The notes beneath the pieces are model-generated. The model searched no databases and had not been told where the DNA came from. It worked only from the letters and a program-made list of their open reading frames with translations. Position numbers and translations under genes: made by a program. 64,000 nucleotides of DNA from Victivallales bacterium (GTDB lineage: Bacteria; Verrucomicrobiota; Lentisphaeria; Victivallales; UBA1829), in assembly GCA_016285345.1 (NCBI GenBank), contig JAEEQN010000010.1, positions 3,465 to 67,464 on the forward strand, read 5' to 3'. Below, piece after piece: positions 1 through 64,000 of the stretch. Every line of letters starts with the position of its first letter. The first letter of the stretch is position 1.

Positions 1-3000
1 AGTTCCGGCCCGCTCATGCCCGGCATCCAGACGTCGGTGAGCACGGCGTCGAACCGCGTGTCGTTCATCAGTTTCAGCGCTTCCTCGCCCGATTCGGCGG
101 TGACGGTGTTCTTCACGCCGAGCTTCCGGCAGAGCGCCTCCAGCACCTTCAGGTTCAGCTTGTTGTCGTCGACCAGCAGCAGCGAGAGATCGACGTCCGC
201 GGGAAGCGCGTGCGTCCCGCCCTGCTGTTCGAGCTCGGCAGGCGCTTCGGTCTGGTACTCGGTGCGCGGGAGTTCGACTGTGAACGAGCTGCCGACGCCG
301 ACTTCGCTGTCGATCCTGACCTTGCCGCCCATTTTCGCGGCCATGAGGTTGCAGATGGAAAGCCCGAGCCCGGTGCCGACGATCTGCGTTTTCGTACGGA
401 TGCGCACGAACGGCTGCATGAGGTCGGCGAAATGGCTCTTGTCGATGCCGATGCCGGTGTCCTGCACGGTGAAGGAGAGCAGTCCGGTCTGTTTCCCGTC
501 GGCGGTCTGCGCGTCCGGCGTGAACCGGATATGCAGGGTGACGCCGCCCTTTTCGGTGAACTTGACGGCGTTTCCGATGAGGTTGAAGAGTATCTGGCTG
601 ATGCGCTGGGAATCGACCTTCACCCACGGGATCTCGTCGGGCGCGTCGAGCTTCAGGAAGAGCGCCTTGTTGTGCGCGGCGTCACCGACGATGGTGAGGA
701 CGTTTTCGGCGAGACGGCGGAAATCGCACATGGCGGGGTAGAGCTTGAGCTTGCCCGCGTCGAGCGAGGCGAAGTCCAGCACGTCGTTGATCAGTTGCAT
801 CAGGGTGTTGCCGCTGAAGATGATGTTGCCGAGGTATTCCGTAACCTTCTCCTGCGGGAGTCCGCCCTGCTGGAGCAGTTCGGAGAATCCGATGATCGAG
901 TTCAGCGGCGTACGGATGTCGTGGCTGACGCAGCTGAAGAAGAAGCTCTTGGCCTTTTCGGCGGAAATCGCCTTGTCGCGCTCGGCCTTCAGATTCTGCG
1001 TGAGCTCGTATTTCAGGAGCAGCATGTTCGCTGTATGCTGGAAGCTGCCCAACATCTCGTAGTCGGTCTGCGAGAAGGAACGCCACGGATCTTTGAAGTA
1101 GAGCGCGACGACACCCCAGACCTGGTCCCTGTGCATGAGGCGGAACGAACAGCGCGTTCCCATTTTGATGGCGCGGATGAAATTCGCCATGCGCGAGTCC
1201 GCGATGGGCATATTCTGCAGGTCGTTTTCGACCGTGATCTCGTGCTCTTCCAGCACGGTCATCCATTCGCTGTCGGTGTTGTTGTAGTCGCGGCGTTTCG
1301 GCATGTTCCGGAGGAACGACTGGTCGCTGTCCTCGAACCCCCATGTGGCCAGGATCTCCGGTCCGGTCTTCTGAAAATGAAGGAAGCTGCCTCCGTCCGC
1401 GGCGAAGTAATTGGAGACGATGCGGATGACCTCGCGAACGGCACTGAGTTCATCGGCCGCTTCGGAAAGGATCGCGGTCATACAGGAGTTGATGGCTTCC
1501 TGTCGGCGGATGCGGCGGTCGGATTCGGTGATGTCCACGGCGAACATGAAGATGTAGGAAAGCCTGTTCGAACCGTCCGTCACGCCGTGTGCGTCGATCT
1601 GCCAGAGCTTGCCGTTGATCTTCCGCTGGACGGAGGACGTGCGCAGACCGTTCATGATCGACTGGAGCAGCTGCGGCTTCACCTCGCGTTCAAGCAAAGC
1701 GATCGACTCCTGATAGGGTTTATTGCAGCGGAGCAGATGGCCGGAGCCGTCGAACATCGCCACAGGAATAATGGTGTTGTCGACGAGCAGCTGGTTCTCG
1801 CGTTCGCGCTGCTGGATTTCGCGCAGGGCGTTGCAGCGGTCCACGGCCATGGAGAGCAGCGACGCGGCGGCCTGCACCATCTGGAGATCGGCGGGACTGA
1901 AATGCGTCCTGAAGCTGACGTAATGGATGGCAAGCCCGCCCCAGAAACGCCCGTTGATCTTCACGCGGGCGATGATGGCGGATTTGGAGTGGCACCCGAC
2001 GTCCGGCAAATCCGCGTAGAGCGGCTCGACGTCCTCGAACGCGAGCACGGGCTCCTTGCGTCTTTCGCGGCACTGTTTCAGGATCGGGCAGTTCGGATCG
2101 TGTTTGCCGAGACGCTCGGTGCCGGGGCGCGTCCATTCGTTCATGAGGAGGAAACCGTCCGAAGGCTTCTGGGGGAGCATGAGGACCCGGTCGCAATGCA
2201 GGACGTCGAGCAGCTGTCCGGCAAGATAATCGCAGAATTCGCGGATGTCCGGATTCTCGTTGAAATAGGAGAGGATGTTCATCTTGAACTTCTCGACCCC
2301 GTGCAGCTTGCGCTCCTCTGTCACGTCGTGGGCGATGCCGACCAGCATTTTCCCGCCCCGGTCGGTGCGGAACGGCAGGAGCCATTTCTCGAAGACGTGC
2401 CAGCCGATGCCGGGGACCACTTCCTCGACGTCGGCGTGGATCAGATCCTTCGACTCCATGACTTCGGCGTGTTCCGAGGTCAGCTTGTCCGCGACCACGT
2501 TCGGGAAGATATCGTAGTCCGTCTTGCCGAGCACCTCGTCGCGCGTGCGCCCGATCATGCGGCAGAACTTCCGGTTGCACATGGTGTAGCGGAAATCGTC
2601 GCCGGCGTCCTTCACGAAGAAGGACATGGGCAGCGTGTCGATGATCTGTTCCAGCAGGCGCTTGGAATCCGCCAGGTTCTCCTGTTCGCGGATGCGGTAG
2701 AGGATGGCGGCGAACGTGTCCACCAGCATGAGGCGCGGTTCGAGGTTGTAGGTCGGGAACGGCATGCGGTTCATGAACTGGATGAGCATCGTGCCGATGT
2801 ACTGCCGCTGGTTGAAGATCTCGAACGCGAGCTGACAGGGCGGATAGCCGGGGCATTGTTCGGTGATTTCGGCAAGTTCCGGCACATGGGCGATATCGGG
2901 GAGCGCGCAGGCGTGTTTTTCCAGAAGGACGGGGCGCATGAATCCGATGAACTTTTCGCGGAGCTCGGGCGTGAGGTCCGGCAGTTTGCCCTTCATGTCC

Positions 3001-3947
3001 TCGCGGACAAACTCCGTACGCTCCTCCATGTCGCGATTCATCCAGATCATGCGGCAGCTGTCGAACTCGCGGAAGATGATCTCGGTGATGATCGACAGGA
3101 CCCTGTTCATGTCGGTTTCCTGCTGCGTCTTCTTCAGGATCTCGGCGTTCGCCGACTCGTACTTATGGAAGAACGCCTCCGCCGTGATATCCTCGACCGC
3201 GCCGAGGATCAGGCGGCGTCCGGAGGGATCGACGTACAGGTTTTCCGTGATATGGACAAACTGCGGAAATCCCTTGTCGTCCAACAGCGCCAGACGGAAA
3301 GACTGAGTCTTTTCAGGTTCCTGCACGGTCTTTTCGGAGAAGCCGCGCCATTGTCCGGCGACCGGAGCGGGAAGGAAGTCGGCGGCCTTTCTGCCGCGCA
3401 CCTCCATCTGATCAACGCGGAATATCTGCGCGAAGCCGCGGTTCGCGCGCATGAACCGGAAATCGTTGTCGACCTCCTGTACATATATGCCAAGCTGGAT
3501 GTTGTTCGCGATGGTCCGGAGAAGGCTTTCCCGCTTGGCGGCATCGGCCGGATCATTGTCGGAGGACTGTACAGACTTGACCGTAAAGAAGAGGATGCCC
3601 GCCTCCGTACCGTCGGCCAGGACGACCGGCTGCATGACGGATTCGTACCACGCACCGGAGGATTCGGTTTCGGCGCAGACATGGAATGTGAGCTCAAAAT
3701 CCGGCAGAGAAACGCGGCATTCGCTGTTGCCGGACTTCACGGTGTCCGACGGGATCAGTTCGTCAAGAGATTGTCCGGCAAGCTCGCCGGAGCCCCGTCC
3801 GAACGCCTTTTCCGCGGACGGATTCCCGTACAGGATGACGCCGTCGCGTCCGCGGACGATCACACCGTCCGACAGATGGCGGTATACAGCATCAAAAGCC
3901 CCCGAAGCGAAGCGGATCGTTCCATTTTTCGTTTGTTCCCCGGCCAT
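1..3947 (-). CDS. hybrid sensor histidine kinase/response regulator (PAS/GAF - HisKA - HATPase_c - REC), C-terminus cut by window edge
   Basis: Own minus-strand translation from the ATG at 3947 (MAGEQTKNGTIRFASGAFDAVYRHLSDG...) stays open to position 1, so it is missing from the ORF track. H-box EKAKSFFFSCVSHDIRTPLN lies at about 900-960. G2 box QIVGTGLGLSICNLMAAKMGG lies at about 330-390. Receiver start SLLLLVDDNKLN...DVWMPGMSGPEL lies at about 1-190. The plus-strand ORF 210..3986 is its antisense shadow. Confidence 0.9.
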   Translation of the reverse strand, partial: MAGEQTKNGTIRFASGAFDAVYRHLSDGVIVRGRDGVILYGNPSAEKAFGRGSGELAGQSLDELIPSDTVKSGNSECRVSLPDFELTFHVCAETESSGAWYESVMQPVVLADGTEAGILFFTVKSVQSSDNDPADAAKRESLLRTIANNIQLGIYVQEVDNDFRFMRANRGFAQIFRVDQMEVRGRKAADFLPAPVAGQWRGFSEKTVQEPEKTQSFRLALLDDKGFPQFVHITENLYVDPSGRRLILGAVEDITAEAFFHKYESANAEILKKTQQETDMNRVLSIITEIIFREFDSCRMIWMNRDMEERTEFVREDMKGKLPDLTPELREKFIGFMRPVLLEKHACALPDIAHVPELAEITEQCPGYPPCQLAFEIFNQRQYIGTMLIQFMNRMPFPTYNLEPRLMLVDTFAAILYRIREQENLADSKRLLEQIIDTLPMSFFVKDAGDDFRYTMCNRKFCRMIGRTRDEVLGKTDYDIFPNVVADKLTSEHAEVMESKDLIHADVEEVVPGIGWHVFEKWLLPFRTDRGGKMLVGIAHDVTEERKLHGVEKFKMNILSYFNENPDIREFCDYLAGQLLDVLHCDRVLMLPQKPSDGFLLMNEWTRPGTERLGKHDPNCPILKQCRERRKEPVLAFEDVEPLYADLPDVGCHSKSAIIARVKINGRFWGGLAIHYVSFRTHFSPADLQMVQAAASLLSMAVDRCNALREIQQRERENQLLVDNTIIPVAMFDGSGHLLRCNKPYQESIALLEREVKPQLLQSIMNGLRTSSVQRKINGKLWQIDAHGVTDGSNRLSYIFMFAVDITESDRRIRRQEAINSCMTAILSEAADELSAVREVIRIVSNYFAADGGSFLHFQKTGPEILATWGFEDSDQSFLRNMPKRRDYNNTDSEWMTVLEEHEITVENDLQNMPIADSRMANFIRAIKMGTRCSFRLMHRDQVWGVVALYFKDPWRSFSQTDYEMLGSFQHTANMLLLKYELTQNLKAERDKAISAEKAKSFFFSCVSHDIRTPLNSIIGFSELLQQGGLPQEKVTEYLGNIIFSGNTLMQLINDVLDFASLDAGKLKLYPAMCDFRRLAENVLTIVGDAAHNKALFLKLDAPDEIPWVKVDSQRISQILFNLIGNAVKFTEKGGVTLHIRFTPDAQTADGKQTGLLSFTVQDTGIGIDKSHFADLMQPFVRIRTKTQIVGTGLGLSICNLMAAKMGGKVRIDSEVGVGSSFTVELPRTEYQTEAPAELEQQGGTHALPADVDLSLLLVDDNKLNLKVLEALCRKLGVKNTVTAESGEEALKLMNDTRFDAVLTDVWMPGMSGPE

Positions 3948-4203
3948 ATTTTCGCGCGTCCTCTATATTTAATCCAAAAAAAATAATCTTTTACTTTATC
4001 ACGGTTTTTCCGAAAAGTCAAGCGCAAACAATTGTTTCACTGGGTATAGGAAACAAACACATTCAGCGTGACGCAGCTCATTTATTTTTTTCGTTTTTTT
4101 CCGCGCATCCGGTTGATTTTTCATTCATCGGCTGTATGTTATAAAAAAAGATTTTCCGTTCAAACGAACCTCATTCCGGCATCGCCGGGAAAGGATTTGC
4201 CCC

Positions 4204-6120
4204 GTGAAATTGAGAACCATCACACTCGGAATCGTCCTCGCGGCGACCGCCGCCCTGCCCGCCTGCATCTGCACGCAAAACGGATCGTCCGCCCCACAGG
4301 AAACCGCGATCCATCATATCTACCGGGGCAATCCGCTCGCCACGCGGTCGGACCTCCAGCGCGCCGCCGTCGATGTGCTCCGCCCCCTGCTCCCATACTA
4401 CTCGAAGAACGGCGCACGTCTGCATCAGGGATTCACTGGTGCGAGCTACCCGGACAGCACTGCGGAGATGGAGGCGTTCTCCCGTCCCGTGTGGGCGCTC
4501 GGCCCGCTCTGGGCGGGCGGCGGCGATGATCCGGAGCTGCGCGACGTCTGCGTGCGCGGCCTGATCGCGGGCACCGATCCGGCGAATCCCGAGTACTGGG
4601 GCAACGTCGGCGACTACGACCAGAAGATCGTCGAGATGGCGGCGATCGGGCTGGCGCTGGCGATCGCGCCGGAAAAAGTCTGGGATCCGCTGACGAAGGA
4701 ACAGCAGGACAACCTGTACAAATGGCTGAACAACGCGAACCTCCGCAAAGCCTGGCCGTGCAACTGGGAGATGTTCCGCGTGGTCGTGAACATCGGATTC
4801 CGCCGCGTCGGGCGTCCCTACGACAAAAAATCGGTCGAAACCGCGCTGAACGCCATGGAGCCGTGGTATCTCGGCAACGGATGGTACACCGACGGCGAAA
4901 ACGCCCACGCCGACCACTACAACTCCTGGGGCATGCACTTCTACTGCCTGCTGTACGCCGCGCTCATGAAGGACGAGGACCCCGTCCGCGCCGAGCTCTA
5001 CAAGGAGCGCGCCCGCGTCTTCGCGCAGGACTACATGTATTATTTCGGCGACGACGGCTCCGCGATCCCGTACGGACGCAGCCTCGCCTACCGGTTCGCA
5101 GAAGCGGCGTTCTGGGCGGCATACGCCTACGCGGACGTCGGCGGGATCGAACCCGGCGTCCTGAAGGGGCTCTTCCTGCGGAACATGCGGAAATGGCTCA
5201 GCCGTCCGATCTTCGACACGGGCGGCGTCCTGACGGTCGGCTACGCGTACCCGAACATGAGCATGGCGGAGAGCTACAACGGATTCGGCTCGGTCTACTG
5301 GGGCATGAAGTCGTTCCTCGTGCTCGCCCTCCCCGAGGACCATCCGTTCTGGGCGGCCGAAGAACTCCCGATGCCGGAGCTGCCCGCCTCGCGCCGCATG
5401 GACGGTCCGCACTTCATCGCCCAGCGCGACGGCTCGCACGCCGTATTCTTCGCCGCCGGGCAGAAACCGCGCATGCAGCATACGCACGGACAGGCGAAAT
5501 ACGAGAAGTTCGCCTACTCCAATTTGTACGGATTCGGCGTCCCGAAGGGCCCCTACGGGCTCTCCCAGATCGTCCCCGACTCCATGCTCGCCGTAACCGA
5601 CGCCGGCAGCGACCGCTACGCCGTGAAGCGCGACACGAAGGACTACGAAGTCACCGACGACTGGATCCGCACCGACTGGTCCCCGCTCATGGGCGTCACG
5701 ATCCGCACCTGGATCGTCCCCGCCCTGCCCTGGCATGTCCGCATCCACGAAATCACATCCGACCGAACGCTCCAGACCTTCGACGGCGGATTCGCGTTCC
5801 CCGCCGATGGCGTTTCAGCAAAGACCGACCGTAAGTCCGTCTTCGTCTCGCAGTCCGGCGGCATGTCCTGCGGAGCCGTCGACCTCTCCGGCGGCCGCAC
5901 CGCGGTCAACCAGAGCACGGAGCCGAACACGAATCTGATCCTGCCGCGCGCGACCATCCCCGGACTTCAGGGCAACGTCCCGAAGGGCACGACCACGATC
6001 GTTTCCGCGTTCTACTGCGGCAATAGCGACCGGGGAGAAACGCCGTCCGTGACGACCTCGGACGATGCCTACACGGTCCGGATCGGCGGCAGGACCGTTG
6101 TGATCCCTCGCAGGAAATAA
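4204..6120 (+). CDS. DUF2264-family lipoprotein (GH154-like putative glycoside hydrolase)
   Basis: 638-aa ORF with a GTG start. Signal peptide plus lipobox (LAATAALPAC). Sequence blocks typical of DUF2264 proteins: YPDSTAEMEAFSRPVWALGPLW, GNGWYTDGE, AIPYGRSLAYRFA. Confidence 0.8.
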   Translation: MKLRTITLGIVLAATAALPACICTQNGSSAPQETAIHHIYRGNPLATRSDLQRAAVDVLRPLLPYYSKNGARLHQGFTGASYPDSTAEMEAFSRPVWALGPLWAGGGDDPELRDVCVRGLIAGTDPANPEYWGNVGDYDQKIVEMAAIGLALAIAPEKVWDPLTKEQQDNLYKWLNNANLRKAWPCNWEMFRVVVNIGFRRVGRPYDKKSVETALNAMEPWYLGNGWYTDGENAHADHYNSWGMHFYCLLYAALMKDEDPVRAELYKERARVFAQDYMYYFGDDGSAIPYGRSLAYRFAEAAFWAAYAYADVGGIEPGVLKGLFLRNMRKWLSRPIFDTGGVLTVGYAYPNMSMAESYNGFGSVYWGMKSFLVLALPEDHPFWAAEELPMPELPASRRMDGPHFIAQRDGSHAVFFAAGQKPRMQHTHGQAKYEKFAYSNLYGFGVPKGPYGLSQIVPDSMLAVTDAGSDRYAVKRDTKDYEVTDDWIRTDWSPLMGVTIRTWIVPALPWHVRIHEITSDRTLQTFDGGFAFPADGVSAKTDRKSVFVSQSGGMSCGAVDLSGGRTAVNQSTEPNTNLILPRATIPGLQGNVPKGTTTIVSAFYCGNSDRGETPSVTTSDDAYTVRIGGRTVVIPRRK

Positions 6121-6246
6121 AACACAAAAAATATTTAAGGTTTTTACGTTTTTCGCTTGATTCTTTCCGTTTTTTGTGTATATTTAGCTTTTGATGGAAC
6201 AATCAACCCGAGTTAAGCTCAACTCCAACCCCCAAGGAACCACAAA

Positions 6247-8229
6247 ATGAACCGTAAATCGACCGGAAGCATGCTCCTCGCCCTGATCGCCATGACCGTC
6301 GGCGCGACCGCCTGCCAGTCCGCCCCAGTGCCGGAAGCCGATCCCGAAGCCTCCGTCAAGGGCACCATGACCGTGAACATGAACGACAAGCTCAAGATCT
6401 CCGACACCATGTTCGGTATCTTCTTCGAGGATATCAACTACGGCGCGGACGGCGGCCTTTACGCCGAGCTCGTGGCGAACCGCGACTTCGAATGCACCCC
6501 GGCCGACGCGCGCGGCTGGAGCGCGAAGAAGTTCTGGGCCGTCGACGGCGGCAACATGAAGTTCGACATCGCCACCAGCGATCCGATCCACGCGAACAAT
6601 CCGCACTACGCCGTGATCTCCGTCGACGCGGTCGGCCCCCGCCTCATCAACGAAGGCTTCGGCGGTTTCCGCTATGAAAAGGGCGCGGACTACAACTTCT
6701 CCATGTTCGCCCGCCAGCAGGGCGCCAAGTCCGTCAAGATTGAAGTCGGCCTCCTCTCCGACACCGGCGCGGTCCTCGCATCCAAAACGGTCACGGTGGA
6801 CGACAAGACCTGGGACAAGGTCGATTTCACCCTCACCGCCAACGCCGGCAACTCCACCGCCGACGCCTGCGGCAAGTTCTACCTGAAGCCCCTCACCGCC
6901 GGCGCGGAAGTCGCCGTCGACATGGTCTCCCTCTTCCCGAAGGACACCTTCAAGGGCCGCAAGAACGGTCTCCGCAAGGACCTCGCCCAGACGCTCGCCG
7001 ACCTGAAGCCTCAGTTCGTCCGCTTCCCCGGCGGCTGCGTGGCGCACGGCAACAGCTGGCAGGACGACTGCTACTACTGGAAAGATTCCGTCGGCTCGCT
7101 TGAAGAACGCAAACCGATCAAGAACCGCTGGGGCTACCACCAGACCCGCGGCCTCGGCTACTTCGAATACTTCCAGTTCTGCGAAGACATCGGCGCGTAC
7201 GCACTCCCGATCATCACCGTCGGCGTCGACTGCCAGTTCACCGGCGGCCAGCAGGCCGTCCCGATGGACCAGATGGGCCGCATCGTCCAGGACGCCCTCG
7301 ACCTCGTCGAATTCGCCAACGGCTCCACCGACACCCAGTGGGGCGCGCTCCGCGCGAAGATGGGTCATCCGAAGCCGTTCGGCCTGAAATATATCGGCCT
7401 CGGCAACGAGGAACAGATCACCGACGCATTCGAACAGCGCTTCAAAATGGTCAACGACGCGCTCGTCGCCAAGTATCCCGACATCGTCGTGGTCGGCACC
7501 GTCGGACCCGGCGCTTCCGGACGCGACTACGACCGCGGCTGGAGATTCGCCCGTCAGGAGAAACTCCCGATCGTCGACGAGCACTTCTACATGAACCCGA
7601 ACTGGTTCGTGGACAGCGCGCAGCACCGCTATGACAACTACGACCGCACCGGCCCGAAGGTCTACGCAGGCGAATATGCCGCCCACGCGCAGGGCAATCC
7701 CCGCCCGAACACCATCGAGACCGCCCTCGACGAGGCCATCTTCCTGACCGGCGTCGAACGCAACGGCGACGTCGTCGTGATGTCCTCCTACGCGCCGCTC
7801 CTCGGCAAGCACGGCAACATGCAGTGGACCCCGAACATGATCTACTTCTCGAACACGAAGATCGACAAGACCACGACCTACGAGGTTCAGAAGCTCTTCG
7901 GCGCGAACGCGGGCACGAACTACCTGAAGAACAAGCTCGACTTCGGCGGCGCGCTCGACGCCCGCCAGACGCTCAGAGTCGCCGCCTCCGCCGTCCAGAC
8001 CAGGGACGGAGACACCGTCCTGAAGTACGTCAACACCCTCGACCAGGCCGTCTCCATCACCGTCACGCTCGACAACGGCAAAGGCATCCCCGCCTCCGCG
8101 AAGCGCACCGTCCTCACCGGACCCGCCTTCACCGGCAAGGAATACACGCTCACCGACAACTACATCAAGCTCGGCGAAAAGTTCACCGTGAACCTCCCCG
8201 CCCACTCCATGACCGTCATCCGCTTCTGA
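6247..8229 (+). CDS. alpha-L-arabinofuranosidase, GH51, lipoprotein
   Basis: 660-aa ORF. Lipobox (TVGATAC). Blocks FGIFFEDINYGADGGLYAELVANRDFE, FVRFPGGCVAHGN, acid/base motif GLGNEE and YAGEYAAH are typical of GH51 AbfA-type enzymes. Confidence 0.9.
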   Translation: MNRKSTGSMLLALIAMTVGATACQSAPVPEADPEASVKGTMTVNMNDKLKISDTMFGIFFEDINYGADGGLYAELVANRDFECTPADARGWSAKKFWAVDGGNMKFDIATSDPIHANNPHYAVISVDAVGPRLINEGFGGFRYEKGADYNFSMFARQQGAKSVKIEVGLLSDTGAVLASKTVTVDDKTWDKVDFTLTANAGNSTADACGKFYLKPLTAGAEVAVDMVSLFPKDTFKGRKNGLRKDLAQTLADLKPQFVRFPGGCVAHGNSWQDDCYYWKDSVGSLEERKPIKNRWGYHQTRGLGYFEYFQFCEDIGAYALPIITVGVDCQFTGGQQAVPMDQMGRIVQDALDLVEFANGSTDTQWGALRAKMGHPKPFGLKYIGLGNEEQITDAFEQRFKMVNDALVAKYPDIVVVGTVGPGASGRDYDRGWRFARQEKLPIVDEHFYMNPNWFVDSAQHRYDNYDRTGPKVYAGEYAAHAQGNPRPNTIETALDEAIFLTGVERNGDVVVMSSYAPLLGKHGNMQWTPNMIYFSNTKIDKTTTYEVQKLFGANAGTNYLKNKLDFGGALDARQTLRVAASAVQTRDGDTVLKYVNTLDQAVSITVTLDNGKGIPASAKRTVLTGPAFTGKEYTLTDNYIKLGEKFTVNLPAHSMTVIRF

Positions 8230-8273
8230 GCGGACGGCGGTTTGCCTGAGACAGGGCAAACCTGACGACACAG

Positions 8274-8310
8274 GCCTGTTCCGTCCGCAATGTTCGGAAC
8301 AGGCTTTTTT
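8274..8310 (+). terminator. rho-independent terminator after the GH51 gene
   Basis: gcctgttccg (8274-8283) / cggaacaggc (8295-8304) stem followed by TTTTTT (8305-8310). Confidence 0.7.
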
Positions 8311-8515
8311 CCGCGGTTTTCCGCCTCGGAACGAAGAAAAAACAAAAAAAAGAAAAGATTTTATTCGGAAGATACAATATTTCGCATTGTCGAAACGTTA
8401 TTTGATTGGTCCGAGTCGATCCGGGCATCGCCCGCTCCCATGGATCCGGCGAAAAAAACGCCGGAAGCCCGGACACCAACGTTAATACGACAGACAAGAG
8501 AAAGGAACACCGGTC

Positions 8516-10270
8516 ATGAAGAAAAACTACACTGCATTCATTCTCGCGGCTTTGATCATTCCCGCAACAGGACTTCTCGCGCGGGGACGCGGCGGCGGTC
8601 GCGCCGGCGGAGGCGGAGGACGCCCCGGCGGCGGAGCAGCAGTGTCCCGTCAGCCCGGCGGACGTCCCGGCGGTGCACAACCCGGAAGCCGTCCCGGCGG
8701 TCCTGCACCCGTCGAACGTCGTCTCGGCGGCGCCGTCGTCATTTCCGGCGGACGTCCCGCGGCACGTCCGCTTAATCCGCCGCAGCCGCCCCCTCCCCCG
8801 ACGGGCGGCCCGGTGGTCGTCAGTCCCGAATTCTTCGATCCGCTGCTGCCCGGCTACGGCTACTACGGCTACAGATACGGCCGCGTGATCGTGGTCCCGC
8901 CCAGTGTCATCGTCACGGAACCGGACGTCGTGCAGCAGGAAGTCGTGGTCGTGCCGGCCGAACCCGAAACGAAAGTTGTGCCCGCGGTCGAGGTGAAGAC
9001 CGAGGAAAAGCCCGCCGTTGCGGCCGCTCCTGTAAAAGCGGGCGACTTCCAGCTGGTGCTTCTGGAGGACGATTCGGAGGACACCACGCCCGCCGTCTGC
9101 TACAAAGTCGGCGAGGAAATGAAGTTCACATTCTCCGTGAACAAGCTCGCACAGAATCCGGTCGAAGGCAAACTCTTCATGAAATGGAAACGCTCCGGCG
9201 ACGACGGCAAGGTGGAACAGGGCCGCAACGAGATCTCGACGGGGCAAGCCATTACACTCGCGACCACCATCGACCGCCCCGGATTCGTCCGCATCGAAGC
9301 TTCGCTTGAGGACGAGGCCGGACACGACCTGAAGAGCAAGTTCGACGGCGGCGCGGGCGCGGAGATCGAGAAGCTCACGCAGGCCGTCCCCGAACCCGAG
9401 GATTTCGACGCGTTCTGGGCGAAACAGAAGCAGGAACTCGCCGCCGTGGCCGCCGCGCCCGAGCTCAAAAAGATCAAGGCGAAGCAGGACGGTTTCGACG
9501 CCTACGAGGTCAAGATCCCGTGCACCGGACCGCGTCCCGTGACAGGCTATCTCATCATCCCGACCGGCGCGGAGGCGAAATCCCTGCCCGCGAAGGTGCA
9601 TTTCCAGGCGTACGGCGTACGCGACCAGGCGGTCCCGGACGGCGTGCCCGGCATGGTCTATTTCGACGTCAACGCGCACGGGATCGAGCTGAGCCAGCCG
9701 AAATCCTACTACGATGGCATCCGCGCGCAGCTCGGCCACTACGCCTACAACAACGAGGAAAACAAGACGCCCGACACCTCCTACTTCCGCTACATGGCGG
9801 TACGCGTGATCCGCGCGTTCGACTTCGTCAAGACCGTGGCGGCGTGGAACGGCAAGGACCTCGGCGTGATCGGCTACAGCCAGGGCGGACTTCAGGCGGC
9901 ATGGGCCGCCGGACTCGTCCCGGAGATCACCCACGCCGAGATCGGCATGCCGTGGTGCTCCGACGTCGGCTGCGCCAGGGCGGGCCGTCAGCGCGGCACC
10001 TGCCCGGACTACCAGCCCGGCCTCGACTACTTCGACCCGGTGAACCACATCAAGCGCGCACCCGAGACGTGCCTGGTCGACATCGTGCGCGCCGGACTCG
10101 GGGATTACGTCGCGCAGCCGTCCGGCGTCGCCGTGCTGTTCAACAACGCCCCCGCCAGGAAGCGCGTGATCTACTACCAGAACTGCGCCCACGCCGAGCC
10201 GAACGCCCTCTCCACGCCGATCGTCATGCGGACGGAGGACTGGCCGGAACCCGAGACACAGGCAAAGTAA
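8516..10270 (+). CDS. acetyl xylan esterase (CE7/AXE1 family) with long Gly/Arg/Pro-rich N-terminal region
   Basis: 584-aa ORF with an N-terminal signal peptide and about 190 aa of low complexity (RGRGGGRAGGGGGRPGGG..PPQPPPPP). Then FDAFWAKQKQEL..., the nucleophile motif GYSQGG, and a C-terminal His region typical of AXE1/cephalosporin-C deacetylase. Confidence 0.8.
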   Translation: MKKNYTAFILAALIIPATGLLARGRGGGRAGGGGGRPGGGAAVSRQPGGRPGGAQPGSRPGGPAPVERRLGGAVVISGGRPAARPLNPPQPPPPPTGGPVVVSPEFFDPLLPGYGYYGYRYGRVIVVPPSVIVTEPDVVQQEVVVVPAEPETKVVPAVEVKTEEKPAVAAAPVKAGDFQLVLLEDDSEDTTPAVCYKVGEEMKFTFSVNKLAQNPVEGKLFMKWKRSGDDGKVEQGRNEISTGQAITLATTIDRPGFVRIEASLEDEAGHDLKSKFDGGAGAEIEKLTQAVPEPEDFDAFWAKQKQELAAVAAAPELKKIKAKQDGFDAYEVKIPCTGPRPVTGYLIIPTGAEAKSLPAKVHFQAYGVRDQAVPDGVPGMVYFDVNAHGIELSQPKSYYDGIRAQLGHYAYNNEENKTPDTSYFRYMAVRVIRAFDFVKTVAAWNGKDLGVIGYSQGGLQAAWAAGLVPEITHAEIGMPWCSDVGCARAGRQRGTCPDYQPGLDYFDPVNHIKRAPETCLVDIVRAGLGDYVAQPSGVAVLFNNAPARKRVIYYQNCAHAEPNALSTPIVMRTEDWPEPETQAK

Positions 10271-10285
10271 AACGGCAGGCATTCA

Positions 10286-10318
10286 GGCGGAATCGAGTAT
10301 CTTGATTCCGCCTTTTTT
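10286..10318 (+). terminator. rho-independent terminator after the CE7 gene
   Basis: ggcggaatc (10286-10294) / gattccgcc (10304-10312) stem followed by TTTTTT. Confidence 0.7.
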
Positions 10319-10345
10319 CCCTCGAAACAGAAAGGAAATGATTTC

Positions 10346-11347
10346 ATGAAAATCCGGATCCTCATCGTCTTTGCGTTGTCGATATCGACCGCGGTCATAT
10401 CCGCAGCATGCTGTCAGGAAACTGTCCCCAGGACAGAATCGGAACCGCTCGCAGAGTACCGGCTATCCAATCCGTCCGCCGGAGAAAAGACCAGGGCCGT
10501 TTATCGGTTCCTGTGCGAAAACTACGGAAAAAGGATCATCTCCGGCCAGCAGGAATCGACCTGGATGGGATCGCCGGAATATGAAATGGACCTGATCCGG
10601 AAGGAAACGGGAAAGACGCCTGCGCTGCGGGGGCTGGATTTCATGAACGATGATTTCGACGGCGTCACGAAGCGTGCGAAGGACTGGTGGAACCGCGGCG
10701 GCCTCGTCACGATCTGCTGGCATGCCGGAATCTACGGCGGCGGATACGATGAATCAAAAAATGATGTACCCGATTTCCGGCTTCTTCTGGATGAGCGGAC
10801 CGAGGAACACCGGAAGATGATCGCGAACTGGGACCGCGCCGCGCGGGCGCTTGCGGAATTGCAGGACGCGGGCGTGGTCGTGCTCTGGAGGCCGTTCCAC
10901 GAATTCGACGGCAAATGGTTCTGGTGGGGCAAAGGCTCGCCGGAGGATTTTATTCAGCTGTGGCGCATGATGTATCGGCGCTATACGGAACACTTCCGCC
11001 TGAACAACCTGATCTGGGTCCTGGGGTACTCCGGCGAGGTCCGGGACGGCTGGTATGTCGGCGACGATTTCTGCGACGTGATCGGCTCGGACACGTACGA
11101 CGGGACCGAACATCAGAACGGCTGGAACAAACTTCTCCGAGTCGGCGCATCAAACAAGCCGTTCGCGTTCCACGAATGCGGGAATCTGCCCTCTCTTCAG
11201 GCTTTCTTTGAAAAAGACTGTATCTGGTCCTGGTTCATGATCTGGCACACGACCTGGCTGGAAGCGAACAAGGGCGGGATTCTCCGCGAATACTACAACG
11301 ACGAACGCATCATTACGCTGGAAGACATTCAGGACCTTTTCCGCTGA
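10346..11347 (+). CDS. GH26 beta-mannanase-like glycoside hydrolase, lipoprotein
   Basis: 333-aa ORF. Lipobox (VISAAC). GH26 acid/base block LWRPFHEFDGKWFWWG and nucleophile block FAFHECG. Confidence 0.85.
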   Translation: MKIRILIVFALSISTAVISAACCQETVPRTESEPLAEYRLSNPSAGEKTRAVYRFLCENYGKRIISGQQESTWMGSPEYEMDLIRKETGKTPALRGLDFMNDDFDGVTKRAKDWWNRGGLVTICWHAGIYGGGYDESKNDVPDFRLLLDERTEEHRKMIANWDRAARALAELQDAGVVVLWRPFHEFDGKWFWWGKGSPEDFIQLWRMMYRRYTEHFRLNNLIWVLGYSGEVRDGWYVGDDFCDVIGSDTYDGTEHQNGWNKLLRVGASNKPFAFHECGNLPSLQAFFEKDCIWSWFMIWHTTWLEANKGGILREYYNDERIITLEDIQDLFR

Positions 11348-11368
11348 GATCCGTTCTGTTGTGTTTCT

Positions 11369-11701
11369 TCAGGACTTCAGGTTGCGGAGGGCGTCCGGGT
11401 TGTTCCCGATGATCATGCCGACTTTTCCGCAGGTCTCCAGTTCGGCGCAGTCGCCGCACGTCGCGACATTCCGGCTCAGGGCGCACTGCCGGACGGGGCA
11501 CAGGGATTCGCAGTAGGGCGTCTTCACGCCGTTGACCCGGCAGCCGACGCAGTTGATCATGGCAGGCGTGATCTCCACGCCGTTCAGCTCGCTCCAGTGC
11601 TTCGCGACTTTTTCACGCAGCGCGTTGTCATCGTGAAGCGTCGCGGCGCGCGCCTCGCATTGTTCGCAATCCAGTCCGCAGTATGCGATCAAATCTTTCA
11701 C
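11369..11701 (-). CDS. DUF3795 domain-containing Cys-rich protein
   Basis: IAYCGLDCEQCEA...CVGCR...CPVRQC...CGDC pattern typical of DUF3795. The track ORF extends to 11776, but an in-frame GTG at 11701 sits 5 nt after AAGGAGG, so I prefer the shorter form. Confidence 0.75.
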   Translation of the reverse strand: MKDLIAYCGLDCEQCEARAATLHDDNALREKVAKHWSELNGVEITPAMINCVGCRVNGVKTPYCESLCPVRQCALSRNVATCGDCAELETCGKVGMIIGNNPDALRNLKS

Positions 11702-11800
11702 AGTGGCCTCCTTGGATGTATTGGTATCTGCTACGATACAATACCATAAACCATCAAAAAAGTCAAACGTACACAAAGGAAAGATTCTCTTTTTCCAGGC

Positions 11801-11828
11801 TTGAAAATAGCCCGAATCCTGCTATAGT
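11801..11828 (+). promoter_or_regulatory. sigma70-like promoter upstream of the Y-family polymerase operon
   Basis: TTGAAA (11801-11806), 16 nt spacer, TATAGT (11823-11828). Confidence 0.5.
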
Positions 11829-11938
11829 ATCGTCCGGGAATTTCTCCCGCGTCATGCCGTGAACGGTCCGCTTCGGACCGCCGGACGGCATGCGAATCCG
11901 GCGCGAACGAATCCGCCATTTTCCGAACCCGACTTTCC

Positions 11939-13447
11939 ATGAACACCCGTACCTACATCGCAATCGACCTAAAATCGTTCTACGCCTCGGTGGAATGCGT
12001 CGACCGGAAGCGCAATCCGCTCACGACGAACCTCGTGGTGGCGGACGAAAGCCGCACGGAAAAAACGATCTGCCTCGCCGTTTCGCCGTCGCTGAAGGCG
12101 TACGGGATCCCCGGCCGCGCCCGGCTGTTCGAGGTCGTCCAGCGTGTCCGCGAGGTCAACGGCGAACGCCTTGACCGTGCGCCGGGGCATCGTTTCCGGG
12201 GGAAATCCGACAGCGCGCCCGAGCTCGCGAAAGACCCGTCGCTGGAGCTCGGCTACATCGTCGCCGTGCCGCGCATGGGCCGCTACATGGAAGTCAGCTC
12301 GCACATCTACAGCATCTACCTGCGGCACGTCGCGCCGGAGGACATCCACGTGTATTCCATTGACGAGGTGTTCATTGACGCGACCGCGTACCTGAAGATG
12401 TACAAGCTCACGGCGCGCGAATTCGCCATGAAGCTCGTCCGCGAGGTCCTGAAGGAGACAGGCATCACCGCCACCGCCGGGATCGGGACCAACCTCTATC
12501 TCGGCAAGATCGCCATGGACATCGTCGCCAAGCACATCCCGGCGGACCGGGACGGCGTACGCATCGCCGAGCTGGATGAGCAGACCTACCGCGAAAAACT
12601 CTGGACGCACCGTCCGCTCACCGATTTCTGGCGCGTCGGACGCGGCTACGCCCGGCGGCTGGAATCGCGCGGAATGCGCACGATGGGCGACGTGGCGCGG
12701 ATGTCGGTGCGAAACGAGGACGTGCTGTACCGGCTCTTCGGGATCAACGCCGAACTGCTGATCGACCACGCGTGGGGCTGGGAGCCGGTCGGCATCGCCG
12801 AGATCAAGGCGTACAGGCCGGAAAACAACAGCCTGAGTTCCGGGCAGGTGCTGAAGGAACCGTACGACTTCGAAAAGGCAAAGCTCGTGACGAAGGAGAT
12901 GACCGACCTGCTCGCGCTCAGCCTCGTCGAAAAACACCTCGTGACCGACCAGCTGATCCTGACCGTGGGGTACGACGTCGCGAACCTGGCGACGCCGGAG
13001 CTCCGTCGCAAATACAAGGGCGAAATTCACATCAACCACTACGGACGCGAGGTCCCGAAGGGCGCGCACGGAGCCGAAAACCTCGGGGGGCACACGTCCT
13101 CGTCGCAACGCCTGATCGAGGCGGCGTCCGCGATCTTCGACCGGGTCGTCGACCGGAACCTGCTCGTGCGCCGCATCACGGTCGCCGCGAACCATATCCT
13201 AACCGAAAACGAAGCAAGGCAGCAGCCGTCCGAACCGGAACAGCCCGACCTTTTCACGGACGCCGCCGCGCTCAGGAAACAACAGGCCGCCGAGGAAGCC
13301 GAACGCGACCGCGAGAAACGTCTCCAGAACGCCATCCTGGACATCAAGCACAAGCTCGGCAAGAACGCCATTCTGAAGGGCATGAATCTGCTGGAGGGCG
13401 CGACCGCGAAGGAACGCAACGAGCAGGTCGGCGGGCACAAGGAATGA
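11939..13447 (+). CDS. Y-family DNA polymerase (ImpB/MucB/SamB, UmuC/UvrX-like)
   Basis: 502-aa ORF. N-terminus YIAIDLKSFYASVECVDRKRNP... is the canonical Y-family palm opening. The C-terminal tail ...GKNAILKGMNL...RNEQVGGHKE is typical of the UvrX-like subgroup. Confidence 0.9.
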   Translation: MNTRTYIAIDLKSFYASVECVDRKRNPLTTNLVVADESRTEKTICLAVSPSLKAYGIPGRARLFEVVQRVREVNGERLDRAPGHRFRGKSDSAPELAKDPSLELGYIVAVPRMGRYMEVSSHIYSIYLRHVAPEDIHVYSIDEVFIDATAYLKMYKLTAREFAMKLVREVLKETGITATAGIGTNLYLGKIAMDIVAKHIPADRDGVRIAELDEQTYREKLWTHRPLTDFWRVGRGYARRLESRGMRTMGDVARMSVRNEDVLYRLFGINAELLIDHAWGWEPVGIAEIKAYRPENNSLSSGQVLKEPYDFEKAKLVTKEMTDLLALSLVEKHLVTDQLILTVGYDVANLATPELRRKYKGEIHINHYGREVPKGAHGAENLGGHTSSSQRLIEAASAIFDRVVDRNLLVRRITVAANHILTENEARQQPSEPEQPDLFTDAAALRKQQAAEEAERDREKRLQNAILDIKHKLGKNAILKGMNLLEGATAKERNEQVGGHKE

Positions 13448-13455
13448 GGTGAACC

Positions 13456-13887
13456 ATGGAAAAACAACCCCATCCGTACGAAGACATCCTCCACCTGCCG
13501 CACCATGTTTCGAAGGAGCGTCCGCGCATGTCCATGCTCGACCGCGCCGCGCAGTTCTCGCCGTTCGCCGCGCTGGTCGGATATGAGGACATCATCGACG
13601 AGACGGCACGCCTGACGACGCCGGAACGCGAGCTGGACGATGTGGAGAAAGCCGAACTTGACCGCCGCGTCGGCATCCTCGCCGCGCACCTCAGGGAAAA
13701 ACCGGTCGTCACGGTCGAATATTTCGTCCCGGACAAGCTCAAATCCGGCGGCGCGTACCAGACACGCACCGGGGCGCTTGTCCGGATCTCTCCCGTAAGG
13801 AAGACCCTGACCCTCGCAGACGGCACGTCGATCCGGTTCAAGGACGTTGTCGGGATCGAGTCCGACCTCTTCCGCGAAGAATTCTAG
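13456..13887 (+). CDS. YolD-like protein (UmuD-analog partner of Y-family polymerases)
   Basis: 143-aa ORF, 8 nt after the polymerase stop, with a GAGGTG RBS. The block RPRMSMLDRAAQFSPFAAL.GYE matches the YolD-like family hallmark. Confidence 0.75.
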   Translation: MEKQPHPYEDILHLPHHVSKERPRMSMLDRAAQFSPFAALVGYEDIIDETARLTTPERELDDVEKAELDRRVGILAAHLREKPVVTVEYFVPDKLKSGGAYQTRTGALVRISPVRKTLTLADGTSIRFKDVVGIESDLFREEF

Positions 13888-13899
13888 CCCCCGCCCTGC

Positions 13900-14427
13900 A
13901 TGGAAACGCCTGTGGATTACGTTCATCATTACAAATCGCCGCTCGGCGGGATCACACTCGCTTCGGACGGGACCACGCTCGTCGGGCTGTGGTTCGACGA
14001 ACAGCGTTTTTTCGCGGCCTCGCTTTCCCCGGATCAGGAAGAAAAAACGCTCTCAATTTTTGAACAGGCGGACCGCTGGCTGGACCTCTATTTCAGCGGC
14101 AGGGATCCCGGATTCACGCCGCCTGTCAAGCTCCGCGCCACGGAATTCCGGCGGGCTGTCTGCGACATCATGCTCGCCATCCCGTACGGACGCACCATGA
14201 CCTATGGCAGGATCGCAGAGATTATCGCTCGGCAAAAAGGCGTCCCGCGTATGTCGGCGCAGGCGGTCGGCGGCGCGGTCGGACACAACCCCGTTTCCCT
14301 GATCGTGCCGTGCCATCGGGTCATCGGCACGGGCGGCGCGCTCGTCGGGTACGGCGGCGGACTTGAACGGAAAGCCGCGCTGCTCGAACTGGAGCACGCC
14401 AATCTTTCAGGCGACTTTGTTCCCTGA
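13900..14427 (+). CDS. ogt: methylated-DNA--protein-cysteine methyltransferase
   Basis: 175-aa ORF. Active-site motif IVPCHRVIG and the helix-turn-helix block TYGRIAEIIARQKG. Confidence 0.9.
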   Translation: METPVDYVHHYKSPLGGITLASDGTTLVGLWFDEQRFFAASLSPDQEEKTLSIFEQADRWLDLYFSGRDPGFTPPVKLRATEFRRAVCDIMLAIPYGRTMTYGRIAEIIARQKGVPRMSAQAVGGAVGHNPVSLIVPCHRVIGTGGALVGYGGGLERKAALLELEHANLSGDFVP

Positions 14428-14435
14428 CATCACAG

Positions 14436-15293
14436 TCAGGAGTTCGCCATCTTCTTTTGTGCCTTTTTTTCCGCTTTGAACTCTTCCCAGCGGATCCGGG
14501 CTGCGATGGCCTCCTCCACGGCCCGGCATAACGTATCAAGATCGAACCGCTTGACCTTCGTCGCGTCCAGATAAACTCGCAGGAACCCGCGGCGTTCCTC
14601 CTGCGTGAACGCATAGTGCCACAGGTAATACCCGAGATCCTCCGCGATGCGCCGTTTCAGCCATCGTCCCCACGCGCGGCGGCATCTGGCGACATCAATC
14701 CAGCGTATTTCCATCTGACGCCCCTCCGCGTCCGGTTCCGGCAGCTTGCGCCAGAGCTCGTTCCACGGCGTGAATCCGCCATGATAGATCCCCGCATCGT
14801 GCAGGCGGGCGATGAGGATGAAATTGCTGCGCGTGAATTCATCACGCATCGCGGTCTCGTGTGACTGCGACTCCAAGAAATACCGGCCGTCCAGAAACCC
14901 GTCGGCAAACTCCGTGGCGAGAAAGCAATTACGGATGCGGAAAAAACCGCGGCCCTCGCCCACTGCGACCAGTTTCACCACAGGCAACCCCAGGCGTGCC
15001 AACCGCTTGTTCTTGTATGCTTCCTTGGTCGCCTGTGTCCATGAAAACCCATACGGCAACCACCGGATGCTGACACACCACTTGCACGCCAGATCCAGCC
15101 CGGACGCGGTCTTCAGGCGAAGCACATACTTTCTTTTTGTCCGCCAGAGAACATCCAGCCCGGAATCCAACCCGGGCGGCCCCGCCCGCAGAACATCGCG
15201 GAGTTCGGCGGCATCCTTTCGGATCCAGCACCACGAGCGCGCCGGGGTCCACTCCAGGCCGGTGAATGTTCCGGAGATCGTTTCTTTTCGCAT
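14436..15293 (-). CDS. lipopolysaccharide kinase (Kdo/WaaP/InaA)-like protein, possibly catalytically inactive
   Basis: The track ORF runs to 15491, but the sequence turns AT-rich beyond about 15300. The ATG at 15293 (MRKETISG...) follows AGGAAAG. The kinase-like block IARLHDAGIYHGGFTPWNEL has HGG where HRD/HGD is expected. Confidence 0.6.
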   Translation of the reverse strand: MRKETISGTFTGLEWTPARSWCWIRKDAAELRDVLRAGPPGLDSGLDVLWRTKRKYVLRLKTASGLDLACKWCVSIRWLPYGFSWTQATKEAYKNKRLARLGLPVVKLVAVGEGRGFFRIRNCFLATEFADGFLDGRYFLESQSHETAMRDEFTRSNFILIARLHDAGIYHGGFTPWNELWRKLPEPDAEGRQMEIRWIDVARCRRAWGRWLKRRIAEDLGYYLWHYAFTQEERRGFLRVYLDATKVKRFDLDTLCRAVEEAIAARIRWEEFKAEKKAQKKMANS

Positions 15294-15583
15294 TGTTCTT
15301 TCCTGTTTCGTATGTAGGGTTGGCCCGCGGACAATGTTCCAGCTATTTACAACCAACATAGCTTTTTTTCCGCTTTCTCCTATCAATATAACTTCTTTTC
15401 TTCTTGATTTCAAGTTCCTGAAAGAGATAATGACGTTTTTTTCCGAATTGTAATAGAACGCGGTTTGAATCCATCCCGGAATCCGGCTCAAAACAGCATC
15501 GCCACCTTGAAACAGTGGAAAAAGATGTTATATTTATCCACATCAATTCAATTATAACGGAACAAACCCAACAGAACCGCAGC

Positions 15584-17326
15584 ATGAATCACGACCGGAC
15601 ACAGACAGGAATTCCGCCGGATTCCGTTATCCGCGACAACGATGCGGCATCGATACTGAAGCCGCCACGACCCGAGCGTCGTCAGGATGCGCGCCGCCGG
15701 AATCTTTTTATCCTGGTCTGCTGCGTTCTGTTCGCGCTCCTGACGGCGATCCGGGTCCTGAACATCTGGAGCAACACGCCCGAATACGACGAAATATGGA
15801 CGGTCCAGCACTACAGGAATCTCCCGGTTCCGGCCGTTTTTTCCGACGTCTCCACGCCGAACAACCATGTGTTGAACACGCTCGGGATCAAGTTTTTTCT
15901 GAACATACTCCCTCCTCACAATTTCGCAATAAGACTGACTGCGCTGCTGGGGTTCTGCGGATTATTCGTGATCCTGCTCAGAGCGGTGCTTCTGCTCCTG
16001 AAAAACAATACGGCGCGCGCAGGGGTCCTGACGGCGGTGCTTCTGAACGGCATGCTGCTTCATTACGCCGAAACGGCCCGCGGGTATTCGCTTCAGGCGT
16101 TTTTCGTGTTCGGCCTGCTGTTCTCCCTGCTCTGCTTCTCGTTCAGACCGCGGGAAAACCGTATGTTCAACGCCGTCATGTGGCTGCTGTGCGCGGAGGG
16201 CGCATGCCTGTCCGTCTCGTCCGGCGTGCTGTACGTCGTGATCCTGACCGGATTGTGGGTGCTGCTGTATGTGCCGTTCAGGGACGGCATCAAAAAGATC
16301 TGGCATGACAACCGTCCGCTGATCCTCGCCGGAATACTCTGGAGTGTGTTCGTTCTCATCTGGTACGGCGGCAACTGTTCGCGGTTCGCGGAAGGACGCG
16401 CCATGTTCGGCGACTCGTTCCGGACTCCGGCGCAGTTTCTGACCTACTGTTTCGATGTCGCGCGGGACACCGGATTGCTCTGGACGCTGCCGCTTCTAGT
16501 GCTCTGCGGTATCCTGCTTCAGGGAAAACCCCAATGGCGGATTTGTGCGCTGACCGGAGGCGCAATTGTTCTTTTGTTCGCCTCGGCGCTGGTCACAAAA
16601 GGAGGCCCCGCGCGCATTTACCTGGCGCTGTTCGCTCCGGCGGTCTTCGGGCTCGGCGCGGCGGCGGATATCCTGCTCTCGGAAAACACGAAGTTCAAAA
16701 AAGCAAGTCTCTGGCTCCTGCTGATCCTGGCCGCGGTCTGCATTTTCTGTTCGGACAGAGACCGCCGGAAGGCCGCCGCGCCGGATCTGGCCGCAGTGTT
16801 CCGCAAGGTTGCAAAGATGGATTCCCGGATATTCGTCTCCTACAAATCGACGGACCTGTACGTGCTGCGGATGCTGTTCCGGGAGGACATCATGCCGGAC
16901 AACGACGAACGCCAGCGCGCCCCCGAAATGCTTCTGGTGCTGAACGATAATACGATTTCCGCCGTTCATGCCTGCGATCCGCCCGTCGAGGAGTTCGTGC
17001 AGCCGGGCGCGAATCCGGCGGACAGCGGATATGTCGTGCCCGGGGAAACACTTCAATTCTGGCTCTACCGGTTGCGACCGCTCACCCCCGGCGAAACACT
17101 GGACGGGAAAGCGGTCCTGTGCTTCTCGGACGACACCATCCCCGACGACATGAAACACTGGCTGATCGACAACTGCGGGATCGTGAACAGCATGCTTTTC
17201 TCGCCGGAGACCACACGTATCTGCTACGGATTCTCCGGATCGAGGCTGAACGTGACCGCCGACATGCTGCTTGAGATGGAAGAAGCCGCCAAGGGCGGAC
17301 TCTTCTTCAGGATCGTTTCGGACTGA
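15584..17326 (+). CDS. polytopic membrane protein, ArnT/PMT_2 (GT39/GT83)-like glycosyltransferase candidate
   Basis: The ORF 15515..17326 has 10 or more hydrophobic helices. An early-loop YDEIWT motif resembles the DE motif of ArnT-like transferases. It has a soluble tail of about 200 aa. The start is uncertain: 15515, or the ATG at 15584 (MNHDRT). Confidence 0.45.
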   Translation: MNHDRTQTGIPPDSVIRDNDAASILKPPRPERRQDARRRNLFILVCCVLFALLTAIRVLNIWSNTPEYDEIWTVQHYRNLPVPAVFSDVSTPNNHVLNTLGIKFFLNILPPHNFAIRLTALLGFCGLFVILLRAVLLLLKNNTARAGVLTAVLLNGMLLHYAETARGYSLQAFFVFGLLFSLLCFSFRPRENRMFNAVMWLLCAEGACLSVSSGVLYVVILTGLWVLLYVPFRDGIKKIWHDNRPLILAGILWSVFVLIWYGGNCSRFAEGRAMFGDSFRTPAQFLTYCFDVARDTGLLWTLPLLVLCGILLQGKPQWRICALTGGAIVLLFASALVTKGGPARIYLALFAPAVFGLGAAADILLSENTKFKKASLWLLLILAAVCIFCSDRDRRKAAAPDLAAVFRKVAKMDSRIFVSYKSTDLYVLRMLFREDIMPDNDERQRAPEMLLVLNDNTISAVHACDPPVEEFVQPGANPADSGYVVPGETLQFWLYRLRPLTPGETLDGKAVLCFSDDTIPDDMKHWLIDNCGIVNSMLFSPETTRICYGFSGSRLNVTADMLLEMEEAAKGGLFFRIVSD

Positions 17327-17344
17327 ACACATCCATCCACGCCC

Positions 17345-19195
17345 TCACAGCACCGGGTAGCTGCCGAGGAGTTTGAGCTCTTCCGTGAGCGGCTTCAGGC
17401 CAGCGAGCGCGGCGGACACGCGCGGCGCGTTGGCCGCCCCCTCGATATCGACGAAGAACCGGTAGTGCCAGCAGCCGGAGCCGGAGGGACGGCTCTCGAT
17501 CATGGTGAGCGTGACGCCGGCGTTCTTGAACGGCTCGAGGCAGTCGTGCAGCGCGCCGAAGCGTTCGCGCGCAGTGAAGCAGATGCAGCATTTCGCGTGC
17601 GGCATGAGCGTGTTTTCCGCGCGGGACAGGATCAGGAAGCGTGTGCGGTTGTCCGGCGTGTCCTGAATGGAACGGTCCAGGATGTTCAGGTGGTACTGCG
17701 CGGCGATGCTCTCCCCGCCGATGACTGCGGCGTTCGGGCTGAGCGCGGCGAACTCGGCGGCGCGCGCGTTGGAGCCCACGCCCACGGTCTCGACGTCCGG
17801 GAAATTGCGTTCGAGGTATTTCCGGCACTGGCCGAGCGACTGCACATGACTGTAGATGACGCCGATCTTCTCCTTCGGCACGGACGCCATGAGGCAGTGA
17901 TGGATGTTCATGGACGTCTCGGCGTATATCTTCAGCGTGGTCTCCGCCAGCACGTCCAGCGTGCCGATCACGACGCCCTCCGTGGTGTTCTCGACCGGCA
18001 CGCAGCCGTATTCGCATTCGCCGGTCTCGACCGCCGCGAAGACGTTCTGGATGCCGGAGCACGGACGGTACTCGGCGGTCTCGGCGAAGACCTTCCGCGC
18101 GGCCTCGTGCGTGAACGTCCCGGCTGGCCCGAGGTACGCCACGCGCGGCTTGGAGGTGGAGATGGAGTGCGGCGTGCCGTGGCGCAGGCGTTCCGCGGCA
18201 TTCAGGATCAGGCGTTCTGTCTCGTCGAACCCGATGCAGGCGTCCGTGACGGATACGCGCGGATCGGGCGCGACGCCTGGCATCAGGTTCTGTTTGCCGG
18301 GCAGGAGAGAGCTTTCGAGCATCAGGCCAACGATGCCGTCGTTCCCGGCGAGCTTCTGCGCCAGGACGTCCTCGAAGACGATGTGCTGGCGGCCGGGGTC
18401 GCGCCGCGAATTTCCGTGGCTGCAGTCGACCGCGACCGTGCGCGGGATTCCCGCGTTTTCGAGCTTGCGGAGCGCTGCGTCGATGCACGCGGCGTAGTAG
18501 TTTTCGCCGGAGATGCCGCCGCGCAGGACCAGGTGGCAGTACGGATTGCCCTCGCTGCGGATGATCCCGCTGCGGCCGTCGTGCATGATCCCGATGTAGC
18601 TGTGCGGCGCGCGGGCGGCGCAGATGGCGTCCACGGCGATCTGCAGGTTGCCGTCGGTGCTGTTCTTGAACCCGACGGGCATATCGAGCGAGCTCGCGAG
18701 CTGGCGATGCGTCTGGGATTCCGTAGTGCGCGCGCCGATCCCCGCCCATGAAACGAGCTCGGCGAGGTAATTCGCGATAGCCGGGTCGAGCAGTTCCGTG
18801 GCGGTGCCGAGCCCGTACGCCGACACGTCCAGCAGGAGCTTGCGGGCGAGTTCCAGGCCGCGCGCGATGTCGCTGCCGCCGTCCAGGTCCGGGTCGTACA
18901 CCAGTCCCTTCCAGCCGAGCGTGGTGCGCGGTTTCTCGAAATAGCACCGCATCACGATCTTGACCTCGTCGGAGACGCGTTCCGAAAGCTTCGCGAGCTT
19001 CTCCGCGTATTCCAGCGCGGCGGGCACGTTGTGGATCGAGCACGGCCCGGCGATGACCACCAGACGCTTGTCCGTCCGGTCGAAGATGCGCCGCAGTTCC
19101 GCGCGGTTCCGGTTGATGTGCTCCACGATGTCCGCGTTCGGCGCGAGTTCGGACGCGAGCTGTTCGGGCGATTTGATGGGCTGTTCCTGGTTCAT
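17345..19195 (-). CDS. bifunctional 3-deoxy-7-phosphoheptulonate (DAHP) synthase class I / prephenate dehydratase with C-terminal ACT domain
   Basis: 616-aa ORF. The N-terminal 350 aa are collinear with E. coli AroG (LVVIAGPCSIH, KIVMRCYFEKPRTTLGWKGL, IGARTTESQTHR, GFKNSTDG, DCSHGNS). They are followed by PDT (RVAYLGPAGTFTHEAA, NRTRFL) and ACT (TMIESRPS...YRFFVDIEG). Confidence 0.9.
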   Translation of the reverse strand: MNQEQPIKSPEQLASELAPNADIVEHINRNRAELRRIFDRTDKRLVVIAGPCSIHNVPAALEYAEKLAKLSERVSDEVKIVMRCYFEKPRTTLGWKGLVYDPDLDGGSDIARGLELARKLLLDVSAYGLGTATELLDPAIANYLAELVSWAGIGARTTESQTHRQLASSLDMPVGFKNSTDGNLQIAVDAICAARAPHSYIGIMHDGRSGIIRSEGNPYCHLVLRGGISGENYYAACIDAALRKLENAGIPRTVAVDCSHGNSRRDPGRQHIVFEDVLAQKLAGNDGIVGLMLESSLLPGKQNLMPGVAPDPRVSVTDACIGFDETERLILNAAERLRHGTPHSISTSKPRVAYLGPAGTFTHEAARKVFAETAEYRPCSGIQNVFAAVETGECEYGCVPVENTTEGVVIGTLDVLAETTLKIYAETSMNIHHCLMASVPKEKIGVIYSHVQSLGQCRKYLERNFPDVETVGVGSNARAAEFAALSPNAAVIGGESIAAQYHLNILDRSIQDTPDNRTRFLILSRAENTLMPHAKCCICFTARERFGALHDCLEPFKNAGVTLTMIESRPSGSGCWHYRFFVDIEGAANAPRVSAALAGLKPLTEELKLLGSYPVL

Positions 19196-19243
19196 TTTGT
19201 TGTCCTTCGGGTTGTATTTGGTATTTTGAGAAGTCGTTTCGGG

Positions 19244-19283
19244 AAAAAGAAAACCGCATTCGGGGTTCGGGGCCCGGATGCGG
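19244..19283 (-). terminator. intrinsic terminator hairpin 2 in the 5' leader of the DAHPS-PDT gene
   Basis: Minus-strand RNA CCGCAUCCGGG...CCCGAAUGCGG (one mismatch) followed by UUUUCUUUUU. It lies 48 nt upstream of the ATG at 19195. Confidence 0.6.
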
Positions 19284-19296
19284 CTGTGTCTGCTGG

Positions 19297-19337
19297 AAAA
19301 AGAAAACGGGTCGGGCCTTCTTGGGGCCGAACCCGTC
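19297..19337 (-). terminator. intrinsic terminator hairpin 1 (attenuator 3:4 element)
   Basis: Minus-strand RNA CGGGUUCGGCC-CCAAGAA-GGCCCGACCCG followed by UUUUCUUUUU. It has the same tail as hairpin 2. Confidence 0.6.
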
Positions 19338-19379
19338 TGATGTCATGACTTTCGCGTGTACACGTGCAAACGGGCTTCG

Positions 19380-19445
19380 TCAGGCGGTAAATCGCCAGAA
19401 GAAGCCGTAAAATCGAATGCTGTTGTTCACGGAAATCGTTTTCAT
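19380..19445 (-). CDS. candidate aromatic-rich leader peptide (21 aa) MKTISVNNSIRFYGFFWRFTA
   Basis: Hand translation of the minus strand: ATG at 19445, TGA at 19382-19380. Six of eight consecutive codons (FYGFFWRF) encode Phe/Tyr/Trp. It lies between a promoter and two terminators upstream of an aromatic biosynthesis gene. It is too short for the ORF track. Confidence 0.55.
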   Translation of the reverse strand: MKTISVNNSIRFYGFFWRFTA

Positions 19446-19454
19446 AATGGTTTT

Positions 19455-19483
19455 ACTATACACCCGTTTTCCATAAAAGTCAA
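19455..19483 (-). promoter_or_regulatory. sigma70-like promoter of the leader/DAHPS-PDT transcript
   Basis: Minus strand TTGACT (19483-19478), 17 nt spacer, TATAGT (19460-19455). Only 9 nt separate the -10 box from the leader ATG, so the leader ORF would be nearly leaderless. Confidence 0.5.
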
Positions 19484-19694
19484 CCGCCCATCTCATCTTT
19501 TTTCGAGAAAAAACGATCTGCCGCTCGGACGTCTCTCCTACTCCTCCACACTCTGTTTCTCATCATCTTCATTCTGTTTTTCTGTTCATTCTATACGGAT
19601 AATCTTCTTTTTAAGCAAAGGTACTTGAAAAAGAATAAAATACTGCTATATTACTCTATACAATCTTAAACGTATTGTTAATCCGTCCGAGAAT

Positions 19695-21089
19695 ATGGAC
19701 AATCATTACCTGCCATGGAAAAAGGTTACCATTACCATGAATGAAAATTCTCAAATGTTCGAATACCCCCTTTTTCCTCCTGTCGTTCCCCAACGTTCTT
19801 TTGGAGAGAAAAAGGTTTTTTTCATTGACTTGTTTGCGGGGATTGGTGGCATTAGAAAAGGCTTTGAATTAGCATGCAAGGCTTTGGGTTTAGACTCTCA
19901 ATGTGTTTTTACATCAGAAATAAAACCTCATGCAATACAAGTCTTACAGCAGAATCATCCTGATGAAAGAGTTTTTGGAGATATTACAAAAATAGATGCA
20001 GCCATTATTCCCGATTTTGATTTTCTGCTTGCGGGCTTTCCCTGTCAAGCTTTTTCTTCCGCGGGGAAAAGACTTGGTTTTTTGGACACAAGAGGAACGC
20101 TTTTTTTTGAAGTAGAAAGAATTCTAAAAGAGAAAAAACCTTTTGGCTTTATTCTTGAAAATGTTGAGGGGCTTGTTAATCACGACAAAGAGAATCCGAA
20201 AGACAAAATCGGAGAAACACTGAAAACAATACTTCAGCATTTAGACTCGTTGGGATATAAAGTCTCATGGCGAGTCTTAAATGCCAAGAACTTCGGCGTT
20301 CCGCAGGAAAGAAAAAGGATATATATTGTCGGAACATCGAAAGAAAAGCCGGAATTAGATCATTTCCCTCACAGGACAAGTGTACTTGGAAACGTTCTTG
20401 AAAGCGGTTTGCCAACCGAAAAAACAGCTTTCATACAAAAAGTTCTTGATCATTACGCTATTGAAGAATTATATGGAAAATCTATAAAAGATAAACGTGG
20501 GGGAATTAATAATATTCATAGTTGGGATATAGAGTATAAAGGTTCTGTTTCCGCCGAGCAGAAACAATTACTGTCTCTTATGCTTAAAGAACGCAGAAAA
20601 AAACGTTGGGCAGAAGAATACGGAATTGATTGGATGGATGGAATGCCTCTGACTATTGATCAGATAAGAACTTTTTACAACAATCCAAATCTACAGGAGA
20701 TGTTGGAGGATCTCGTTAAAAAGAAATATATCAAATGTGAACATCCCAAAAAGAAAGTTGGAAATATTCGTGTTCAAGATAAAACACTCCCTTTGGGGTA
20801 CAATATCGTAGCGGGAAAAATGTCTTTTGAGATTAGCAAGATCCTCTCGCCCAAGGAAGTTGCCCCCACTCTTGTTGCCATGGATATGCAACATTTATTT
20901 GTCGCAGATCATGGAGGTTTACGCCCGTTATCTCTACGAGAAGGATTACGCCTTTTTGGATACCCGGATGATTTTAAATTTGATATTGCTCGTGATTTAG
21001 GATTTGACTTACTCGGCAATACCGTTGTAGTCCCTGTCATATCTGACGTGGCAACTCGCATTTTAAATATTTATACAAAAACACTTTAA
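19695..21089 (+). CDS. DNA (cytosine-5)-methyltransferase, type II
   Basis: 464-aa ORF. Motif I FIDLFAGIGGIRKGFE, IV GFPCQAFSSAG, VI ENV, VIII QERKRIYIVG, IX RPLSLREGLRLFGYPDDF, X GNTVVVPV. There is a long variable region between VIII and IX. The start may be 19695 or 19737. Confidence 0.92.
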   Translation: MDNHYLPWKKVTITMNENSQMFEYPLFPPVVPQRSFGEKKVFFIDLFAGIGGIRKGFELACKALGLDSQCVFTSEIKPHAIQVLQQNHPDERVFGDITKIDAAIIPDFDFLLAGFPCQAFSSAGKRLGFLDTRGTLFFEVERILKEKKPFGFILENVEGLVNHDKENPKDKIGETLKTILQHLDSLGYKVSWRVLNAKNFGVPQERKRIYIVGTSKEKPELDHFPHRTSVLGNVLESGLPTEKTAFIQKVLDHYAIEELYGKSIKDKRGGINNIHSWDIEYKGSVSAEQKQLLSLMLKERRKKRWAEEYGIDWMDGMPLTIDQIRTFYNNPNLQEMLEDLVKKKYIKCEHPKKKVGNIRVQDKTLPLGYNIVAGKMSFEISKILSPKEVAPTLVAMDMQHLFVADHGGLRPLSLREGLRLFGYPDDFKFDIARDLGFDLLGNTVVVPVISDVATRILNIYTKTL

Positions 21090-21099
21090 GGGGAAAAGA

Positions 21100-21834
21100 A
21101 TGCCTAGACTGTCTGCACAAGAATTGTACAATCGTCTATTACAAGAACATATTTATGATTTAACGGGTCAAATCAGATTTGAACTTGGAGATGTAAATAT
21201 CATTGTAAAGCAAAGGGACGTTGTTGGTAATATTATTCAAGAATGGCTACAAGGATGGCTTGACCTTAGAAGAATTGAGTATTCGGTTAATGAAAACACA
21301 CAAATGCCTCCGGATTTCTTTCTTGACCCTACAAATCTAACTCATAATATGCTCGAAGTAAAAGCGTTTTATCGCAATGCTTCTCCAGGTTTTGACATTG
21401 CGGACTTCCGCATGTATGAAGAAGAGATTATTGAAAGACCTTATATGCTTGACGTTGATTATCTCATTTTCGGATATGATATGAGTGATGATGGAATAGT
21501 AACAGTTAGAGACCTTTGGCTAAAGAAGGTTTGGGAAATAACACGACGAATGGAGAATTGGCCTCTCAATCTCCAGGTTAAAGCTGGAGTTGTTCATAAA
21601 ATACGCCCTGGGGTATGGTATACAGCAAACACAAGACAACAGTTTAGAATGTTTAATTGCCTCGAGGATTTTGTATCAGCTATTGAAGAAACGGTCTACC
21701 AAAATCCTAGAACTCACGATGCGGCCGCAACATGGCGGACATCATTCTCAAATAGTTATTTTCAGTTTTATCAAAGAAACATCATCATTCCCAGATGGCA
21801 AGACATTAGAGATAATTATGTGGTGAGGAATTAA
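21100..21834 (+). CDS. type II restriction endonuclease candidate (PD-(D/E)XK)
   Basis: 244-aa ORF, 10 nt after the methyltransferase stop, with the same AT-rich composition. PPDFFLD...(13 aa)...LEVKAF fits PD-X(n)-(D/E)XK. Its specificity is unknown. Confidence 0.6.
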   Translation: MPRLSAQELYNRLLQEHIYDLTGQIRFELGDVNIIVKQRDVVGNIIQEWLQGWLDLRRIEYSVNENTQMPPDFFLDPTNLTHNMLEVKAFYRNASPGFDIADFRMYEEEIIERPYMLDVDYLIFGYDMSDDGIVTVRDLWLKKVWEITRRMENWPLNLQVKAGVVHKIRPGVWYTANTRQQFRMFNCLEDFVSAIEETVYQNPRTHDAAATWRTSFSNSYFQFYQRNIIIPRWQDIRDNYVVRN

Positions 21835-21911
21835 CCCCCAACATAATTTCTTATTTTTATTGTCTAATACATCCTCCCCCAAAAGAGGAAATGTTGTTTT
21901 ATAGATAGAAT

Positions 21912-21951
21912 AAAAAAGCCTCGGCCTCAGAATTATCTCTTGAGCCGAGGC
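21912..21951 (-). terminator. terminator after the RloC-like gene (hairpin also usable for the convergent REase gene)
   Basis: gcctcggc (21918-21925) / gccgaggc (21944-21951) stem. On the minus strand it is followed by TTTTTT (plus-strand A6 at 21912-21917). Confidence 0.6.
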
Positions 21952-22001
21952 ATATGTCAAGTATTCTTTACAAAAAAGATTATTACATACCTATCTGAAA
22001 C

Positions 22002-24272
22002 TTATTGTGCTTGTTCAGTATTGTTTTGCGCACCAATCTTCTTCATCATCATATTATAATGTGACAAATGGCCGCTTACTTCAAAAATACGCTTAAAGAC
22101 CTTTTTATATTGATTCAAAGTATCTGTCTCTGGTTCAAACGCCAAATCATCTGGTATTGTATGAGATCCACCATTTATCCATTGAAACAAAGATTTGGCA
22201 ATTATCTTATCCTCTATGGAAACTATTTTCTTAATAATATCATCTTTGTCTTCCCCTCCAAGTAACGTAAAATAGAACTCAATGATTCGACGCATAACGT
22301 TTTGTATTGATATAAATGATGTTTCATTCTCTTCATTTAGCTCCCTCCAGAGCAATTCATAAGATGTCGCGATGGGATTCTTCATTCCATAAGGCTTAAT
22401 TGATGCTATATTATTGTTTTTTCTAATGATCCAATAATTCACAAAACTGCGTTCTATAGCCTTTCCTCCAACATGAGATGCTTCTTTATGAAAAAAGACA
22501 TTGTGAGTCAAAACAAACAGCTGAGTTGCTCTACAGGAGTTTGTATTGTCTTTAATTCTATCTATTAGCTCCTGCACCATATTGCTAACTATATACAAAA
22601 CAGTACTGTCTAAACTACAAATAGGATCGTCAAGAACAATGATTTTTTTATCAGCAATATGTCCTTGCTCTATTGATCCGTCAACTTTTTGCATAAAATA
22701 AAGGAATGTTAAAAAAGTTTCTTCTCCTTCACTCAATGTGTTTACTACTTTGGTTCCATCATCTCTCTTGATGCAGTAATAATTTTTCTTGTTATCTGCT
22801 GGTTGTATTGAGAAGTTTGTAAAGCCATATATACGAAGATAGTTGTTGATTTTGTTAATACTGGTTTCCACGCCAGTAAGTTTCTCTTCCCTTTCCTCAA
22901 TCTCTGTTTTAAGACGATTGATGTCCTGTTCCTTTCTGCTGATAGTAATATTTCTTCCTTTTATTTCTTTTTCAAACTTATCAATCTCTTTCAAATACGT
23001 TTTTATTAAGTCCTCTTCCTGAGAAAGGCATGTAGTCCATATGTCATCTGTAAGTCTTTTGGATTCTTGTGCATGATTATCAACTAGCTGATTATAATCT
23101 TCAATCATTTTATTAGCCAAAACAAACTGGTTTAGTATTTCATTAACCAAATCTGAAACATCTGCAATCACAATTTTCTTTCCTGGCTCGGATATTTTTT
23201 CTTCGATTGTTTTTATATTATTTTCCAATTTATCTTTTAACAAATCTTTTCTAGTTGCAAGCAATTCGACATTAAGTTGTCCAATCTGAACTGCAGCATC
23301 TCTATCTTGTATTACAGTTTCAAGTGCATAAACAATTTGTTTCGCGAAACCATCATAATAATCATGTTTTTCTTTTAAACAGTTCTTTTTTCTCTCATAC
23401 TCTTTATCAAAAAAGGACTCAAGTTTTTGTCTAAATTCATCTGTGATTGTTTCTTGCTGGCAGAAAGGGCATTTCCTTGAATTATCATGAAGATACTGGC
23501 GACCTTGACTAACCCACGAAGCATTATCAAGTTCTTTTATTAAAGCAGATATATTTACATCTGTATTACCTACTATGACACTTTCCCAAATACTGTCATT
23601 CTTGATTTGGTTAAGGTTAAAAAGGAGATCTTGAATATCTCTGACATAAAACATATTACATTTTTCGAGCTTTGAAGAATAGAGCGCTTGAGAACGCTTT
23701 AAAAGATCATCTCTGTCACATATTCTTCCCGGATCTCCCGATATACCTGTTTTACGTTTAATAACTTCTCCAGAAAAACGCTCTTTGCTTCCTCTAAAAC
23801 CTTCAAACGCTTTAGAAAAGTCTTTGTCATTCTTTTTTAGAATTCTCTCCCACACAGCATCCCTAAACTTTGCCTCACAAATAGGCTTGTCTTCTTTTTC
23901 ACATTTATCTAATAACCCTTTTTCAAATACTAAATCTTTTTCTTTTTGGTCCAAGGCTCTCATTAATTGGTCTATTTCCTCGTTTTCTTTTATATTTTCA
24001 CTCCCCAAGGTAAAAATCCCGGGCATTTCTTCTTGTAAATTCTCTTGTCGAAACTCCCTGTTATAAACCTCTATTGTCTCATGGTTAGGATTATCCCACT
24101 CAATAGAAGATGATTCAAACCGAGGATTATTATCAAGATATTTTTTAAGAAAGGTACTAATGGTTGATTTTCCGCTTCCGTTTGCGCCAAAAATGAAATT
24201 GACTTTCTTGCAATCAGAAATCTCTGCTTGCTGAAACGGAACGCAGTTGTTCATTTTGATTGATTTAATCAT
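22002..24272 (-). CDS. AAA_13/Rad50-like ABC ATPase with zinc hook and C-terminal PrrC/RloC-type anticodon-nuclease-like motif (RloC-like)
   Basis: 756-aa ORF. Walker A GANGSGKST. Long Lys/Glu-rich coiled-coil insert containing CPFCQQE (CxxC hook). ABC signature LSEGEETFLTFLYF. Walker B/D-loop KIIVLDDPICSLD. C-terminal MRRIIEFYF...NGGSHTIPDD gives R-x3-E then H 39 aa later. Confidence 0.75.
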   Translation of the reverse strand: MIKSIKMNNCVPFQQAEISDCKKVNFIFGANGSGKSTISTFLKKYLDNNPRFESSSIEWDNPNHETIEVYNREFRQENLQEEMPGIFTLGSENIKENEEIDQLMRALDQKEKDLVFEKGLLDKCEKEDKPICEAKFRDAVWERILKKNDKDFSKAFEGFRGSKERFSGEVIKRKTGISGDPGRICDRDDLLKRSQALYSSKLEKCNMFYVRDIQDLLFNLNQIKNDSIWESVIVGNTDVNISALIKELDNASWVSQGRQYLHDNSRKCPFCQQETITDEFRQKLESFFDKEYERKKNCLKEKHDYYDGFAKQIVYALETVIQDRDAAVQIGQLNVELLATRKDLLKDKLENNIKTIEEKISEPGKKIVIADVSDLVNEILNQFVLANKMIEDYNQLVDNHAQESKRLTDDIWTTCLSQEEDLIKTYLKEIDKFEKEIKGRNITISRKEQDINRLKTEIEEREEKLTGVETSINKINNYLRIYGFTNFSIQPADNKKNYYCIKRDDGTKVVNTLSEGEETFLTFLYFMQKVDGSIEQGHIADKKIIVLDDPICSLDSTVLYIVSNMVQELIDRIKDNTNSCRATQLFVLTHNVFFHKEASHVGGKAIERSFVNYWIIRKNNNIASIKPYGMKNPIATSYELLWRELNEENETSFISIQNVMRRIIEFYFTLLGGEDKDDIIKKIVSIEDKIIAKSLFQWINGGSHTIPDDLAFEPETDTLNQYKKVFKRIFEVSGHLSHYNMMMKKIGAQNNTEQAQ

Positions 24273-24632
24273 TGTGGTGTCCTTTCTGTGTTTTTTAAGC
24301 GTTTATCTCAGTTTTAAAATAACATTTTCTTTGAATTGATGCTACTATAGCATGTTTTATAAAAAAATCAACATATCATTAATGGAAAAGTGAAAGAAAA
24401 ACACACGATACACTAATATATATCAGCCTTTTTAAGCACAAAAAAAATAAGTTCCATGAGAACGGATATAAGACTCAAAGATCATGCCTGTGCAGGGGAA
24501 ACCATGTTTTACGTTTTCTGTCGGGGGATTGGCGAATTTTGTAAAGTTTTGGAGTGAATGGAGGCGGTTTTTCGGGCGGTTTTCTCTTGAAAGTCTGCTG
24601 AATATCGGTCAAAAATCTGCCTGAAACATGTT

Positions 24633-24648
24633 TGGCACGGGATATGCT
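24633..24648 (+). promoter_or_regulatory. sigma54 (-24/-12) promoter candidate for glnK-amt
   Basis: TGGCAC-GGGAT-ATGCT (consensus TGGCAC-N5-TTGCW), 46 nt upstream of the glnK ATG. A nitrogen-regulated operon is the expected context. Confidence 0.6.
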
Positions 24649-24693
24649 CATCCCTCCGGCGTAACCTCAAAATCCTTTCAGGAGAAACACAAC

Positions 24694-25035
24694 ATGAAAC
24701 TCATCATCGCGTACATCCAGCCCGACCGGCTGAATCCCGTCAAGCAGGCGCTTTACGCCCGCAGCATCTTCAAAATCTCCGTCACGAACGCGCTGGGCTG
24801 CGGCCAGCAGCGCGGATATGTTCACATGTGGCGCGGCGCGCTTCAGGAAGTCAACCTGCTGAAGAAGGTCCGCCTCGCGATCGCGGTCAACGACGAATTC
24901 GTCGAGACGACCATCGAAGGCATCTGCGAAGGCGCGCGCACCGGACACATCGGCGACGGCAAGATATTCGTGCTCCCCATGGACGAATGCATCCGCATCC
25001 GCACGGGCGAACGCGGCAACGAGGCAATCGGATAA
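24694..25035 (+). CDS. glnK: P-II family nitrogen regulatory protein
   Basis: [13 protein letters not shown]...[22 protein letters not shown] is collinear with GlnB/GlnK. AGGAG RBS at 24680. The track ORF starts earlier, at 24628. Confidence 0.9.
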
Positions 25036-25067
25036 CCCCGCAACATCGGAAAGGAATTCAATTCATT

Positions 25068-26444
25068 ATGAATAAGATGATGACAGCGGCTCTGATGAGC
25101 CTCGTTTTCGTTGGAATGTGCGCCGGAGCCGAGGAAGCGGCGGAAGCAGTCGCCGAAGTAGCAGTGGCAGCCGAAACGGTCCAGGAGGCCGCCGCACCCG
25201 CTCCCTCGACCGCCGATTATGCGATGTTCGCGGTCAACAACCTGTGGGTCATGGCGGGCGGCATGCTGGTCTTCCTGATGCACCTCGGTTTCGCGTGCGT
25301 GGAGTCCGGCCTGGCCCGCGCCAAGAACTGCAACAACATCCTCTTCAAGAACACCATGACTCCGGCGATCGGGTTCCTCTCCTACGCCGTCTGCGGATTC
25401 GCGCTCATGTACCCCGGCGTACACTGGATCTGGAACAACTGGTTCGGGTTCGCCGGATTCGGGCTGCACCTGCCCGCGGGCGATCCGATCGCGTACCACA
25501 ACGGCGAGTTCACGTACTGGACGGACTTCTTCTTCCAGGGGATGTTCGCCGCGACCGCCGCGACCATCGTGTCCGGCGCGGTCGCCGAACGCGTGAAACT
25601 GAGCAGCTACCTGATTTTCACGGCGGTCTACGTGTCGGTCGTGTACCCGATCGTCGGTTCGTGGGGCTGGGGCGGCGGCTGGCTCGACGCCATGCATTTC
25701 CACGATTTCGCCGGGTCCACCTTCGTGCACAGCGTCGGCGGCTGGGCCGCCCTCTCCGGCGTGATCCTGCTCGGACCGCGCATCGGCAAGTACGTCGACG
25801 GCAAGGTAATGCCCATCATGGGCCACAACATGCCGCTCGTGACCATCGGCGTCTTCCTGCTCTGGCTCGGCTGGTTCGGGTTCAACGGCGCATCCGCCCT
25901 GAACGCGGAGCCGCAGAAGGTCAGCCTCGTGCTCGTGAACACCATGATCGCGGCCAGCGCGGCGGTCGTCTCCAGCATGCTCACCAGCAAATTCATGCTG
26001 CACCACCCCGACCTCTCCATGACCATGAACGGCTGTCTCGCCGGTCTGGTCGGCATCACGGCCGGAGCGGACTGCGTGAGCGTGGGTTCGGCGGTCATCA
26101 TCGGCCTCATCGCAGGCGTCATCGTGGTTCCCGCGGTCGTCATGTTCGACCGGCTCCACCTCGACGACCCCGTCGGCGCGCTCTCCGTCCACCTGGTGAA
26201 CGGCGTCTGGGGCACGCTCGCGGTCGGCATCTTCTCCGTCGTACCGGAATACACGTTCAAGGTGCAGCTCCTCGGCGCGGCCGTCGTCGGCGCGGTGTCC
26301 TTCGTGTCCTCCTTCGCGATCTTCTTCGCGCTGAAGAAAATCACCGGCATCCGCGTCAGCGAGGAGGAAGAACTCCGCGGCCTCGACCTCTGCGAACACG
26401 GCGGCGAAGCCTATCCCGGATTCCAGTTCTTCGTCAACATGTAA
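25068..26444 (+). CDS. amt: ammonium transporter
   Basis: The in-frame ATG at 25068 (MNKMMTAALMSLVF..) gives a signal-like N-terminus. Amt blocks: LVFLMHLGFACVESG, FQGMFAATAATIVSGAVAERV, HSVGGWAAL, GFNGAS, VHLVNGVWGTLAVG. Confidence 0.92.
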   Translation: MNKMMTAALMSLVFVGMCAGAEEAAEAVAEVAVAAETVQEAAAPAPSTADYAMFAVNNLWVMAGGMLVFLMHLGFACVESGLARAKNCNNILFKNTMTPAIGFLSYAVCGFALMYPGVHWIWNNWFGFAGFGLHLPAGDPIAYHNGEFTYWTDFFFQGMFAATAATIVSGAVAERVKLSSYLIFTAVYVSVVYPIVGSWGWGGGWLDAMHFHDFAGSTFVHSVGGWAALSGVILLGPRIGKYVDGKVMPIMGHNMPLVTIGVFLLWLGWFGFNGASALNAEPQKVSLVLVNTMIAASAAVVSSMLTSKFMLHHPDLSMTMNGCLAGLVGITAGADCVSVGSAVIIGLIAGVIVVPAVVMFDRLHLDDPVGALSVHLVNGVWGTLAVGIFSVVPEYTFKVQLLGAAVVGAVSFVSSFAIFFALKKITGIRVSEEEELRGLDLCEHGGEAYPGFQFFVNM

Positions 26445-26446
26445 GG

Positions 26447-26578
26447 GGAGGCAGAGCCTCCACTGCGGTTGTGCTTGGCTACGCCCAAGCACACTGCAAG
26501 CAGTGACGAAACAGTGCCCGGCTACGCTCGGGCACACTGCAAGCAGTGACGAAACAGTGCCCGGCTACGCTCGGGCAC
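26447..26578 (+). repeat. composite palindromic (REP-like) element with tandemly amplified hairpin module
   Basis: Hairpin A GGAGGCAGAGCCTCC (26447-26461), then ACTGCGGTT. Hairpin B GTGCTTGGCTACGCCCAAGCAC (26471-26492). Then two perfect copies of ACTGCAAGCAGTGACGAAACA + GTGCCCGGCTACGCTCGGGCAC (26493-26535, 26536-26578). Confidence 0.85.
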
Positions 26579-26584
26579 GGAGAT

Positions 26585-26631
26585 AAAACAAAAAGCTCCG
26601 GCCTGCTCAAAGCGACCGGGGCTTTCTTTTG
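26585..26631. terminator. bidirectional terminator between amt (+) and the GH16 gene (-)
   Basis: GCTCCGG (26595-26601) / CCGGGGC (26616-26622) stem, flanked by an A-rich tract on the left and TTTCTTTT on the right. Confidence 0.55.
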
Positions 26632-26662
26632 TCAGAAAACGTAAAACGGGCCGATGAGCGGT

Positions 26663-27592
26663 TTACTCGGCTTTCTGGTAGACGCGGACGTAGTCGACGT
26701 ACATGTGAACAGGGAACGGCACTTTGGTAACGTCGCCGCCGCTGTCGCCGCCGAGCGCCAGGTTCACCAGCAGATAGTGCGGCTGATGAAACGGATTATC
26801 GACGGAGCGGAACCGCGCGTTTTTGACCTCGGCGATGGAGGAATTGTTCACGGCGCGCCCGTCAACCGACAGCACGATGCGGTTTTCGTCCCAGTCCATC
26901 GCGTACACATGGAACTTGTCCGCCCAGTCCGGGTCGTCTTTCCGATAATTACTGATCGGCGTGCGGACGGTGTTCCATTCAGGCGACCATTGCCCGCCTG
27001 CCGCGGACCAGCAGAAATTCGCGAGAACCGTTTCCTTATAATACTCGAAGATGTCGATCTCGCCGCAGGACGGCCAGTTCTCGGACACGCCGAGCGTCCA
27101 GAACGCGGGCCAGGACCCCTCCATCAGGGGCGCTTTGATGCGCGCCTCGATGCGACCGAACTGGAACGAGTGCAAGCCCTTCGTGATGAGGCAGGCGGAG
27201 GTGTATTCGATGGGGCGGCTGTCCCCGCCGAATCCGAACCAGCGGACATTCCCCATCGGATTCGGCAACGGCTGTTCGTGATGTTCGCCCGTGATGACAA
27301 GGCATCCGTCTCGCACCTCGGCGCTTTCCGGACGATACCACTGCGCCTCGTGATTCCGCACATACCCGGTCTCGTACGTCCAGTTCGAGGGATCGGGGCG
27401 TCCGTTCACATTGAACTCATCGGACCAGACCAGTTTCATCCCGGCAGGCGGATTCGGCGCGAAGGGATCGGCCTCGGACGCGGACGCAGAACCGGAGGGT
27501 TCCGTGGTCTGCGTCGACTGGGCTGGACCGCATGAGGCGAGCACGTAGGCGAGGAGAACCGGAAGGAACAGAAGGGACAGGGCTTTCATCAT
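26663..27592 (-). CDS. GH16 beta-glucanase (laminarinase-like) lipoprotein
   Basis: 309-aa ORF. Lipobox (VLASC). Catalytic motif GEIDIFEY (ExDxxE). WSDEFN opening block. GGAGG RBS. Confidence 0.88.
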   Translation of the reverse strand: MMKALSLLFLPVLLAYVLASCGPAQSTQTTEPSGSASASEADPFAPNPPAGMKLVWSDEFNVNGRPDPSNWTYETGYVRNHEAQWYRPESAEVRDGCLVITGEHHEQPLPNPMGNVRWFGFGGDSRPIEYTSACLITKGLHSFQFGRIEARIKAPLMEGSWPAFWTLGVSENWPSCGEIDIFEYYKETVLANFCWSAAGGQWSPEWNTVRTPISNYRKDDPDWADKFHVYAMDWDENRIVLSVDGRAVNNSSIAEVKNARFRSVDNPFHQPHYLLVNLALGGDSGGDVTKVPFPVHMYVDYVRVYQKAE

Positions 27593-27629
27593 CGAACCTC
27601 CTGAGCTGGAACGTTCCCGGAAAACCGCC

Positions 27630-29945
27630 TCAGTTCGAGGCGGGCATGGACATCAGGAACTCGGCGTTCGTCGAAACCTTCTTGAGCTTGGAGATCAGGA
27701 CTTCCATGGCCTCGACGGGCGGGACGCCGGTCATGGCCTTGCGGAGCGTCCAGACGCGCGGAAGCTCGTCGCGGTGGAGCAGGAGCTCCTCCTTGCGCGT
27801 GCCGCTTGCCTCGATGTTGATGGCCGGATAGACGCGCTTGTCGACGAGGCGGCGGTCGAGGTGAAGTTCCATGTTGCCGGTACCTTTGAATTCCTCGAAG
27901 ATGACCTCGTCCATCTTGCTTCCGGTGTCGATCAGCGCGGTGGCGATGATGGTCAGGCTGCCGTAGTCCTCAATGTTGCGCGCCGCGCCGAAGAAGCGTT
28001 TCGGCTTGTGAAGGGCGTTGGCGTCGACGCCGCCGGTCAGGATCTTGCCGCTGTGGGGCTGGAGCGTGTTGTAGGCACGGGCAAGACGCGTGATGGAGTC
28101 AAGCAGAATCACGACGTCCTTCCGGGATTCCACCAGGCGCTTGGCCTTTTCGATGACCATTTCGGCGATCTGCACGTGGCGTTCCGGCGGTTCGTCAAAG
28201 GTCGAACTCACGACCTCCGCGTTCGAGCTCACGCTCATTTTCATGTCGGTGACTTCCTCGGGGCGTTCGTCGATCAGGAGGATGATCAGGATGACCTCGG
28301 GATTGTTTTTAATGATCGAGTTCGCCATCTTCTGCAGGAGCACGGTCTTGCCGGTGCGCGGCGGCGCGACGATGAGGCCGCGCTGGCCGAGTCCGATCGG
28401 CGTCACCAGGTCGACCACGCGTCCGCACAGTTCGTCCGGGGTGGTCTCGAGGAAGAGACGGCGGGTCGGGAAATACGGCTTCAGTTCGTTGAACGGGATA
28501 ATGTCGCGCTTGCATTCGGGAGACTGGTGGTTGATGCCCGTCACGCGGAACATCGCGAAGAAACGTTCCTTTTCGCGCGGCTGACGAATCTCGCCTTCGA
28601 TGAAGTCGCCCGTGCGGACGGCATAACGGCGGACCTGGTTCGGGCTGAGGTAGATGTCCTCGGAGGACGGCAGGTAGCTGTAGTACGGGGAACGGAGGAA
28701 GCCGAATCCGTCGGGCATGACCTCCAGGAAGCCGCTGCCGACGAGGATGCACCGGTCGCTGTTGGCGCGGATGATCTCGAAGACGAGCTCGGATTTCGTA
28801 AGGACGCCGACGCCCTCGATGCCCATGTCGCGGGCCATCTGGCTGAGCTCAGTGATATTCTTCTGCTGAAGCTCGGAAATGTTCAGAGTCTGCGGCGGGA
28901 TCGGTTCGCCGTTTTCATCGTACTCGATGCGCGGACCGTTGTTGTAGTTCTGCTGCGTCATCTTCATAAGACGGCGGATTTCGGCGTAGGTCGGATCGTC
29001 GCCGCCCTGACGGATGCTGTTGTAGCCGCCGCCGTTGCCGCCGCCTTGGAACCGGCGTTTCTGATTCTGCTGGTTCTGGTTGTTCTGCTGCTTGTTGAAC
29101 TGGCGGTTGTTCTGCTGATTGTTGTTGAACTGGCGGTTGTTCTGCTGATTGTTGTTGAACTGGCGCTGATGCTTGTTGTTGCGCTGCTGATTCTGATTGT
29201 TCTGCTGGTTCTGGCCGTGGTTGCGCTGCTGGTTGCCGCCCTGCTGCTGACCGTTGTTCTGTCCCTGCTGTACGGCGGGACGAGCGGCGGGTTCGCCCTG
29301 CGCGGACTCGGTTGATTCGCCCTGCTGACGCGGTTCGGCGGACGCCTGTTCGCCGAGGCTCCGGGTCTCCATATTGTCGTCGTCCGGGAAATCCGGCATA
29401 GAGGCATCGTTGCGCGGCATACGTGCAGGAGCTTTCGGAGCGGGCGGCACATAGACGATGCTGTCGTCATCGGGCGGAAGGTCGACGGACGCGCCGCCTG
29501 ATTCGTTCATGCCGGCGACCACGATCTCGTTCGGACGGATCCCGCCGGGGAATTCCTGTTCCTGCGGATCGCCGTCGAAATCGCCGTCGTCGTCAAGGTT
29601 GAATTTATAGGTACGGACGGCCTTCAGGCCCTTGCGGGAACTCGGCGTGAAGGAATCGACATGCTGGACGGAGGCGGGGTCGTAGTCGCCGTCGTCGCCG
29701 AAATCCGAATCGGATGAATTGTCGCCGGATGCGGCGGGCTTATCTTCCGCGGTTTCCAGCGGCAGATCGGGCGCGGCATCCATGGCGGCATCGTCGTCGG
29801 GACGTTTTTTCGGCGGACGGCCGCGGCGTTTTTTCACGGGCGCTTCGGCGTCCGCTTCGACGGCCGGGGCGGCCTGTTCCGGCATTTCATTCTGTGCAGG
29901 ATTCTGGTTTTCGGACTGCATTGCTTCCATTTCGTCAGACATCAT
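27630..29945 (-). CDS. rho: transcription termination factor Rho with 350-aa N-terminal extension
   Basis: 771-aa ORF. The C-terminal 420 aa are canonical Rho ([58 protein letters not shown]). The N-terminus has acidic tracts, [12 protein letters not shown] and a long Q/N tract. Confidence 0.93.
29092..29165. repeat. perfect 30-bp tandem repeat inside the rho Q/N-rich region
   Basis: tggcggttgttctgctgattgttgttgaac occurs at 29101-29130 and again at 29131-29160, with partial copies on both sides. It encodes [10 protein letters not shown] twice. Confidence 0.9.
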
Positions 29946-30015
29946 TTGTTCCTTTCGGATATGGTTATTATGAATTTTGAAATATAGGACAAATAAAAGG
30001 GGATTATTAAGAATG

Positions 30016-30633
30016 TTAAGACATGGTTGATTTCAACTGCGCGACCAGCTCGAAACATTGTTTCCGCAGATGTTCCAGACCGCTGTTGTTGATCAGACCG
30101 AAGTCGGCGCGGGCGAGTTTCGCATCGGCGGACAACTGCACGTCCAGACGCGATTCCGCATCCTCGCGCGACAGACCGTTGCGCGCCATCAGGCGTCCGA
30201 TCTGCATCTCACGCGGCATCCAGACCGCGATCGTGTGCGAATATTTTGTATCCCAGCCGATTTCGAAAAGCAGAGGGACCTCGACCAGGACCAACTCGGT
30301 TTCCCTGACGGCATCCCGGGCCATAAGCTCCTGCAAACACCGTTCTACTGCAGGATGTACCAGCGAATTCAGCGCTGCGAAAGCCTCAGCGCGATTCGAT
30401 TCGGCGAAAAGCCGTTTCGACAGCGCCGCCCGGTCAATGCGCAAATCCGAGGTCACGACTTCGTCGCCCCAGTCTTTCCGCATTCCGGCAAGCAGTTCCG
30501 GCGTGGGATGTTCATAAAGGTCATGGCAGATCGCATCGGTGTCGTAGACATGGGAGAATCCGGCTTCCAGCAGGAAATGGCCCGCCGTCGTTTTTCCGCA
30601 TGCGATTCCGCCTGTCAGAGCAAGAGGTTTCAA
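30016..30633 (-). CDS. coaE: dephospho-CoA kinase
   Basis: 205-aa ORF with a TTG start. P-loop [11 protein letters not shown]. Collinear with CoaE (…VVEVPLLFE…). Confidence 0.85.
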
Positions 30634-31006
30634 CTCTTCCGTCTCCGTGCGGGTTCGTTTGGGTTGTGATTCCGGAATGCGTTTCTTGCGCCCTCCAGGG
30701 CAAACATATTCCGGGAGTCCGGCTATCCGTCCGAAAAATGATACAGGCGGATGATGCCTGCCGGGCGGGTCGGGGGGATTTTATGACCGGATGGCCGGAC
30801 AAACAACAGAGTTCCGGGCGGTCATAATAAGGTGAATGAGTTTAATGTAGCATGCCGCGTTCCTTTTTTCAAGCGTATTTTCGGAAAAAAACGGAAAAAC
30901 AGCCTGAAATCCCCTCTTTTTTCAGCAAGGACGCCGCCGAAAAACTGTCTCCCGGCATCGTCCGTGACTTTTTTGGAAACACTCCGAAAAAAACGGCGTT
31001 TCGCGG

Positions 31007-31035
31007 TTGATTAATCCTCGTTTCACGGTTATATT
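31007..31035 (+). promoter_or_regulatory. sigma70-like promoter upstream of the DUF1846 gene
   Basis: TTGATT (31007-31012), 17 nt spacer, TATATT (31030-31035). It would give a 5' UTR of about 155 nt. Confidence 0.5.
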
Positions 31036-31106
31036 ATTATTATAAAATCTTTGAAAAACAGACGCGCTTCCCCCTGTCTTCTTTGTTCCCCTGCCCTGCC
31101 GGATGC

Positions 31107-31122
31107 CCGGTTCACGAACCGG
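31107..31122. promoter_or_regulatory. 16-bp palindrome in the 5' UTR (possible operator or RNA hairpin)
   Basis: CCGGTTC-AC-GAACCGG, perfect 7-2-7 inverted repeat. Confidence 0.3.
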
Positions 31123-31195
31123 AATGTGCCGCATGGAGTCAGAACGGACCGAAAAAACGGGCGGACGCGCGCCGGAAAAAACACGGAAAACGACG

Positions 31196-32710
31196 ATGAA
31201 CGAGATCGGTTTTGACAACACACGCTATCTGGAGGAACAGTCCGCCGAGATTCTGCGCCGCGCCGAGCGGTTCCAGAACAAACTTTACATCGAATTCGGG
31301 GGCAAGCTCGCCTACGACTACCACGCCGCGCGCATCCTGCCCGGCTTCGATCCGAACGTCAAGCTCAAACTGCTCCAGCGCCTGAAGGACAAGATCGACG
31401 TCGTGATCTGCATCTACGCGGGCGACATCGAACGCAAGAAGATCCGCGCCGACTTCGGCATCGCCTACGACGCCGACACCTTCCGCATCATGGACAACCT
31501 CCGTTCACTCGGCATCACCGTGAAGGCCGTCGTCGTGACCCGCTACGAGGACCACCCCGCGGTCAACAACTTCATCACCAAGCTCGAACGCCGCAACGTC
31601 GCCGTCTACAAGCACAAGACCATCAAGGGCTACCCCGCCGACGTCGACCTCATCGTAAGCGACGCGGGATACGGCGCGAACCCGTACATCGAGACCGACC
31701 GGCCGATCGTCATCGTGACCGGTCCCGGCCCCAGCAGCGGCAAGATGGCGACCTGCCTTTCCCAGGTCTACCACGAACACAAGCGCGGCGTCGCCGCCGG
31801 TTACGCCAAGTTCGAGACGTTCCCCGTCTGGAACCTCCCGCTGAACCACCCGGTCAACATCGCCTACGAGGCCGCCACCGCCGACATCGGCGACGTGAAC
31901 ATGGTCGACTCGTTCCACCTGGACGCCTACGGCACGACCGCGGTCAACTACAACCGCGACATCGAGATATTCCCCGTCGTCCGCCGCATCATGGAACGCA
32001 TCATGGGCGAAGGCAACGTCTACAAATCCCCGACCGACATGGGCGTGAACCGCGTCGGATTCGCGATCTCGGACGACGCCGTCGTGCGCGAGGCATCCAA
32101 GCAGGAGATCATCCGCCGCTGGTTCCGCTACAGCGCGGAATACGCCCTCGGCGCGACCGACCTCAACACCGTCCAGCGTGTGCAGATTCTCATGGATAAC
32201 CTCGGAATCAAGGGCGAGGACCGGCCCGTGGTCATTCCCGCCCGCGAGACCGCCGCGCAGGCCGCGCAGATTCCCGGACACGGCAACGACGGCTTCTACT
32301 GCGGCGCGGCGCTCCAGCTCCCCGACGGACGCATGATCACCGGCAAGAACTCCCCCCTGCTCCACGCCGCGGCCGCATGCGTGCTGAAGGCGCTGAAGGA
32401 ACTCGCCAACCTCCCGCACGAACTCGACCTGCTCTCCCCCGACGTGATAGACTCCGTGGCGCATCTCAAGAAGACGCTGAAAAATCCGCGTGTCAGCCTC
32501 GACCTCGAGGAGACCCTGATCGCGCTCGCGGTCAGCACCACCGCCAATCCCGCCGCGAAGCTCGCGCTCAACCATCTCTCCCAGCTCAACGGCTGCGAAA
32601 TGCACCTCTCCCACCTCCCCGCGCAGGGCGACGCCGCCGGACTCCGCAAGCTCGGCGTGAACCTCACCAGCGACCCGAAATTCGCCAGCCGCGACCTCTT
32701 TGTGGAATGA
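31196..32710 (+). CDS. DUF1846 (UPF0371) family protein
   Basis: The start at MNEIGFDNTRYLEEQSAEILRRAERF..KLYIEFGGKL.DYHAARILPGFDPN is a typical DUF1846 opening. The track ORF starts at 31103. Confidence 0.85.
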   Translation: MNEIGFDNTRYLEEQSAEILRRAERFQNKLYIEFGGKLAYDYHAARILPGFDPNVKLKLLQRLKDKIDVVICIYAGDIERKKIRADFGIAYDADTFRIMDNLRSLGITVKAVVVTRYEDHPAVNNFITKLERRNVAVYKHKTIKGYPADVDLIVSDAGYGANPYIETDRPIVIVTGPGPSSGKMATCLSQVYHEHKRGVAAGYAKFETFPVWNLPLNHPVNIAYEAATADIGDVNMVDSFHLDAYGTTAVNYNRDIEIFPVVRRIMERIMGEGNVYKSPTDMGVNRVGFAISDDAVVREASKQEIIRRWFRYSAEYALGATDLNTVQRVQILMDNLGIKGEDRPVVIPARETAAQAAQIPGHGNDGFYCGAALQLPDGRMITGKNSPLLHAAAACVLKALKELANLPHELDLLSPDVIDSVAHLKKTLKNPRVSLDLEETLIALAVSTTANPAAKLALNHLSQLNGCEMHLSHLPAQGDAAGLRKLGVNLTSDPKFASRDLFVE

Positions 32711-32716
32711 TCCGTC

Positions 32717-34117
32717 ATGAGAAAAACCATCCTAAAACAAAAAACTGCCACCAAAAAGGTGTTAAAAAAGGCTTCTTCTCCGCAATCTCGAGAGATGTCT
32801 AAAATCAAACAAAGCCATCATACGGTTGACTCCCGTTCATGGAATCAGTTTATTCTCAAGCAGCTTTCCACAAAAAAGGCATCTTTGCCAGCAGGACGAA
32901 AGATTTCCGTTAAACGGTGGGTGAAAATAAATAACACTCAGCAAACCGTTTATAACGCGTCCTCCCTAAAACAAGAGTTCAGTTTGTTAGAGAATCCAAC
33001 TCAAGCAAGAGAACAGATTCTGAAATCCAGCCGCCGTGTGGTCCTGAAAGTAGGGACGCGCCTCCTCGCCGACCAGTCGGCCATCGCGCGCCTCGTCGCA
33101 CAGATCCACGCTCTCCGCGAATCGGGCCGCCAGGTCATCCTCGTTTCCTCCGGCGCGGTCGGCATGGGCATGCGCGCAGCTGGTCTTACTCGCCGTCCGC
33201 GCCACCTCTCCGAAGTCCAGGCGCTCGCCGCCATGGGTCAGGCCACGCTCATGGCGATGTACGAGGAGGAATGCCGCAAATACGGATTCTGCGCCGCCCA
33301 GCTCCTCCTCACCGCCGACGACCTGCGTTCCCGCGAACGCCATCTGAACGCCGTCAACTGCATTGAGGCGCTGCTCGCGCACGACGTGCTCCCGATCATC
33401 AACGAAAACGACCCCGTGTCCGTCAGCGAACTCAAGTTCGGCGACAACGACACGCTCGCCGCCCTCCTCGGATCCATGATCCGCGCCGACCTCACCATCA
33501 TCCTCACCACCGTCGACGGTCTCCTCGACAGGAACCCGGACGGCACGCTCGGGAAACGCATCTCCGTGGTCCGCGGTGTGACCGCTCAACTGAAGGAGAT
33601 CGCTTCCGGCACCGACGACGCCGCGTTCTCCATCGGCGGCATGGCCTCCAAGCTCAAGGCCGCCGAGGTGCTGAACGGCGCGGGCGAAGCGCTCTGGATC
33701 GCATCCGGAAAAGATGCGAAAATCATTTCCCATATTTTTTCTGACAAGGACGTCGGGACCGTGTTTCTCCCGCAAGATGGATTACAAAAGATGGGCTCCC
33801 GCAAACGCTGGCTCGCATCGTTCTCGCGCCCCGCGGGCGTCATCGCCATCGACGACGGCGCGGCGAACGCTCTGGTCAGAAAAGGCTCCAGCCTGCTCCC
33901 GTCCGGCGTGGTCTCCATCACCGGCGCGTTCAAACGCGGCGACGTGGTGAAGATCGTCAAAGCCTCCTCCGGCGCAGTCCTCGCGAAAGGCATCACCAAT
34001 TTTTCCGCCGAAGAGGCCGCGCGGATCGCGCATCACAAGTCCGGCGACCTGACCGACATCCTCGGCTGCGACGCCGAAGACGAGCTGGTCCACCGCAACA
34101 ACCTCGTCCTGCTCTGA
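32717..34117 (+). CDS. proB: glutamate 5-kinase (with PUA domain) carrying an AT-rich, Lys-rich N-terminal extension
   Basis: The core RRVVLKVGTRLL...VILVSSGAVGMGM...NENDPVS..FGDNDTLAA plus C-terminal PUA (LPSGVVSITGAFKRGDVV) is canonical ProB. The 89 codons before an in-frame TTG at 32984 are AT-rich yet stop-free. The start is therefore either 32717 or about 32984. Confidence 0.85.
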   Translation: MRKTILKQKTATKKVLKKASSPQSREMSKIKQSHHTVDSRSWNQFILKQLSTKKASLPAGRKISVKRWVKINNTQQTVYNASSLKQEFSLLENPTQAREQILKSSRRVVLKVGTRLLADQSAIARLVAQIHALRESGRQVILVSSGAVGMGMRAAGLTRRPRHLSEVQALAAMGQATLMAMYEEECRKYGFCAAQLLLTADDLRSRERHLNAVNCIEALLAHDVLPIINENDPVSVSELKFGDNDTLAALLGSMIRADLTIILTTVDGLLDRNPDGTLGKRISVVRGVTAQLKEIASGTDDAAFSIGGMASKLKAAEVLNGAGEALWIASGKDAKIISHIFSDKDVGTVFLPQDGLQKMGSRKRWLASFSRPAGVIAIDDGAANALVRKGSSLLPSGVVSITGAFKRGDVVKIVKASSGAVLAKGITNFSAEEAARIAHHKSGDLTDILGCDAEDELVHRNNLVLL

Positions 34118-34147
34118 CGTCTCCCCCTGCCCCGCCCGGTTTACACC

Positions 34148-35509
34148 ATGAAATTCTACATCAAGACCTACGGCTGCCAGATGAACCTGCGCGACTCCGA
34201 TTCCGCCGCCGCGCTGCTCATCGAACACGGCTTCCTGCCCGCCAGCGGCGAGGCCGACGCCGACCTCGTGATCCTGAACACGTGCAGCGTGCGCGACCAG
34301 GCGGAACGCAAGGCGATCGGCAAGCTCGGATTCCTCGGCAAGCTCAAACGCGAGCGTCCGTGGATGATCTTCGGCATCATGGGCTGCATGGCGCAGAGCC
34401 GCGGCGCGGAACTGCTGAAGTCCATCAAACATCTTGATTTCGCCATCGGCACCGACCAGATCCACCGGATCCCGGAGATCGTCGAGCAGATCGCCGCGAA
34501 ACGCGAAAAGACCGCTTCCTTCGACCGCGCGTCCGCCGAGACGCCCGGCATCGACTCCCACCGGTTCGACGGCGCGGAGTCGCCCCACTCCGCTTTCGTC
34601 TCCATCATGCGAGGATGCAGCCGCTACTGTTCCTACTGCATCGTGCCGTTCGTGCGCGGACCGGAACGCAGCCGTCCGATGGACTCCATCCTCGCCGAAT
34701 GCCGCACCCTCGCCGCCCACGGTGTGCCGGAGATCTTCCTGCTCGGACAGAACGTCTCCGCCTACGGGCTGGACAATACCGCTCCGCCGCCCGACGACGC
34801 GCCCTCGCCCTTCGGCGAGCTCCTGAAAGGCATCGCCGCCATCGACGGCGTCCGCCGCATCCGGTTCACCTCGCCGCACCCGGCCTACTTCACGCAGGCG
34901 CTCATCGACGCGTTCACACAGACGGAGAAGGTCTGCAAGTACGTGCATCTGCCGCTTCAGTCCGGCTCCGACCGCGTCCTCAAGCTCATGAACCGTCCGT
35001 ACGACACCGCGAAATACCTCTCCATCACGGACCGTCTGCGCGCGGCCGCCCCCGGCATCTCGTTCTCCACGGACGTCATCGTCGGCTTCCCGACCGAGAC
35101 CGAGGCGGATTTCCAGGCCACGCGCGAGCTGATGGACCGCGTCGGATTCGACAACGCGTTTATCTTCAAATATTCGCCGCGCAAGGGCACGCGTTCCGCG
35201 CAGATGACCGACGACGTGCCGCAGGAGGTCAAGGAGGAACGCAACCAGATTCTGCTCGCCGACCTCGAACGCCGCGCCGAAGCCGCGAACAGAAAGCTCG
35301 TCGGACAGACGTTCGAACTCCTCGTCGAAGGCCCCAGCAAACGCAACTCCGCGCGCTGGAGCGGACGCACCGACACGTTCAAACAGGCCGTCTTCACGCC
35401 CGATCCCGCCCGACCCGTCGCGTGCGGCGACTTCGTGCGAGTGAAGATCGTGCGGTCCACCGCCACCACCCTCTACGGCGAACTGATTCCCGCCGAAAAA
35501 ACGAATTGA
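34148..35509 (+). CDS. miaB: tRNA-2-methylthio-N6-dimethylallyladenosine synthase
   Basis: MKFYIKTYGCQMN opening. Radical-SAM CSRYCSYCIVP. C-terminal TRAM domain. Confidence 0.92.
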   Translation: MKFYIKTYGCQMNLRDSDSAAALLIEHGFLPASGEADADLVILNTCSVRDQAERKAIGKLGFLGKLKRERPWMIFGIMGCMAQSRGAELLKSIKHLDFAIGTDQIHRIPEIVEQIAAKREKTASFDRASAETPGIDSHRFDGAESPHSAFVSIMRGCSRYCSYCIVPFVRGPERSRPMDSILAECRTLAAHGVPEIFLLGQNVSAYGLDNTAPPPDDAPSPFGELLKGIAAIDGVRRIRFTSPHPAYFTQALIDAFTQTEKVCKYVHLPLQSGSDRVLKLMNRPYDTAKYLSITDRLRAAAPGISFSTDVIVGFPTETEADFQATRELMDRVGFDNAFIFKYSPRKGTRSAQMTDDVPQEVKEERNQILLADLERRAEAANRKLVGQTFELLVEGPSKRNSARWSGRTDTFKQAVFTPDPARPVACGDFVRVKIVRSTATTLYGELIPAEKTN

Positions 35510-35532
35510 CACACCACGAAAGGCTTCCACGC

Positions 35533-36075
35533 ATGAAACTGCTCTTCTTCTCCGATGTCCACGGCGTACCCGGCACCCTGGAACGCCTTCTCGAACACGC
35601 CGACGCGCTCAAGCCCGACCGCATGGTCCTGCTTGGCGACGTCCTGTACCACGGCCCCCGTAACGGCGTCCCCGGCTGGTACGACCCGCAGAAGGTCGCC
35701 GGCCTGCTCAACGCCCGCCGCGAACAGATCATCGCCGTGCGCGGCAACTGCGACGCCGACGTCGACCAGTTCCTCCTGAAGTTCCCCATCATGGCGGATT
35801 TCTCCGAGATCCTCACCGATTCCGCCCGGTTCTTCATCACGCACGGACACCTCTGGAACGCGACCAACGTCCCGCCCGTCCCCCAGGGCACCATTCTCGC
35901 ACACGGACACACGCACATCCCGGAACTCCGCCCCCTCCCCGAAGGCGTTACGCTCTTCAATCCCGGCTCCATCTCCCTGCCGAAACGCAACTTCCCGCCG
36001 ACCTTCGGCTTCTTCGACGGCGCGAACCTGACCGTCCGCCGCCTCGAAGACGGCGCAATTATCCTCCCCGCCTGA
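35533..36075 (+). CDS. YfcE/MJ0936-family metallophosphoesterase
   Basis: ATG at 35533 inside track ORF 34615..36075. Motifs MKLLFFSDVHG, LGDVLYHGPRN, RGNCD, GHTH. Confidence 0.85.
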   Translation: MKLLFFSDVHGVPGTLERLLEHADALKPDRMVLLGDVLYHGPRNGVPGWYDPQKVAGLLNARREQIIAVRGNCDADVDQFLLKFPIMADFSEILTDSARFFITHGHLWNATNVPPVPQGTILAHGHTHIPELRPLPEGVTLFNPGSISLPKRNFPPTFGFFDGANLTVRRLEDGAIILPA

Positions 36076-36083
36076 ACAATTCC

Positions 36084-36370
36084 GTGCCCGAGCGAAGCAC
36101 GGCACTACCCAAGTCGAGGCATCTGCCTCGTGCTCAAATAAAGCTGAGAGCACGCCGCAAGCGGTGCTGATACAGTGTCCGGCTTCGCTCGGACACACCG
36201 TAAGCGGTGTCGGATAGTGCCGGGCTTACGCTCCGGCACGATAAGGCAAAATAGGGCAGATAAGACTCAATGAGGCGGACAGGGAGAAATACACCCTATC
36301 CGCCTTATAATCCTTATCCCCCGTGCGCAAGCGAAGCTGAGCGCACTACCGCAGTCGAGGCATCCGCCTC
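36084..36370. repeat. mosaic cluster of REP-like hairpins (same family as 26447, in guaA orientation)
   Basis: B-type hairpins at 36084-36105, 36175-36196, 36218-36239 and 36323-36346. A-type GAGGCATCTGCCTC at 36116-36129 and GAGGCATCCGCCTC at 36357-36370. Short CAC(C/G)CG..GCGGTG hairpins lie between them. A larger GATAAGG...CCTTATC inverted repeat spans 36240-36318. Confidence 0.8.
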
Positions 36371-36371
36371 G

Positions 36372-37916
36372 TCATTCCCATTCGATGGTTCCCGGGGGCT
36401 TGGACGTGATGTCGTAGACCACGCGGTTCACGCCGTCGACTTCGTTGATGATACGGTTGGAGATGCGCGCGAGGAGCGGATACGGGAGTCGGACCCAGTC
36501 GGCGGTCATGCCGTCGCGGCTTTCGACCGCGCGGATGGCGATGGCGTCCTCGTAGGTGCGTTCGTCGCCCATGACGCCGACGGAGCGGACGGGGAGGAAG
36601 ACGGCGAAGGTCTGCCAGATCTTGTAGTAGAGGTTGGCCTTCTTCATCTCGTCGACGATGATCTTGTCCGCGCCGCGCAGGACGGCGAGCTTGCCGGGCG
36701 TGACTTCGCCGACGCAGCGGACCGCGAGTCCGGGGCCGGGGAAAGGCTGGCGCATGACCATTTCCTCGGGCAGGCCGAGCTGACGGCCCACTTCGCGCAC
36801 TTCGTCCTTGAAGAGGCGGCTGAGGGGTTCGAGCAGCTTGAACTTCATGTGTGCCGGGAGCCCGCCGACGTTGTGGTGGCTCTTGATGACGGCGCTCGGG
36901 TTGCCGTCGATGGAGATGCTTTCGATGACGTCCGGGTAGGTGGTGCCCTGCGCGAGAAAAGTCACGTCCGGGATGTTCGCGCAGGCGTCGCTGAACACCT
37001 GGATGAACTCGCCGCCGATGATCTTGCGCTTGCGTTCGGGCTCGTTGACGCCGGCGAGCTTCGAGAGGAAACGGTCGGTCGCGTCGACGTACACGAGCGA
37101 CATCTTGAACGTGCCGCCGAAGAGCTCGCGGACGCGTTCGGGCTCGTCCTTGCGGAGCAGGCCGTTGTTCACGAAGACGCAGGTGAGCTGGTCGCCGATG
37201 GCCTTGTGGATGAGCGCGGCGGCCACGGAGGAATCGACGCCGCCGGAGAGGCCGAGGATCACGTTCGCGGAGCCGACGGTCTCGCGGATCTCCGCCACGG
37301 AGCGTTCGATGAAGTCGGACATGGTCCAGTTCGCGGAGCAGCCGCAGATGCCGAGGCAGAAATTCTCGATGACGAGCGGGCCCATCGGGGAGTGGACGAC
37401 CTCGGGGTGGAACTGGATGCCGAAGAGGCGGCGGTCCAGGTCCTGCACGGCGGCGAACTCGGTGTTGTCGGTCTTCGCGCAGGTCTTGAAGCCCTCGGGC
37501 AGGCGCGTGACCTTGTCGCCGTGGGACATCCACATCTGAGTCTCGGAGGGGACGTCCTCGAAGAGCGGCGAGGCGGCCGTGGTGGTGACGATGGCTTTGC
37601 CGTATTCGCGGGCGTCGCCGTGCGCCACTTCGCCGCCGAGCGTCTCGACCATGAGCTGGAGGCCGTAGCAGATGCCCAGCACCGGGATGCCGAGGTCGAA
37701 GATGGCGGGGTCGCATTTCGGGGCGTTCGCCTGGTATACGCTCGCGGGGCCGCCGCTCAGGATGATGCCCGAGGGCGCGGCGGCGCGGATCTCTTCCGCC
37801 GGGGTCTTCCAGGAGACGATCCGGCTGTAAACGTGGAGTTCGCGGACGCGCCGGGCGATGAGCTGACTGTACTGGGATCCGAAATCCAGCACGAGAATGG
37901 TTTCAGGATGATTCAT
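36372..37916 (-). CDS. guaA: glutamine-hydrolysing GMP synthase
   Basis: [31 protein letters not shown]..., [10 protein letters not shown]-loop, C-terminal ...[11 protein letters not shown]. The ATG at 37916 is preferred over the track start at 37955. Confidence 0.93.
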
Positions 37917-37947
37917 AACATTGTTTCTCATGGGGTCAGAAAAAAAG

Positions 37948-37968
37948 AGTATCATATAATATGATACT
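37948..37968. promoter_or_regulatory. perfect 21-bp palindrome overlapping a TATAAT/TATTAT box upstream of guaA
   Basis: AGTATCATAT-A-ATATGATACT, 32-52 nt upstream of the guaA ATG. Confidence 0.4.
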
Positions 37969-38123
37969 GAAACGGGAAAAAATCCAGTCCGAAACGGTAG
38001 ATTTTCATAAAAATGTGCCTTGCGGCGATGACGGATGCCCGTCCCGTTTTTTGGAGGAACTGTCGCCTGTTATCCGCCCTGCGCATAGTCCCACAAACCG
38101 ATCGTGAATTGAGATACGGAAGA

Positions 38124-38999
38124 TTAACCTTTCTTTTTCGTATCTCTTTTTGTTTCATCTTCTGAAAGCAGGCTGGACGTGTCGCCGTTCGGGAGGAAGT
38201 TTTTCGGGCTGATGATGGAGTGTCCCAGTTCCTTTTCCGTTTCCTTGCGGGCGTTTCCGGCGACTTTTCCGCCTCGTTTGGCGACCGATTTGTGTCCGGG
38301 CATGTCTGTGGGCTTCTCCTGTCGGGAAAGCTCCGTTGTAACACGTTCGCCGAGCATGGTGAAGATCAGTTCCAGGTCGGTCATGTGATCGCGGAGATTC
38401 TGATTGGGCGAGTCCAGCCCCTTGTATGTTTTGTATGCGGAGGGGGTCATGCCGAACGTCGCCTTGCTGATCTCGGCGGTCAGAATCGCGTAATCGCGTT
38501 CCTCCGTGATGCCGCGTTCCTTCCATTCGTCCGTCAGGTTCTGCCGGATGGCGATGCCGCGAAGCCGTTTGTCGATCCAGTCTTTCGGATACCCTTTCTG
38601 TTCATAAAGCGCCTTCATGCGCTCCTGCGCCAGTTCGGGATTTTCGATTTCCCGCACACGGTCATAGCCGACCTGCGCCAGCCATTGTTTGAACGGCTCC
38701 GCTTTCGGGGAGGGGATGGACTGGATAATACGGAATATGCCTTTGATGTTGGCGCAGTTGACTTTCTGTATCCCCCCGGTAGTCTGTACCGGAAGGGGGG
38801 TGACAAGTTGTCCCCACCCTTCTGCCAGTACGGGATCACGATGCCGAAGCTTCTTGATGTAGTCGGAGGGGTTCACGCTGTCCGTTAAAACGGCGACAAC
38901 ATCCACGACGGAGAAATACCATTCGTCGTTGTGCCAGGTCCTGCGGATGGTCTTGTCCTGAAATACCACGAGGGATTTTTTTTCTTCGTTTTCGCTCAT
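38124..38999 (-). CDS. Bro-N domain / DinD-like (DNA-damage-inducible protein D family) protein
   Basis: The N-terminus ..VVFQDKTIRRTWHNDEWYFSVVDVVAVLTDS.. is a Bro-N type block. The C-terminus ..NLRDHMTDLELIFTMLGERVTTEL.. resembles E. coli DinD (ILDHMGSTELAANLF). ATG at 38999 (MSENEEKK). Confidence 0.7.
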   Translation of the reverse strand: MSENEEKKSLVVFQDKTIRRTWHNDEWYFSVVDVVAVLTDSVNPSDYIKKLRHRDPVLAEGWGQLVTPLPVQTTGGIQKVNCANIKGIFRIIQSIPSPKAEPFKQWLAQVGYDRVREIENPELAQERMKALYEQKGYPKDWIDKRLRGIAIRQNLTDEWKERGITEERDYAILTAEISKATFGMTPSAYKTYKGLDSPNQNLRDHMTDLELIFTMLGERVTTELSRQEKPTDMPGHKSVAKRGGKVAGNARKETEKELGHSIISPKNFLPNGDTSSLLSEDETKRDTKKKG

Positions 39000-39120
39000 T
39001 TCGTTTTTGATCCCGCCAGTTGTTTGTTGTTTGACTGTTCGATATAACATACACCTGTATGTGCGGATTACAAGCTAAATGAACAGGCGTTTTCATTCTT
39101 TTTCTTCGGGACGAGGCAAA

Positions 39121-39891
39121 TCAGAAAAATAGTCCGTAGTCCAGGCACGCCGACCAGTAGTCGGTCAGCTCGGGGTGCGCCTCGGTCTCGGCGATGACAG
39201 TCGTGACCGCCGCCGACCGCCACGCCGCATCGTTCCACAGTTTCTCCAGAAACGCGCTGTCGTGGATGTCGTTCAAGCCGAAGCGCCAGGTAAGCCCGCG
39301 GTTGCCCATCACGAGCAGGATCAGCCACGCGTGATCGGCGTAGGACGCCGGATCGTTGAAACGGCGCGCCATGTATTCGTCCGTGATTCCGAACGGGAAA
39401 TCCCTGCATGTCCCGAGCGGATCATCCGTTTGCATGAACGACCCGTGTCCGAAATAGGTGAAGAAGTATGTGACGCATTCGAATCCCTCCGGATTGCCGT
39501 CGCGCAGCTCGAAGCGTTCGGTCGCGAGTGCGAAGAGATCGGACAGGAACATGTTCAGATCGTCCCATGTGCCGTCCTTGACCAGTTCGGAGTGGAAGAA
39601 GACCGTCCACATGAGAAAACGCTTGAACAGCTCTTCGTATTCCTCATCGTGTGCTTGCACGCATTCCCGGAAGTGCGCGGCGAGATAACGCGTGACGTCC
39701 GGCAGATAATGGGCGGATTCGTCGTAGGTCCCCGCGGGCACCGATCCGCCGAACAGCGCCGTGAACTCGCGTGCGTTCAGGTAACGTCCGTCCTTTTGCA
39801 GGATGCTTTTTTTCAGGTCGCCGCCGTAACGCTGATACGGATCGGACAACTGTTTCGGTTTCGGGTACTTTGCCGCCTTAATCTCGTGCAT
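39121..39891 (-). CDS. hypothetical protein (256 aa)
   Basis: The protein-like part of track ORF 39121..40383 begins at ATG 39891 (MHEIKAAKYPKPKQ...). Upstream of that the ORF overlaps the neighbouring gene in another frame. No family recognised. Confidence 0.55.
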   Translation of the reverse strand: MHEIKAAKYPKPKQLSDPYQRYGGDLKKSILQKDGRYLNAREFTALFGGSVPAGTYDESAHYLPDVTRYLAAHFRECVQAHDEEYEELFKRFLMWTVFFHSELVKDGTWDDLNMFLSDLFALATERFELRDGNPEGFECVTYFFTYFGHGSFMQTDDPLGTCRDFPFGITDEYMARRFNDPASYADHAWLILLVMGNRGLTWRFGLNDIHDSAFLEKLWNDAAWRSAAVTTVIAETEAHPELTDYWSACLDYGLFF

Positions 39892-39935
39892 GAAACGCCT
39901 CCGTTTTCCATCTTCCTTTTTCGCCGGATTCGAAC

Positions 39936-40877
39936 TCAGAACCCGACCTCCGATTCCTGTTCGCGTTCGTACGCGCCCTTCTTGACGCTGTAATTGAAGA
40001 ACGGGAAGACCGGCAGGAATCCGTTCGGGTTGATGTTCAGCAATCCGATTTGGAACGGGCTGCCCTCGAATGTGGTGTTGAACAGCCCGACCTGAACCGG
40101 ATTTCCTTCCGAGGTGTTGTTGACCACCCCGACCTGGAAGCCCTCCGTCAAATCGAGGTTCATAACGCCTAAATTCAGGCATTTCCCGAGCGAATCCCGG
40201 CGATCGCGTCCCCGATCTATCCCCGAATTGTACGTGATCGCACCGATCTGCGCACCGCGAACGGCGGAGGTCAAAATGCCTCCGATCTGACAACCGGTAA
40301 TTTTGCTGTCGTTGTACCCGGAACAATCCAGTCCGATCACCTGCAGTCCGGCGCCCTTGGTCCCGTAAATGTTGCAAAGACAAAAGTCAATTCCGTTGAA
40401 CCTCTTTTTTGCAGTCATAGCCTCAACGGAAAGCCCGTTTGTTTTGCTTTTGACCATAAACGGAAAAACGGAAATGCCGTTCTGCGTCCCGGAAGGCGGG
40501 GCGTATCCAAGGAAATCCGGAAGATCCGAAAGCCCGGCCGAAATCCCATTGAAGCTTGAATCGCTGCCTTCTATTGCGAATAAAAGACCGGCTGATACCC
40601 CGTAGTTGGTTCCAGTAAAACCCGATCCCAGGATCGAGGCAAAGATCCCGCATGAGTCTCTGTCATATGTCGCCAATCCCGTGGAAATGCCGTAGGTGGT
40701 AACATCTTCCTCCCCGACGGGCCACAGCAGCGGACCGAGCTGGAGCGGCGTGATCACGGCGCTGACCGTTTCGCCTTGCTCATTGACTACGTCATGCCTG
40801 CACCCCGTGCAGAGAAACATGAAAAGCGCGGCGGCGAGGGCGGCAAACAATCTGTAAACCGAGCGTACGGATGTCAT
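39936..40877 (-). CDS. surface-repeat lipoprotein (G-[LIV]-Q-[IV]-G...N repeats)
   Basis: ATG at 40877 (MTSVRSVYRLFAALAAALFMFLCTGC, lipobox). Repeated GLQVIGL, GAQIGAI, GFQVGVVNN, PVQVGLFN, PFQIGLLN motifs. The start overlaps the upstream stop as ATGA. Confidence 0.7.
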   Translation of the reverse strand: MTSVRSVYRLFAALAAALFMFLCTGCRHDVVNEQGETVSAVITPLQLGPLLWPVGEEDVTTYGISTGLATYDRDSCGIFASILGSGFTGTNYGVSAGLLFAIEGSDSSFNGISAGLSDLPDFLGYAPPSGTQNGISVFPFMVKSKTNGLSVEAMTAKKRFNGIDFCLCNIYGTKGAGLQVIGLDCSGYNDSKITGCQIGGILTSAVRGAQIGAITYNSGIDRGRDRRDSLGKCLNLGVMNLDLTEGFQVGVVNNTSEGNPVQVGLFNTTFEGSPFQIGLLNINPNGFLPVFPFFNYSVKKGAYEREQESEVGF

Positions 40878-41914
40878 TGTTTCGGCTTCTTTTCCGGTTC
40901 GGCGGGCTTCGCCTCTTCCTTCAGTTCGGCGGGCTTCGCTTCTTCTTTTTTCTCGACCGGCGGCTTCCGGTTCATGTACTTGTCGCAGTATTGGAGGACG
41001 GCCTTGCGAAAGGTCTCCGTACAGTCCGGATCGTCCCAGAGCATGTGGTTGGAGTTCGGGAAATCGACGCGGACGTTCGGGACGTGGTGCGCTTCCAGCG
41101 CCTTCGCGAGCTCGTCGCGGTGGATCGGCTTGACGAGATCGTCCCTGCCGCCGTAGGCGAAGACGGTCGGCGCGGATTTCTCGTTGACGAAGTGAAGCGG
41201 GGAAAGCGCGTCCGCCGCCGCCTTCAACTCGGGCGTGTCGAGTTTCTTCGGGTCGATCGCGACGCGCGCGCCGTAGCCGATCAGCATCGCTGCGATCCGG
41301 TCGCCCCAGAATTCCCTGTGGAACGACACCGGGCCGACTTTGTCGAACACGAACGCGACCGGGATGGCGGATTCCGAGGCGCGGGAATAGGCGTACAGCA
41401 GTGCGAGGTGCCCGCCCGCGGAGAATCCGCCGACGGCGAGTTTCGGGGCGTGATACCCCTCCTTCGCGAGCCGCTGTTTGAGCGCGGCGATGCACGCCGT
41501 GATCTCGTCGAGCATGGTCTTGATCGTGACGTCGTTCTTGTCCGAGACCAGGGAATAATCCATGGTGGCGGTGATGCAGCCGTTCTTGGCGTAATACTTG
41601 CAGTCATACGCCACTTCGTCGCGGTTCCCCCCGGTCCAGGAGCCGCCGTGGATCAGGAGCAGCAGCGGCGCGTCCGCCTTCGGGTCGAGGTTTTTCGGGA
41701 GATACAGGTCGTACTTGTTCGAGGCTTCCTTGCCGTAGGACAAGCCGGAGAGCACGCGGCCGTCCTCCTCGCTCCACGACTCCATGTAGCCGCCCTGCCG
41801 GAGGTTTTTCTGAAGGGCGTTCCTGACGCATCCCGCGCAGAGCAGGAGCACGAGGCACACCGCCGTTAAACATACGATCAAAATCCGCCGGATTCTTTTG
41901 CCTGACAACTTCAT
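40874..41914 (-). CDS. alpha/beta-hydrolase esterase lipoprotein
   Basis: 346-aa ORF. Lipobox (LLCAGC). Oxyanion LLLIHGGSWTGG. Nucleophile GGFSAGGHLAL. C-terminal EEAKPAE repeats. Confidence 0.8.
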   Translation of the reverse strand: MKLSGKRIRRILIVCLTAVCLVLLLCAGCVRNALQKNLRQGGYMESWSEEDGRVLSGLSYGKEASNKYDLYLPKNLDPKADAPLLLLIHGGSWTGGNRDEVAYDCKYYAKNGCITATMDYSLVSDKNDVTIKTMLDEITACIAALKQRLAKEGYHAPKLAVGGFSAGGHLALLYAYSRASESAIPVAFVFDKVGPVSFHREFWGDRIAAMLIGYGARVAIDPKKLDTPELKAAADALSPLHFVNEKSAPTVFAYGGRDDLVKPIHRDELAKALEAHHVPNVRVDFPNSNHMLWDDPDCTETFRKAVLQYCDKYMNRKPPVEKKEEAKPAELKEEAKPAEPEKKPKQ

Positions 41915-41975
41915 GGTGTAGCCTTTCTGTTCGAACTAACATTATGTATTAAATACAACAATATTTGAACCTGAG

Positions 41976-43829
41976 TTAAAAACTCCAGATTTCTTTTGCA
42001 ATAGCATACAGTAGTTGACTTCGTTTTGACAAAGCGTTTTTGTCAAAATCATCGATTGGTTCAAAACCGATGTTGTATTTGGAAACAAAACGATCATTGA
42101 AATCTTTTAAACAGAGATTCGAGTGATAAGTGTCGGCTACGAGCGTGCGGCCCCATTCGAGGCCATTGGAGTATGTTTTCAATTTGTCATGATAAGGCTC
42201 ATTGCCCGAGCTGATATTATCTCTTCCTCTAAGAATCAGGAGTCCTCCTAAACGGTTCCGGAGATTTTCAAATTCTTCTTCATTGGAAAACTTCGATATG
42301 CTTTCCTGATTTCTCGAAAAAATGTGTTCCACATGGAATCCGCTCTTCCATGCGGTGCCCTTTGTAGAAATGTCATAAACGGGAAAAACCATTTCTTTTC
42401 CAATATTATCGCAAATATATTTTTCAATTCGAGCAAAGAAATAACGTAATGTGCGTTTGTCCATATTTGTGAAATCCCGTTGCAGAAAACGTTCATACTC
42501 CAAGAGAGATGTTATTCTTTCCTTTCCTGTTTTTCTTATAATCTCTTTTTCAAGAAGGTCGTTGAATACTTGTCTGTACTCGTTTGGCTGCTTGCCCGGC
42601 AATAATTCATTCAGTTTGAATACCAAATCCTGGAAATCATTACTGTCATAGATTCCATTTAAACGCAATAACATGTTAAGGCGATCATGTTCAAATGCGA
42701 TGGAATGTATTTTTTCCGCTTCATGCGGATCATTTTCACAGCATGCAGCAAGCACATTTTGATACTGACCATTCAATTCATTGATTTTATTGTCGTATTC
42801 CAAAAACTCATCCTGATTCTCCCGTATTATTTTATACAGCCGAGAATAGTATGTTAGTTTTTTTGATATGAAATCCTTGACGTTGGATGACGCATTTTGA
42901 TCTTGACGACGAAATTGAAGATCGGATGCTATGCTGTTTTCAGGCTCGAATATGTATCTGTGATATGATTTGCTAAGTGTTATTAGAAGTTTTGAGTTTG
43001 TTGAAAAAACATATTTTGCCCTTAAATAATCAATAAAGAAACTGTCTTCCAAATCCTTTATTTGAGCAAGTGATTTTTCCCATAGATCCGCATATTTTTC
43101 CGTATCGCTCTTCGAAAGCGTTCCAAGCAGCTTTCCCTTTAATATCTCAAAAGGTTTCAACGGCTCACCACGGTCATTGATTACTTCAAAAACCATAGGC
43201 GTGTCATCTTTGTCAATGGATAATTCAACCAGAACCAGGCGTTCGAGAAAATAATGCGCAAAAACAAGCAGTTTGTGCTCTGAATAATTCTTTTGTTCAA
43301 AAAAGGACACGATATCCTTATAGCGATTAAGCAACGTTTCTTCGGTTGTATTCTCGAAGGAATCGGGCGGATTGTTTCCATCGTTCTGGAAAATGCAGTC
43401 CATGATGCGTTTGCGTTTCGAATGATTAATGCAATAAATGTTTCCGGCATACCGGTCAGCGGAAAAGATACAATCCTTCAAAACATTCCTGATATTCTCG
43501 TCTGTTATTCTGTGAAAAAGATACGTTGCAATAAGTGTAAGAGTGGTCAGTCGTTGTTGCCCGTCAACGATAAAGACTTTTCCTTCGACCTTGTTTGTTA
43601 TAAACACATTCAGGTAATACCAGGAATACTTGGACATAATTTCTTCGGAAAGCTCTGAATTGCCATACTGTGTATATGAGTTCTCAAAGGACCAGCAAAT
43701 GTCCTTTAATAATATTTCAACAGACTCCCTGGTCCAAACATATTCCCGTTGATAGAAATCAATATAATATTTTTTTGAACGAAGGCTGTTTTCAACGGTT
43801 AGCTTTTGCGGATCGATAGTTGTTGCCAT
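41976..43829 (-). CDS. GmrSD-family type IV (modification-dependent) restriction endonuclease, DUF262 + DUF1524
   Basis: 617-aa ORF. DUF262 motifs YYIDFYQREYVW and VDGQQRLTTLTL. C-terminal DUF1524 His-Me finger block FHVEHIFSRNQ...N. AGGAGA RBS. Confidence 0.85.
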   Translation of the reverse strand: MATTIDPQKLTVENSLRSKKYYIDFYQREYVWTRESVEILLKDICWSFENSYTQYGNSELSEEIMSKYSWYYLNVFITNKVEGKVFIVDGQQRLTTLTLIATYLFHRITDENIRNVLKDCIFSADRYAGNIYCINHSKRKRIMDCIFQNDGNNPPDSFENTTEETLLNRYKDIVSFFEQKNYSEHKLLVFAHYFLERLVLVELSIDKDDTPMVFEVINDRGEPLKPFEILKGKLLGTLSKSDTEKYADLWEKSLAQIKDLEDSFFIDYLRAKYVFSTNSKLLITLSKSYHRYIFEPENSIASDLQFRRQDQNASSNVKDFISKKLTYYSRLYKIIRENQDEFLEYDNKINELNGQYQNVLAACCENDPHEAEKIHSIAFEHDRLNMLLRLNGIYDSNDFQDLVFKLNELLPGKQPNEYRQVFNDLLEKEIIRKTGKERITSLLEYERFLQRDFTNMDKRTLRYFFARIEKYICDNIGKEMVFPVYDISTKGTAWKSGFHVEHIFSRNQESISKFSNEEEFENLRNRLGGLLILRGRDNISSGNEPYHDKLKTYSNGLEWGRTLVADTYHSNLCLKDFNDRFVSKYNIGFEPIDDFDKNALSKRSQLLYAIAKEIWSF

Positions 43830-43995
43830 TATTGTCTCCTATTTAGTGAAATGCTTTGTTTTTTCTCGTTGAGAACCGTGTTTGTCTGTTATCATGAGTT
43901 TTTTTGCTGATAGTTCAAACTATGTGAGAACTATAACGCATTTTGGAAAAAAATCAAGTCTATTTTTAAAGAATGTTTATCACATTGTTTCTCTG

Positions 43996-44024
43996 TTGTT
44001 AAAAGAACTGGGGGCTGTTATATT
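43996..44024 (+). promoter_or_regulatory. sigma70-like promoter pointing into a terminator-bounded non-coding segment
   Basis: TTGTTA (43996-44001), 17 nt spacer, TATATT (44019-44024). Confidence 0.4.
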
Positions 44025-44030
44025 TATGTG

Positions 44031-44157
44031 GCCCCGTACTCTCTATTGATTTTAGCTCCAGATAATGCGTCAGGCGGAGAAATGGACCTCTTTGCCGGGG
44101 TGAACCTGTGCTGCCTCGGTGAACTCATCCAAACGAATTCACCGAGGCAGTTTTTTT
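44031..44157 (+). ncRNA. candidate small RNA of about 125 nt (promoter to intrinsic terminator)
   Basis: It lies between the promoter above and a 13-bp perfect hairpin plus T7 (44111-44157). It is GC-richer than the surrounding island. No convincing ORF (the 66-aa GTG ORF reads through the terminator). Confidence 0.25.
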
Positions 44158-44172
44158 GCCGTGAGGCGCGCA
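44111..44172 (+). repeat. terminator-like module, copy 1
   Basis: CTGCCTCGGTGAA...TTCACCGAGGCAG + TTTTTTT + GCCGTGAGGCGCGCA. It shares GCCTCGGTGAACTC and CAGTTTTTYTTRCCGYGWGGCGCGCA with copy 2. Confidence 0.7.
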
Positions 44173-44257
44173 CGACGGAGTATGTTCTAAACAGGCCATG
44201 CGAAAGATCCCTTGCCTGCAGGGCATGATGGGAAGAAGCAGCCTATAAAGCTCTGGC

Positions 44258-44683
44258 TTACATTTGGAAGTAGTCTGTTTCCGTATATCCCGATGCGCCG
44301 GGCACAGTAAAACCCGCCCTCATAATATACTCGTCCAGGTTGTCCGGGCTAACGATCTTTGCAAAGTAATACTCTTCCAAATCTATTTCATTAGAAGTTG
44401 GAGCTGTCGGCATCGGGATTGTGGCGCGTCCTCCGTCCACACTTACAAGCGTTACGGTTTTAACCCATGAATCACAGTAAAACACATCGTATGCTGACTT
44501 AAAAGCATTAGAGTCAGGAAATCTCGTAAGCCATCCCTCATGAAATTCTTCGTCGCTGTCGCGTTTCTGAATTCTTAACAGGGGGTCTTCAGAAAAGGTG
44601 TAACTGCCTAATTCCGGGCTATGAACCCAATTCGATGCGGATGTCGTTCTAAGGATGTCTCTGATTTCAAAAAGATTCATCAT
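44258..44683 (-). CDS. hypothetical protein (141 aa)
   Basis: ATG-ATG at 44683/44680 after AAGGAAAG (MMNLFEIRDILRTTSASNWVHSPELG...). The track ORF extends to 44812 through AT-rich sequence. No family recognised. Confidence 0.5.
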   Translation of the reverse strand: MMNLFEIRDILRTTSASNWVHSPELGSYTFSEDPLLRIQKRDSDEEFHEGWLTRFPDSNAFKSAYDVFYCDSWVKTVTLVSVDGGRATIPMPTAPTSNEIDLEEYYFAKIVSPDNLDEYIMRAGFTVPGASGYTETDYFQM

Positions 44684-44972
44684 TCTTTCCTTTCGGTTTT
44701 TCTCGCGGACTTGGGAATGAGCCCGTTCGAGGTTCTGGTTTTGTGAAAAAAATATTTGTCGGGGAAACATTTCCCCTACGCATACAATAATCTGAGGTTT
44801 TGTAAAAAACAAGTTCGCGAGAAAAAATAAACGAAAACAGAATCAGGAATAGCGTATAAAAATATGCCTGTTTGAGCTCCTTTTCGGATACATAGCAATT
44901 TGTCAACGGAACCAACGATGTCGGGCGCGATCACGGTCAACGGGGATGTCCTTTCGGGGAGGGGCGCTTCGC

Positions 44973-45028
44973 GCCTCGGTGAACTCGTATGGACGAGTTT
45001 GACAGTTTTCTTTACCGCGTGGCGCGCA
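44973..45028 (+). repeat. terminator-like module, copy 2
   Basis: GCCTCGGTGAACTCGTATGGACGAGTTTGACAGTTTTCTTTACCGCGTGGCGCGCA. The hairpin is AACTCGT/ACGAGTT plus a T-rich tail. Confidence 0.65.
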
Positions 45029-45126
45029 AAGCCGGGGAAGGATCACGCGGCATGGACGCCCAATATTCCCAGACGGAGAAGCACGATGTAAAGAATATCT
45101 TTTAGTAACAATGCCGACAGCAGAAG

Positions 45127-45438
45127 CTAGCAGAGGGTGTATTTCTGCCTTTTGTACAGGGACCCCAGCGCCTCGACAAGAAGAAGGAAATACGCAAGAC
45201 TGACAAGCAGGACGAGGGTGATCATAACGATCGGGAACAGCGTTTCCCCCAGAAAGAGAGCCAGGCTTTTCGGGACGATGCAGTCAACATATCTGACCGT
45301 CAGATCCAATGCGATCAGGAAGCTGAAAACAGGGAATTCCATGATGAGAATGACCATGGCAAGGAAATTCCCGATTTTTGTGAGCGGCTTCCTATTCATA
45401 AATTGCAGGTTTCCCTGAATGGTGATTCGAACGGTCAT
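45127..45438 (-). CDS. small hydrophobic membrane protein (103 aa, about 3 TM helices)
   Basis: The ORF-track protein has three long hydrophobic stretches (FLAMVILIMEFPVFSFLIAL, LALFLGETLFPIVMITLVLLVSLAYFLLLV). No SD before either candidate ATG (45438 or 45399). Confidence 0.4.
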   Translation of the reverse strand: MTVRITIQGNLQFMNRKPLTKIGNFLAMVILIMEFPVFSFLIALDLTVRYVDCIVPKSLALFLGETLFPIVMITLVLLVSLAYFLLLVEALGSLYKRQKYTLC

Positions 45439-45457
45439 TCCGGAACCGGGAGAACAG

Positions 45458-47023
45458 TCATTCCTCCGGGCGGATGATGCGGTAGGCTGGGAGGCCGGGG
45501 ACGTCGAACGCCTTCATGAGCGCGGCGGTCTCGGGGGCGGAGGGCTTGTCGGCGTGAATTTTCAGGAAGATCATGCCGTCCATGGCGGCCTTGACCGCAG
45601 GATCCTGGAAGGTGGAAAGCTCCATCGCCTTGCAGTTCTTGCACCAGGCGGCGGTGAAGTCGAGGAGGACGGGGCGGCCGGTGGCGGCGGATTCCTTCAG
45701 CGCGGCGTTGATCTCCGCGGTCGCTCCGGCGGATTCCTGCGCGGAGGCGATCCCGGCGGCTTCGGCGCGGCCGTCGGCGAAGAGGGTCCAGGCGGTCCAG
45801 CCGTAATACGCGGCGAGTCCGAGGATGAACACGCCGAGGAGCTGTTTCACGCGCATCATCCAGCGTCCGGGCTTCGGGAAAAGTCCGATTCCGGCGGCGG
45901 CGACGGGCCACGGGAGCGCCATGCCGAATCCGAGCGCGAACGGGAGGGCGAGTCCGTAATAATCGCCGTGCGCGACCATTTTCGCGGCCTGCACGAGCGC
46001 GGCGGCGAGGACCGGGGCGACGCACGCGCCCGCGAGCACGGCGGACAGCGCGCCCATCAGGAATATGCCGCCGAAGTGGGCGGATTCGGGCATGCGGACG
46101 GACGCGCCGAACCGGGAGAAGTCGATGACGAAGAGGTCGAACATGGCGAGCGCGAGCACGACGAAGATCACGGCGACGGCGGCGTTGAATATCCAGCTGG
46201 AGTCGATGCCGCCGAACGTGGTGCCCATCAGGACGGAGAGCACGCCGAGCAGGCCGTAGGTGATCATGATGCCCGCGCCGTACGCCATGCCGTGCCACAC
46301 GCGCGTGAGCTTGCCGTTGCCGGACGCCCGGCCCGCGCCGATCATGGCGAGGTTGACCGGAAGCAGGGGCAGCACGCAGGGGGTGAGGTTGAGCGCGATG
46401 CCGCCGAGGATCGCGAGCAGGAGCATCATCAGGAAGCCCTTGCCCGCGAACGTGAACGCGGAATACTTCGATTCGTCACCGGTGAGGAACCCGAGGAACT
46501 TTTCGGCGGGGAGATAGCCGTCGGCGGAACGCTCCAGTTTGAACGGCAGAAGCTCGACCGCGGCGGTTTCTTCAGTCTTGTCATCCTTCTTGACCTCGGT
46601 TTCAGCGGAAGACGTTGTTTCTGTTGTGGCTGAGGCCGCGCCGGGGACGGCGAGTTCGGCGGAGCCCGGCATGTAGCACATTTCGCCGACGCAGACTTGC
46701 CATTTGACTTTGAGTTTGCCTTCGACCGCGGCGGATTGAGGCAGGATCCAGGTGATGACGCCCGGCCCGACGTAGAACGAATCGAGTTCGCCGGTTACGG
46801 CGTCCTTTTCCTGTTTCGGGGCGGGGGCGGAGACCGGCGCGACGCCGTCGGGCAGGACGGGGCCGGTGGAGGCCTCGTAGGCGTGGGCGTTGTCCGGCAG
46901 GGTGAGCGAGAGCGCAAGGTCATTTCCCTGTGCGGCGAGCGTCCATGACTTTTCATCGACAGGCGCGGCGAAAAGTCCGGCGGCGAATGCGAAAAGGCAG
47001 AAGAGAACGGAGAAAAGTTTCAT
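45458..47023 (-). CDS. dsbD: thiol:disulfide interchange protein DsbD
   Basis: 521-aa ORF with a signal peptide, a central multi-TM DsbD core (LNLTPCVLPLLP) and a C-terminal thioredoxin domain (FTAAWCKNCK). Confidence 0.88.
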   Translation of the reverse strand: MKLFSVLFCLFAFAAGLFAAPVDEKSWTLAAQGNDLALSLTLPDNAHAYEASTGPVLPDGVAPVSAPAPKQEKDAVTGELDSFYVGPGVITWILPQSAAVEGKLKVKWQVCVGEMCYMPGSAELAVPGAASATTETTSSAETEVKKDDKTEETAAVELLPFKLERSADGYLPAEKFLGFLTGDESKYSAFTFAGKGFLMMLLLAILGGIALNLTPCVLPLLPVNLAMIGAGRASGNGKLTRVWHGMAYGAGIMITYGLLGVLSVLMGTTFGGIDSSWIFNAAVAVIFVVLALAMFDLFVIDFSRFGASVRMPESAHFGGIFLMGALSAVLAGACVAPVLAAALVQAAKMVAHGDYYGLALPFALGFGMALPWPVAAAGIGLFPKPGRWMMRVKQLLGVFILGLAAYYGWTAWTLFADGRAEAAGIASAQESAGATAEINAALKESAATGRPVLLDFTAAWCKNCKAMELSTFQDPAVKAAMDGMIFLKIHADKPSAPETAALMKAFDVPGLPAYRIIRPEE

Positions 47024-47041
47024 GGCAGGCGGTCTTTCAGG

Positions 47042-48676
47042 TCAAGGTTCATCGGTTGCGTCCGCATTGCCGGAAGCGTCGTCCGCGCCGGACAGCGGCA
47101 GATCAAGTTCATCGGACAGCGCGGGTGCATCGTCTGTTCCGGCATCGTCCGGTTCGGATTCCGTATCCGCGTCCTCGCCGATGAGGCGGACGGTGAGCGG
47201 ATCGGAGGAGAACTCGGGGGCGGTGAAGCGTTCGGGTATTTTCTGGTCCTTCTTCGCCGGAACGCCGAGCGCCTTGAGTTTTTCGGCGGACCCGAGGAGC
47301 CCCTGGCGTCCGCTGAGCGCCTTCACGGCGGCCTCGTATTTCTTTCCGGTCGATTCGAGCTGGCGGCCGACGTCGTCGAACACGGCGAAGAAGCGCTGGA
47401 CGCGCGCGAGCAGTGTCTCGGCGGTCTTCACGATCTCCTGCTGGTTGCGTTCCTGCGCCATGCGGTTCCACGCGACCTTGATGATGTAGAGGAGCGTCAT
47501 CAGGTTGAACGGGTTCACGATGAGGATGCGTTTCTCGAACGCGCGGTTCCAGAGGCCGGAATCGCCCTGGAGCGCGGCCTGATACGACGGGTCGTTCGGG
47601 ATGAACATGACAACGAAATCGACGGAATCGCCCTTGCGGAGGTAGGCGGAGTAGTCTTTCTTCACCAGCTCGTCGACGTGCGCCTGCACGCTGCGGATGT
47701 GGCGCTGGAGGGCGTCCTCGCGTTTCTTCGGGTCGTCGGCCGCAACGTAGTCCGTGTAGGCTGTGAGGCTGACCTTGCTGTCGATGACGACCGCCTTTCC
47801 GTCGGGGTAGTTCACGATCACGTCGGGGCGCATGATGTGGTCGGACGCGCTCTTCACGGTCTTGCCGGAATCGTCGCGAATGGTGTCCTGCGTGCGGTAG
47901 TGGACGCCCTTCACGAGGCCGGAATTGCGGAGGATGGTCTCGAGGATCATTTCGCCCCAGTCGCCCTGCGTCTTGCTCTGGCCCTTCAGCGCGTTCGCGA
48001 GGTTGTTCGCGTCCGTGCCGATCTTTTCGGTCATTTTGACCATGGACTCGTACTGATGCTTCAGGGATTCGTTGAGCTTGACGCCGTTCTCGCGGACGTC
48101 GTCCATGGATTTCTTGTAGACGGCGAGCTGTTCGCGGAGCGGGGAGAGGATGGCGGCGAGCTGTTCTTTGTTGGCGGTCTGGAGGTTTTCGGTGCGCTCC
48201 TTCAGGATGGTCTCGCTGAGGACCTTGAATTCCTGACGCAGATGCTCGGTGCGTTCCTTCGTGACCTTCTCCATCTGCGCCTGCGCCTCGCGCATGGCGG
48301 CCAGTTCGGATTCCGCCTTGCATTTTTCAGCATCGAGCAGAGCTGCGGCTTTTTGCTGTTCGGCCTCAAGCTCGGACGCGGCACGGCGCTTTTCCGCGTC
48401 GAGCGCGACGGCGGCCTGATTCCGTGCGGACGTGAGTTCCGCCTCATGCGCTTTTGCCGCATATTCGAGTTCGCGTTGCGAAGAAATTTTGAGCTGTTCG
48501 AGCGCGCTTTCCGCGCGGACCTTGTCGGCGACCGCCTGATCGAACGCGGCGGTACGGGCTTCGAGTTCGGCGATGCGCCCGGCATCGGTGCGCGATTTCG
48601 CCCTCATCCACAGGAAGAGGATGAATGCGCCGAGGATAAAACCGATGACTCCACCGATGACTGCATATAAAATCAT
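47042..48676 (-). CDS. rmuC: DNA recombination protein RmuC
   Basis: ATG at 48676 (MILYAVIGGVIGFILGAFILFLW, TM anchor). Long coiled coil. RmuC nuclease-like block VDFVVMFIPNDPSYQAAL. Acidic tail. Confidence 0.85.
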   Translation of the reverse strand: MILYAVIGGVIGFILGAFILFLWMRAKSRTDAGRIAELEARTAAFDQAVADKVRAESALEQLKISSQRELEYAAKAHEAELTSARNQAAVALDAEKRRAASELEAEQQKAAALLDAEKCKAESELAAMREAQAQMEKVTKERTEHLRQEFKVLSETILKERTENLQTANKEQLAAILSPLREQLAVYKKSMDDVRENGVKLNESLKHQYESMVKMTEKIGTDANNLANALKGQSKTQGDWGEMILETILRNSGLVKGVHYRTQDTIRDDSGKTVKSASDHIMRPDVIVNYPDGKAVVIDSKVSLTAYTDYVAADDPKKREDALQRHIRSVQAHVDELVKKDYSAYLRKGDSVDFVVMFIPNDPSYQAALQGDSGLWNRAFEKRILIVNPFNLMTLLYIIKVAWNRMAQERNQQEIVKTAETLLARVQRFFAVFDDVGRQLESTGKKYEAAVKALSGRQGLLGSAEKLKALGVPAKKDQKIPERFTAPEFSSDPLTVRLIGEDADTESEPDDAGTDDAPALSDELDLPLSGADDASGNADATDEP

Positions 48677-48707
48677 AGAAAAAAACCTTTCAAAAAAAGC
48701 TGGAAAC

Positions 48708-49256
48708 TCAATCGAAACTGACGACCGGATCCGCCCGGAGCGAACGGAATCGCCATTCCCCGTCCTCATAGACCATTTCGGCGGAGATCAGGCGGCCTTC
48801 GCGGAAGAAATCGCCGTTCTGCGTCGTGCCGGTCGCCATCGCGGAGCATTTGACCGAGGCGGATTCGTGTTTGTCGTCCGTGAACTCGACCTCGATCTCG
48901 TCGAGGCTGACCGAGAGCGAGGTGATCAGCGGGCGCAGCAGGAAATACGAGGAAATGACCTGCGCACGCGTTTCGGCGGACAGGGTGTAGGTCTGGCCGC
49001 GCGACTCGCCGGAGATGCTGACGTCGGTCTCTGTTGTGAAGAATTCGCCGAGCGCATGCGCCGCGCCTGCCGCCTGAAGATTGATGCCGGAGCCTTTCGG
49101 CTGTTTTTCGGCGAACTCGACGGCTTCGCGGAGACGTCTTTTAACCGCGGTGGTCTCGTCCGTGCGGAAATAGAAGAACCAGACGGCGGCCGCCGTGGCG
49201 AAAACGACCGCGGCAAGCGCGAACCATTTTTGCTTACTGAGGTGGAACCCGGCCAT
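48708..49256 (-). CDS. hypothetical membrane-anchored protein (182 aa)
   Basis: One N-terminal TM helix (WFALAAVVFATAAAVWFFYF), window-typical codon usage, and position in a co-directional gene string. Confidence 0.55.
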   Translation of the reverse strand: MAGFHLSKQKWFALAAVVFATAAAVWFFYFRTDETTAVKRRLREAVEFAEKQPKGSGINLQAAGAAHALGEFFTTETDVSISGESRGQTYTLSAETRAQVISSYFLLRPLITSLSVSLDEIEVEFTDDKHESASVKCSAMATGTTQNGDFFREGRLISAEMVYEDGEWRFRSLRADPVVSFD

Positions 49257-49263
49257 GACGCGC

Positions 49264-49791
49264 TCACCAGATGGGGACGCCGGCGAGGCGGCTCTGGTCG
49301 ATCATGCCGCCCAGGTGGTTCTGCATGGGCATGGAACGGTTGTCGCCGAGGACGAATATCTTGCCTTTCGGCACCTCGCGTTTGGACATGTGCCAGTTGC
49401 ACCCGTTTTTCACGTACGGCTCGTCAAGAGCCTTGCCGTTCACGTACAGGACGCCATTGCGGATCTCGACCGTTTCGCCGGAGAACGCGAGCACACGTTT
49501 GAGTAGGAAGGTGTTGAATCCGGCATGCTTGAGGATGACGATCTGATGCCGTTGCGGAGCATAGAGCTTGAAATAGGGCAGGAACGCGAACGTGAAGCCG
49601 CGGCTGGAATAGGTCGGCATCATGCTTTCGCCGTTGATGACCATCGGGCGGAGGACGAAAAGACAGACGAGGACGGTCGCGGCGGCGATCACGCCGATGC
49701 GGATGCAGATCATCCGCCAATCCTTCTTTTTCGGCGGACGTACGAATGTACTGGACTCCTCCTGCGGAGCCTCTTCCTTTTTCTCGGTCAT
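49264..49791 (-). CDS. lepB: signal peptidase I
   Basis: GESMMPTY (Ser nucleophile), LLKRVLAFSGETVEI (Lys), GDNRSMP blocks. Confidence 0.88.
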   Translation of the reverse strand: MTEKKEEAPQEESSTFVRPPKKKDWRMICIRIGVIAAATVLVCLFVLRPMVINGESMMPTYSSRGFTFAFLPYFKLYAPQRHQIVILKHAGFNTFLLKRVLAFSGETVEIRNGVLYVNGKALDEPYVKNGCNWHMSKREVPKGKIFVLGDNRSMPMQNHLGGMIDQSRLAGVPIW

Positions 49792-50474
49792 TCGGACGTG
49801 TCCTCCCCGAAATGCGAGAAATGCTCCGTAAAGGCCGCGAATGCGCGTTCGTAGCGTTCCTTCGCGACTTTCGGCAAGGCGTTCCGGCAGTCCGAACGTA
49901 TCTTGTCGAGCGCGGGCGAGTCGAGCGAGAGGCTGTCGAGCGCGAACTGACGGATGCGGCCTTCCGAAGCCGTGAAGACGGCCTCCGCATCGGCGAGCGT
50001 GTCCTGGAATTGGGCGGGGAAGAGGGGAGATGGAAACCAGCGGGCATCAGCGGCGAGTTCGACGCCGGAGCGCGCGGCCATCGCGATCTGCATCACAAGA
50101 CGGAGCAGGAACCGCACGAAGGCGAGATAGACGGAGACATCGAGCGGGATTTCCTCCGCTTTCTCGAAAACATGGTGGATGGAGGCGAGATTCTCCTCCG
50201 ATTCCTGCAGGAGCGTCCGCACCACGCGCCAGTATTCGAGGCGGACCATGGGCCCGGGCGCGGAGTCGCCGGGCGGCGTCGATTCCTGGATCAGACGGAC
50301 CGCCCGGTCGAACGATGCATCGGCACGCGCCAGCCACGGCGGGACATTGATCGCGGAGAGGGAACCGAATTCCTTCGCGCTGTCGTCGCCGAAACCGTCA
50401 GGAGAGGTCATCCGGAGCATGTTGCGCCGGACTTTCTCCAGACGTTGACTGCCGCTGCCTTTTGCGTCAGGCAT
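49788..50474 (-). CDS. hypothetical protein (228 aa)
   Basis: Protein-like composition. A 4-nt overlap with the lepB start suggests translational coupling. No family recognised. Confidence 0.5.
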   Translation of the reverse strand: MPDAKGSGSQRLEKVRRNMLRMTSPDGFGDDSAKEFGSLSAINVPPWLARADASFDRAVRLIQESTPPGDSAPGPMVRLEYWRVVRTLLQESEENLASIHHVFEKAEEIPLDVSVYLAFVRFLLRLVMQIAMAARSGVELAADARWFPSPLFPAQFQDTLADAEAVFTASEGRIRQFALDSLSLDSPALDKIRSDCRNALPKVAKERYERAFAAFTEHFSHFGEDTSE

Positions 50475-50495
50475 AGGAGAGCAGACCTCCCCGGA

Positions 50496-50891
50496 TCACT
50501 TCAGGACGGTGCCGGAGACCTGGATGTCGCGGTAGAAGAAGAAAACGGTGGGGAGGAGCCAGCCGGTGGTGCGTTCGCTGGTGACGTCGACGATGGTGCT
50601 GGCGTTGAGCTTCTTCTGGGTGTTGTGGGTGAGGAACGAGATGGCGTTGCTGGTGTCGACGGTGTCGCTGAAGACGACGCACTTGCCGGGTTCGACGGAG
50701 CTGCCGGAAATCACGGGCAGGCCGAAGACGTACACGCCCCAGATGTCGGCGTTCACATGGCCGAGGGTCTCGGCTTCGCCGGTCGAGAACTTCACGTTGT
50801 TGGTGTTCGTGGCCATTTCGAAGGAGGAGCAGGCGGAGAGAGCGAACGCGGCGACGGCGCAGGCTGCGAGGCAGGCAAGTTTTTTCATCAT
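50496..50891 (-). CDS. small lipoprotein (131 aa)
   Basis: MMKKLACLAACAVAAFALSAC signal peptide with lipobox. No family recognised. Confidence 0.6.
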   Translation of the reverse strand: MMKKLACLAACAVAAFALSACSSFEMATNTNNVKFSTGEAETLGHVNADIWGVYVFGLPVISGSSVEPGKCVVFSDTVDTSNAISFLTHNTQKKLNASTIVDVTSERTTGWLLPTVFFFYRDIQVSGTVLK

Positions 50892-51110
50892 GATGAGAAA
50901 TCCTTGTTTTTAAGGTTTGTTTTCAGGTTGTATGTGAAAAATGATATTCTTTCACTATACTTTACCTTAAACGGCGGAAAAATCAAGGCGGAATCCCGGA
51001 CTTTCCGATGTTTTTTTCCCGATTTTACAGAAATAAGGGTGCAAGTTTACAGTTTTAAGGTTCAAAAAGTATAAAATCCGAAAAAAGGGGATGATACGGG
51101 ATTTTTCGAG

Positions 51111-51139
51111 TTGATTTTGCACGCGGGATGCGCTATATT
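51111..51139 (+). promoter_or_regulatory. sigma70-like promoter
   Basis: TTGATT (51111-51116), 17 nt spacer, TATATT (51134-51139), 49 nt before the ATG at 51188. Confidence 0.5.
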
Positions 51140-51187
51140 ATAAGGATTGTTTTAAAACGCCAACACTTTTTCAGGACATATTGCACC

Positions 51188-52003
51188 ATGGCCAACAAAA
51201 ACAAGAAGAAAATCGAATCCTTCGAACAGCTCGCCGCCGCCCAGCAGCACAAGCGCCCCGCCGCTCCGCAGGAGGAACCCGCCATTTCCACGATGCTGGA
51301 CGAATTTGAAATGTGGATGGCCGTGAACTGGAAGAAGGCCATCATCGGCGTCTGCGCGTTCGCCGTGCTCGTTTCCGTCATCATCATCATCCAGGGCGCG
51401 ATCCAGCGCGCCGAACTCGCCGCCCGCAGCGAACTCGCCAACGCAGGCAGCATCGCCGAACTCGAAGCCGCCATCGCGAAGCATCCGGGCAATAAGGCCG
51501 CGGACTTCGCGCGTCTCCGTCTCGCCGGCGAACTCATCGCCGCGAACCAGCCCGGCGACATGGAAAAGGCGCGCGAACAGCTCCTCGCCGTCGCCTCCTC
51601 CTCCAAATCCGAAACGTTCATCAAGATGCGGTCCGCGCTCGACGCCGCCTACCTCCTCGAACAGCTCGGCAAGAAGGAAGACGCCGCGACCGAGTTCGAG
51701 CGCATCGCCGGACTCGCCCAGACCCCGCGCGACCTCGGCGTGGAAGCGGCCTACTCCGCCGCGCGCATCTTCTCCGGCCTCGACCAGATGATGAAGGCCG
51801 ACGCCGCGCTGAAGAAAATCAACTTCACGGCCGCTGCCGCCGACTCCTCCGCCGTCTACGGCTACTGGGCCTCCCTCGCCAGGCAGCTCGACGAGCAGAT
51901 CCATCCGAAGACCGCGTCCGCAGCCGCTCCGGCCGAAGCCAAACCCGCCGAAGCCAAGCCTGCCGACGCTCCCGCGGCCGCGGCTGAAACGCCCGCCGCA
52001 TAA
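51188..52003 (+). CDS. membrane-anchored TPR-like (YfgM-like) protein
   Basis: ATG at 51188 (MANKNKKK...). One TM helix (AIIGVCAFAVLVSVIIII), an Ala-rich helical repeat region, and a C-terminal AEAKPAEAKPA tail. Confidence 0.6.
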   Translation: MANKNKKKIESFEQLAAAQQHKRPAAPQEEPAISTMLDEFEMWMAVNWKKAIIGVCAFAVLVSVIIIIQGAIQRAELAARSELANAGSIAELEAAIAKHPGNKAADFARLRLAGELIAANQPGDMEKAREQLLAVASSSKSETFIKMRSALDAAYLLEQLGKKEDAATEFERIAGLAQTPRDLGVEAAYSAARIFSGLDQMMKADAALKKINFTAAAADSSAVYGYWASLARQLDEQIHPKTASAAAPAEAKPAEAKPADAPAAAAETPAA

Positions 52004-52021
52004 GCAACGGGGCTTCCTCGG

Positions 52022-52798
52022 ATGTCCGAATCCGGCGGCCTCACCAGACGCACCGAATCGCTGCTCCGCGCGCTCCGCACGCGCCACGGCCGCCGCGATT
52101 CCGAATACTGTTTCTGCGACGGTCTCCGCGCCTCCCGTGAAGTCGTCACGCTCGCCCCGGACCTCGTCGAACTCGTCATCCTCCGCGAAGGCACCGCCCG
52201 GCCCTTCCCCTCGCCCGTCGAACCGGTCATTTTACCTCAATCCGAATTCGACCGCATCGCGCCCACGGTTCATTCGCAGGGCATTCTCGTGCTGTCGCGC
52301 CGCCCGGCGCCCGTCCCGGTGGACGCGCCCATGGCCGATCCCTTCGCGCTCGTGCTCGACCGCGTCGGCGACCCCGGCAATTTCGGCACCATCCTGCGCA
52401 CGGCGCGCGCCGTGGGGCTGCACGAAGTCTGGCTCACGCGCGGCACCGCCGACCCGTTTTCCGACAAAGTCGTCCGGTCCGCGTCCGGCGCACAGTTCTC
52501 CCTCAAAATCCGGTACGGCGGCGACCTGACAGAACTCGCGTCTGACCTCCGCAAACTCGGCGTGAAGACATGCTACCGGACGCTTCCGGCGAGCGGCGGC
52601 AACGTCTTTCTGGAACCGGACCTCTTCGACCGCAGCGCGATCATCCTCGGCTGCGAGGCGACAGGCGTGGCAGAACTCGAAAACTCGCGCGGACTGAACA
52701 TCCCGATGCCCGGCGACGCGGAATCCCTGAACGTGGCCCAGGCCGCCACGGTCATCCTTTTCGAGTACGTCCGCCGCGGAGGACAAGTCCTCCACTGA
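52022..52798 (+). CDS. TrmH/SpoU-family RNA 2'-O-methyltransferase (RlmB-like)
   Basis: LVLDRVGDPGNFGTILRTARAVG, ILGCEATG and ESLNVAQAATVILFE motifs. Confidence 0.85.
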   Translation: MSESGGLTRRTESLLRALRTRHGRRDSEYCFCDGLRASREVVTLAPDLVELVILREGTARPFPSPVEPVILPQSEFDRIAPTVHSQGILVLSRRPAPVPVDAPMADPFALVLDRVGDPGNFGTILRTARAVGLHEVWLTRGTADPFSDKVVRSASGAQFSLKIRYGGDLTELASDLRKLGVKTCYRTLPASGGNVFLEPDLFDRSAIILGCEATGVAELENSRGLNIPMPGDAESLNVAQAATVILFEYVRRGGQVLH

Positions 52799-52824
52799 GG
52801 TAGTGCCCGGCTACGCTCGGGCAC
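52778..52824 (+). repeat. REP-like composite element overlapping the 3' end and stop codon of the methyltransferase gene
   Basis: GGAGGACAAGTCCTCC (52778-52793), then ACTGAGGTA (contains the TGA stop), then GTGCCCGGCTACGCTCGGGCAC (52803-52824). The B hairpin is identical to that at 26514. Confidence 0.8.
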
Positions 52825-52859
52825 ATGTTCAATCTTTCTCCCCTTTTTCTAATCTGCCG

Positions 52860-53366
52860 TTACGCCTGAAACTCGTTCAGCGCGCGCTGATACGCCTCCA
52901 GCACGTTTTCGGAAAACGCGCAGAAGATGACCTCTTCCGGCAGTTTCCCCGCCCATGTGCCGACCGCGTCCACTGCGATCTTTACCGCCGCTTCGAGCGG
53001 GTAACGGTACACGCCAATGCTGATGCCGGGAAATGCCACCGTGCGGCAGTCATTTTCCTCCGCCAGCGCCAGCGAGTTCAGGTAGCACGAACGCAGCAGG
53101 TCCGGTTCGCCGTGCGTGCCGCCGCGCCAGACCGGGCCGGGCGTGTGGATCACATAGCGCGCAGGCAGATCGAATCCGGGCGTGATGCGCGCTTCGCCTG
53201 TGTTGCAGCCGCCGAATTTGAGGCAGGCTTCGTAGAGCTGACGCCCCGCGGCGCGGTGAATGGCGCCGTCGACGCCGCCTCCGCCGAGCAGGGAACAATT
53301 CGCGGCGTTGACGATCGCGTCGACGCGGAGCTTCGTGATGTCGTTCAGGACCGCGGTCATTTTCAT
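52860..53366 (-). CDS. macro-domain protein (O-acetyl-ADP-ribose deacetylase, YmdB-like)
   Basis: [45 protein letters not shown]. The ATG at 53366 follows GAGGAGG. The track start at 53387 is a TTG. Confidence 0.88.
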
Positions 53367-53383
53367 GGTTCTTACCTCCTCAA

Positions 53384-56300
53384 TCAAACTTGTTCCGCGC
53401 GCGGGATGAACTCCCGCACGGTCCGCAGGACCAGTTTCAGTTTCTGCGCGGGCTTCGCGCTCGCCAGGATCGCCGGGATCAGGCCGTCGCGCCTCAGCAT
53501 GCGCTTATTTTTCTCCAGATACACCAGATTGCCGCGGCAAGTCACGTTCGTGATCCCCGCGTCCGCGGCGGCGAGGCGGATCCGGCACGTCATCAGGAAA
53601 TGGTCGACCTCCGCCGGGATCGGCCCGAACCGGTCGCGCAGCTCGTCCGCGAATGCGTCGAGGTCGTGTTCCGAGGTGAACATCGCAAGCCGTCTATAGC
53701 AGTGCAGACGCACACTCGGGGACTCGACATAGCCCGGCGGGATGCCCGCGGCGATCATACCCGGCGGCGGCTCGACCGCGAAACTCAGGAAATCGAGGTA
53801 CAGTTCGCAATCCGGCGCGGTCGGCAGTTTCTCGCCCTTGAACATCGCCACGCAGTCGCGCAGGAGTTCGCAGTAGAGGTGGAATCCGACCGCGTTGATC
53901 TGCCCGCTCTGCTCCTCGCCCAGGATGTTGCCCGCGCCGCGTATCTCCAGGTCGCTCATGGCGAGCTGGAACCCCGCGCCGAGGTGCGTGTAGCGCCGGA
54001 TCGCCGCCATGCGCTTGCGCGCGTCTCCGGTCAGGATGCCGTCCTTCGGCAGGAAAAGATACGCGTAAGCCTGCCGCACCCAGCGTCCCACGCGTCCGCG
54101 CAGCTGGTAGAGTTCGGCGAGCCCGAACCGGTCGGCGCGTTCGATGATGATGGTGTTCGCATTCGGGATGTCGATGCCGGATTCGATGATCGAGGTGCAG
54201 ACCAGGATCTTCGTTTTTCCCTCGATGAACGACGACATCACCACTTCCAGCTCGCTCTTGTCCATCTGTCCGTGCGCGACGCCGAGCGGAACGTCCGGGA
54301 ACATCGCCGCGATTTCAAGCGCCACCTTGTCGATCGACTTCACGCGGTTGTGCAGGTAGTACACCTGGCCGCCGCGGTTCAGCTCGCGTTCGATCGCCAC
54401 ACGAACCACATTTTGGTCGTACTGCGCGAAGACCGTGCGGATCGGCAGCCGGTTCACCGGCGCGTTCATGAGCGTGCTGAGGTCACGGATGCCGGAGAGA
54501 GACATGTGGAGCGTGCGCGGGATGGGCGTGGCGGTCATGGTCAGCACGTCCACGGTCGCGCGAAGGCGTTTCAGGCGGTCCTTGTGCAGCACGCCGAAGC
54601 GTTGTTCCTCGTCGATGATCACGAGCCCGAGGTCCTTGAACCCGACGTCGTTCTGCACCAGACGGTGCGTGCCGATCACGATATCGATCGCGCCGTTTTT
54701 GAGGCGTTCGATGATCCGCTGCTGTTCCGGTTTCGTACGGAACCGCGAGAGCTGTTCGATCACGATCCCGGTCTCCGCGAACCTCTCCTTGAACGTCATG
54801 TAATGCTGCTGCGCCAGCACGGTCGTCGGCACCAGCATCGCGACCTGACGCCCCGCGAGCGCGCATTTGCACGCCGCGCGCATCGCGAGCTCGGTCTTGC
54901 CGTAGCCCACGTCGCCGCACAGCAGACGGTCCATTGGACGCGGCGATTCCATGTCGGACTTGATCTCGGCTGCGGCGCGCAGCTGGTCCGGGGTCTCCTT
55001 GAACGGAAACGCCTGTTCGAACAGCTCCTGTTCGGGGTCGTCCTTCGGGAACGCCATGCCCGCCTTCTTCATGCGCACGGCCTGGATTTTGAGCATCTCG
55101 AACGCGAGGCTCTGCACGGAGTGGCGCGCTTCGTCGCAGGCTTTATTCCAACGGCCGGAATTCAGACGGCTGAGCGTGATCCGAGTGTTTTTCGACCCGA
55201 CATAACGCGTGACGAGATGCGCCTGCCGCACCGGAATCCGCACCACCTGGTCATCGCCGAATTCCAGCACGATCATTTCCGACCGCGCCCCGGCGGCTTC
55301 CGCGATATCCAGTCCGAGGTAACGGCAGATGCCGAAATTGAGGTGGACGGCGTAGTCGCCCTCCTCCAGATCGCCCGCCGAGATCACGCCAGCCGTATCC
55401 TCGCGCGAAACAGGTTCGGTCCGGGGCGTGTCGTCCTCGACCTGAAGCTCGTGCGCCATGCTCCGGCGGCGGTACGGCAGCGCAAAAAGTTCGCGGATCG
55501 TCAGGACTGCGAGTTTCTCCTTCGGCAGGAAGAACCCGCACGGCACGCTCCCCTCCTCCACCGTCAGCAGGTCGTTTTCGCACAGGTCATGGTCCAGGAT
55601 CCAGCGCCTCACCTGATGCGGATCGGAATCAGGCCCCACGAGCAGCGTCACATGCGTTTTCTCCTCGATCCACTGATGGATCCGGCTCGCGGTCAGCTGC
55701 TGCGCCAGCACGGAAAATGCCTGGTCCAGCGACTTGCCGTCCGCATCGGCGTCCACGGCGAACTCATGCCCGGCGGCCGACGCCATCGCGTCGCGTCCGG
55801 TGGAATAACACGGAAACGCCTCGCACGGTCCGCCATCCGGCATGGCCGCGCCGGCCGCATCCTCAAACGAAACAAGACGGCCTTCCGCCCTCATTTTCTC
55901 TTCAAATGCCGCCCACTGTTCCGCCTCCTCCGGCGTGCCGTAACGCGCCAGATGCGTCCGAATCTCGCCGGGGGCCTCCTCGACCAAAACGGTATCATTT
56001 TCCAGCAGGTATTCGAACGCCGGAGCGGAGGCGTATTCCGTGCCGTTCACGACCGTCCCGTCGCCGCCCGAACCCGACCGCAGGATCACGCGGTAGGAAT
56101 CCGCCTTGCCCGTCGACATCTGCGTGTCGGGACGGAACAGACGGATGCTGTCGATGGTGTCGCCGAAGAACTCGATACGGGCGGGCGACGTCTCCGAGGA
56201 GGAAAAGATGTCGACCAGGCCGCCGCGCCGCGCGAATTCGCCGGGCATGCCGACCTCGATCTCGTCATCATAGCCCATTTCGACCAGGCGTTCCGCTAGG

Positions 56301-56812
56301 TCTTTCAAATCGACCTCGTCGCCTACCTTCAGAACAAGCTCGCTTTCGCGCATCAGACGCGGCACGGGCGCGGGCGAGGTCAGGCTCGTCACGGACCCGA
56401 AAAACACGTCCGGCGGATTCTCCAGAAGCCGGTGCAGCGCCTCGGCGCGCGGGGAATCCGACTGAAGCAGACTCTGACGCCGCGTCGAACCGTCCGGCAG
56501 GGCGTGAACGGAAATGCTTTTCCCGGCGACTTCCGCCCAGGCGGTCAGATCGTCCCGGCATTGTTCCGCGCGGGACTGCGACGCCGCCACGTAGAAAAAC
56601 GTCCGTTTCCCGCCTTGCGGCACGGCGGCTTTCTCTGTCTGCTTTTTCGAGGCGGAGACGGCTTTCGCGCCGGATGTCTTCGAACCGCCGGAGACCAGGC
56701 TGAGCAGTGCGATCGGCATGATATCGGATTCGAGCGGGCCGATGCGTCCGGAACAACCATTCGTTTTAGAAATTAAACCAAAAAATATACTTTTCCAACT
56801 TCTTTTTTTCAT
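53384..56812 (-). CDS. mfd: transcription-repair coupling factor
   Basis: 1142-aa ORF. CarD-like block, then helicase motifs [44 protein letters not shown]. The first 31 codons are AT-rich, so the start may be the ATG at 56719. Confidence 0.92.
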
Positions 56813-56991
56813 TTCACTCTTGCCTTTTTCTATTTAGAATGTACATTATATGCAATTGTTTTTAAACTTGGGGTTTAGCCCATGACATACGAATGCGGAA
56901 AAGCTGTCGCAGATGCCGGAATCAAAAACGGTTACGACTATCAATATAACAGCTCAAAGCAGGAAAACAAATCGCCGAGGTCTTTTTTTCG

Positions 56992-58755
56992 ATGAAAAAT
57001 GATGCGAAACAAAAACGGATTGCGGTTCCCGCCGCCGGAAAAAACGCGAAAACATCTGCTTCCGGCAAGCAGGTCAAAGGCGCGTCCGGCAAGGTGAAAG
57101 CCGCGAAACAAGCCGTTGCGGCCAAACCCGCCCGTGTTTCCGTATCTCAGAAAAAAACTCCCACCTCCCCTGCGAAGAAATCCGCTCCGGTGAAAAAGGC
57201 CGCTCCGGCAAAGGCGACTTCTGCAAAGAAGGCTGCTCCGGCGAAGGTTGCTTCCACGAAGAAAACAGTTCCGGCAAAGAAGGCAGTCGCTCCCGTCAAA
57301 GCCGCTCCGGCGAAGAAAAAAGCGTTCAAGCCCGAGGTCCTGTTCGACGAAGAACCGGTCGTGAAAAAGACCTCTTCCAAGGCGAAATTCAAAGCCGCAG
57401 TCAAACTCGAACCGGCGAAAAAAACAGCCGTGAAAGCCGTTCCGGCGAAAGCGGAAGCAAAAGCCCAGGCAAAACCTGAAACAAAGAAGGCTCCCGCGAA
57501 GAAGAGCCCGATTAAAATCACGGTCAAGAAACCGGCCGTCAAGGTCGAGATCAAAACCGCTCCGGCGAAAAAGACCGTTTCCAAGCTGGAAACGGTGAAA
57601 ACGGTCCCGGAAAAGGTCAAGGCAAAAGCTGAAGTCAAGCCCAAAATCTCCGCGAAGAAGTCTCCCGCGAAAAAATCCGTTTTTGCCTCGGCAAGCAAGA
57701 GAGCCAAGCTCAAAGTCAAAGTCGAAGCCGCTTCATCCGAAGCAGTCACTCCGGTGAAGAAAACCAAGGCGACCGGCGCGGTTGACGCGAACGGCGTTCC
57801 GGTCGTGCTGGAAGACGTCGAAGACGCCTCCGAAATCGATCTTTCCAAGTTCATGGCGGGTTCGAAAGATCCCAAAATGGACAAGAAGAACGCGAAGGCC
57901 GCGGCGAAGAACGGTCCCGTCACGAAAAACGACTCGATGAAGGTGTACATGCACGACATCGGTCAGATTTCGCTGGTCTCGAAGGATCAGGAAGTCACGC
58001 TGGCGGCCCAGATCCACGGCAAGGACCACGATGACCACGACGAGGCGCGCGCCACGCTCATCGAAGCGAACCTGCGTCTGGTCGTAAAGATCGCGCACGA
58101 TTTCAAGGGGCTCGGCCTCCCGTTGCTTGACCTCATTTCCGAGGGCAACATCGGCCTCATGCGCGCCGTCGAGAAATTCGACCCGTCCAAGGGTGCGAAG
58201 TTCAGCTCCTACGCCGCCTGGTGGATCAAGCAGTCCATGCGCCGCGCCCTCGCAAACCAGTCGCGCGTGATCCGCATCCCGGTTCAATCCGCGGGCAAGA
58301 TCAACAAGATCAAATCCGTCAAGATGAAGCTCGCGGAACAGCTCGGCCGCGAACCGACCGACGAAGAAATCGCCGCAAACCTCGGATTCAGCGGACGCAC
58401 CGTGACCGGTCTGCGCCTCGCCGACCTCCGCACGTTCTCCCTGCACGACCCCATCCAGCAGGGCGAAGACGGCGAATTTCAGGACATCATCCCCGACCAG
58501 GGGGCGATGTCGCCCGACCGCATCCTCGGCGACGAGGAATCCGTCCACCGCCTGCTCTCCCTGCTCTCCCAGCTCGAGGACCGCGAACGTCTGATCCTTC
58601 AGCTCCGGTTCGGACTCGACGGCAAGCGCCCGAAAACGCTGGAAGAGGTCAGCCAGGAAATCCACCGTACGCGCGAACGCGTCCGCCAGATTCAGAACCA
58701 GGCGCTCGCAAAACTCCGCGCCATGCTCGCCGACGAGGCGGGTTTCTCCGAATAA
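56992..58755 (+). CDS. rpoD: RNA polymerase sigma factor RpoD with Lys/Ala/Pro-rich N-terminal extension
   Basis: The C-terminal 275 aa are canonical sigma70 regions 1.2-4 ([71 protein letters not shown]). The first 310 aa or so are AKK/PAKK repeats. Confidence 0.93.
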
Positions 58756-58832
58756 CCGACAACCCGGATTCAAGAGGTTTTACCGATGAAATACGATGCA
58801 ACAGATTGTTCAGGAAAGGGGGTGAACTAATT

Positions 58833-59000
58833 ATGGAAGCAACGGAAGTCAAACTTAAGAAAGGCGACTCGATCGAACGCGCACTCCGCCGTCTGAAAAA
58901 GAAACTCGACAAGGAAGGCACGCTCAAGGAACTCCGCAACCGGAGACACTACGAAAAGCCGAGCGAAAAGAAACGCCGCACGCAGCGCCGCAGAGGCTGA
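58833..59000 (+). CDS. rpsU: 30S ribosomal protein S21
   Basis: ATG at 58833 after AAAGGGGG. MEATEVKLKKGDSIERALRRLKKKLDKEGTLKELRNRRHYEKPSEKKRR is a typical S21 sequence. It is hidden inside a longer track ORF (58221..59000). Confidence 0.9.
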   Translation: MEATEVKLKKGDSIERALRRLKKKLDKEGTLKELRNRRHYEKPSEKKRRTQRRRG

Positions 59001-59093
59001 TCACGGCTGACTTTTCCGACCATAACCCCGCTCCGGGACCGCCCCCGCGACGTTTCCGGAGCGGACGCACAAAACCATTTTTTCATCGTTTTC

Positions 59094-60266
59094 ATGTCCG
59101 ATTCCACCTCCAAAGCAATATCCAAATATGGCGCACCGCGCAAGTTCACCTGGATGCCCACGCTCGACGGGTACATCCTGCGCTCGTTCCTGGTGCCGTT
59201 TTTCATTCTGCTCTTCGCCTTCACGCTGCTGTTCATCATCATGGACATGTACAACGACGTCGGCGACTTCCTCGACAACAAGGCGTCCGTCCTTGTCTCC
59301 GTCGAATACTTCATCCTGAAAATCCCCGGAAACATCCGGTTCATCCTGCCCATCACCGTCCTCCTCGCCTGCATGTATGCGCTCGCCAACCTCGGCCGCA
59401 GCCGCGAGCTCACGGCCATCCGGGCGTCCGGGATCTCGCTCAGCCGGTGCGGTCTCCCGATCTTCGCGGTCGGGTTCTGCGTGATGCTGATCAATTTCTA
59501 CTTCAACGAGGAACTTGTCCCGGAAACCACGCGGCAGGCGGAGATACTCAGGAAAACGGTCGAGAATGAAAAGTATGAAGAGATAAGCAACGCCCGGCTC
59601 CAGTTCCACAGCGGCGACCGCCTCCGCAGCTGGTATTTCGGCCAGTTCGACGACGACGATTTCCAGGAGAATGTCAAGCTCAAGATATTCAGGAAGAATC
59701 CCGAAAAGCCCAGACAGCGCATCCTGGTCCGCACGATCGAAGCGGAAAAAACGCGTTTCGTCCCGGGCGTCGGCTGGGAATTCTACAAGCCGGAGATTCA
59801 CGATTATTCCTCGGACGGTCTTCCAGGCGACACCACATTCTCGGGCGCCGATCCGCTGGTCTTTTCCGAGGAGGAAATCCCCGACAAACCATCCGTAATC
59901 GTCAAGTCCGTCATCGAACCGGAAGCGCTTTCCTCCCTCGAAATTTTCTTCATTCTCCGCGACAATCCGAGCATGGCGGAGAATCTCCGCCGCATTTACC
60001 GGACCATCTTCTACAACCGGCTGGCGTTCCCGTGGGCGTGCTTCCTTTGCGCCTTCTTCGCATTCCCGCTCGCCACGAAAAACGAACGTTCCGGCATCTT
60101 CACGGCCATCGCCTCCGCCGTCGGTATCGCGGTGCTCTATCAGGTACTCAACGAAATCTTCATGGTCGCCGGAAAAAGCGGGTACCTGCCGCCGATTCTC
60201 GCAGGACTCACCCCGACCGTCGTCTTCGGCGTCTATGGCATCTACCTGCTGAAAAAAGCCGGCTGA
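59094..60266 (+). CDS. LptF/LptG-family LPS export permease
   Basis: 390-aa ORF. LDGYILRSFLVPFFILLFAFTLLFIIMD opening, a periplasmic beta-jellyroll insert, and C-terminal TM helices typical of YjgP/YjgQ. Confidence 0.85.
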   Translation: MSDSTSKAISKYGAPRKFTWMPTLDGYILRSFLVPFFILLFAFTLLFIIMDMYNDVGDFLDNKASVLVSVEYFILKIPGNIRFILPITVLLACMYALANLGRSRELTAIRASGISLSRCGLPIFAVGFCVMLINFYFNEELVPETTRQAEILRKTVENEKYEEISNARLQFHSGDRLRSWYFGQFDDDDFQENVKLKIFRKNPEKPRQRILVRTIEAEKTRFVPGVGWEFYKPEIHDYSSDGLPGDTTFSGADPLVFSEEEIPDKPSVIVKSVIEPEALSSLEIFFILRDNPSMAENLRRIYRTIFYNRLAFPWACFLCAFFAFPLATKNERSGIFTAIASAVGIAVLYQVLNEIFMVAGKSGYLPPILAGLTPTVVFGVYGIYLLKKAG

Positions 60267-60312
60267 GGAGGCAACGCCTCCACTGCGGCTGTGCCTGGCT
60301 GCGCTCAGGCAC
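60267..60312 (+). repeat. REP-like composite element directly after the lptF/G stop codon
   Basis: GGAGGCAACGCCTCC (60267-60281), ACTGCGGCT, GTGCCTGGCTGCGCTCAGGCAC (60291-60312). Confidence 0.8.
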
Positions 60313-60337
60313 GGAAAAAGCCGTGATGATCCATTCC

Positions 60338-61033
60338 TCAGTCAAGTTCGGGGAAATATCCCTGAATCCTGCGTTCGAGGACCAGTCGCGCATAATGCGC
60401 CGTCCCCGTGAGACGTTCGGCCAGCAGCACCCCCGTTTCCGCGAAGCCGTTCACCACGTCGTGGTTGTCCGACCCAGCCGTCCAGGGCAGCCCGTAGCTG
60501 TCCGCGTACCATTTCGCGCGGCGGTTCTCCTCGTCCTTGCGGTGGCCGTTCATGATCTCCACGGCGTCGACCCGGTCCGGAAGCAGACGGATCATCGGGA
60601 TGTAGTAATCCTGCCGGAACGGGTGCGCGTGGACGATCGTGCCTCCCTCGGCGCGGATGTATTTCAGGTAGTCGACGAGCGGCAGCCGGTCGATGAACGG
60701 ATGATCTGCGAGCCAGTTCTCGTCCAGTCCGTAGGTCAGGAAATCGTTTCCTTCGGAGGAATCCTCCCACGCGAAAAACACCTGCATGCCGACCTTGTCG
60801 CCGTATTCCTTCGCGGCGCGGTAGCCCGCCGTGAAAAGCTCGACGCGTTCCCGCCATGGCAGATCGCGCGGCACCGTGCTGTTCCCGTTGAAGAAATGGT
60901 CCGTGATAATAATGCCGTCGTAGCCGCGCGCGTGATATGCCTCGGCGACCTCGCGGCCGGAGGATTTGGCGCATTTGCTCCCCTCCGAGGTGTGGATGTG
61001 CGTATCGTAACGGTAAAGTCTCGGTTCGCTCAT
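60338..61033 (-). CDS. PHP-domain metal-dependent phosphoesterase
   Basis: YDTHIHTSEGS, IIITDHF, VHAHPFR and EIMNG blocks. Confidence 0.8.
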   Translation of the reverse strand: MSEPRLYRYDTHIHTSEGSKCAKSSGREVAEAYHARGYDGIIITDHFFNGNSTVPRDLPWRERVELFTAGYRAAKEYGDKVGMQVFFAWEDSSEGNDFLTYGLDENWLADHPFIDRLPLVDYLKYIRAEGGTIVHAHPFRQDYYIPMIRLLPDRVDAVEIMNGHRKDEENRRAKWYADSYGLPWTAGSDNHDVVNGFAETGVLLAERLTGTAHYARLVLERRIQGYFPELD

Positions 61034-61051
61034 TTTGAACTTATCTCCTTT

Positions 61052-61672
61052 TTATGACAGCAGCCGGGGCAGAAACTCCGCGACGACGCCGAACAGCAGC
61101 GGGATCGTGAAATTGTCGTCCAGGTGGATTTGCTCGTTATAGAATTCGGCGATGCAGGACACAACTACGCCGAAAAGCCAGATCGCCAGCGTCGCGCCCG
61201 GCAGACCGCCGACAACGCAGAACCCCGCCGCGATGATCCAGCCGCTCAGCAGGAACGACAGCGAACCTTCCAGCGATTTGCCGTTGAAGAAGCGGTGCCG
61301 TCCCCATTTCCGTCCGATCAGCGCCGCGGACGTGTCGCTCAGGATCAGAATCGCGAACGCGCACGCCGCCACACGGTTGGAAAAACACAGCGCGGTCAGG
61401 CAGGCCGACGCATACATCGGCGGCGCTCCGCTGAACCGGAACTTGCCCGGTTCACTCTCCCGGGCCATCTTGCCGAACAAGGCTTTATAGAGCGGCGTCA
61501 CGTACGGGACCTGCCGGAATACGGCAATCTCGATCAGCACGTTCAGGACCGCGAACGTACCGAACATGATCACGTTGAACAGCCGCGGGAGGTAAAAAAG
61601 CGAAAAAGGCATCCAGAGCGAGCTCAGATGCACCATTTTCCGGAGAACTTCCTGTCTGTACGGAATCGCCAT
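61052..61672 (-). CDS. CTP-dependent polyprenol/diacylglycerol kinase family membrane protein (CdsA-fold, dolichol/phytol kinase-like)
   Basis: ATG at 61672 (MAIPYRQEVLRKMVHL). SDTSAALIGRKWGRHRF motif. Multi-TM. The track ORF start at 61753 would overlap the tRNA. Confidence 0.7.
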   Translation of the reverse strand: MAIPYRQEVLRKMVHLSSLWMPFSLFYLPRLFNVIMFGTFAVLNVLIEIAVFRQVPYVTPLYKALFGKMARESEPGKFRFSGAPPMYASACLTALCFSNRVAACAFAILILSDTSAALIGRKWGRHRFFNGKSLEGSLSFLLSGWIIAAGFCVVGGLPGATLAIWLFGVVVSCIAEFYNEQIHLDDNFTIPLLFGVVAEFLPRLLS

Positions 61673-61725
61673 CGATGTTCCTTTACCGGGTTTTATTCCA
61701 CTCGCCGCATCGTTGTTCGGCGTTT

Positions 61726-61802
61726 TGGCGGTGGCAGCGGGGATCGAACCCACGACCTGCTCTTTAGGAGAGAGCCGCTCTATCCAACTGAGCTATGCCA
61801 CC
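61726..61802 (-). tRNA. tRNA-Arg (anticodon CCU), CCA encoded
   Basis: Hand-folded cloverleaf: acceptor GGTGGCA/TGCCACC, D stem GCTC/GAGC, anticodon stem GCTCT/AGAGC with loop CTCCTAA, T stem GTGGG/CCCGC with loop TTCGATC, discriminator G, CCA. 77 nt. Confidence 0.9.
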
Positions 61803-61894
61803 GTATCAAAGTCTTCGCAGGAAAACCGGCTGACCGAATATGATTCCGGCATCCGTTTTTTCTGCTTGTTTGTGCTGTTCTCAAGCAAGTATAT

Positions 61895-61923
61895 ACTATA
61901 GCGCCGTTTCGGCAAAAAATCAA
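61895..61923 (-). promoter_or_regulatory. sigma70-like promoter upstream of tRNA-Arg
   Basis: Minus strand TTGATT (61923-61918), 17 nt spacer, TATAGT (61900-61895), about 90 nt upstream of the tRNA 5' end. Confidence 0.5.
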
Positions 61924-62125
61924 GTGCTGATCTGAAAAACGGGGTTCAATTACGGATATACGCCCTTGGCAAAAAAATACCCTTTAGGGTATACGGTTCC
62001 CCAGCGACCCGATTTTGAAAAAAAGTTGGTGTCCGGCACAATATCAAGCGCGGCGGGAGCGTTATTTGATCAGAAGCGCGCAACAGAAACAACAAACTCA
62101 ACCAACACACGATCAGGAGTCTACA

Positions 62126-62578
62126 ATGAAATCCATTTCCAATCTTTTTATCAATAAACTCTCCGCCGTCATCATCATCGCCGCGGTCGCCGGTCTGGTC
62201 TCGATCAACGCGTTCGCGCACACCAACGACTACATGGGCTTCGGCGGATTCCAGCCCTTCGGCGGATTCGGATACGGATACGGGTTCGGCGGCTACGGCT
62301 TGGACTTCGGTTACACCTTCGCCGGATTCGGCGGATTCGGTCCCGGCATGGACTTCGGCAGACACTTCGGCGGACATCATTCCGACGTTCATTTCGCTGG
62401 CAATTTCGGCGGATTCGGGCTCGGATTCACGGCTCAGAGCGCGGTCCACGCCTCGAACCGGAAGATCGTCCCGCTGCCGCCCACCGCTTCGGCCGTGAAC
62501 ACATCCATCACCTACGATGAAAACGGCGAGCTCCATGTGCGTCCGTTCGACGACGAGGACCTCTTCGTGGAGGATTGA
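62126..62578 (+). CDS. secreted glycine/aromatic (GFG)-repeat protein
   Basis: ATG at 62126 after CAGGAG. Signal peptide MKSISNLFINKLSAVIIIAAVAGLVSINAFA. Then about 70 aa of GFGGF/GYGYGFGG repeats, then an acidic tail. Confidence 0.7.
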   Translation: MKSISNLFINKLSAVIIIAAVAGLVSINAFAHTNDYMGFGGFQPFGGFGYGYGFGGYGLDFGYTFAGFGGFGPGMDFGRHFGGHHSDVHFAGNFGGFGLGFTAQSAVHASNRKIVPLPPTASAVNTSITYDENGELHVRPFDDEDLFVED

Positions 62579-62618
62579 GGCGAGTTCAGTTTCCCTCCGA
62601 AAGCATCGATTGTTCCAC

Positions 62619-62657
62619 GGGGCGTCTCCCAGGGGGTGGGAGGCGTCCCGGTTTCTG
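62619..62657 (+). terminator. terminator after the GFG-repeat gene
   Basis: GGGGCGTCTCCC (62619-62630) / GGGAGGCGTCCC (62638-62649), a 12-bp stem with two G-U pairs, followed by GGTTTCTG. Confidence 0.5.
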
Positions 62658-62771
62658 TATTGACGAAAGACCAGATTCTTTCAATCCGCGCTTGATTTTT
62701 CCTCTTTTCCGCTGTACTTTATCTGCAAAAAAGCAATCATTGAACGGTTACCTAACCTCCCCCGGTGCATC

Positions 62772-64000
62772 ATGGCGCAGAACAACACAACAGAACCGCC
62801 CTCAATTCAAATAACGTCCGCTCAACCCGACATCGACGAACGCCTGAGGTTCCGTCTGCCGCGGCTCGGCTGTTTCTGGATTTTCCTCATCTTTTTCTTT
62901 TCAATCATCGCGGGGGGACTTCTGCTCTTCTGCACAACGTTCAAGCGCCCGATCGACTGCGAGACGCCGACGGAACACGTTACCGTATCCGACCCGTGCC
63001 ATGTCCTGCACGAAGAGGACCTGGATTTCTTGACGGAGCTCGCAAACAAGGTGGCGGACGAGGGGAACTGCGACGTCGCCGTGCTGTTCGCGGACGAACA
63101 TTTCGAAGACTTCCACGCGCTGTTCGACGCCGTGCTGGCGGACTGGGCGCCGGCCAAGGGCGTCCTGCTGATGTACGGCCTGCAGGACGACAACATCAAA
63201 ATGGCTCTGACGGGCGGTGAATGGCGTCTGGCGGGACACGACGACTCGTGGCTCTGCGGAGAGATCGCCGTTCAGGATCCATCCTGCCGGGCGAACCGGG
63301 TTTGCTATCTTCTGAACCACCTGAAGGAGTCCCTCGAACGGGCGAAAAATGACGATCTGCCGAAAGGGACGCTGGACCATTTCGATGGCGTCTATTTCGA
63401 CTGGGCTCCGTTCCATACGGAAAGCGCGCCCCGTTACACAGCCGCGGTCATCAGCCTCGTGATCGGGATCATCGCGATCATCTTCGGGCTGGTGTTCTGG
63501 ACAGACGGACGCACGGAACGGGCAAAGAATCTGGGCCGTTACCGCAATGTTCTGGAGGAGTTCGAACGGCGGCACCCGAACGAGCCGGAACTTCAGCTCC
63601 TCGATCTGAACGAACCGAAAGATCCGGGCATATTCAAATTCCTCCGCCACCCGGCTCTGGTCATAACGGCGATCCTGCTTGCCTCGTTTTTTGGTGGGCT
63701 TATCGTTTATTTCGGCGTCTTCAGCGGACCGGATTCCGATTCTTACATGCTGGACAATGGAATCAAGAATCCCTATCCGAGTTCCCGCCGGGCCACGTAC
63801 ACCAGGGAAGTCCCCGAAGCGCCGTCCGGGGTCGTCGTCGACCTCGCGGACGCGTTCACGCCGGACGAAGAACGCGCCATTTCCGAGGCGGTCGGACATC
63901 TGGAAGACGCCGTAGGCGGACAGGTCCAGGTCCTGACCGTGAAGACTCTCGGCTCCGCCATCCTGGAAGAGTACACGCTCGAGGTCGCCTCCCGCTGGGA
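62772..64000 (+). CDS. membrane protein with TPM (TLP18.3/Psb32/MOLO-1) domains, 3' end beyond window
   Basis: Own translation from the ATG at 62772 (MAQNNTTEPPSIQITSAQPDIDERLRFRLPRLGCFWIFLIFFFSIIAGG...) is open to position 64000, so it is absent from the ORF track. It has two TM segments. ...VVVDLADAFTPDEERAISEAVGHLEDAVGGQVQVLTVKTLG...EEYTLEVASRW is a TPM-domain opening. Confidence 0.75.
   Translation, partial: MAQNNTTEPPSIQITSAQPDIDERLRFRLPRLGCFWIFLIFFFSIIAGGLLLFCTTFKRPIDCETPTEHVTVSDPCHVLHEEDLDFLTELANKVADEGNCDVAVLFADEHFEDFHALFDAVLADWAPAKGVLLMYGLQDDNIKMALTGGEWRLAGHDDSWLCGEIAVQDPSCRANRVCYLLNHLKESLERAKNDDLPKGTLDHFDGVYFDWAPFHTESAPRYTAAVISLVIGIIAIIFGLVFWTDGRTERAKNLGRYRNVLEEFERRHPNEPELQLLDLNEPKDPGIFKFLRHPALVITAILLASFFGGLIVYFGVFSGPDSDSYMLDNGIKNPYPSSRRATYTREVPEAPSGVVVDLADAFTPDEERAISEAVGHLEDAVGGQVQVLTVKTLGSAILEEYTLEVASRW

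Follow-up and report, generated by a model that had tools for sequence, protein, structure and literature searches.

A conserved candidate leader-peptide attenuator upstream of a DAHP synthase-prephenate dehydratase fusion gene in rumen Victivallales

The gene for a DAHP synthase-prephenate dehydratase (DAHPS-PDT) fusion protein in a rumen Victivallales (Lentisphaerota) genome is preceded by a leader which, with a probability that we put at roughly 0.78, acts as a ribosome-mediated (leader-peptide) transcription attenuator, coupling the fusion to charged tRNA-Phe with Tyr and Trp codons contributing. The leader unit is conserved across the group, making it very probably a classic ribosome-stalling switch. 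This was also the reading offered by the initial annotation of this 64,000-nucleotide stretch of DNA (the window), and it is supported by the short ORF, by the frame of its aromatic codons and by the covariation of the helices P1, P2 and terminator 1 across 12 lineages. The features referred to below are, in window coordinates:

19455..19483, minus strand: promoter, with a -35 box TTGACT (19483..19478), a 17-nt spacer and a -10 box TATAGT (19460..19455), from the promoter scan
19380..19445, minus strand: leader ORF of 21 codons and a stop, MKTISVNNSIRFYGFFWRFTA, with its ATG at 19445 and TGA at 19382..19380
19389..19412, minus strand: regulatory codon cluster F12 Y13 G14 F15 F16 W17 R18 F19
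19350..19435, minus strand: P1-P2 locked hairpin (anti-antiterminator, 1:2), from folding and covariation
19366..19376, minus strand: segment 2, the candidate switching strand AGCCCGUUUGC, starting 4 nt after the stop codon
19297..19339, minus strand: terminator 1, with a stem-loop at 19338..19304 and a U tract to 19297
19244..19285, minus strand: terminator 2, with a stem-loop at 19285..19252 and a U tract to 19244
19196..19243, minus strand: 5' UTR, A/C-rich, with the ribosome-binding site GAAGGA
17345..19195, minus strand: regulated gene, a fusion of class I DAHP synthase, prephenate dehydratase and ACT domains, 616 amino acids

Pfam E-values for the DAHP synthase, prephenate dehydratase and ACT domains of the fusion were 7.7e-69, 1.2e-60 and 2e-05 respectively, the ACT match (24.7 bits) falling under the 27-bit cut-off. 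The fusion gene is monocistronic here and the next real gene (15515..17326, plus strand, recognised as a gene by its conservation) is convergent with it. The GAAGGA ribosome-binding site of the initial annotation is present at 19208..19203, 7 nt 5' of the fusion ATG at 19195, in a region (19196..19243) whose centroid fold is unstructured and whose lowest-energy fold has weak 4-bp pairing. A separate observation is that the fusion gene is among the most highly represented of its genome region in some rumen metatranscriptomes. A scan of both strands of the window for terminator-like hairpins, judged by eye, revealed no other attenuator of the leader-peptide type.

The promoter assigned to the leader by the initial annotation is present, matches 10 of 12 consensus positions and was recovered independently by a simple promoter scan (background of 1.7 matches per 2 kb of shuffled sequence), in which it was the sole sigma-70-like site upstream of the fusion gene in the three loci scanned (the window, L054 and L013). 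Transcription is predicted to start near 19448, 3 nt 5' of the leader AUG. All RNA evidence comes from assembled contigs of public rumen metatranscriptomes, among which the ends of contigs X7 (19448) and X2 (19450) do no more than hint at the start site; several other contigs contain promoter sequence, so that their starts do not match the prediction. In all 17 lineages examined, 6-10 nt lie between the end of the -10 box and the first ATG; the leader ORF lacks a Shine-Dalgarno sequence and there is no room for one in this interval, in keeping with a caveat entered at the outset, that the ORF would be almost leaderless. It is from this fixed spacing that we infer leaderless initiation; the ORF is probably leaderless or nearly so, and probably translated. 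An in-frame ATG further upstream at 19496, which would give a 38-amino acid ORF, was rejected as the start because L005, L009 and L018 do not have it and it overlaps the promoter.

The 21-codon ORF itself lies at 19445..19380 as first described, with aromatic residues at six of the eight positions from F12 to F19, these six being the aromatic codons of the whole ORF (6 of 21). Across 12 lineages, aromatic codons account for 73 of 244 codons in the ORF frame (30%) compared to 31 of 232 (13%) and 23 of 232 (10%) in the other frames, and the in-frame count was not reached in any of 20,000 shuffles (mean 26.6 +/- 4.3). In 12 of 12 lineages the last aromatic codon is followed by one to three non-aromatic codons before the stop, and this short gap matches the ribosome-footprint geometry needed for attenuation. 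A ribosome covers about 12-15 nt 3' of its A site; placed at the leader stop codon it would cover segment 2, and placed at the regulatory codons it would leave segment 2 free. The codon cluster takes in the second CGA-UUU dicodon of the ORF (19394..19389) and the UUU of the first (19415..19410), codons which are both missing from the downstream fusion gene (none of its 41 Arg codons is CGA and none of its 16 Phe codons is UUU). The unpaired codon that follows CGA-UUU alternates between UAC, UUC and UUU among lineages, a pattern which conserves codon identity and not pairing.

For comparison, 28 distinct orthologous upstream regions were collected from Lentisphaerota genomes and metagenomes, spanning 49-100% protein identity and 12 lineages. 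The leader unit was present in all 28, as a -10 box, 6-10 nt, an ATG, a 17-21-codon ORF, a stop and one or two terminators, with an exception in ORF length in L012 only (35 codons). The position, length, frame and aromatic content of the ORF were kept across the 12 lineages, including those in which the downstream protein is as little as 49% identical. The leader was not found in L109 (50% identity), where the GC-rich upstream context was different by inspection, or in L137 (48% identity). A metagenome scan with protein alignment yielded mostly single-domain DAHP synthases of other phyla, the only fusions being those of L053, L054 and L109.

Because helix registers differ among the leaders, RNAalifold found no consensus pairs in a plain MAFFT alignment of 20 of them, and a covariance-model alignment was used in its place. 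In this alignment, which the covariance model fits to the structure in a way that favours pairing, P1, P2 and terminator 1 together had 92.4% of cells paired compared to 84.2 +/- 0.7 for shuffled alignments and 29-42% for slid controls. Double changes were found in 22 of the 40 pairs compared to 9.1 +/- 1.9 after shuffling (0 of 500 shuffles reached this number), and compensatory changes occurred in 9 of 11 pairs of P1, 6 of 12 of P2 and 5 of 12 of terminator 1. A covariance model built from the close clade found the distant leaders, four with E-values of about 1e-9, others at 2e-6 and 2e-4 and the rest more weakly. The initial annotation had proposed aligning related upstream regions to look for a conserved short ORF with covarying helices, and both were found.

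The leader (255 nt in all) folds at -75.5 kcal/mol (z -4.3). Almost the whole ORF is spanned by the P1-P2 hairpin, in which P1 pairs 19435..19418 with 19368..19350 and P2 pairs 19406..19393 with 19386..19373, the leader stop codon lying on the 3' side of P2. This hairpin has an energy of -33 kcal/mol (z -4.2) in the window, and each of the 11 lineages that were folded shares its architecture, at significant stability (z -2.3 to -5.1); across the orthologues the leader stop is at, or within a few nt of, the hairpin 3' arm. Pairing of ACGGCUUC (19408..19401), in the Tyr-Gly-Phe codons, with the post-stop GAAGCC(C)GU (19378..19370), which had been put forward as the first of the alternative structures, held up well, this hairpin alone reaching -19.2 kcal/mol (z -5.1; 0 of 200 shuffles as stable). 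The two tandem GC-rich hairpins with U tracts that had been described downstream are also present (terminator 1, -19.5 to -20 kcal/mol, z -3.3; terminator 2, -18 to -18.5 kcal/mol, z -3.1), each with TTTTCTTTTT 3' of it, and one or two terminators occur in each of the 16 lineages examined for them.

A leader of this kind could instead be a structured RNA switch, in which a small ligand or an RNA-binding protein binds P1-P2 at the invariant CGAUUU and GCCCG and sets the choice of terminator or antiterminator, the ORF being incidental. P1-P2 is indeed long and riboswitch-like: its stems covary, conserved nucleotides lie in and beside an internal loop, and CGAUUU is preserved as a nucleotide sequence even though CGA and UUU are disfavoured codons. 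The leader also lacks a Shine-Dalgarno sequence. We nevertheless consider such a switch very unlikely, as the aromatic enrichment is confined to the only frame that is open (the others contain stops), the ATG is invariant and its distance from the -10 box stays at 6-10 nt, the switching strand in every case lies right beside the stop codon, the reading frame is maintained even though the N-terminal codons vary freely, and CGAUUU occupies a different place in the L141 structure. Further, no Rfam family matched positions 18900..19900 at E <= 10, Phe_leader and T-box included, a tRNA being the only Rfam match in the window to reach its gathering score. Model R1 would serve as an annotation aid for an RNA element covered by no Rfam family; on the window it returned the leader itself, an overlapping reverse-strand echo and a weak match at a gene-end terminator (8231..8312, E 1.3).

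In the attenuator reading, segment 2 has three possible partners, namely the P2 5' arm and the 5' arms of terminators 1 and 2, and a positional scan showed the two terminator arms to be the best downstream partners of the post-stop strand. Pairing with the terminator 1 5' arm, CAGACGGGUU (19339..19330), had been noted in the initial annotation as a 7-bp helix with one G-U pair; the alternative pairing stands but its length does not, as the helix formed with 19376..19367 is 10 bp including two G-U pairs. Segment 2 can pair with a terminator 5' arm in every lineage, and its potential to pair with that of terminator 1 is established at the level of sequence (paired in 93% of cells over 15 sequences, with 1 double change, which is not above shuffles). 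It had also been remarked that the second terminator has no obvious partner, and this has to be corrected, because its 5' arm GCAUCCGGGC (19281..19272) is complementary to segment 2 through GCCCG (19375..19371) with CGGGC (19276..19272) and UGC (19368..19366) with GCA (19281..19279). Among the partners of the post-stop strand, that arm ranks first or second in each of the 12 two-terminator lineages, and in the lowest-energy fold of the intermediate the segment 2-terminator 2 pairing encloses a folded terminator 1, again in all 12. For this pairing 92% of cells pair, the 2 double changes both coming from one lineage in a hand-anchored alignment.

Both antiterminator pairings are conserved mostly as invariant sequence with little or no covariation, and the duplex energies are marginal when compared to shuffled strands (z about -2 in roughly half the lineages). 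Truncated folds with the leader codons occupied, a check suggested beforehand, gave the antiterminator with a ribosome at the aromatic codons and none with a ribosome at the stop (-20.1 compared to -9.5 kcal/mol in the window). A chain model, in which the 3' arm of terminator 1, once freed, would bind the 5' arm of terminator 2, was rejected; it did no better than shuffles across 12 lineages (z -2.3 to +1.4), and L003 and L005 carry a compensatory change in the terminator 1 upper stem that would break the pairing.

From these elements, their conservation, the frame-specific codons, the covarying helices and the three-way complementarity of segment 2, we infer the stall, the order of pairings and the regulatory output as follows. 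Transcription would start about 3 nt before the AUG, so that a ribosome would load on a leaderless or nearly leaderless 21-codon ORF. When aromatic aminoacyl-tRNAs are plentiful, the ribosome would reach the UGA and cover AGCCCGUUUGC, or alternatively leave at the UGA and let that strand re-pair with the aromatic codons in P1-P2; terminators 1 and 2 would then fold and transcription would end before the fusion gene. In aromatic shortage, the ribosome would stall on an F, Y or W codon 3 to 10 codons before the stop and hold the 5' side of P2, leaving the post-stop strand free to take the 5' arm of terminator 1 as that arm emerges. Terminator 1 would later fold behind the polymerase and the post-stop strand would then pair with the 5' arm of terminator 2, and the polymerase would therefore pass both U tracts and transcribe the fusion gene. 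Such control would suggest that rumen Victivallales and Oligosphaeraceae make aromatic amino acids on demand.

More tentatively, and with the odds in our view against it, the leader may be a two-checkpoint attenuator that employs a single antiterminator strand at both terminators, with the invariant CGA-UUU as a programmed slow-decoding site. The strand would be displaced from the terminator 1 arm once terminator 1 folds and would then hold the terminator 2 arm, while CGA-UUU, the rarest Arg codon followed by a disfavoured Phe codon, would set the pace of the ribosome on a leaderless message. If so, the ribosome must stay stalled while the polymerase covers the approximately 55 nt from terminator 1 to terminator 2, and brief pauses would be filtered out and the response sharpened. 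Tandem terminators served by one antiterminator strand, and the invariant rare CGA-UUU, are testable features which could show how attenuator sensitivity is tuned.

The rumen contigs bear on a further alternative, that the leader is an independent small gene, coding for a hydrophobic micropeptide or producing a small RNA, that is transcribed from its own promoter and ended by two unconditional terminators, with the fusion gene transcribed from a promoter 3' of terminator 2. In four deep rumen metatranscriptomes the conserved core of the CDS was 1000-6000 deep and the leader at most 55, as would be expected of separate transcription, but what these runs contain, from a mixed population, is limited to conserved CDS cores, and they also lack the 5' UTR of another highly expressed gene, used as a control, so the scarcity of the leader in them is weak evidence. 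Several low-depth runs contain leader RNA without the first 500 nt of the CDS; the CDS is found in as many RNA runs as the leader, and the notion that the leader is the more abundant RNA was dropped. The low-depth contigs X11, X13 and X5 begin in the leader, extend unbroken across both terminators and reach the UTR or CDS, and one RNA insert ends at 19293. By eye, (C/T)AAAAT can be seen about 27 nt before the gene ATG in the close clade and TTGACT or TTGACA after terminator 2 in L010 and L054, but as a second promoter these motifs failed the promoter scan, which found nothing between terminator 2 and the fusion ATG in the window, L054 or L013. The last U tract and the gene ATG are only 17-27 nt apart in five lineages (read off the sequences rather than computed), leaving no room there for another promoter. 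An independent gene would also leave unexplained both the complementarity of the post-stop strand to the two terminator 5' arms and the presence of aromatic codons before an aromatic-pathway gene, and the N-terminal half of its peptide is not conserved; we regard it as very unlikely.

Chance coincidence of promoter-like boxes, a short ORF and hairpins in GC-rich intergenic DNA has next to no likelihood, because although DNA of 60% GC often contains short ORFs and hairpins, and promoter-like boxes turn up in shuffled sequence at the rate given above, it is already contradicted by a unit kept with covariation at 28 of 28 orthologous loci in 12 lineages.

A close functional parallel to the proposed leader-peptide attenuator is E. 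coli pheL-pheA, where a Phe leader peptide precedes a chorismate mutase-prephenate dehydratase gene (PMC3082878, PMC11802643; Rfam Phe_leader). The two have in common a short Phe-rich ORF with one to a few non-regulatory codons between its last Phe codon and the stop, a terminator with an alternative antiterminator, a downstream prephenate dehydratase fusion and, as proposed here, a stall at Phe codons which frees a strand that sequesters a terminator arm. Unlike pheL, which has runs of Phe codons, the Victivallales leader has mixed F/Y/W codons, two terminators rather than one and a DAHP synthase rather than a chorismate mutase as the fusion partner, and it belongs to Lentisphaerota rather than Gammaproteobacteria; with no Phe_leader match at E <= 10 it would work alike without being a member of that family. 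According to a review, Corynebacterium glutamicum aroR encodes a Phe-Tyr-Phe leader before the aroF (DAHP synthase) operon, acting by ribosome stalling, and read-through was reported to rise under Phe limitation (PMC11802643, citing Neshat 2014). As far as that summary allows comparison, a mixed-aromatic leader peptide before a DAHP synthase gene is common to both, whereas the sequence of this actinomycetotal leader is unrelated and the Victivallales one has six aromatic codons including Trp, two terminators and a DAHPS-PDT fusion. Of the novelty first claimed for the leader, the mixed-aromatic arrangement before a DAHP synthase gene therefore proved to be known already, while a full-text literature search found no paper combining leader-peptide attenuation with Lentisphaerae.

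Both mixed-aromatic and leaderless leader peptides thus have precedents, the latter in Deinococcus deserti, with 14 predicted leaderless leader peptides (PMC4007540), and in mycobacteria, with polycysteine leaderless short ORFs (bioRxiv 10.1101/834739). These have in common with the Victivallales leader the lack of a Shine-Dalgarno sequence and enrichment in the relevant amino acid, and would share with it an ORF at or within about 1 nt of the 5' end, but their start sites were mapped experimentally and ours is predicted from the spacing between -10 box and ATG. If correct, this prediction implies that Victivallales and Oligosphaeraceae can initiate translation at an AUG which is the first codon of the message or lies about 3 nt in from its 5' end. 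The E. coli trp attenuator provides the canonical 1:2 / 2:3 / 3:4 model (PMC4007540, PMC11802643). As in that model, segment 1 here lies in the regulatory codons, segment 2 just 3' of the stop, and 3:4 is an intrinsic terminator; unlike in the trp attenuator, segment 2 has a third possible partner in the terminator 2 5' arm and the 1:2 hairpin spans almost the whole ORF. The distance from stop codon to U tract in the trp leader also resembles the approximately 80-90 nt of the Victivallales leader. Leader-peptide attenuation is textbook in Proteobacteria and has since been reported in Actinomycetota, Firmicutes and Deinococcus, and a conserved, covarying case in Victivallales and Oligosphaeraceae would show it operating in the PVC superphylum.

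The promoter, short open reading frame (ORF), two hairpins with their tracts and GAAGGA-containing spacer that the initial annotation had described ahead of the fusion gene were all found on the minus strand, and folding of the leader RNA gave energies well beyond those of shuffled sequences (z values are against shuffles).

19483..19455, minus strand: promoter TTGACT-17-TATAGT, 10/12 positions in the promoter scan
19445..19380, minus strand: leader ORF of 21 codons, ATG at 19445 (nine nt beyond the promoter end), TGA at 19382..19380, peptide MKTISVNNSIRFYGFFWRFTA then stop
19338..19304, minus strand: terminator 1, GC-rich stem-loop followed by UUUUCUUUUU; about -20 kcal/mol (-19.5 to -20), z -3.3
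19285..19252, minus strand: terminator 2, GC-rich stem-loop followed by UUUUCUUUUU; -18.5 kcal/mol, z -3.1
Minus strand, before the fusion gene ATG: 48-nt A/C-rich spacer containing GAAGGA
17345..19195, minus strand: fusion of DAHP synthase (class I), prephenate dehydratase and ACT, 616 aa
Within the leader: hairpin of the Tyr-Gly-Phe codons with the stretch after the stop codon (the post-stop strand); -19.2 kcal/mol, z -5.1
Whole 255-nt leader: -75.5 kcal/mol, z -4.3

The fusion gene is monocistronic in the window, its sole conserved neighbour (15515..17326) being convergent, and the ACT match of its product scored 24.7 bits, under the 27-bit cut-off. A scan of one genome per species gave 18 loci with a full-length fusion orthologue (57-100% protein identity), mostly from rumen or gut MAGs and labelled, where a label was given, as Lentisphaerae, Lentisphaeria, Victivallales or Victivallaceae; a protein search and contig look-ups added further orthologues, including an Oligosphaeraceae-labelled protein at 56% and another at 49%. 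This yielded a comparative set of 28 distinct upstream regions, grouped by leader peptide sequence into 12 lineages. The leader element was absent from two more distant fusions, L137 (48% identity) and L109 (50%). At L137:1250-1500 a 34-codon ORF starts 5 nt after a TATATT box, with an S-C-R-F motif that recalls the leader of locus L017 and no clear terminator after it; this ORF may represent a leader that has decayed or been remodelled. Of 120 protein matches listed, only about 18 90%-identity clusters (P0001-P0018) had the complete architecture of DAHP synthase, prephenate dehydratase and ACT, the source-named one being Oligosphaeraceae, and one match, P0076 (650 aa), additionally carries a chorismate mutase domain. 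No description of this fusion was found in a quick literature search.

A short ORF with aromatic codons, which the initial annotation had proposed to look for in orthologues, was present in 28/28 regions, its ATG lying 6-10 nt 3' of a -10-like box (TATAGT, TATATT, TACAGT and similar) with a -35-like box 16-18 nt above this in nearly all of them. The ORF spans 17-21 codons except in L012, where the ancestral stop appears to have mutated to give 35. The stop codon lies at, or a few nt from, the 3' arm of a hairpin and is directly followed by a conserved GCCCG box (GGCU in two lineages). Peptides encoded in these regions include MKTTTVNSFRFFGFFWRFYA, MKTMQKYNFRFTGFYCFMQ, MKKNNTYSIRFNRLFWRCR, MKMHNMKFWRFFGFDSFRR, MKIYNVTSCRFFSFSFFCD, MTKEMSGTFRFFEYQWFIR, MQKGLAMHRFYWFWRFSR, MNYMYSFRFFKGFGSFR and MTKRTTNHKYFFSFWRFIV. 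The aromatic content is specific to the reading frame: across the 12 lineages 73/244 in-frame codons are aromatic, 50 being Phe, compared to 31/232 and 23/232 in the other two frames, where stops are present. Shuffling the ORFs gave 26.6 +/- 4.3 aromatic codons and reached 73 in 0/20000 trials, although this figure is no strict probability because the lineages share ancestry. The codon after a CGA-UUU dicodon varies among UAC, UUC and UUU in 8/12 lineages and is unpaired in the lowest-energy fold of the window and in several other lineages' folds, so that aromatic identity is kept here rather than base pairing. The last aromatic codon is always 1-3 non-aromatic codons ahead of the stop. The N-terminal half varies freely in sequence, even among members of the closest clade, as expected where the peptide product has no function of its own.

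The window and 10 other lineages folded into one long hairpin running from the AUG to about 36 nt beyond the stop (z -2.3 to -5.1), in which P1 joins the N-terminal codons to sequence 3' of the GCCCG box and P2 joins the aromatic codons to the box itself and to the region of the stop codon. A covariance model of the leader RNA (R1), built from the close clade alone, matched the distant leaders L011, L013, L014 and L138 at E about 1e-9, L141 at 2e-6, and L139 and L136 at 2e-4, with a weaker signal for L134, L016, L140 and L017. In the 15 clean matches 92.4% of cells in P1, P2 and terminator 1 were paired, compared to 84.2 +/- 0.7 when shuffled and 29-42% in slid controls. The covarying helices that the initial annotation had proposed to look for were found in these same elements, with both-sided changes in 22/40 pairs against 9.1 +/- 1.9 (0/500 shuffles), in an alignment that was fitted to the structure and so favours pairing. 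Double changes are also plain in the raw sequences (GGCUUC:GAAGCC, GGCUCU:AGAGCC, GGUUUUGAC:GUUAAAGCC and AGCUUCAG:CUGAGGCU).

The post-stop strand can indeed pair alternatively with the 5' arm of terminator 1, over a longer stretch than the 7 bp originally given: AGCCCGUUUG (19376..19367) can form 10 bp, 2 being G-U, with all of the lower part of this arm, CAGACGGGUU (19339..19330). When each lineage's RNA was folded as far as the loop of the first terminator, this antiterminator formed with a ribosome placed on the aromatic codons and did not form with one on the stop codon (-20.1 versus -9.5 kcal/mol in the window). In 15 sequences, 93% of cells are paired at its 10 positions, owing to conservation and U-A/U-G exchanges; there is one double change, no better than shuffles. 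The leaders thus have the potential for this pairing, selection for it being conjectural.

Terminator 2 was initially said to have no obvious partner, which proved incorrect, as the post-stop strand complements its 5' arm in 12/12 two-terminator lineages. The idea of a chain, with this arm paired instead to the 3' arm of terminator 1 once the latter had been freed, was rejected (z -2.3 to +1.4). All lineages keep the terminator 2 arm, GCAU(U)CCGGG(C), with unusually little sequence change, and when the 20-nt post-stop strand was scanned against every downstream 14-nt window this arm ranked best or second in all 12, the terminator 1 arm being within the top two in 8/12 (in the window, -17.3 for terminator 1 and -16.5 for terminator 2 against a median of -4.8 kcal/mol). 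Folds of the intermediate with the ribosome stalled and polymerase at the terminator 2 loop gave, in 12/12 lineages, terminator 1 already folded and, closing around it, a long-range helix of the post-stop strand with the terminator 2 arm, formed in the window by GCCCG (19375..19371) with CGGGC (19276..19272) and UGC (19368..19366) with GCA (19281..19279). In a hand-made, homology-anchored alignment of 11 lineages the eight long-range pairs are formed in 92% of cells, compared to 17-45% when slid, and the two double changes (12/500 shuffles) both come from L017, altogether a modest backing for this helix. Judged by sequence resemblance, the single-terminator lineages L012 and L017 keep a terminator-2-like hairpin and L133 and L136 a terminator-1-like one.

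This comparative evidence supports the original interpretation, and we consider it probable (nearly four chances in five) that the leader functions as a ribosome-mediated attenuator whose response is mainly to Phe. Such an attenuator would follow a classical scheme in which a single post-stop strand has three partners. In the absence of a stall, the ribosome at UGA would cover this strand, which starts 4 nt on, or would depart and allow P1-P2 to re-form, and both terminators would fold and end transcription. A stall at any of F12..F19 would open P2, with a footprint reaching about 12 nt past the A site and ending short of leader nucleotide 70, leaving the strand free for the terminator 1 arm. 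As the terminator 1 hairpin (-19.5 kcal/mol) is stabler than this duplex it can fold after polymerase passes, which would release the strand for the terminator 2 arm. We infer this order of pairings, and with it two checkpoints demanding a persistent stall. Given the fixed 6-10 nt from -10 box to ATG, the predicted transcription start is the AUG itself or a position no more than about 3 nt from it, so the leader ORF is likely to be leaderless or nearly so; the space before its AUG is too short for a Shine-Dalgarno sequence, which the structural gene does possess (GAAGGA). Between terminator 2 and the fusion gene ATG the promoter scan found no site in the window, and in L054 and L013 the leader promoter was the only sigma-70-like site that it found 5' of the gene. 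In five lineages the last U tract ends only 17-27 nt short of the gene ATG.

RNA data were available as assembled contigs of rumen metatranscriptomes. In low-depth runs contigs cover the leader, with ends at 19448 (run X7) and 19450 (run X2), others include the leader promoter region, and an adapter-flanked insert (19430..19293) stops 4 nt past the terminator 1 U tract; in X11, X13 and X5 contigs are continuous from the leader across both terminators into the UTR or CDS. The CDS is represented in as many runs as the leader. In four deep bovine rumen runs from one study the core of the fusion CDS has a depth of 1000-6000, some 100-fold above its neighbours, whereas the leader does not exceed 55 even when matches of 80% likeness are counted, and this is still the main item against the attenuator model. 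A control gene for GH51 alpha-L-arabinofuranosidase (6247..8229) had the same conserved-core depth (1000-6000, about 100 times neighbours) with zero depth on its 5' UTR and first 20-150 nt, which indicates that these runs owe their depth to the conserved cores of coding sequences in a mixed population; the lack of leader reads therefore does not decide the matter. At 21 diagnostic sites the dominant population has the bases common to most close-clade genomes, not those of the window. A 371-nt contig from X20 (depth 45) matches the gene's first codons (19091..19188) down to 19188 and continues for 273 nt unlike the window's UTR and leader, with an in-frame TGA and no start codon in the first 30 nt of the divergent part; it is either a chimera made in assembly or the product of a strain whose upstream region is arranged differently.

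CGA-UUU occurs in every leader, and twice in the window (19415..19410 and 19394..19389). CGA is the rarest Arg codon and UUU a disfavoured Phe codon in these genomes; the window's fusion gene uses them for 0/41 Arg and 0/16 Phe codons, and CGA is missing from most orthologues. The dicodon occupies another structural position in L141, which leaves no obvious constraint from pairing. Rare regulatory codons are known to make the E. coli leu leader more sensitive, and our best guess is that CGA-UUU is a programmed slow-decoding site.

Immediately upstream of the leader promoter is a low-GC island (19695..24272, 33-38% GC versus about 60%), ending about 200 nt from the -35 box.

19695..21089, plus strand: C-5 cytosine methylase
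21100..21834, plus strand: NgoBV-type restriction endonuclease
22002..24272, minus strand: AAA_13 ATPase

Sequence just 5' of the promoter is common to L004 and L053 and not to other close genomes, so the island looks strain-variable. A second low-GC stretch (42001..44000, 36.8%) also lies in surroundings of roughly 60% GC. In the Oligosphaeraceae loci L134 and L135 the leader promoter is preceded, at a distance of about 150 nt, by a tandem array of TCTAGAGATTC/TCTAGGGGC-like units (positions 60-180 in each). In another minus-strand frame, a 679-codon ORF (17307..19346) runs across both terminators and the entire fusion gene; conservation of its ATG does not extend beyond the close clade, and GC-rich codon usage probably accounts for the ORF. 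A tRNA gene (61729..61802, minus strand) is the sole Rfam gathering-score match in the 64-kb window.

The proposed mechanism would work like the E. coli pheL-pheA and trp attenuators. According to a review, C. glutamicum aroR is likewise a mixed aromatic leader (Phe-Tyr-Phe) ahead of a DAHP synthase gene (PMC11802643), and examples of leaderless leader peptides come from Deinococcus deserti (PMC4007540) and mycobacteria (10.1101/834739). Leader peptides were viewed in 2010 as known only from Proteobacteria and Actinobacteria, to which Firmicutes were then added (PMC2965389). A full-text search found no literature combining leader peptide, attenuation and Lentisphaerae, the phrase "tandem terminators" was not found in ten papers listed on attenuators, leader peptides and antiterminators, and in Rfam the leader matches neither Phe_leader, T-box nor any other family. 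What would be new here is the phylum, an RNA family unrelated to known ones, and two terminators sharing one antiterminator strand.
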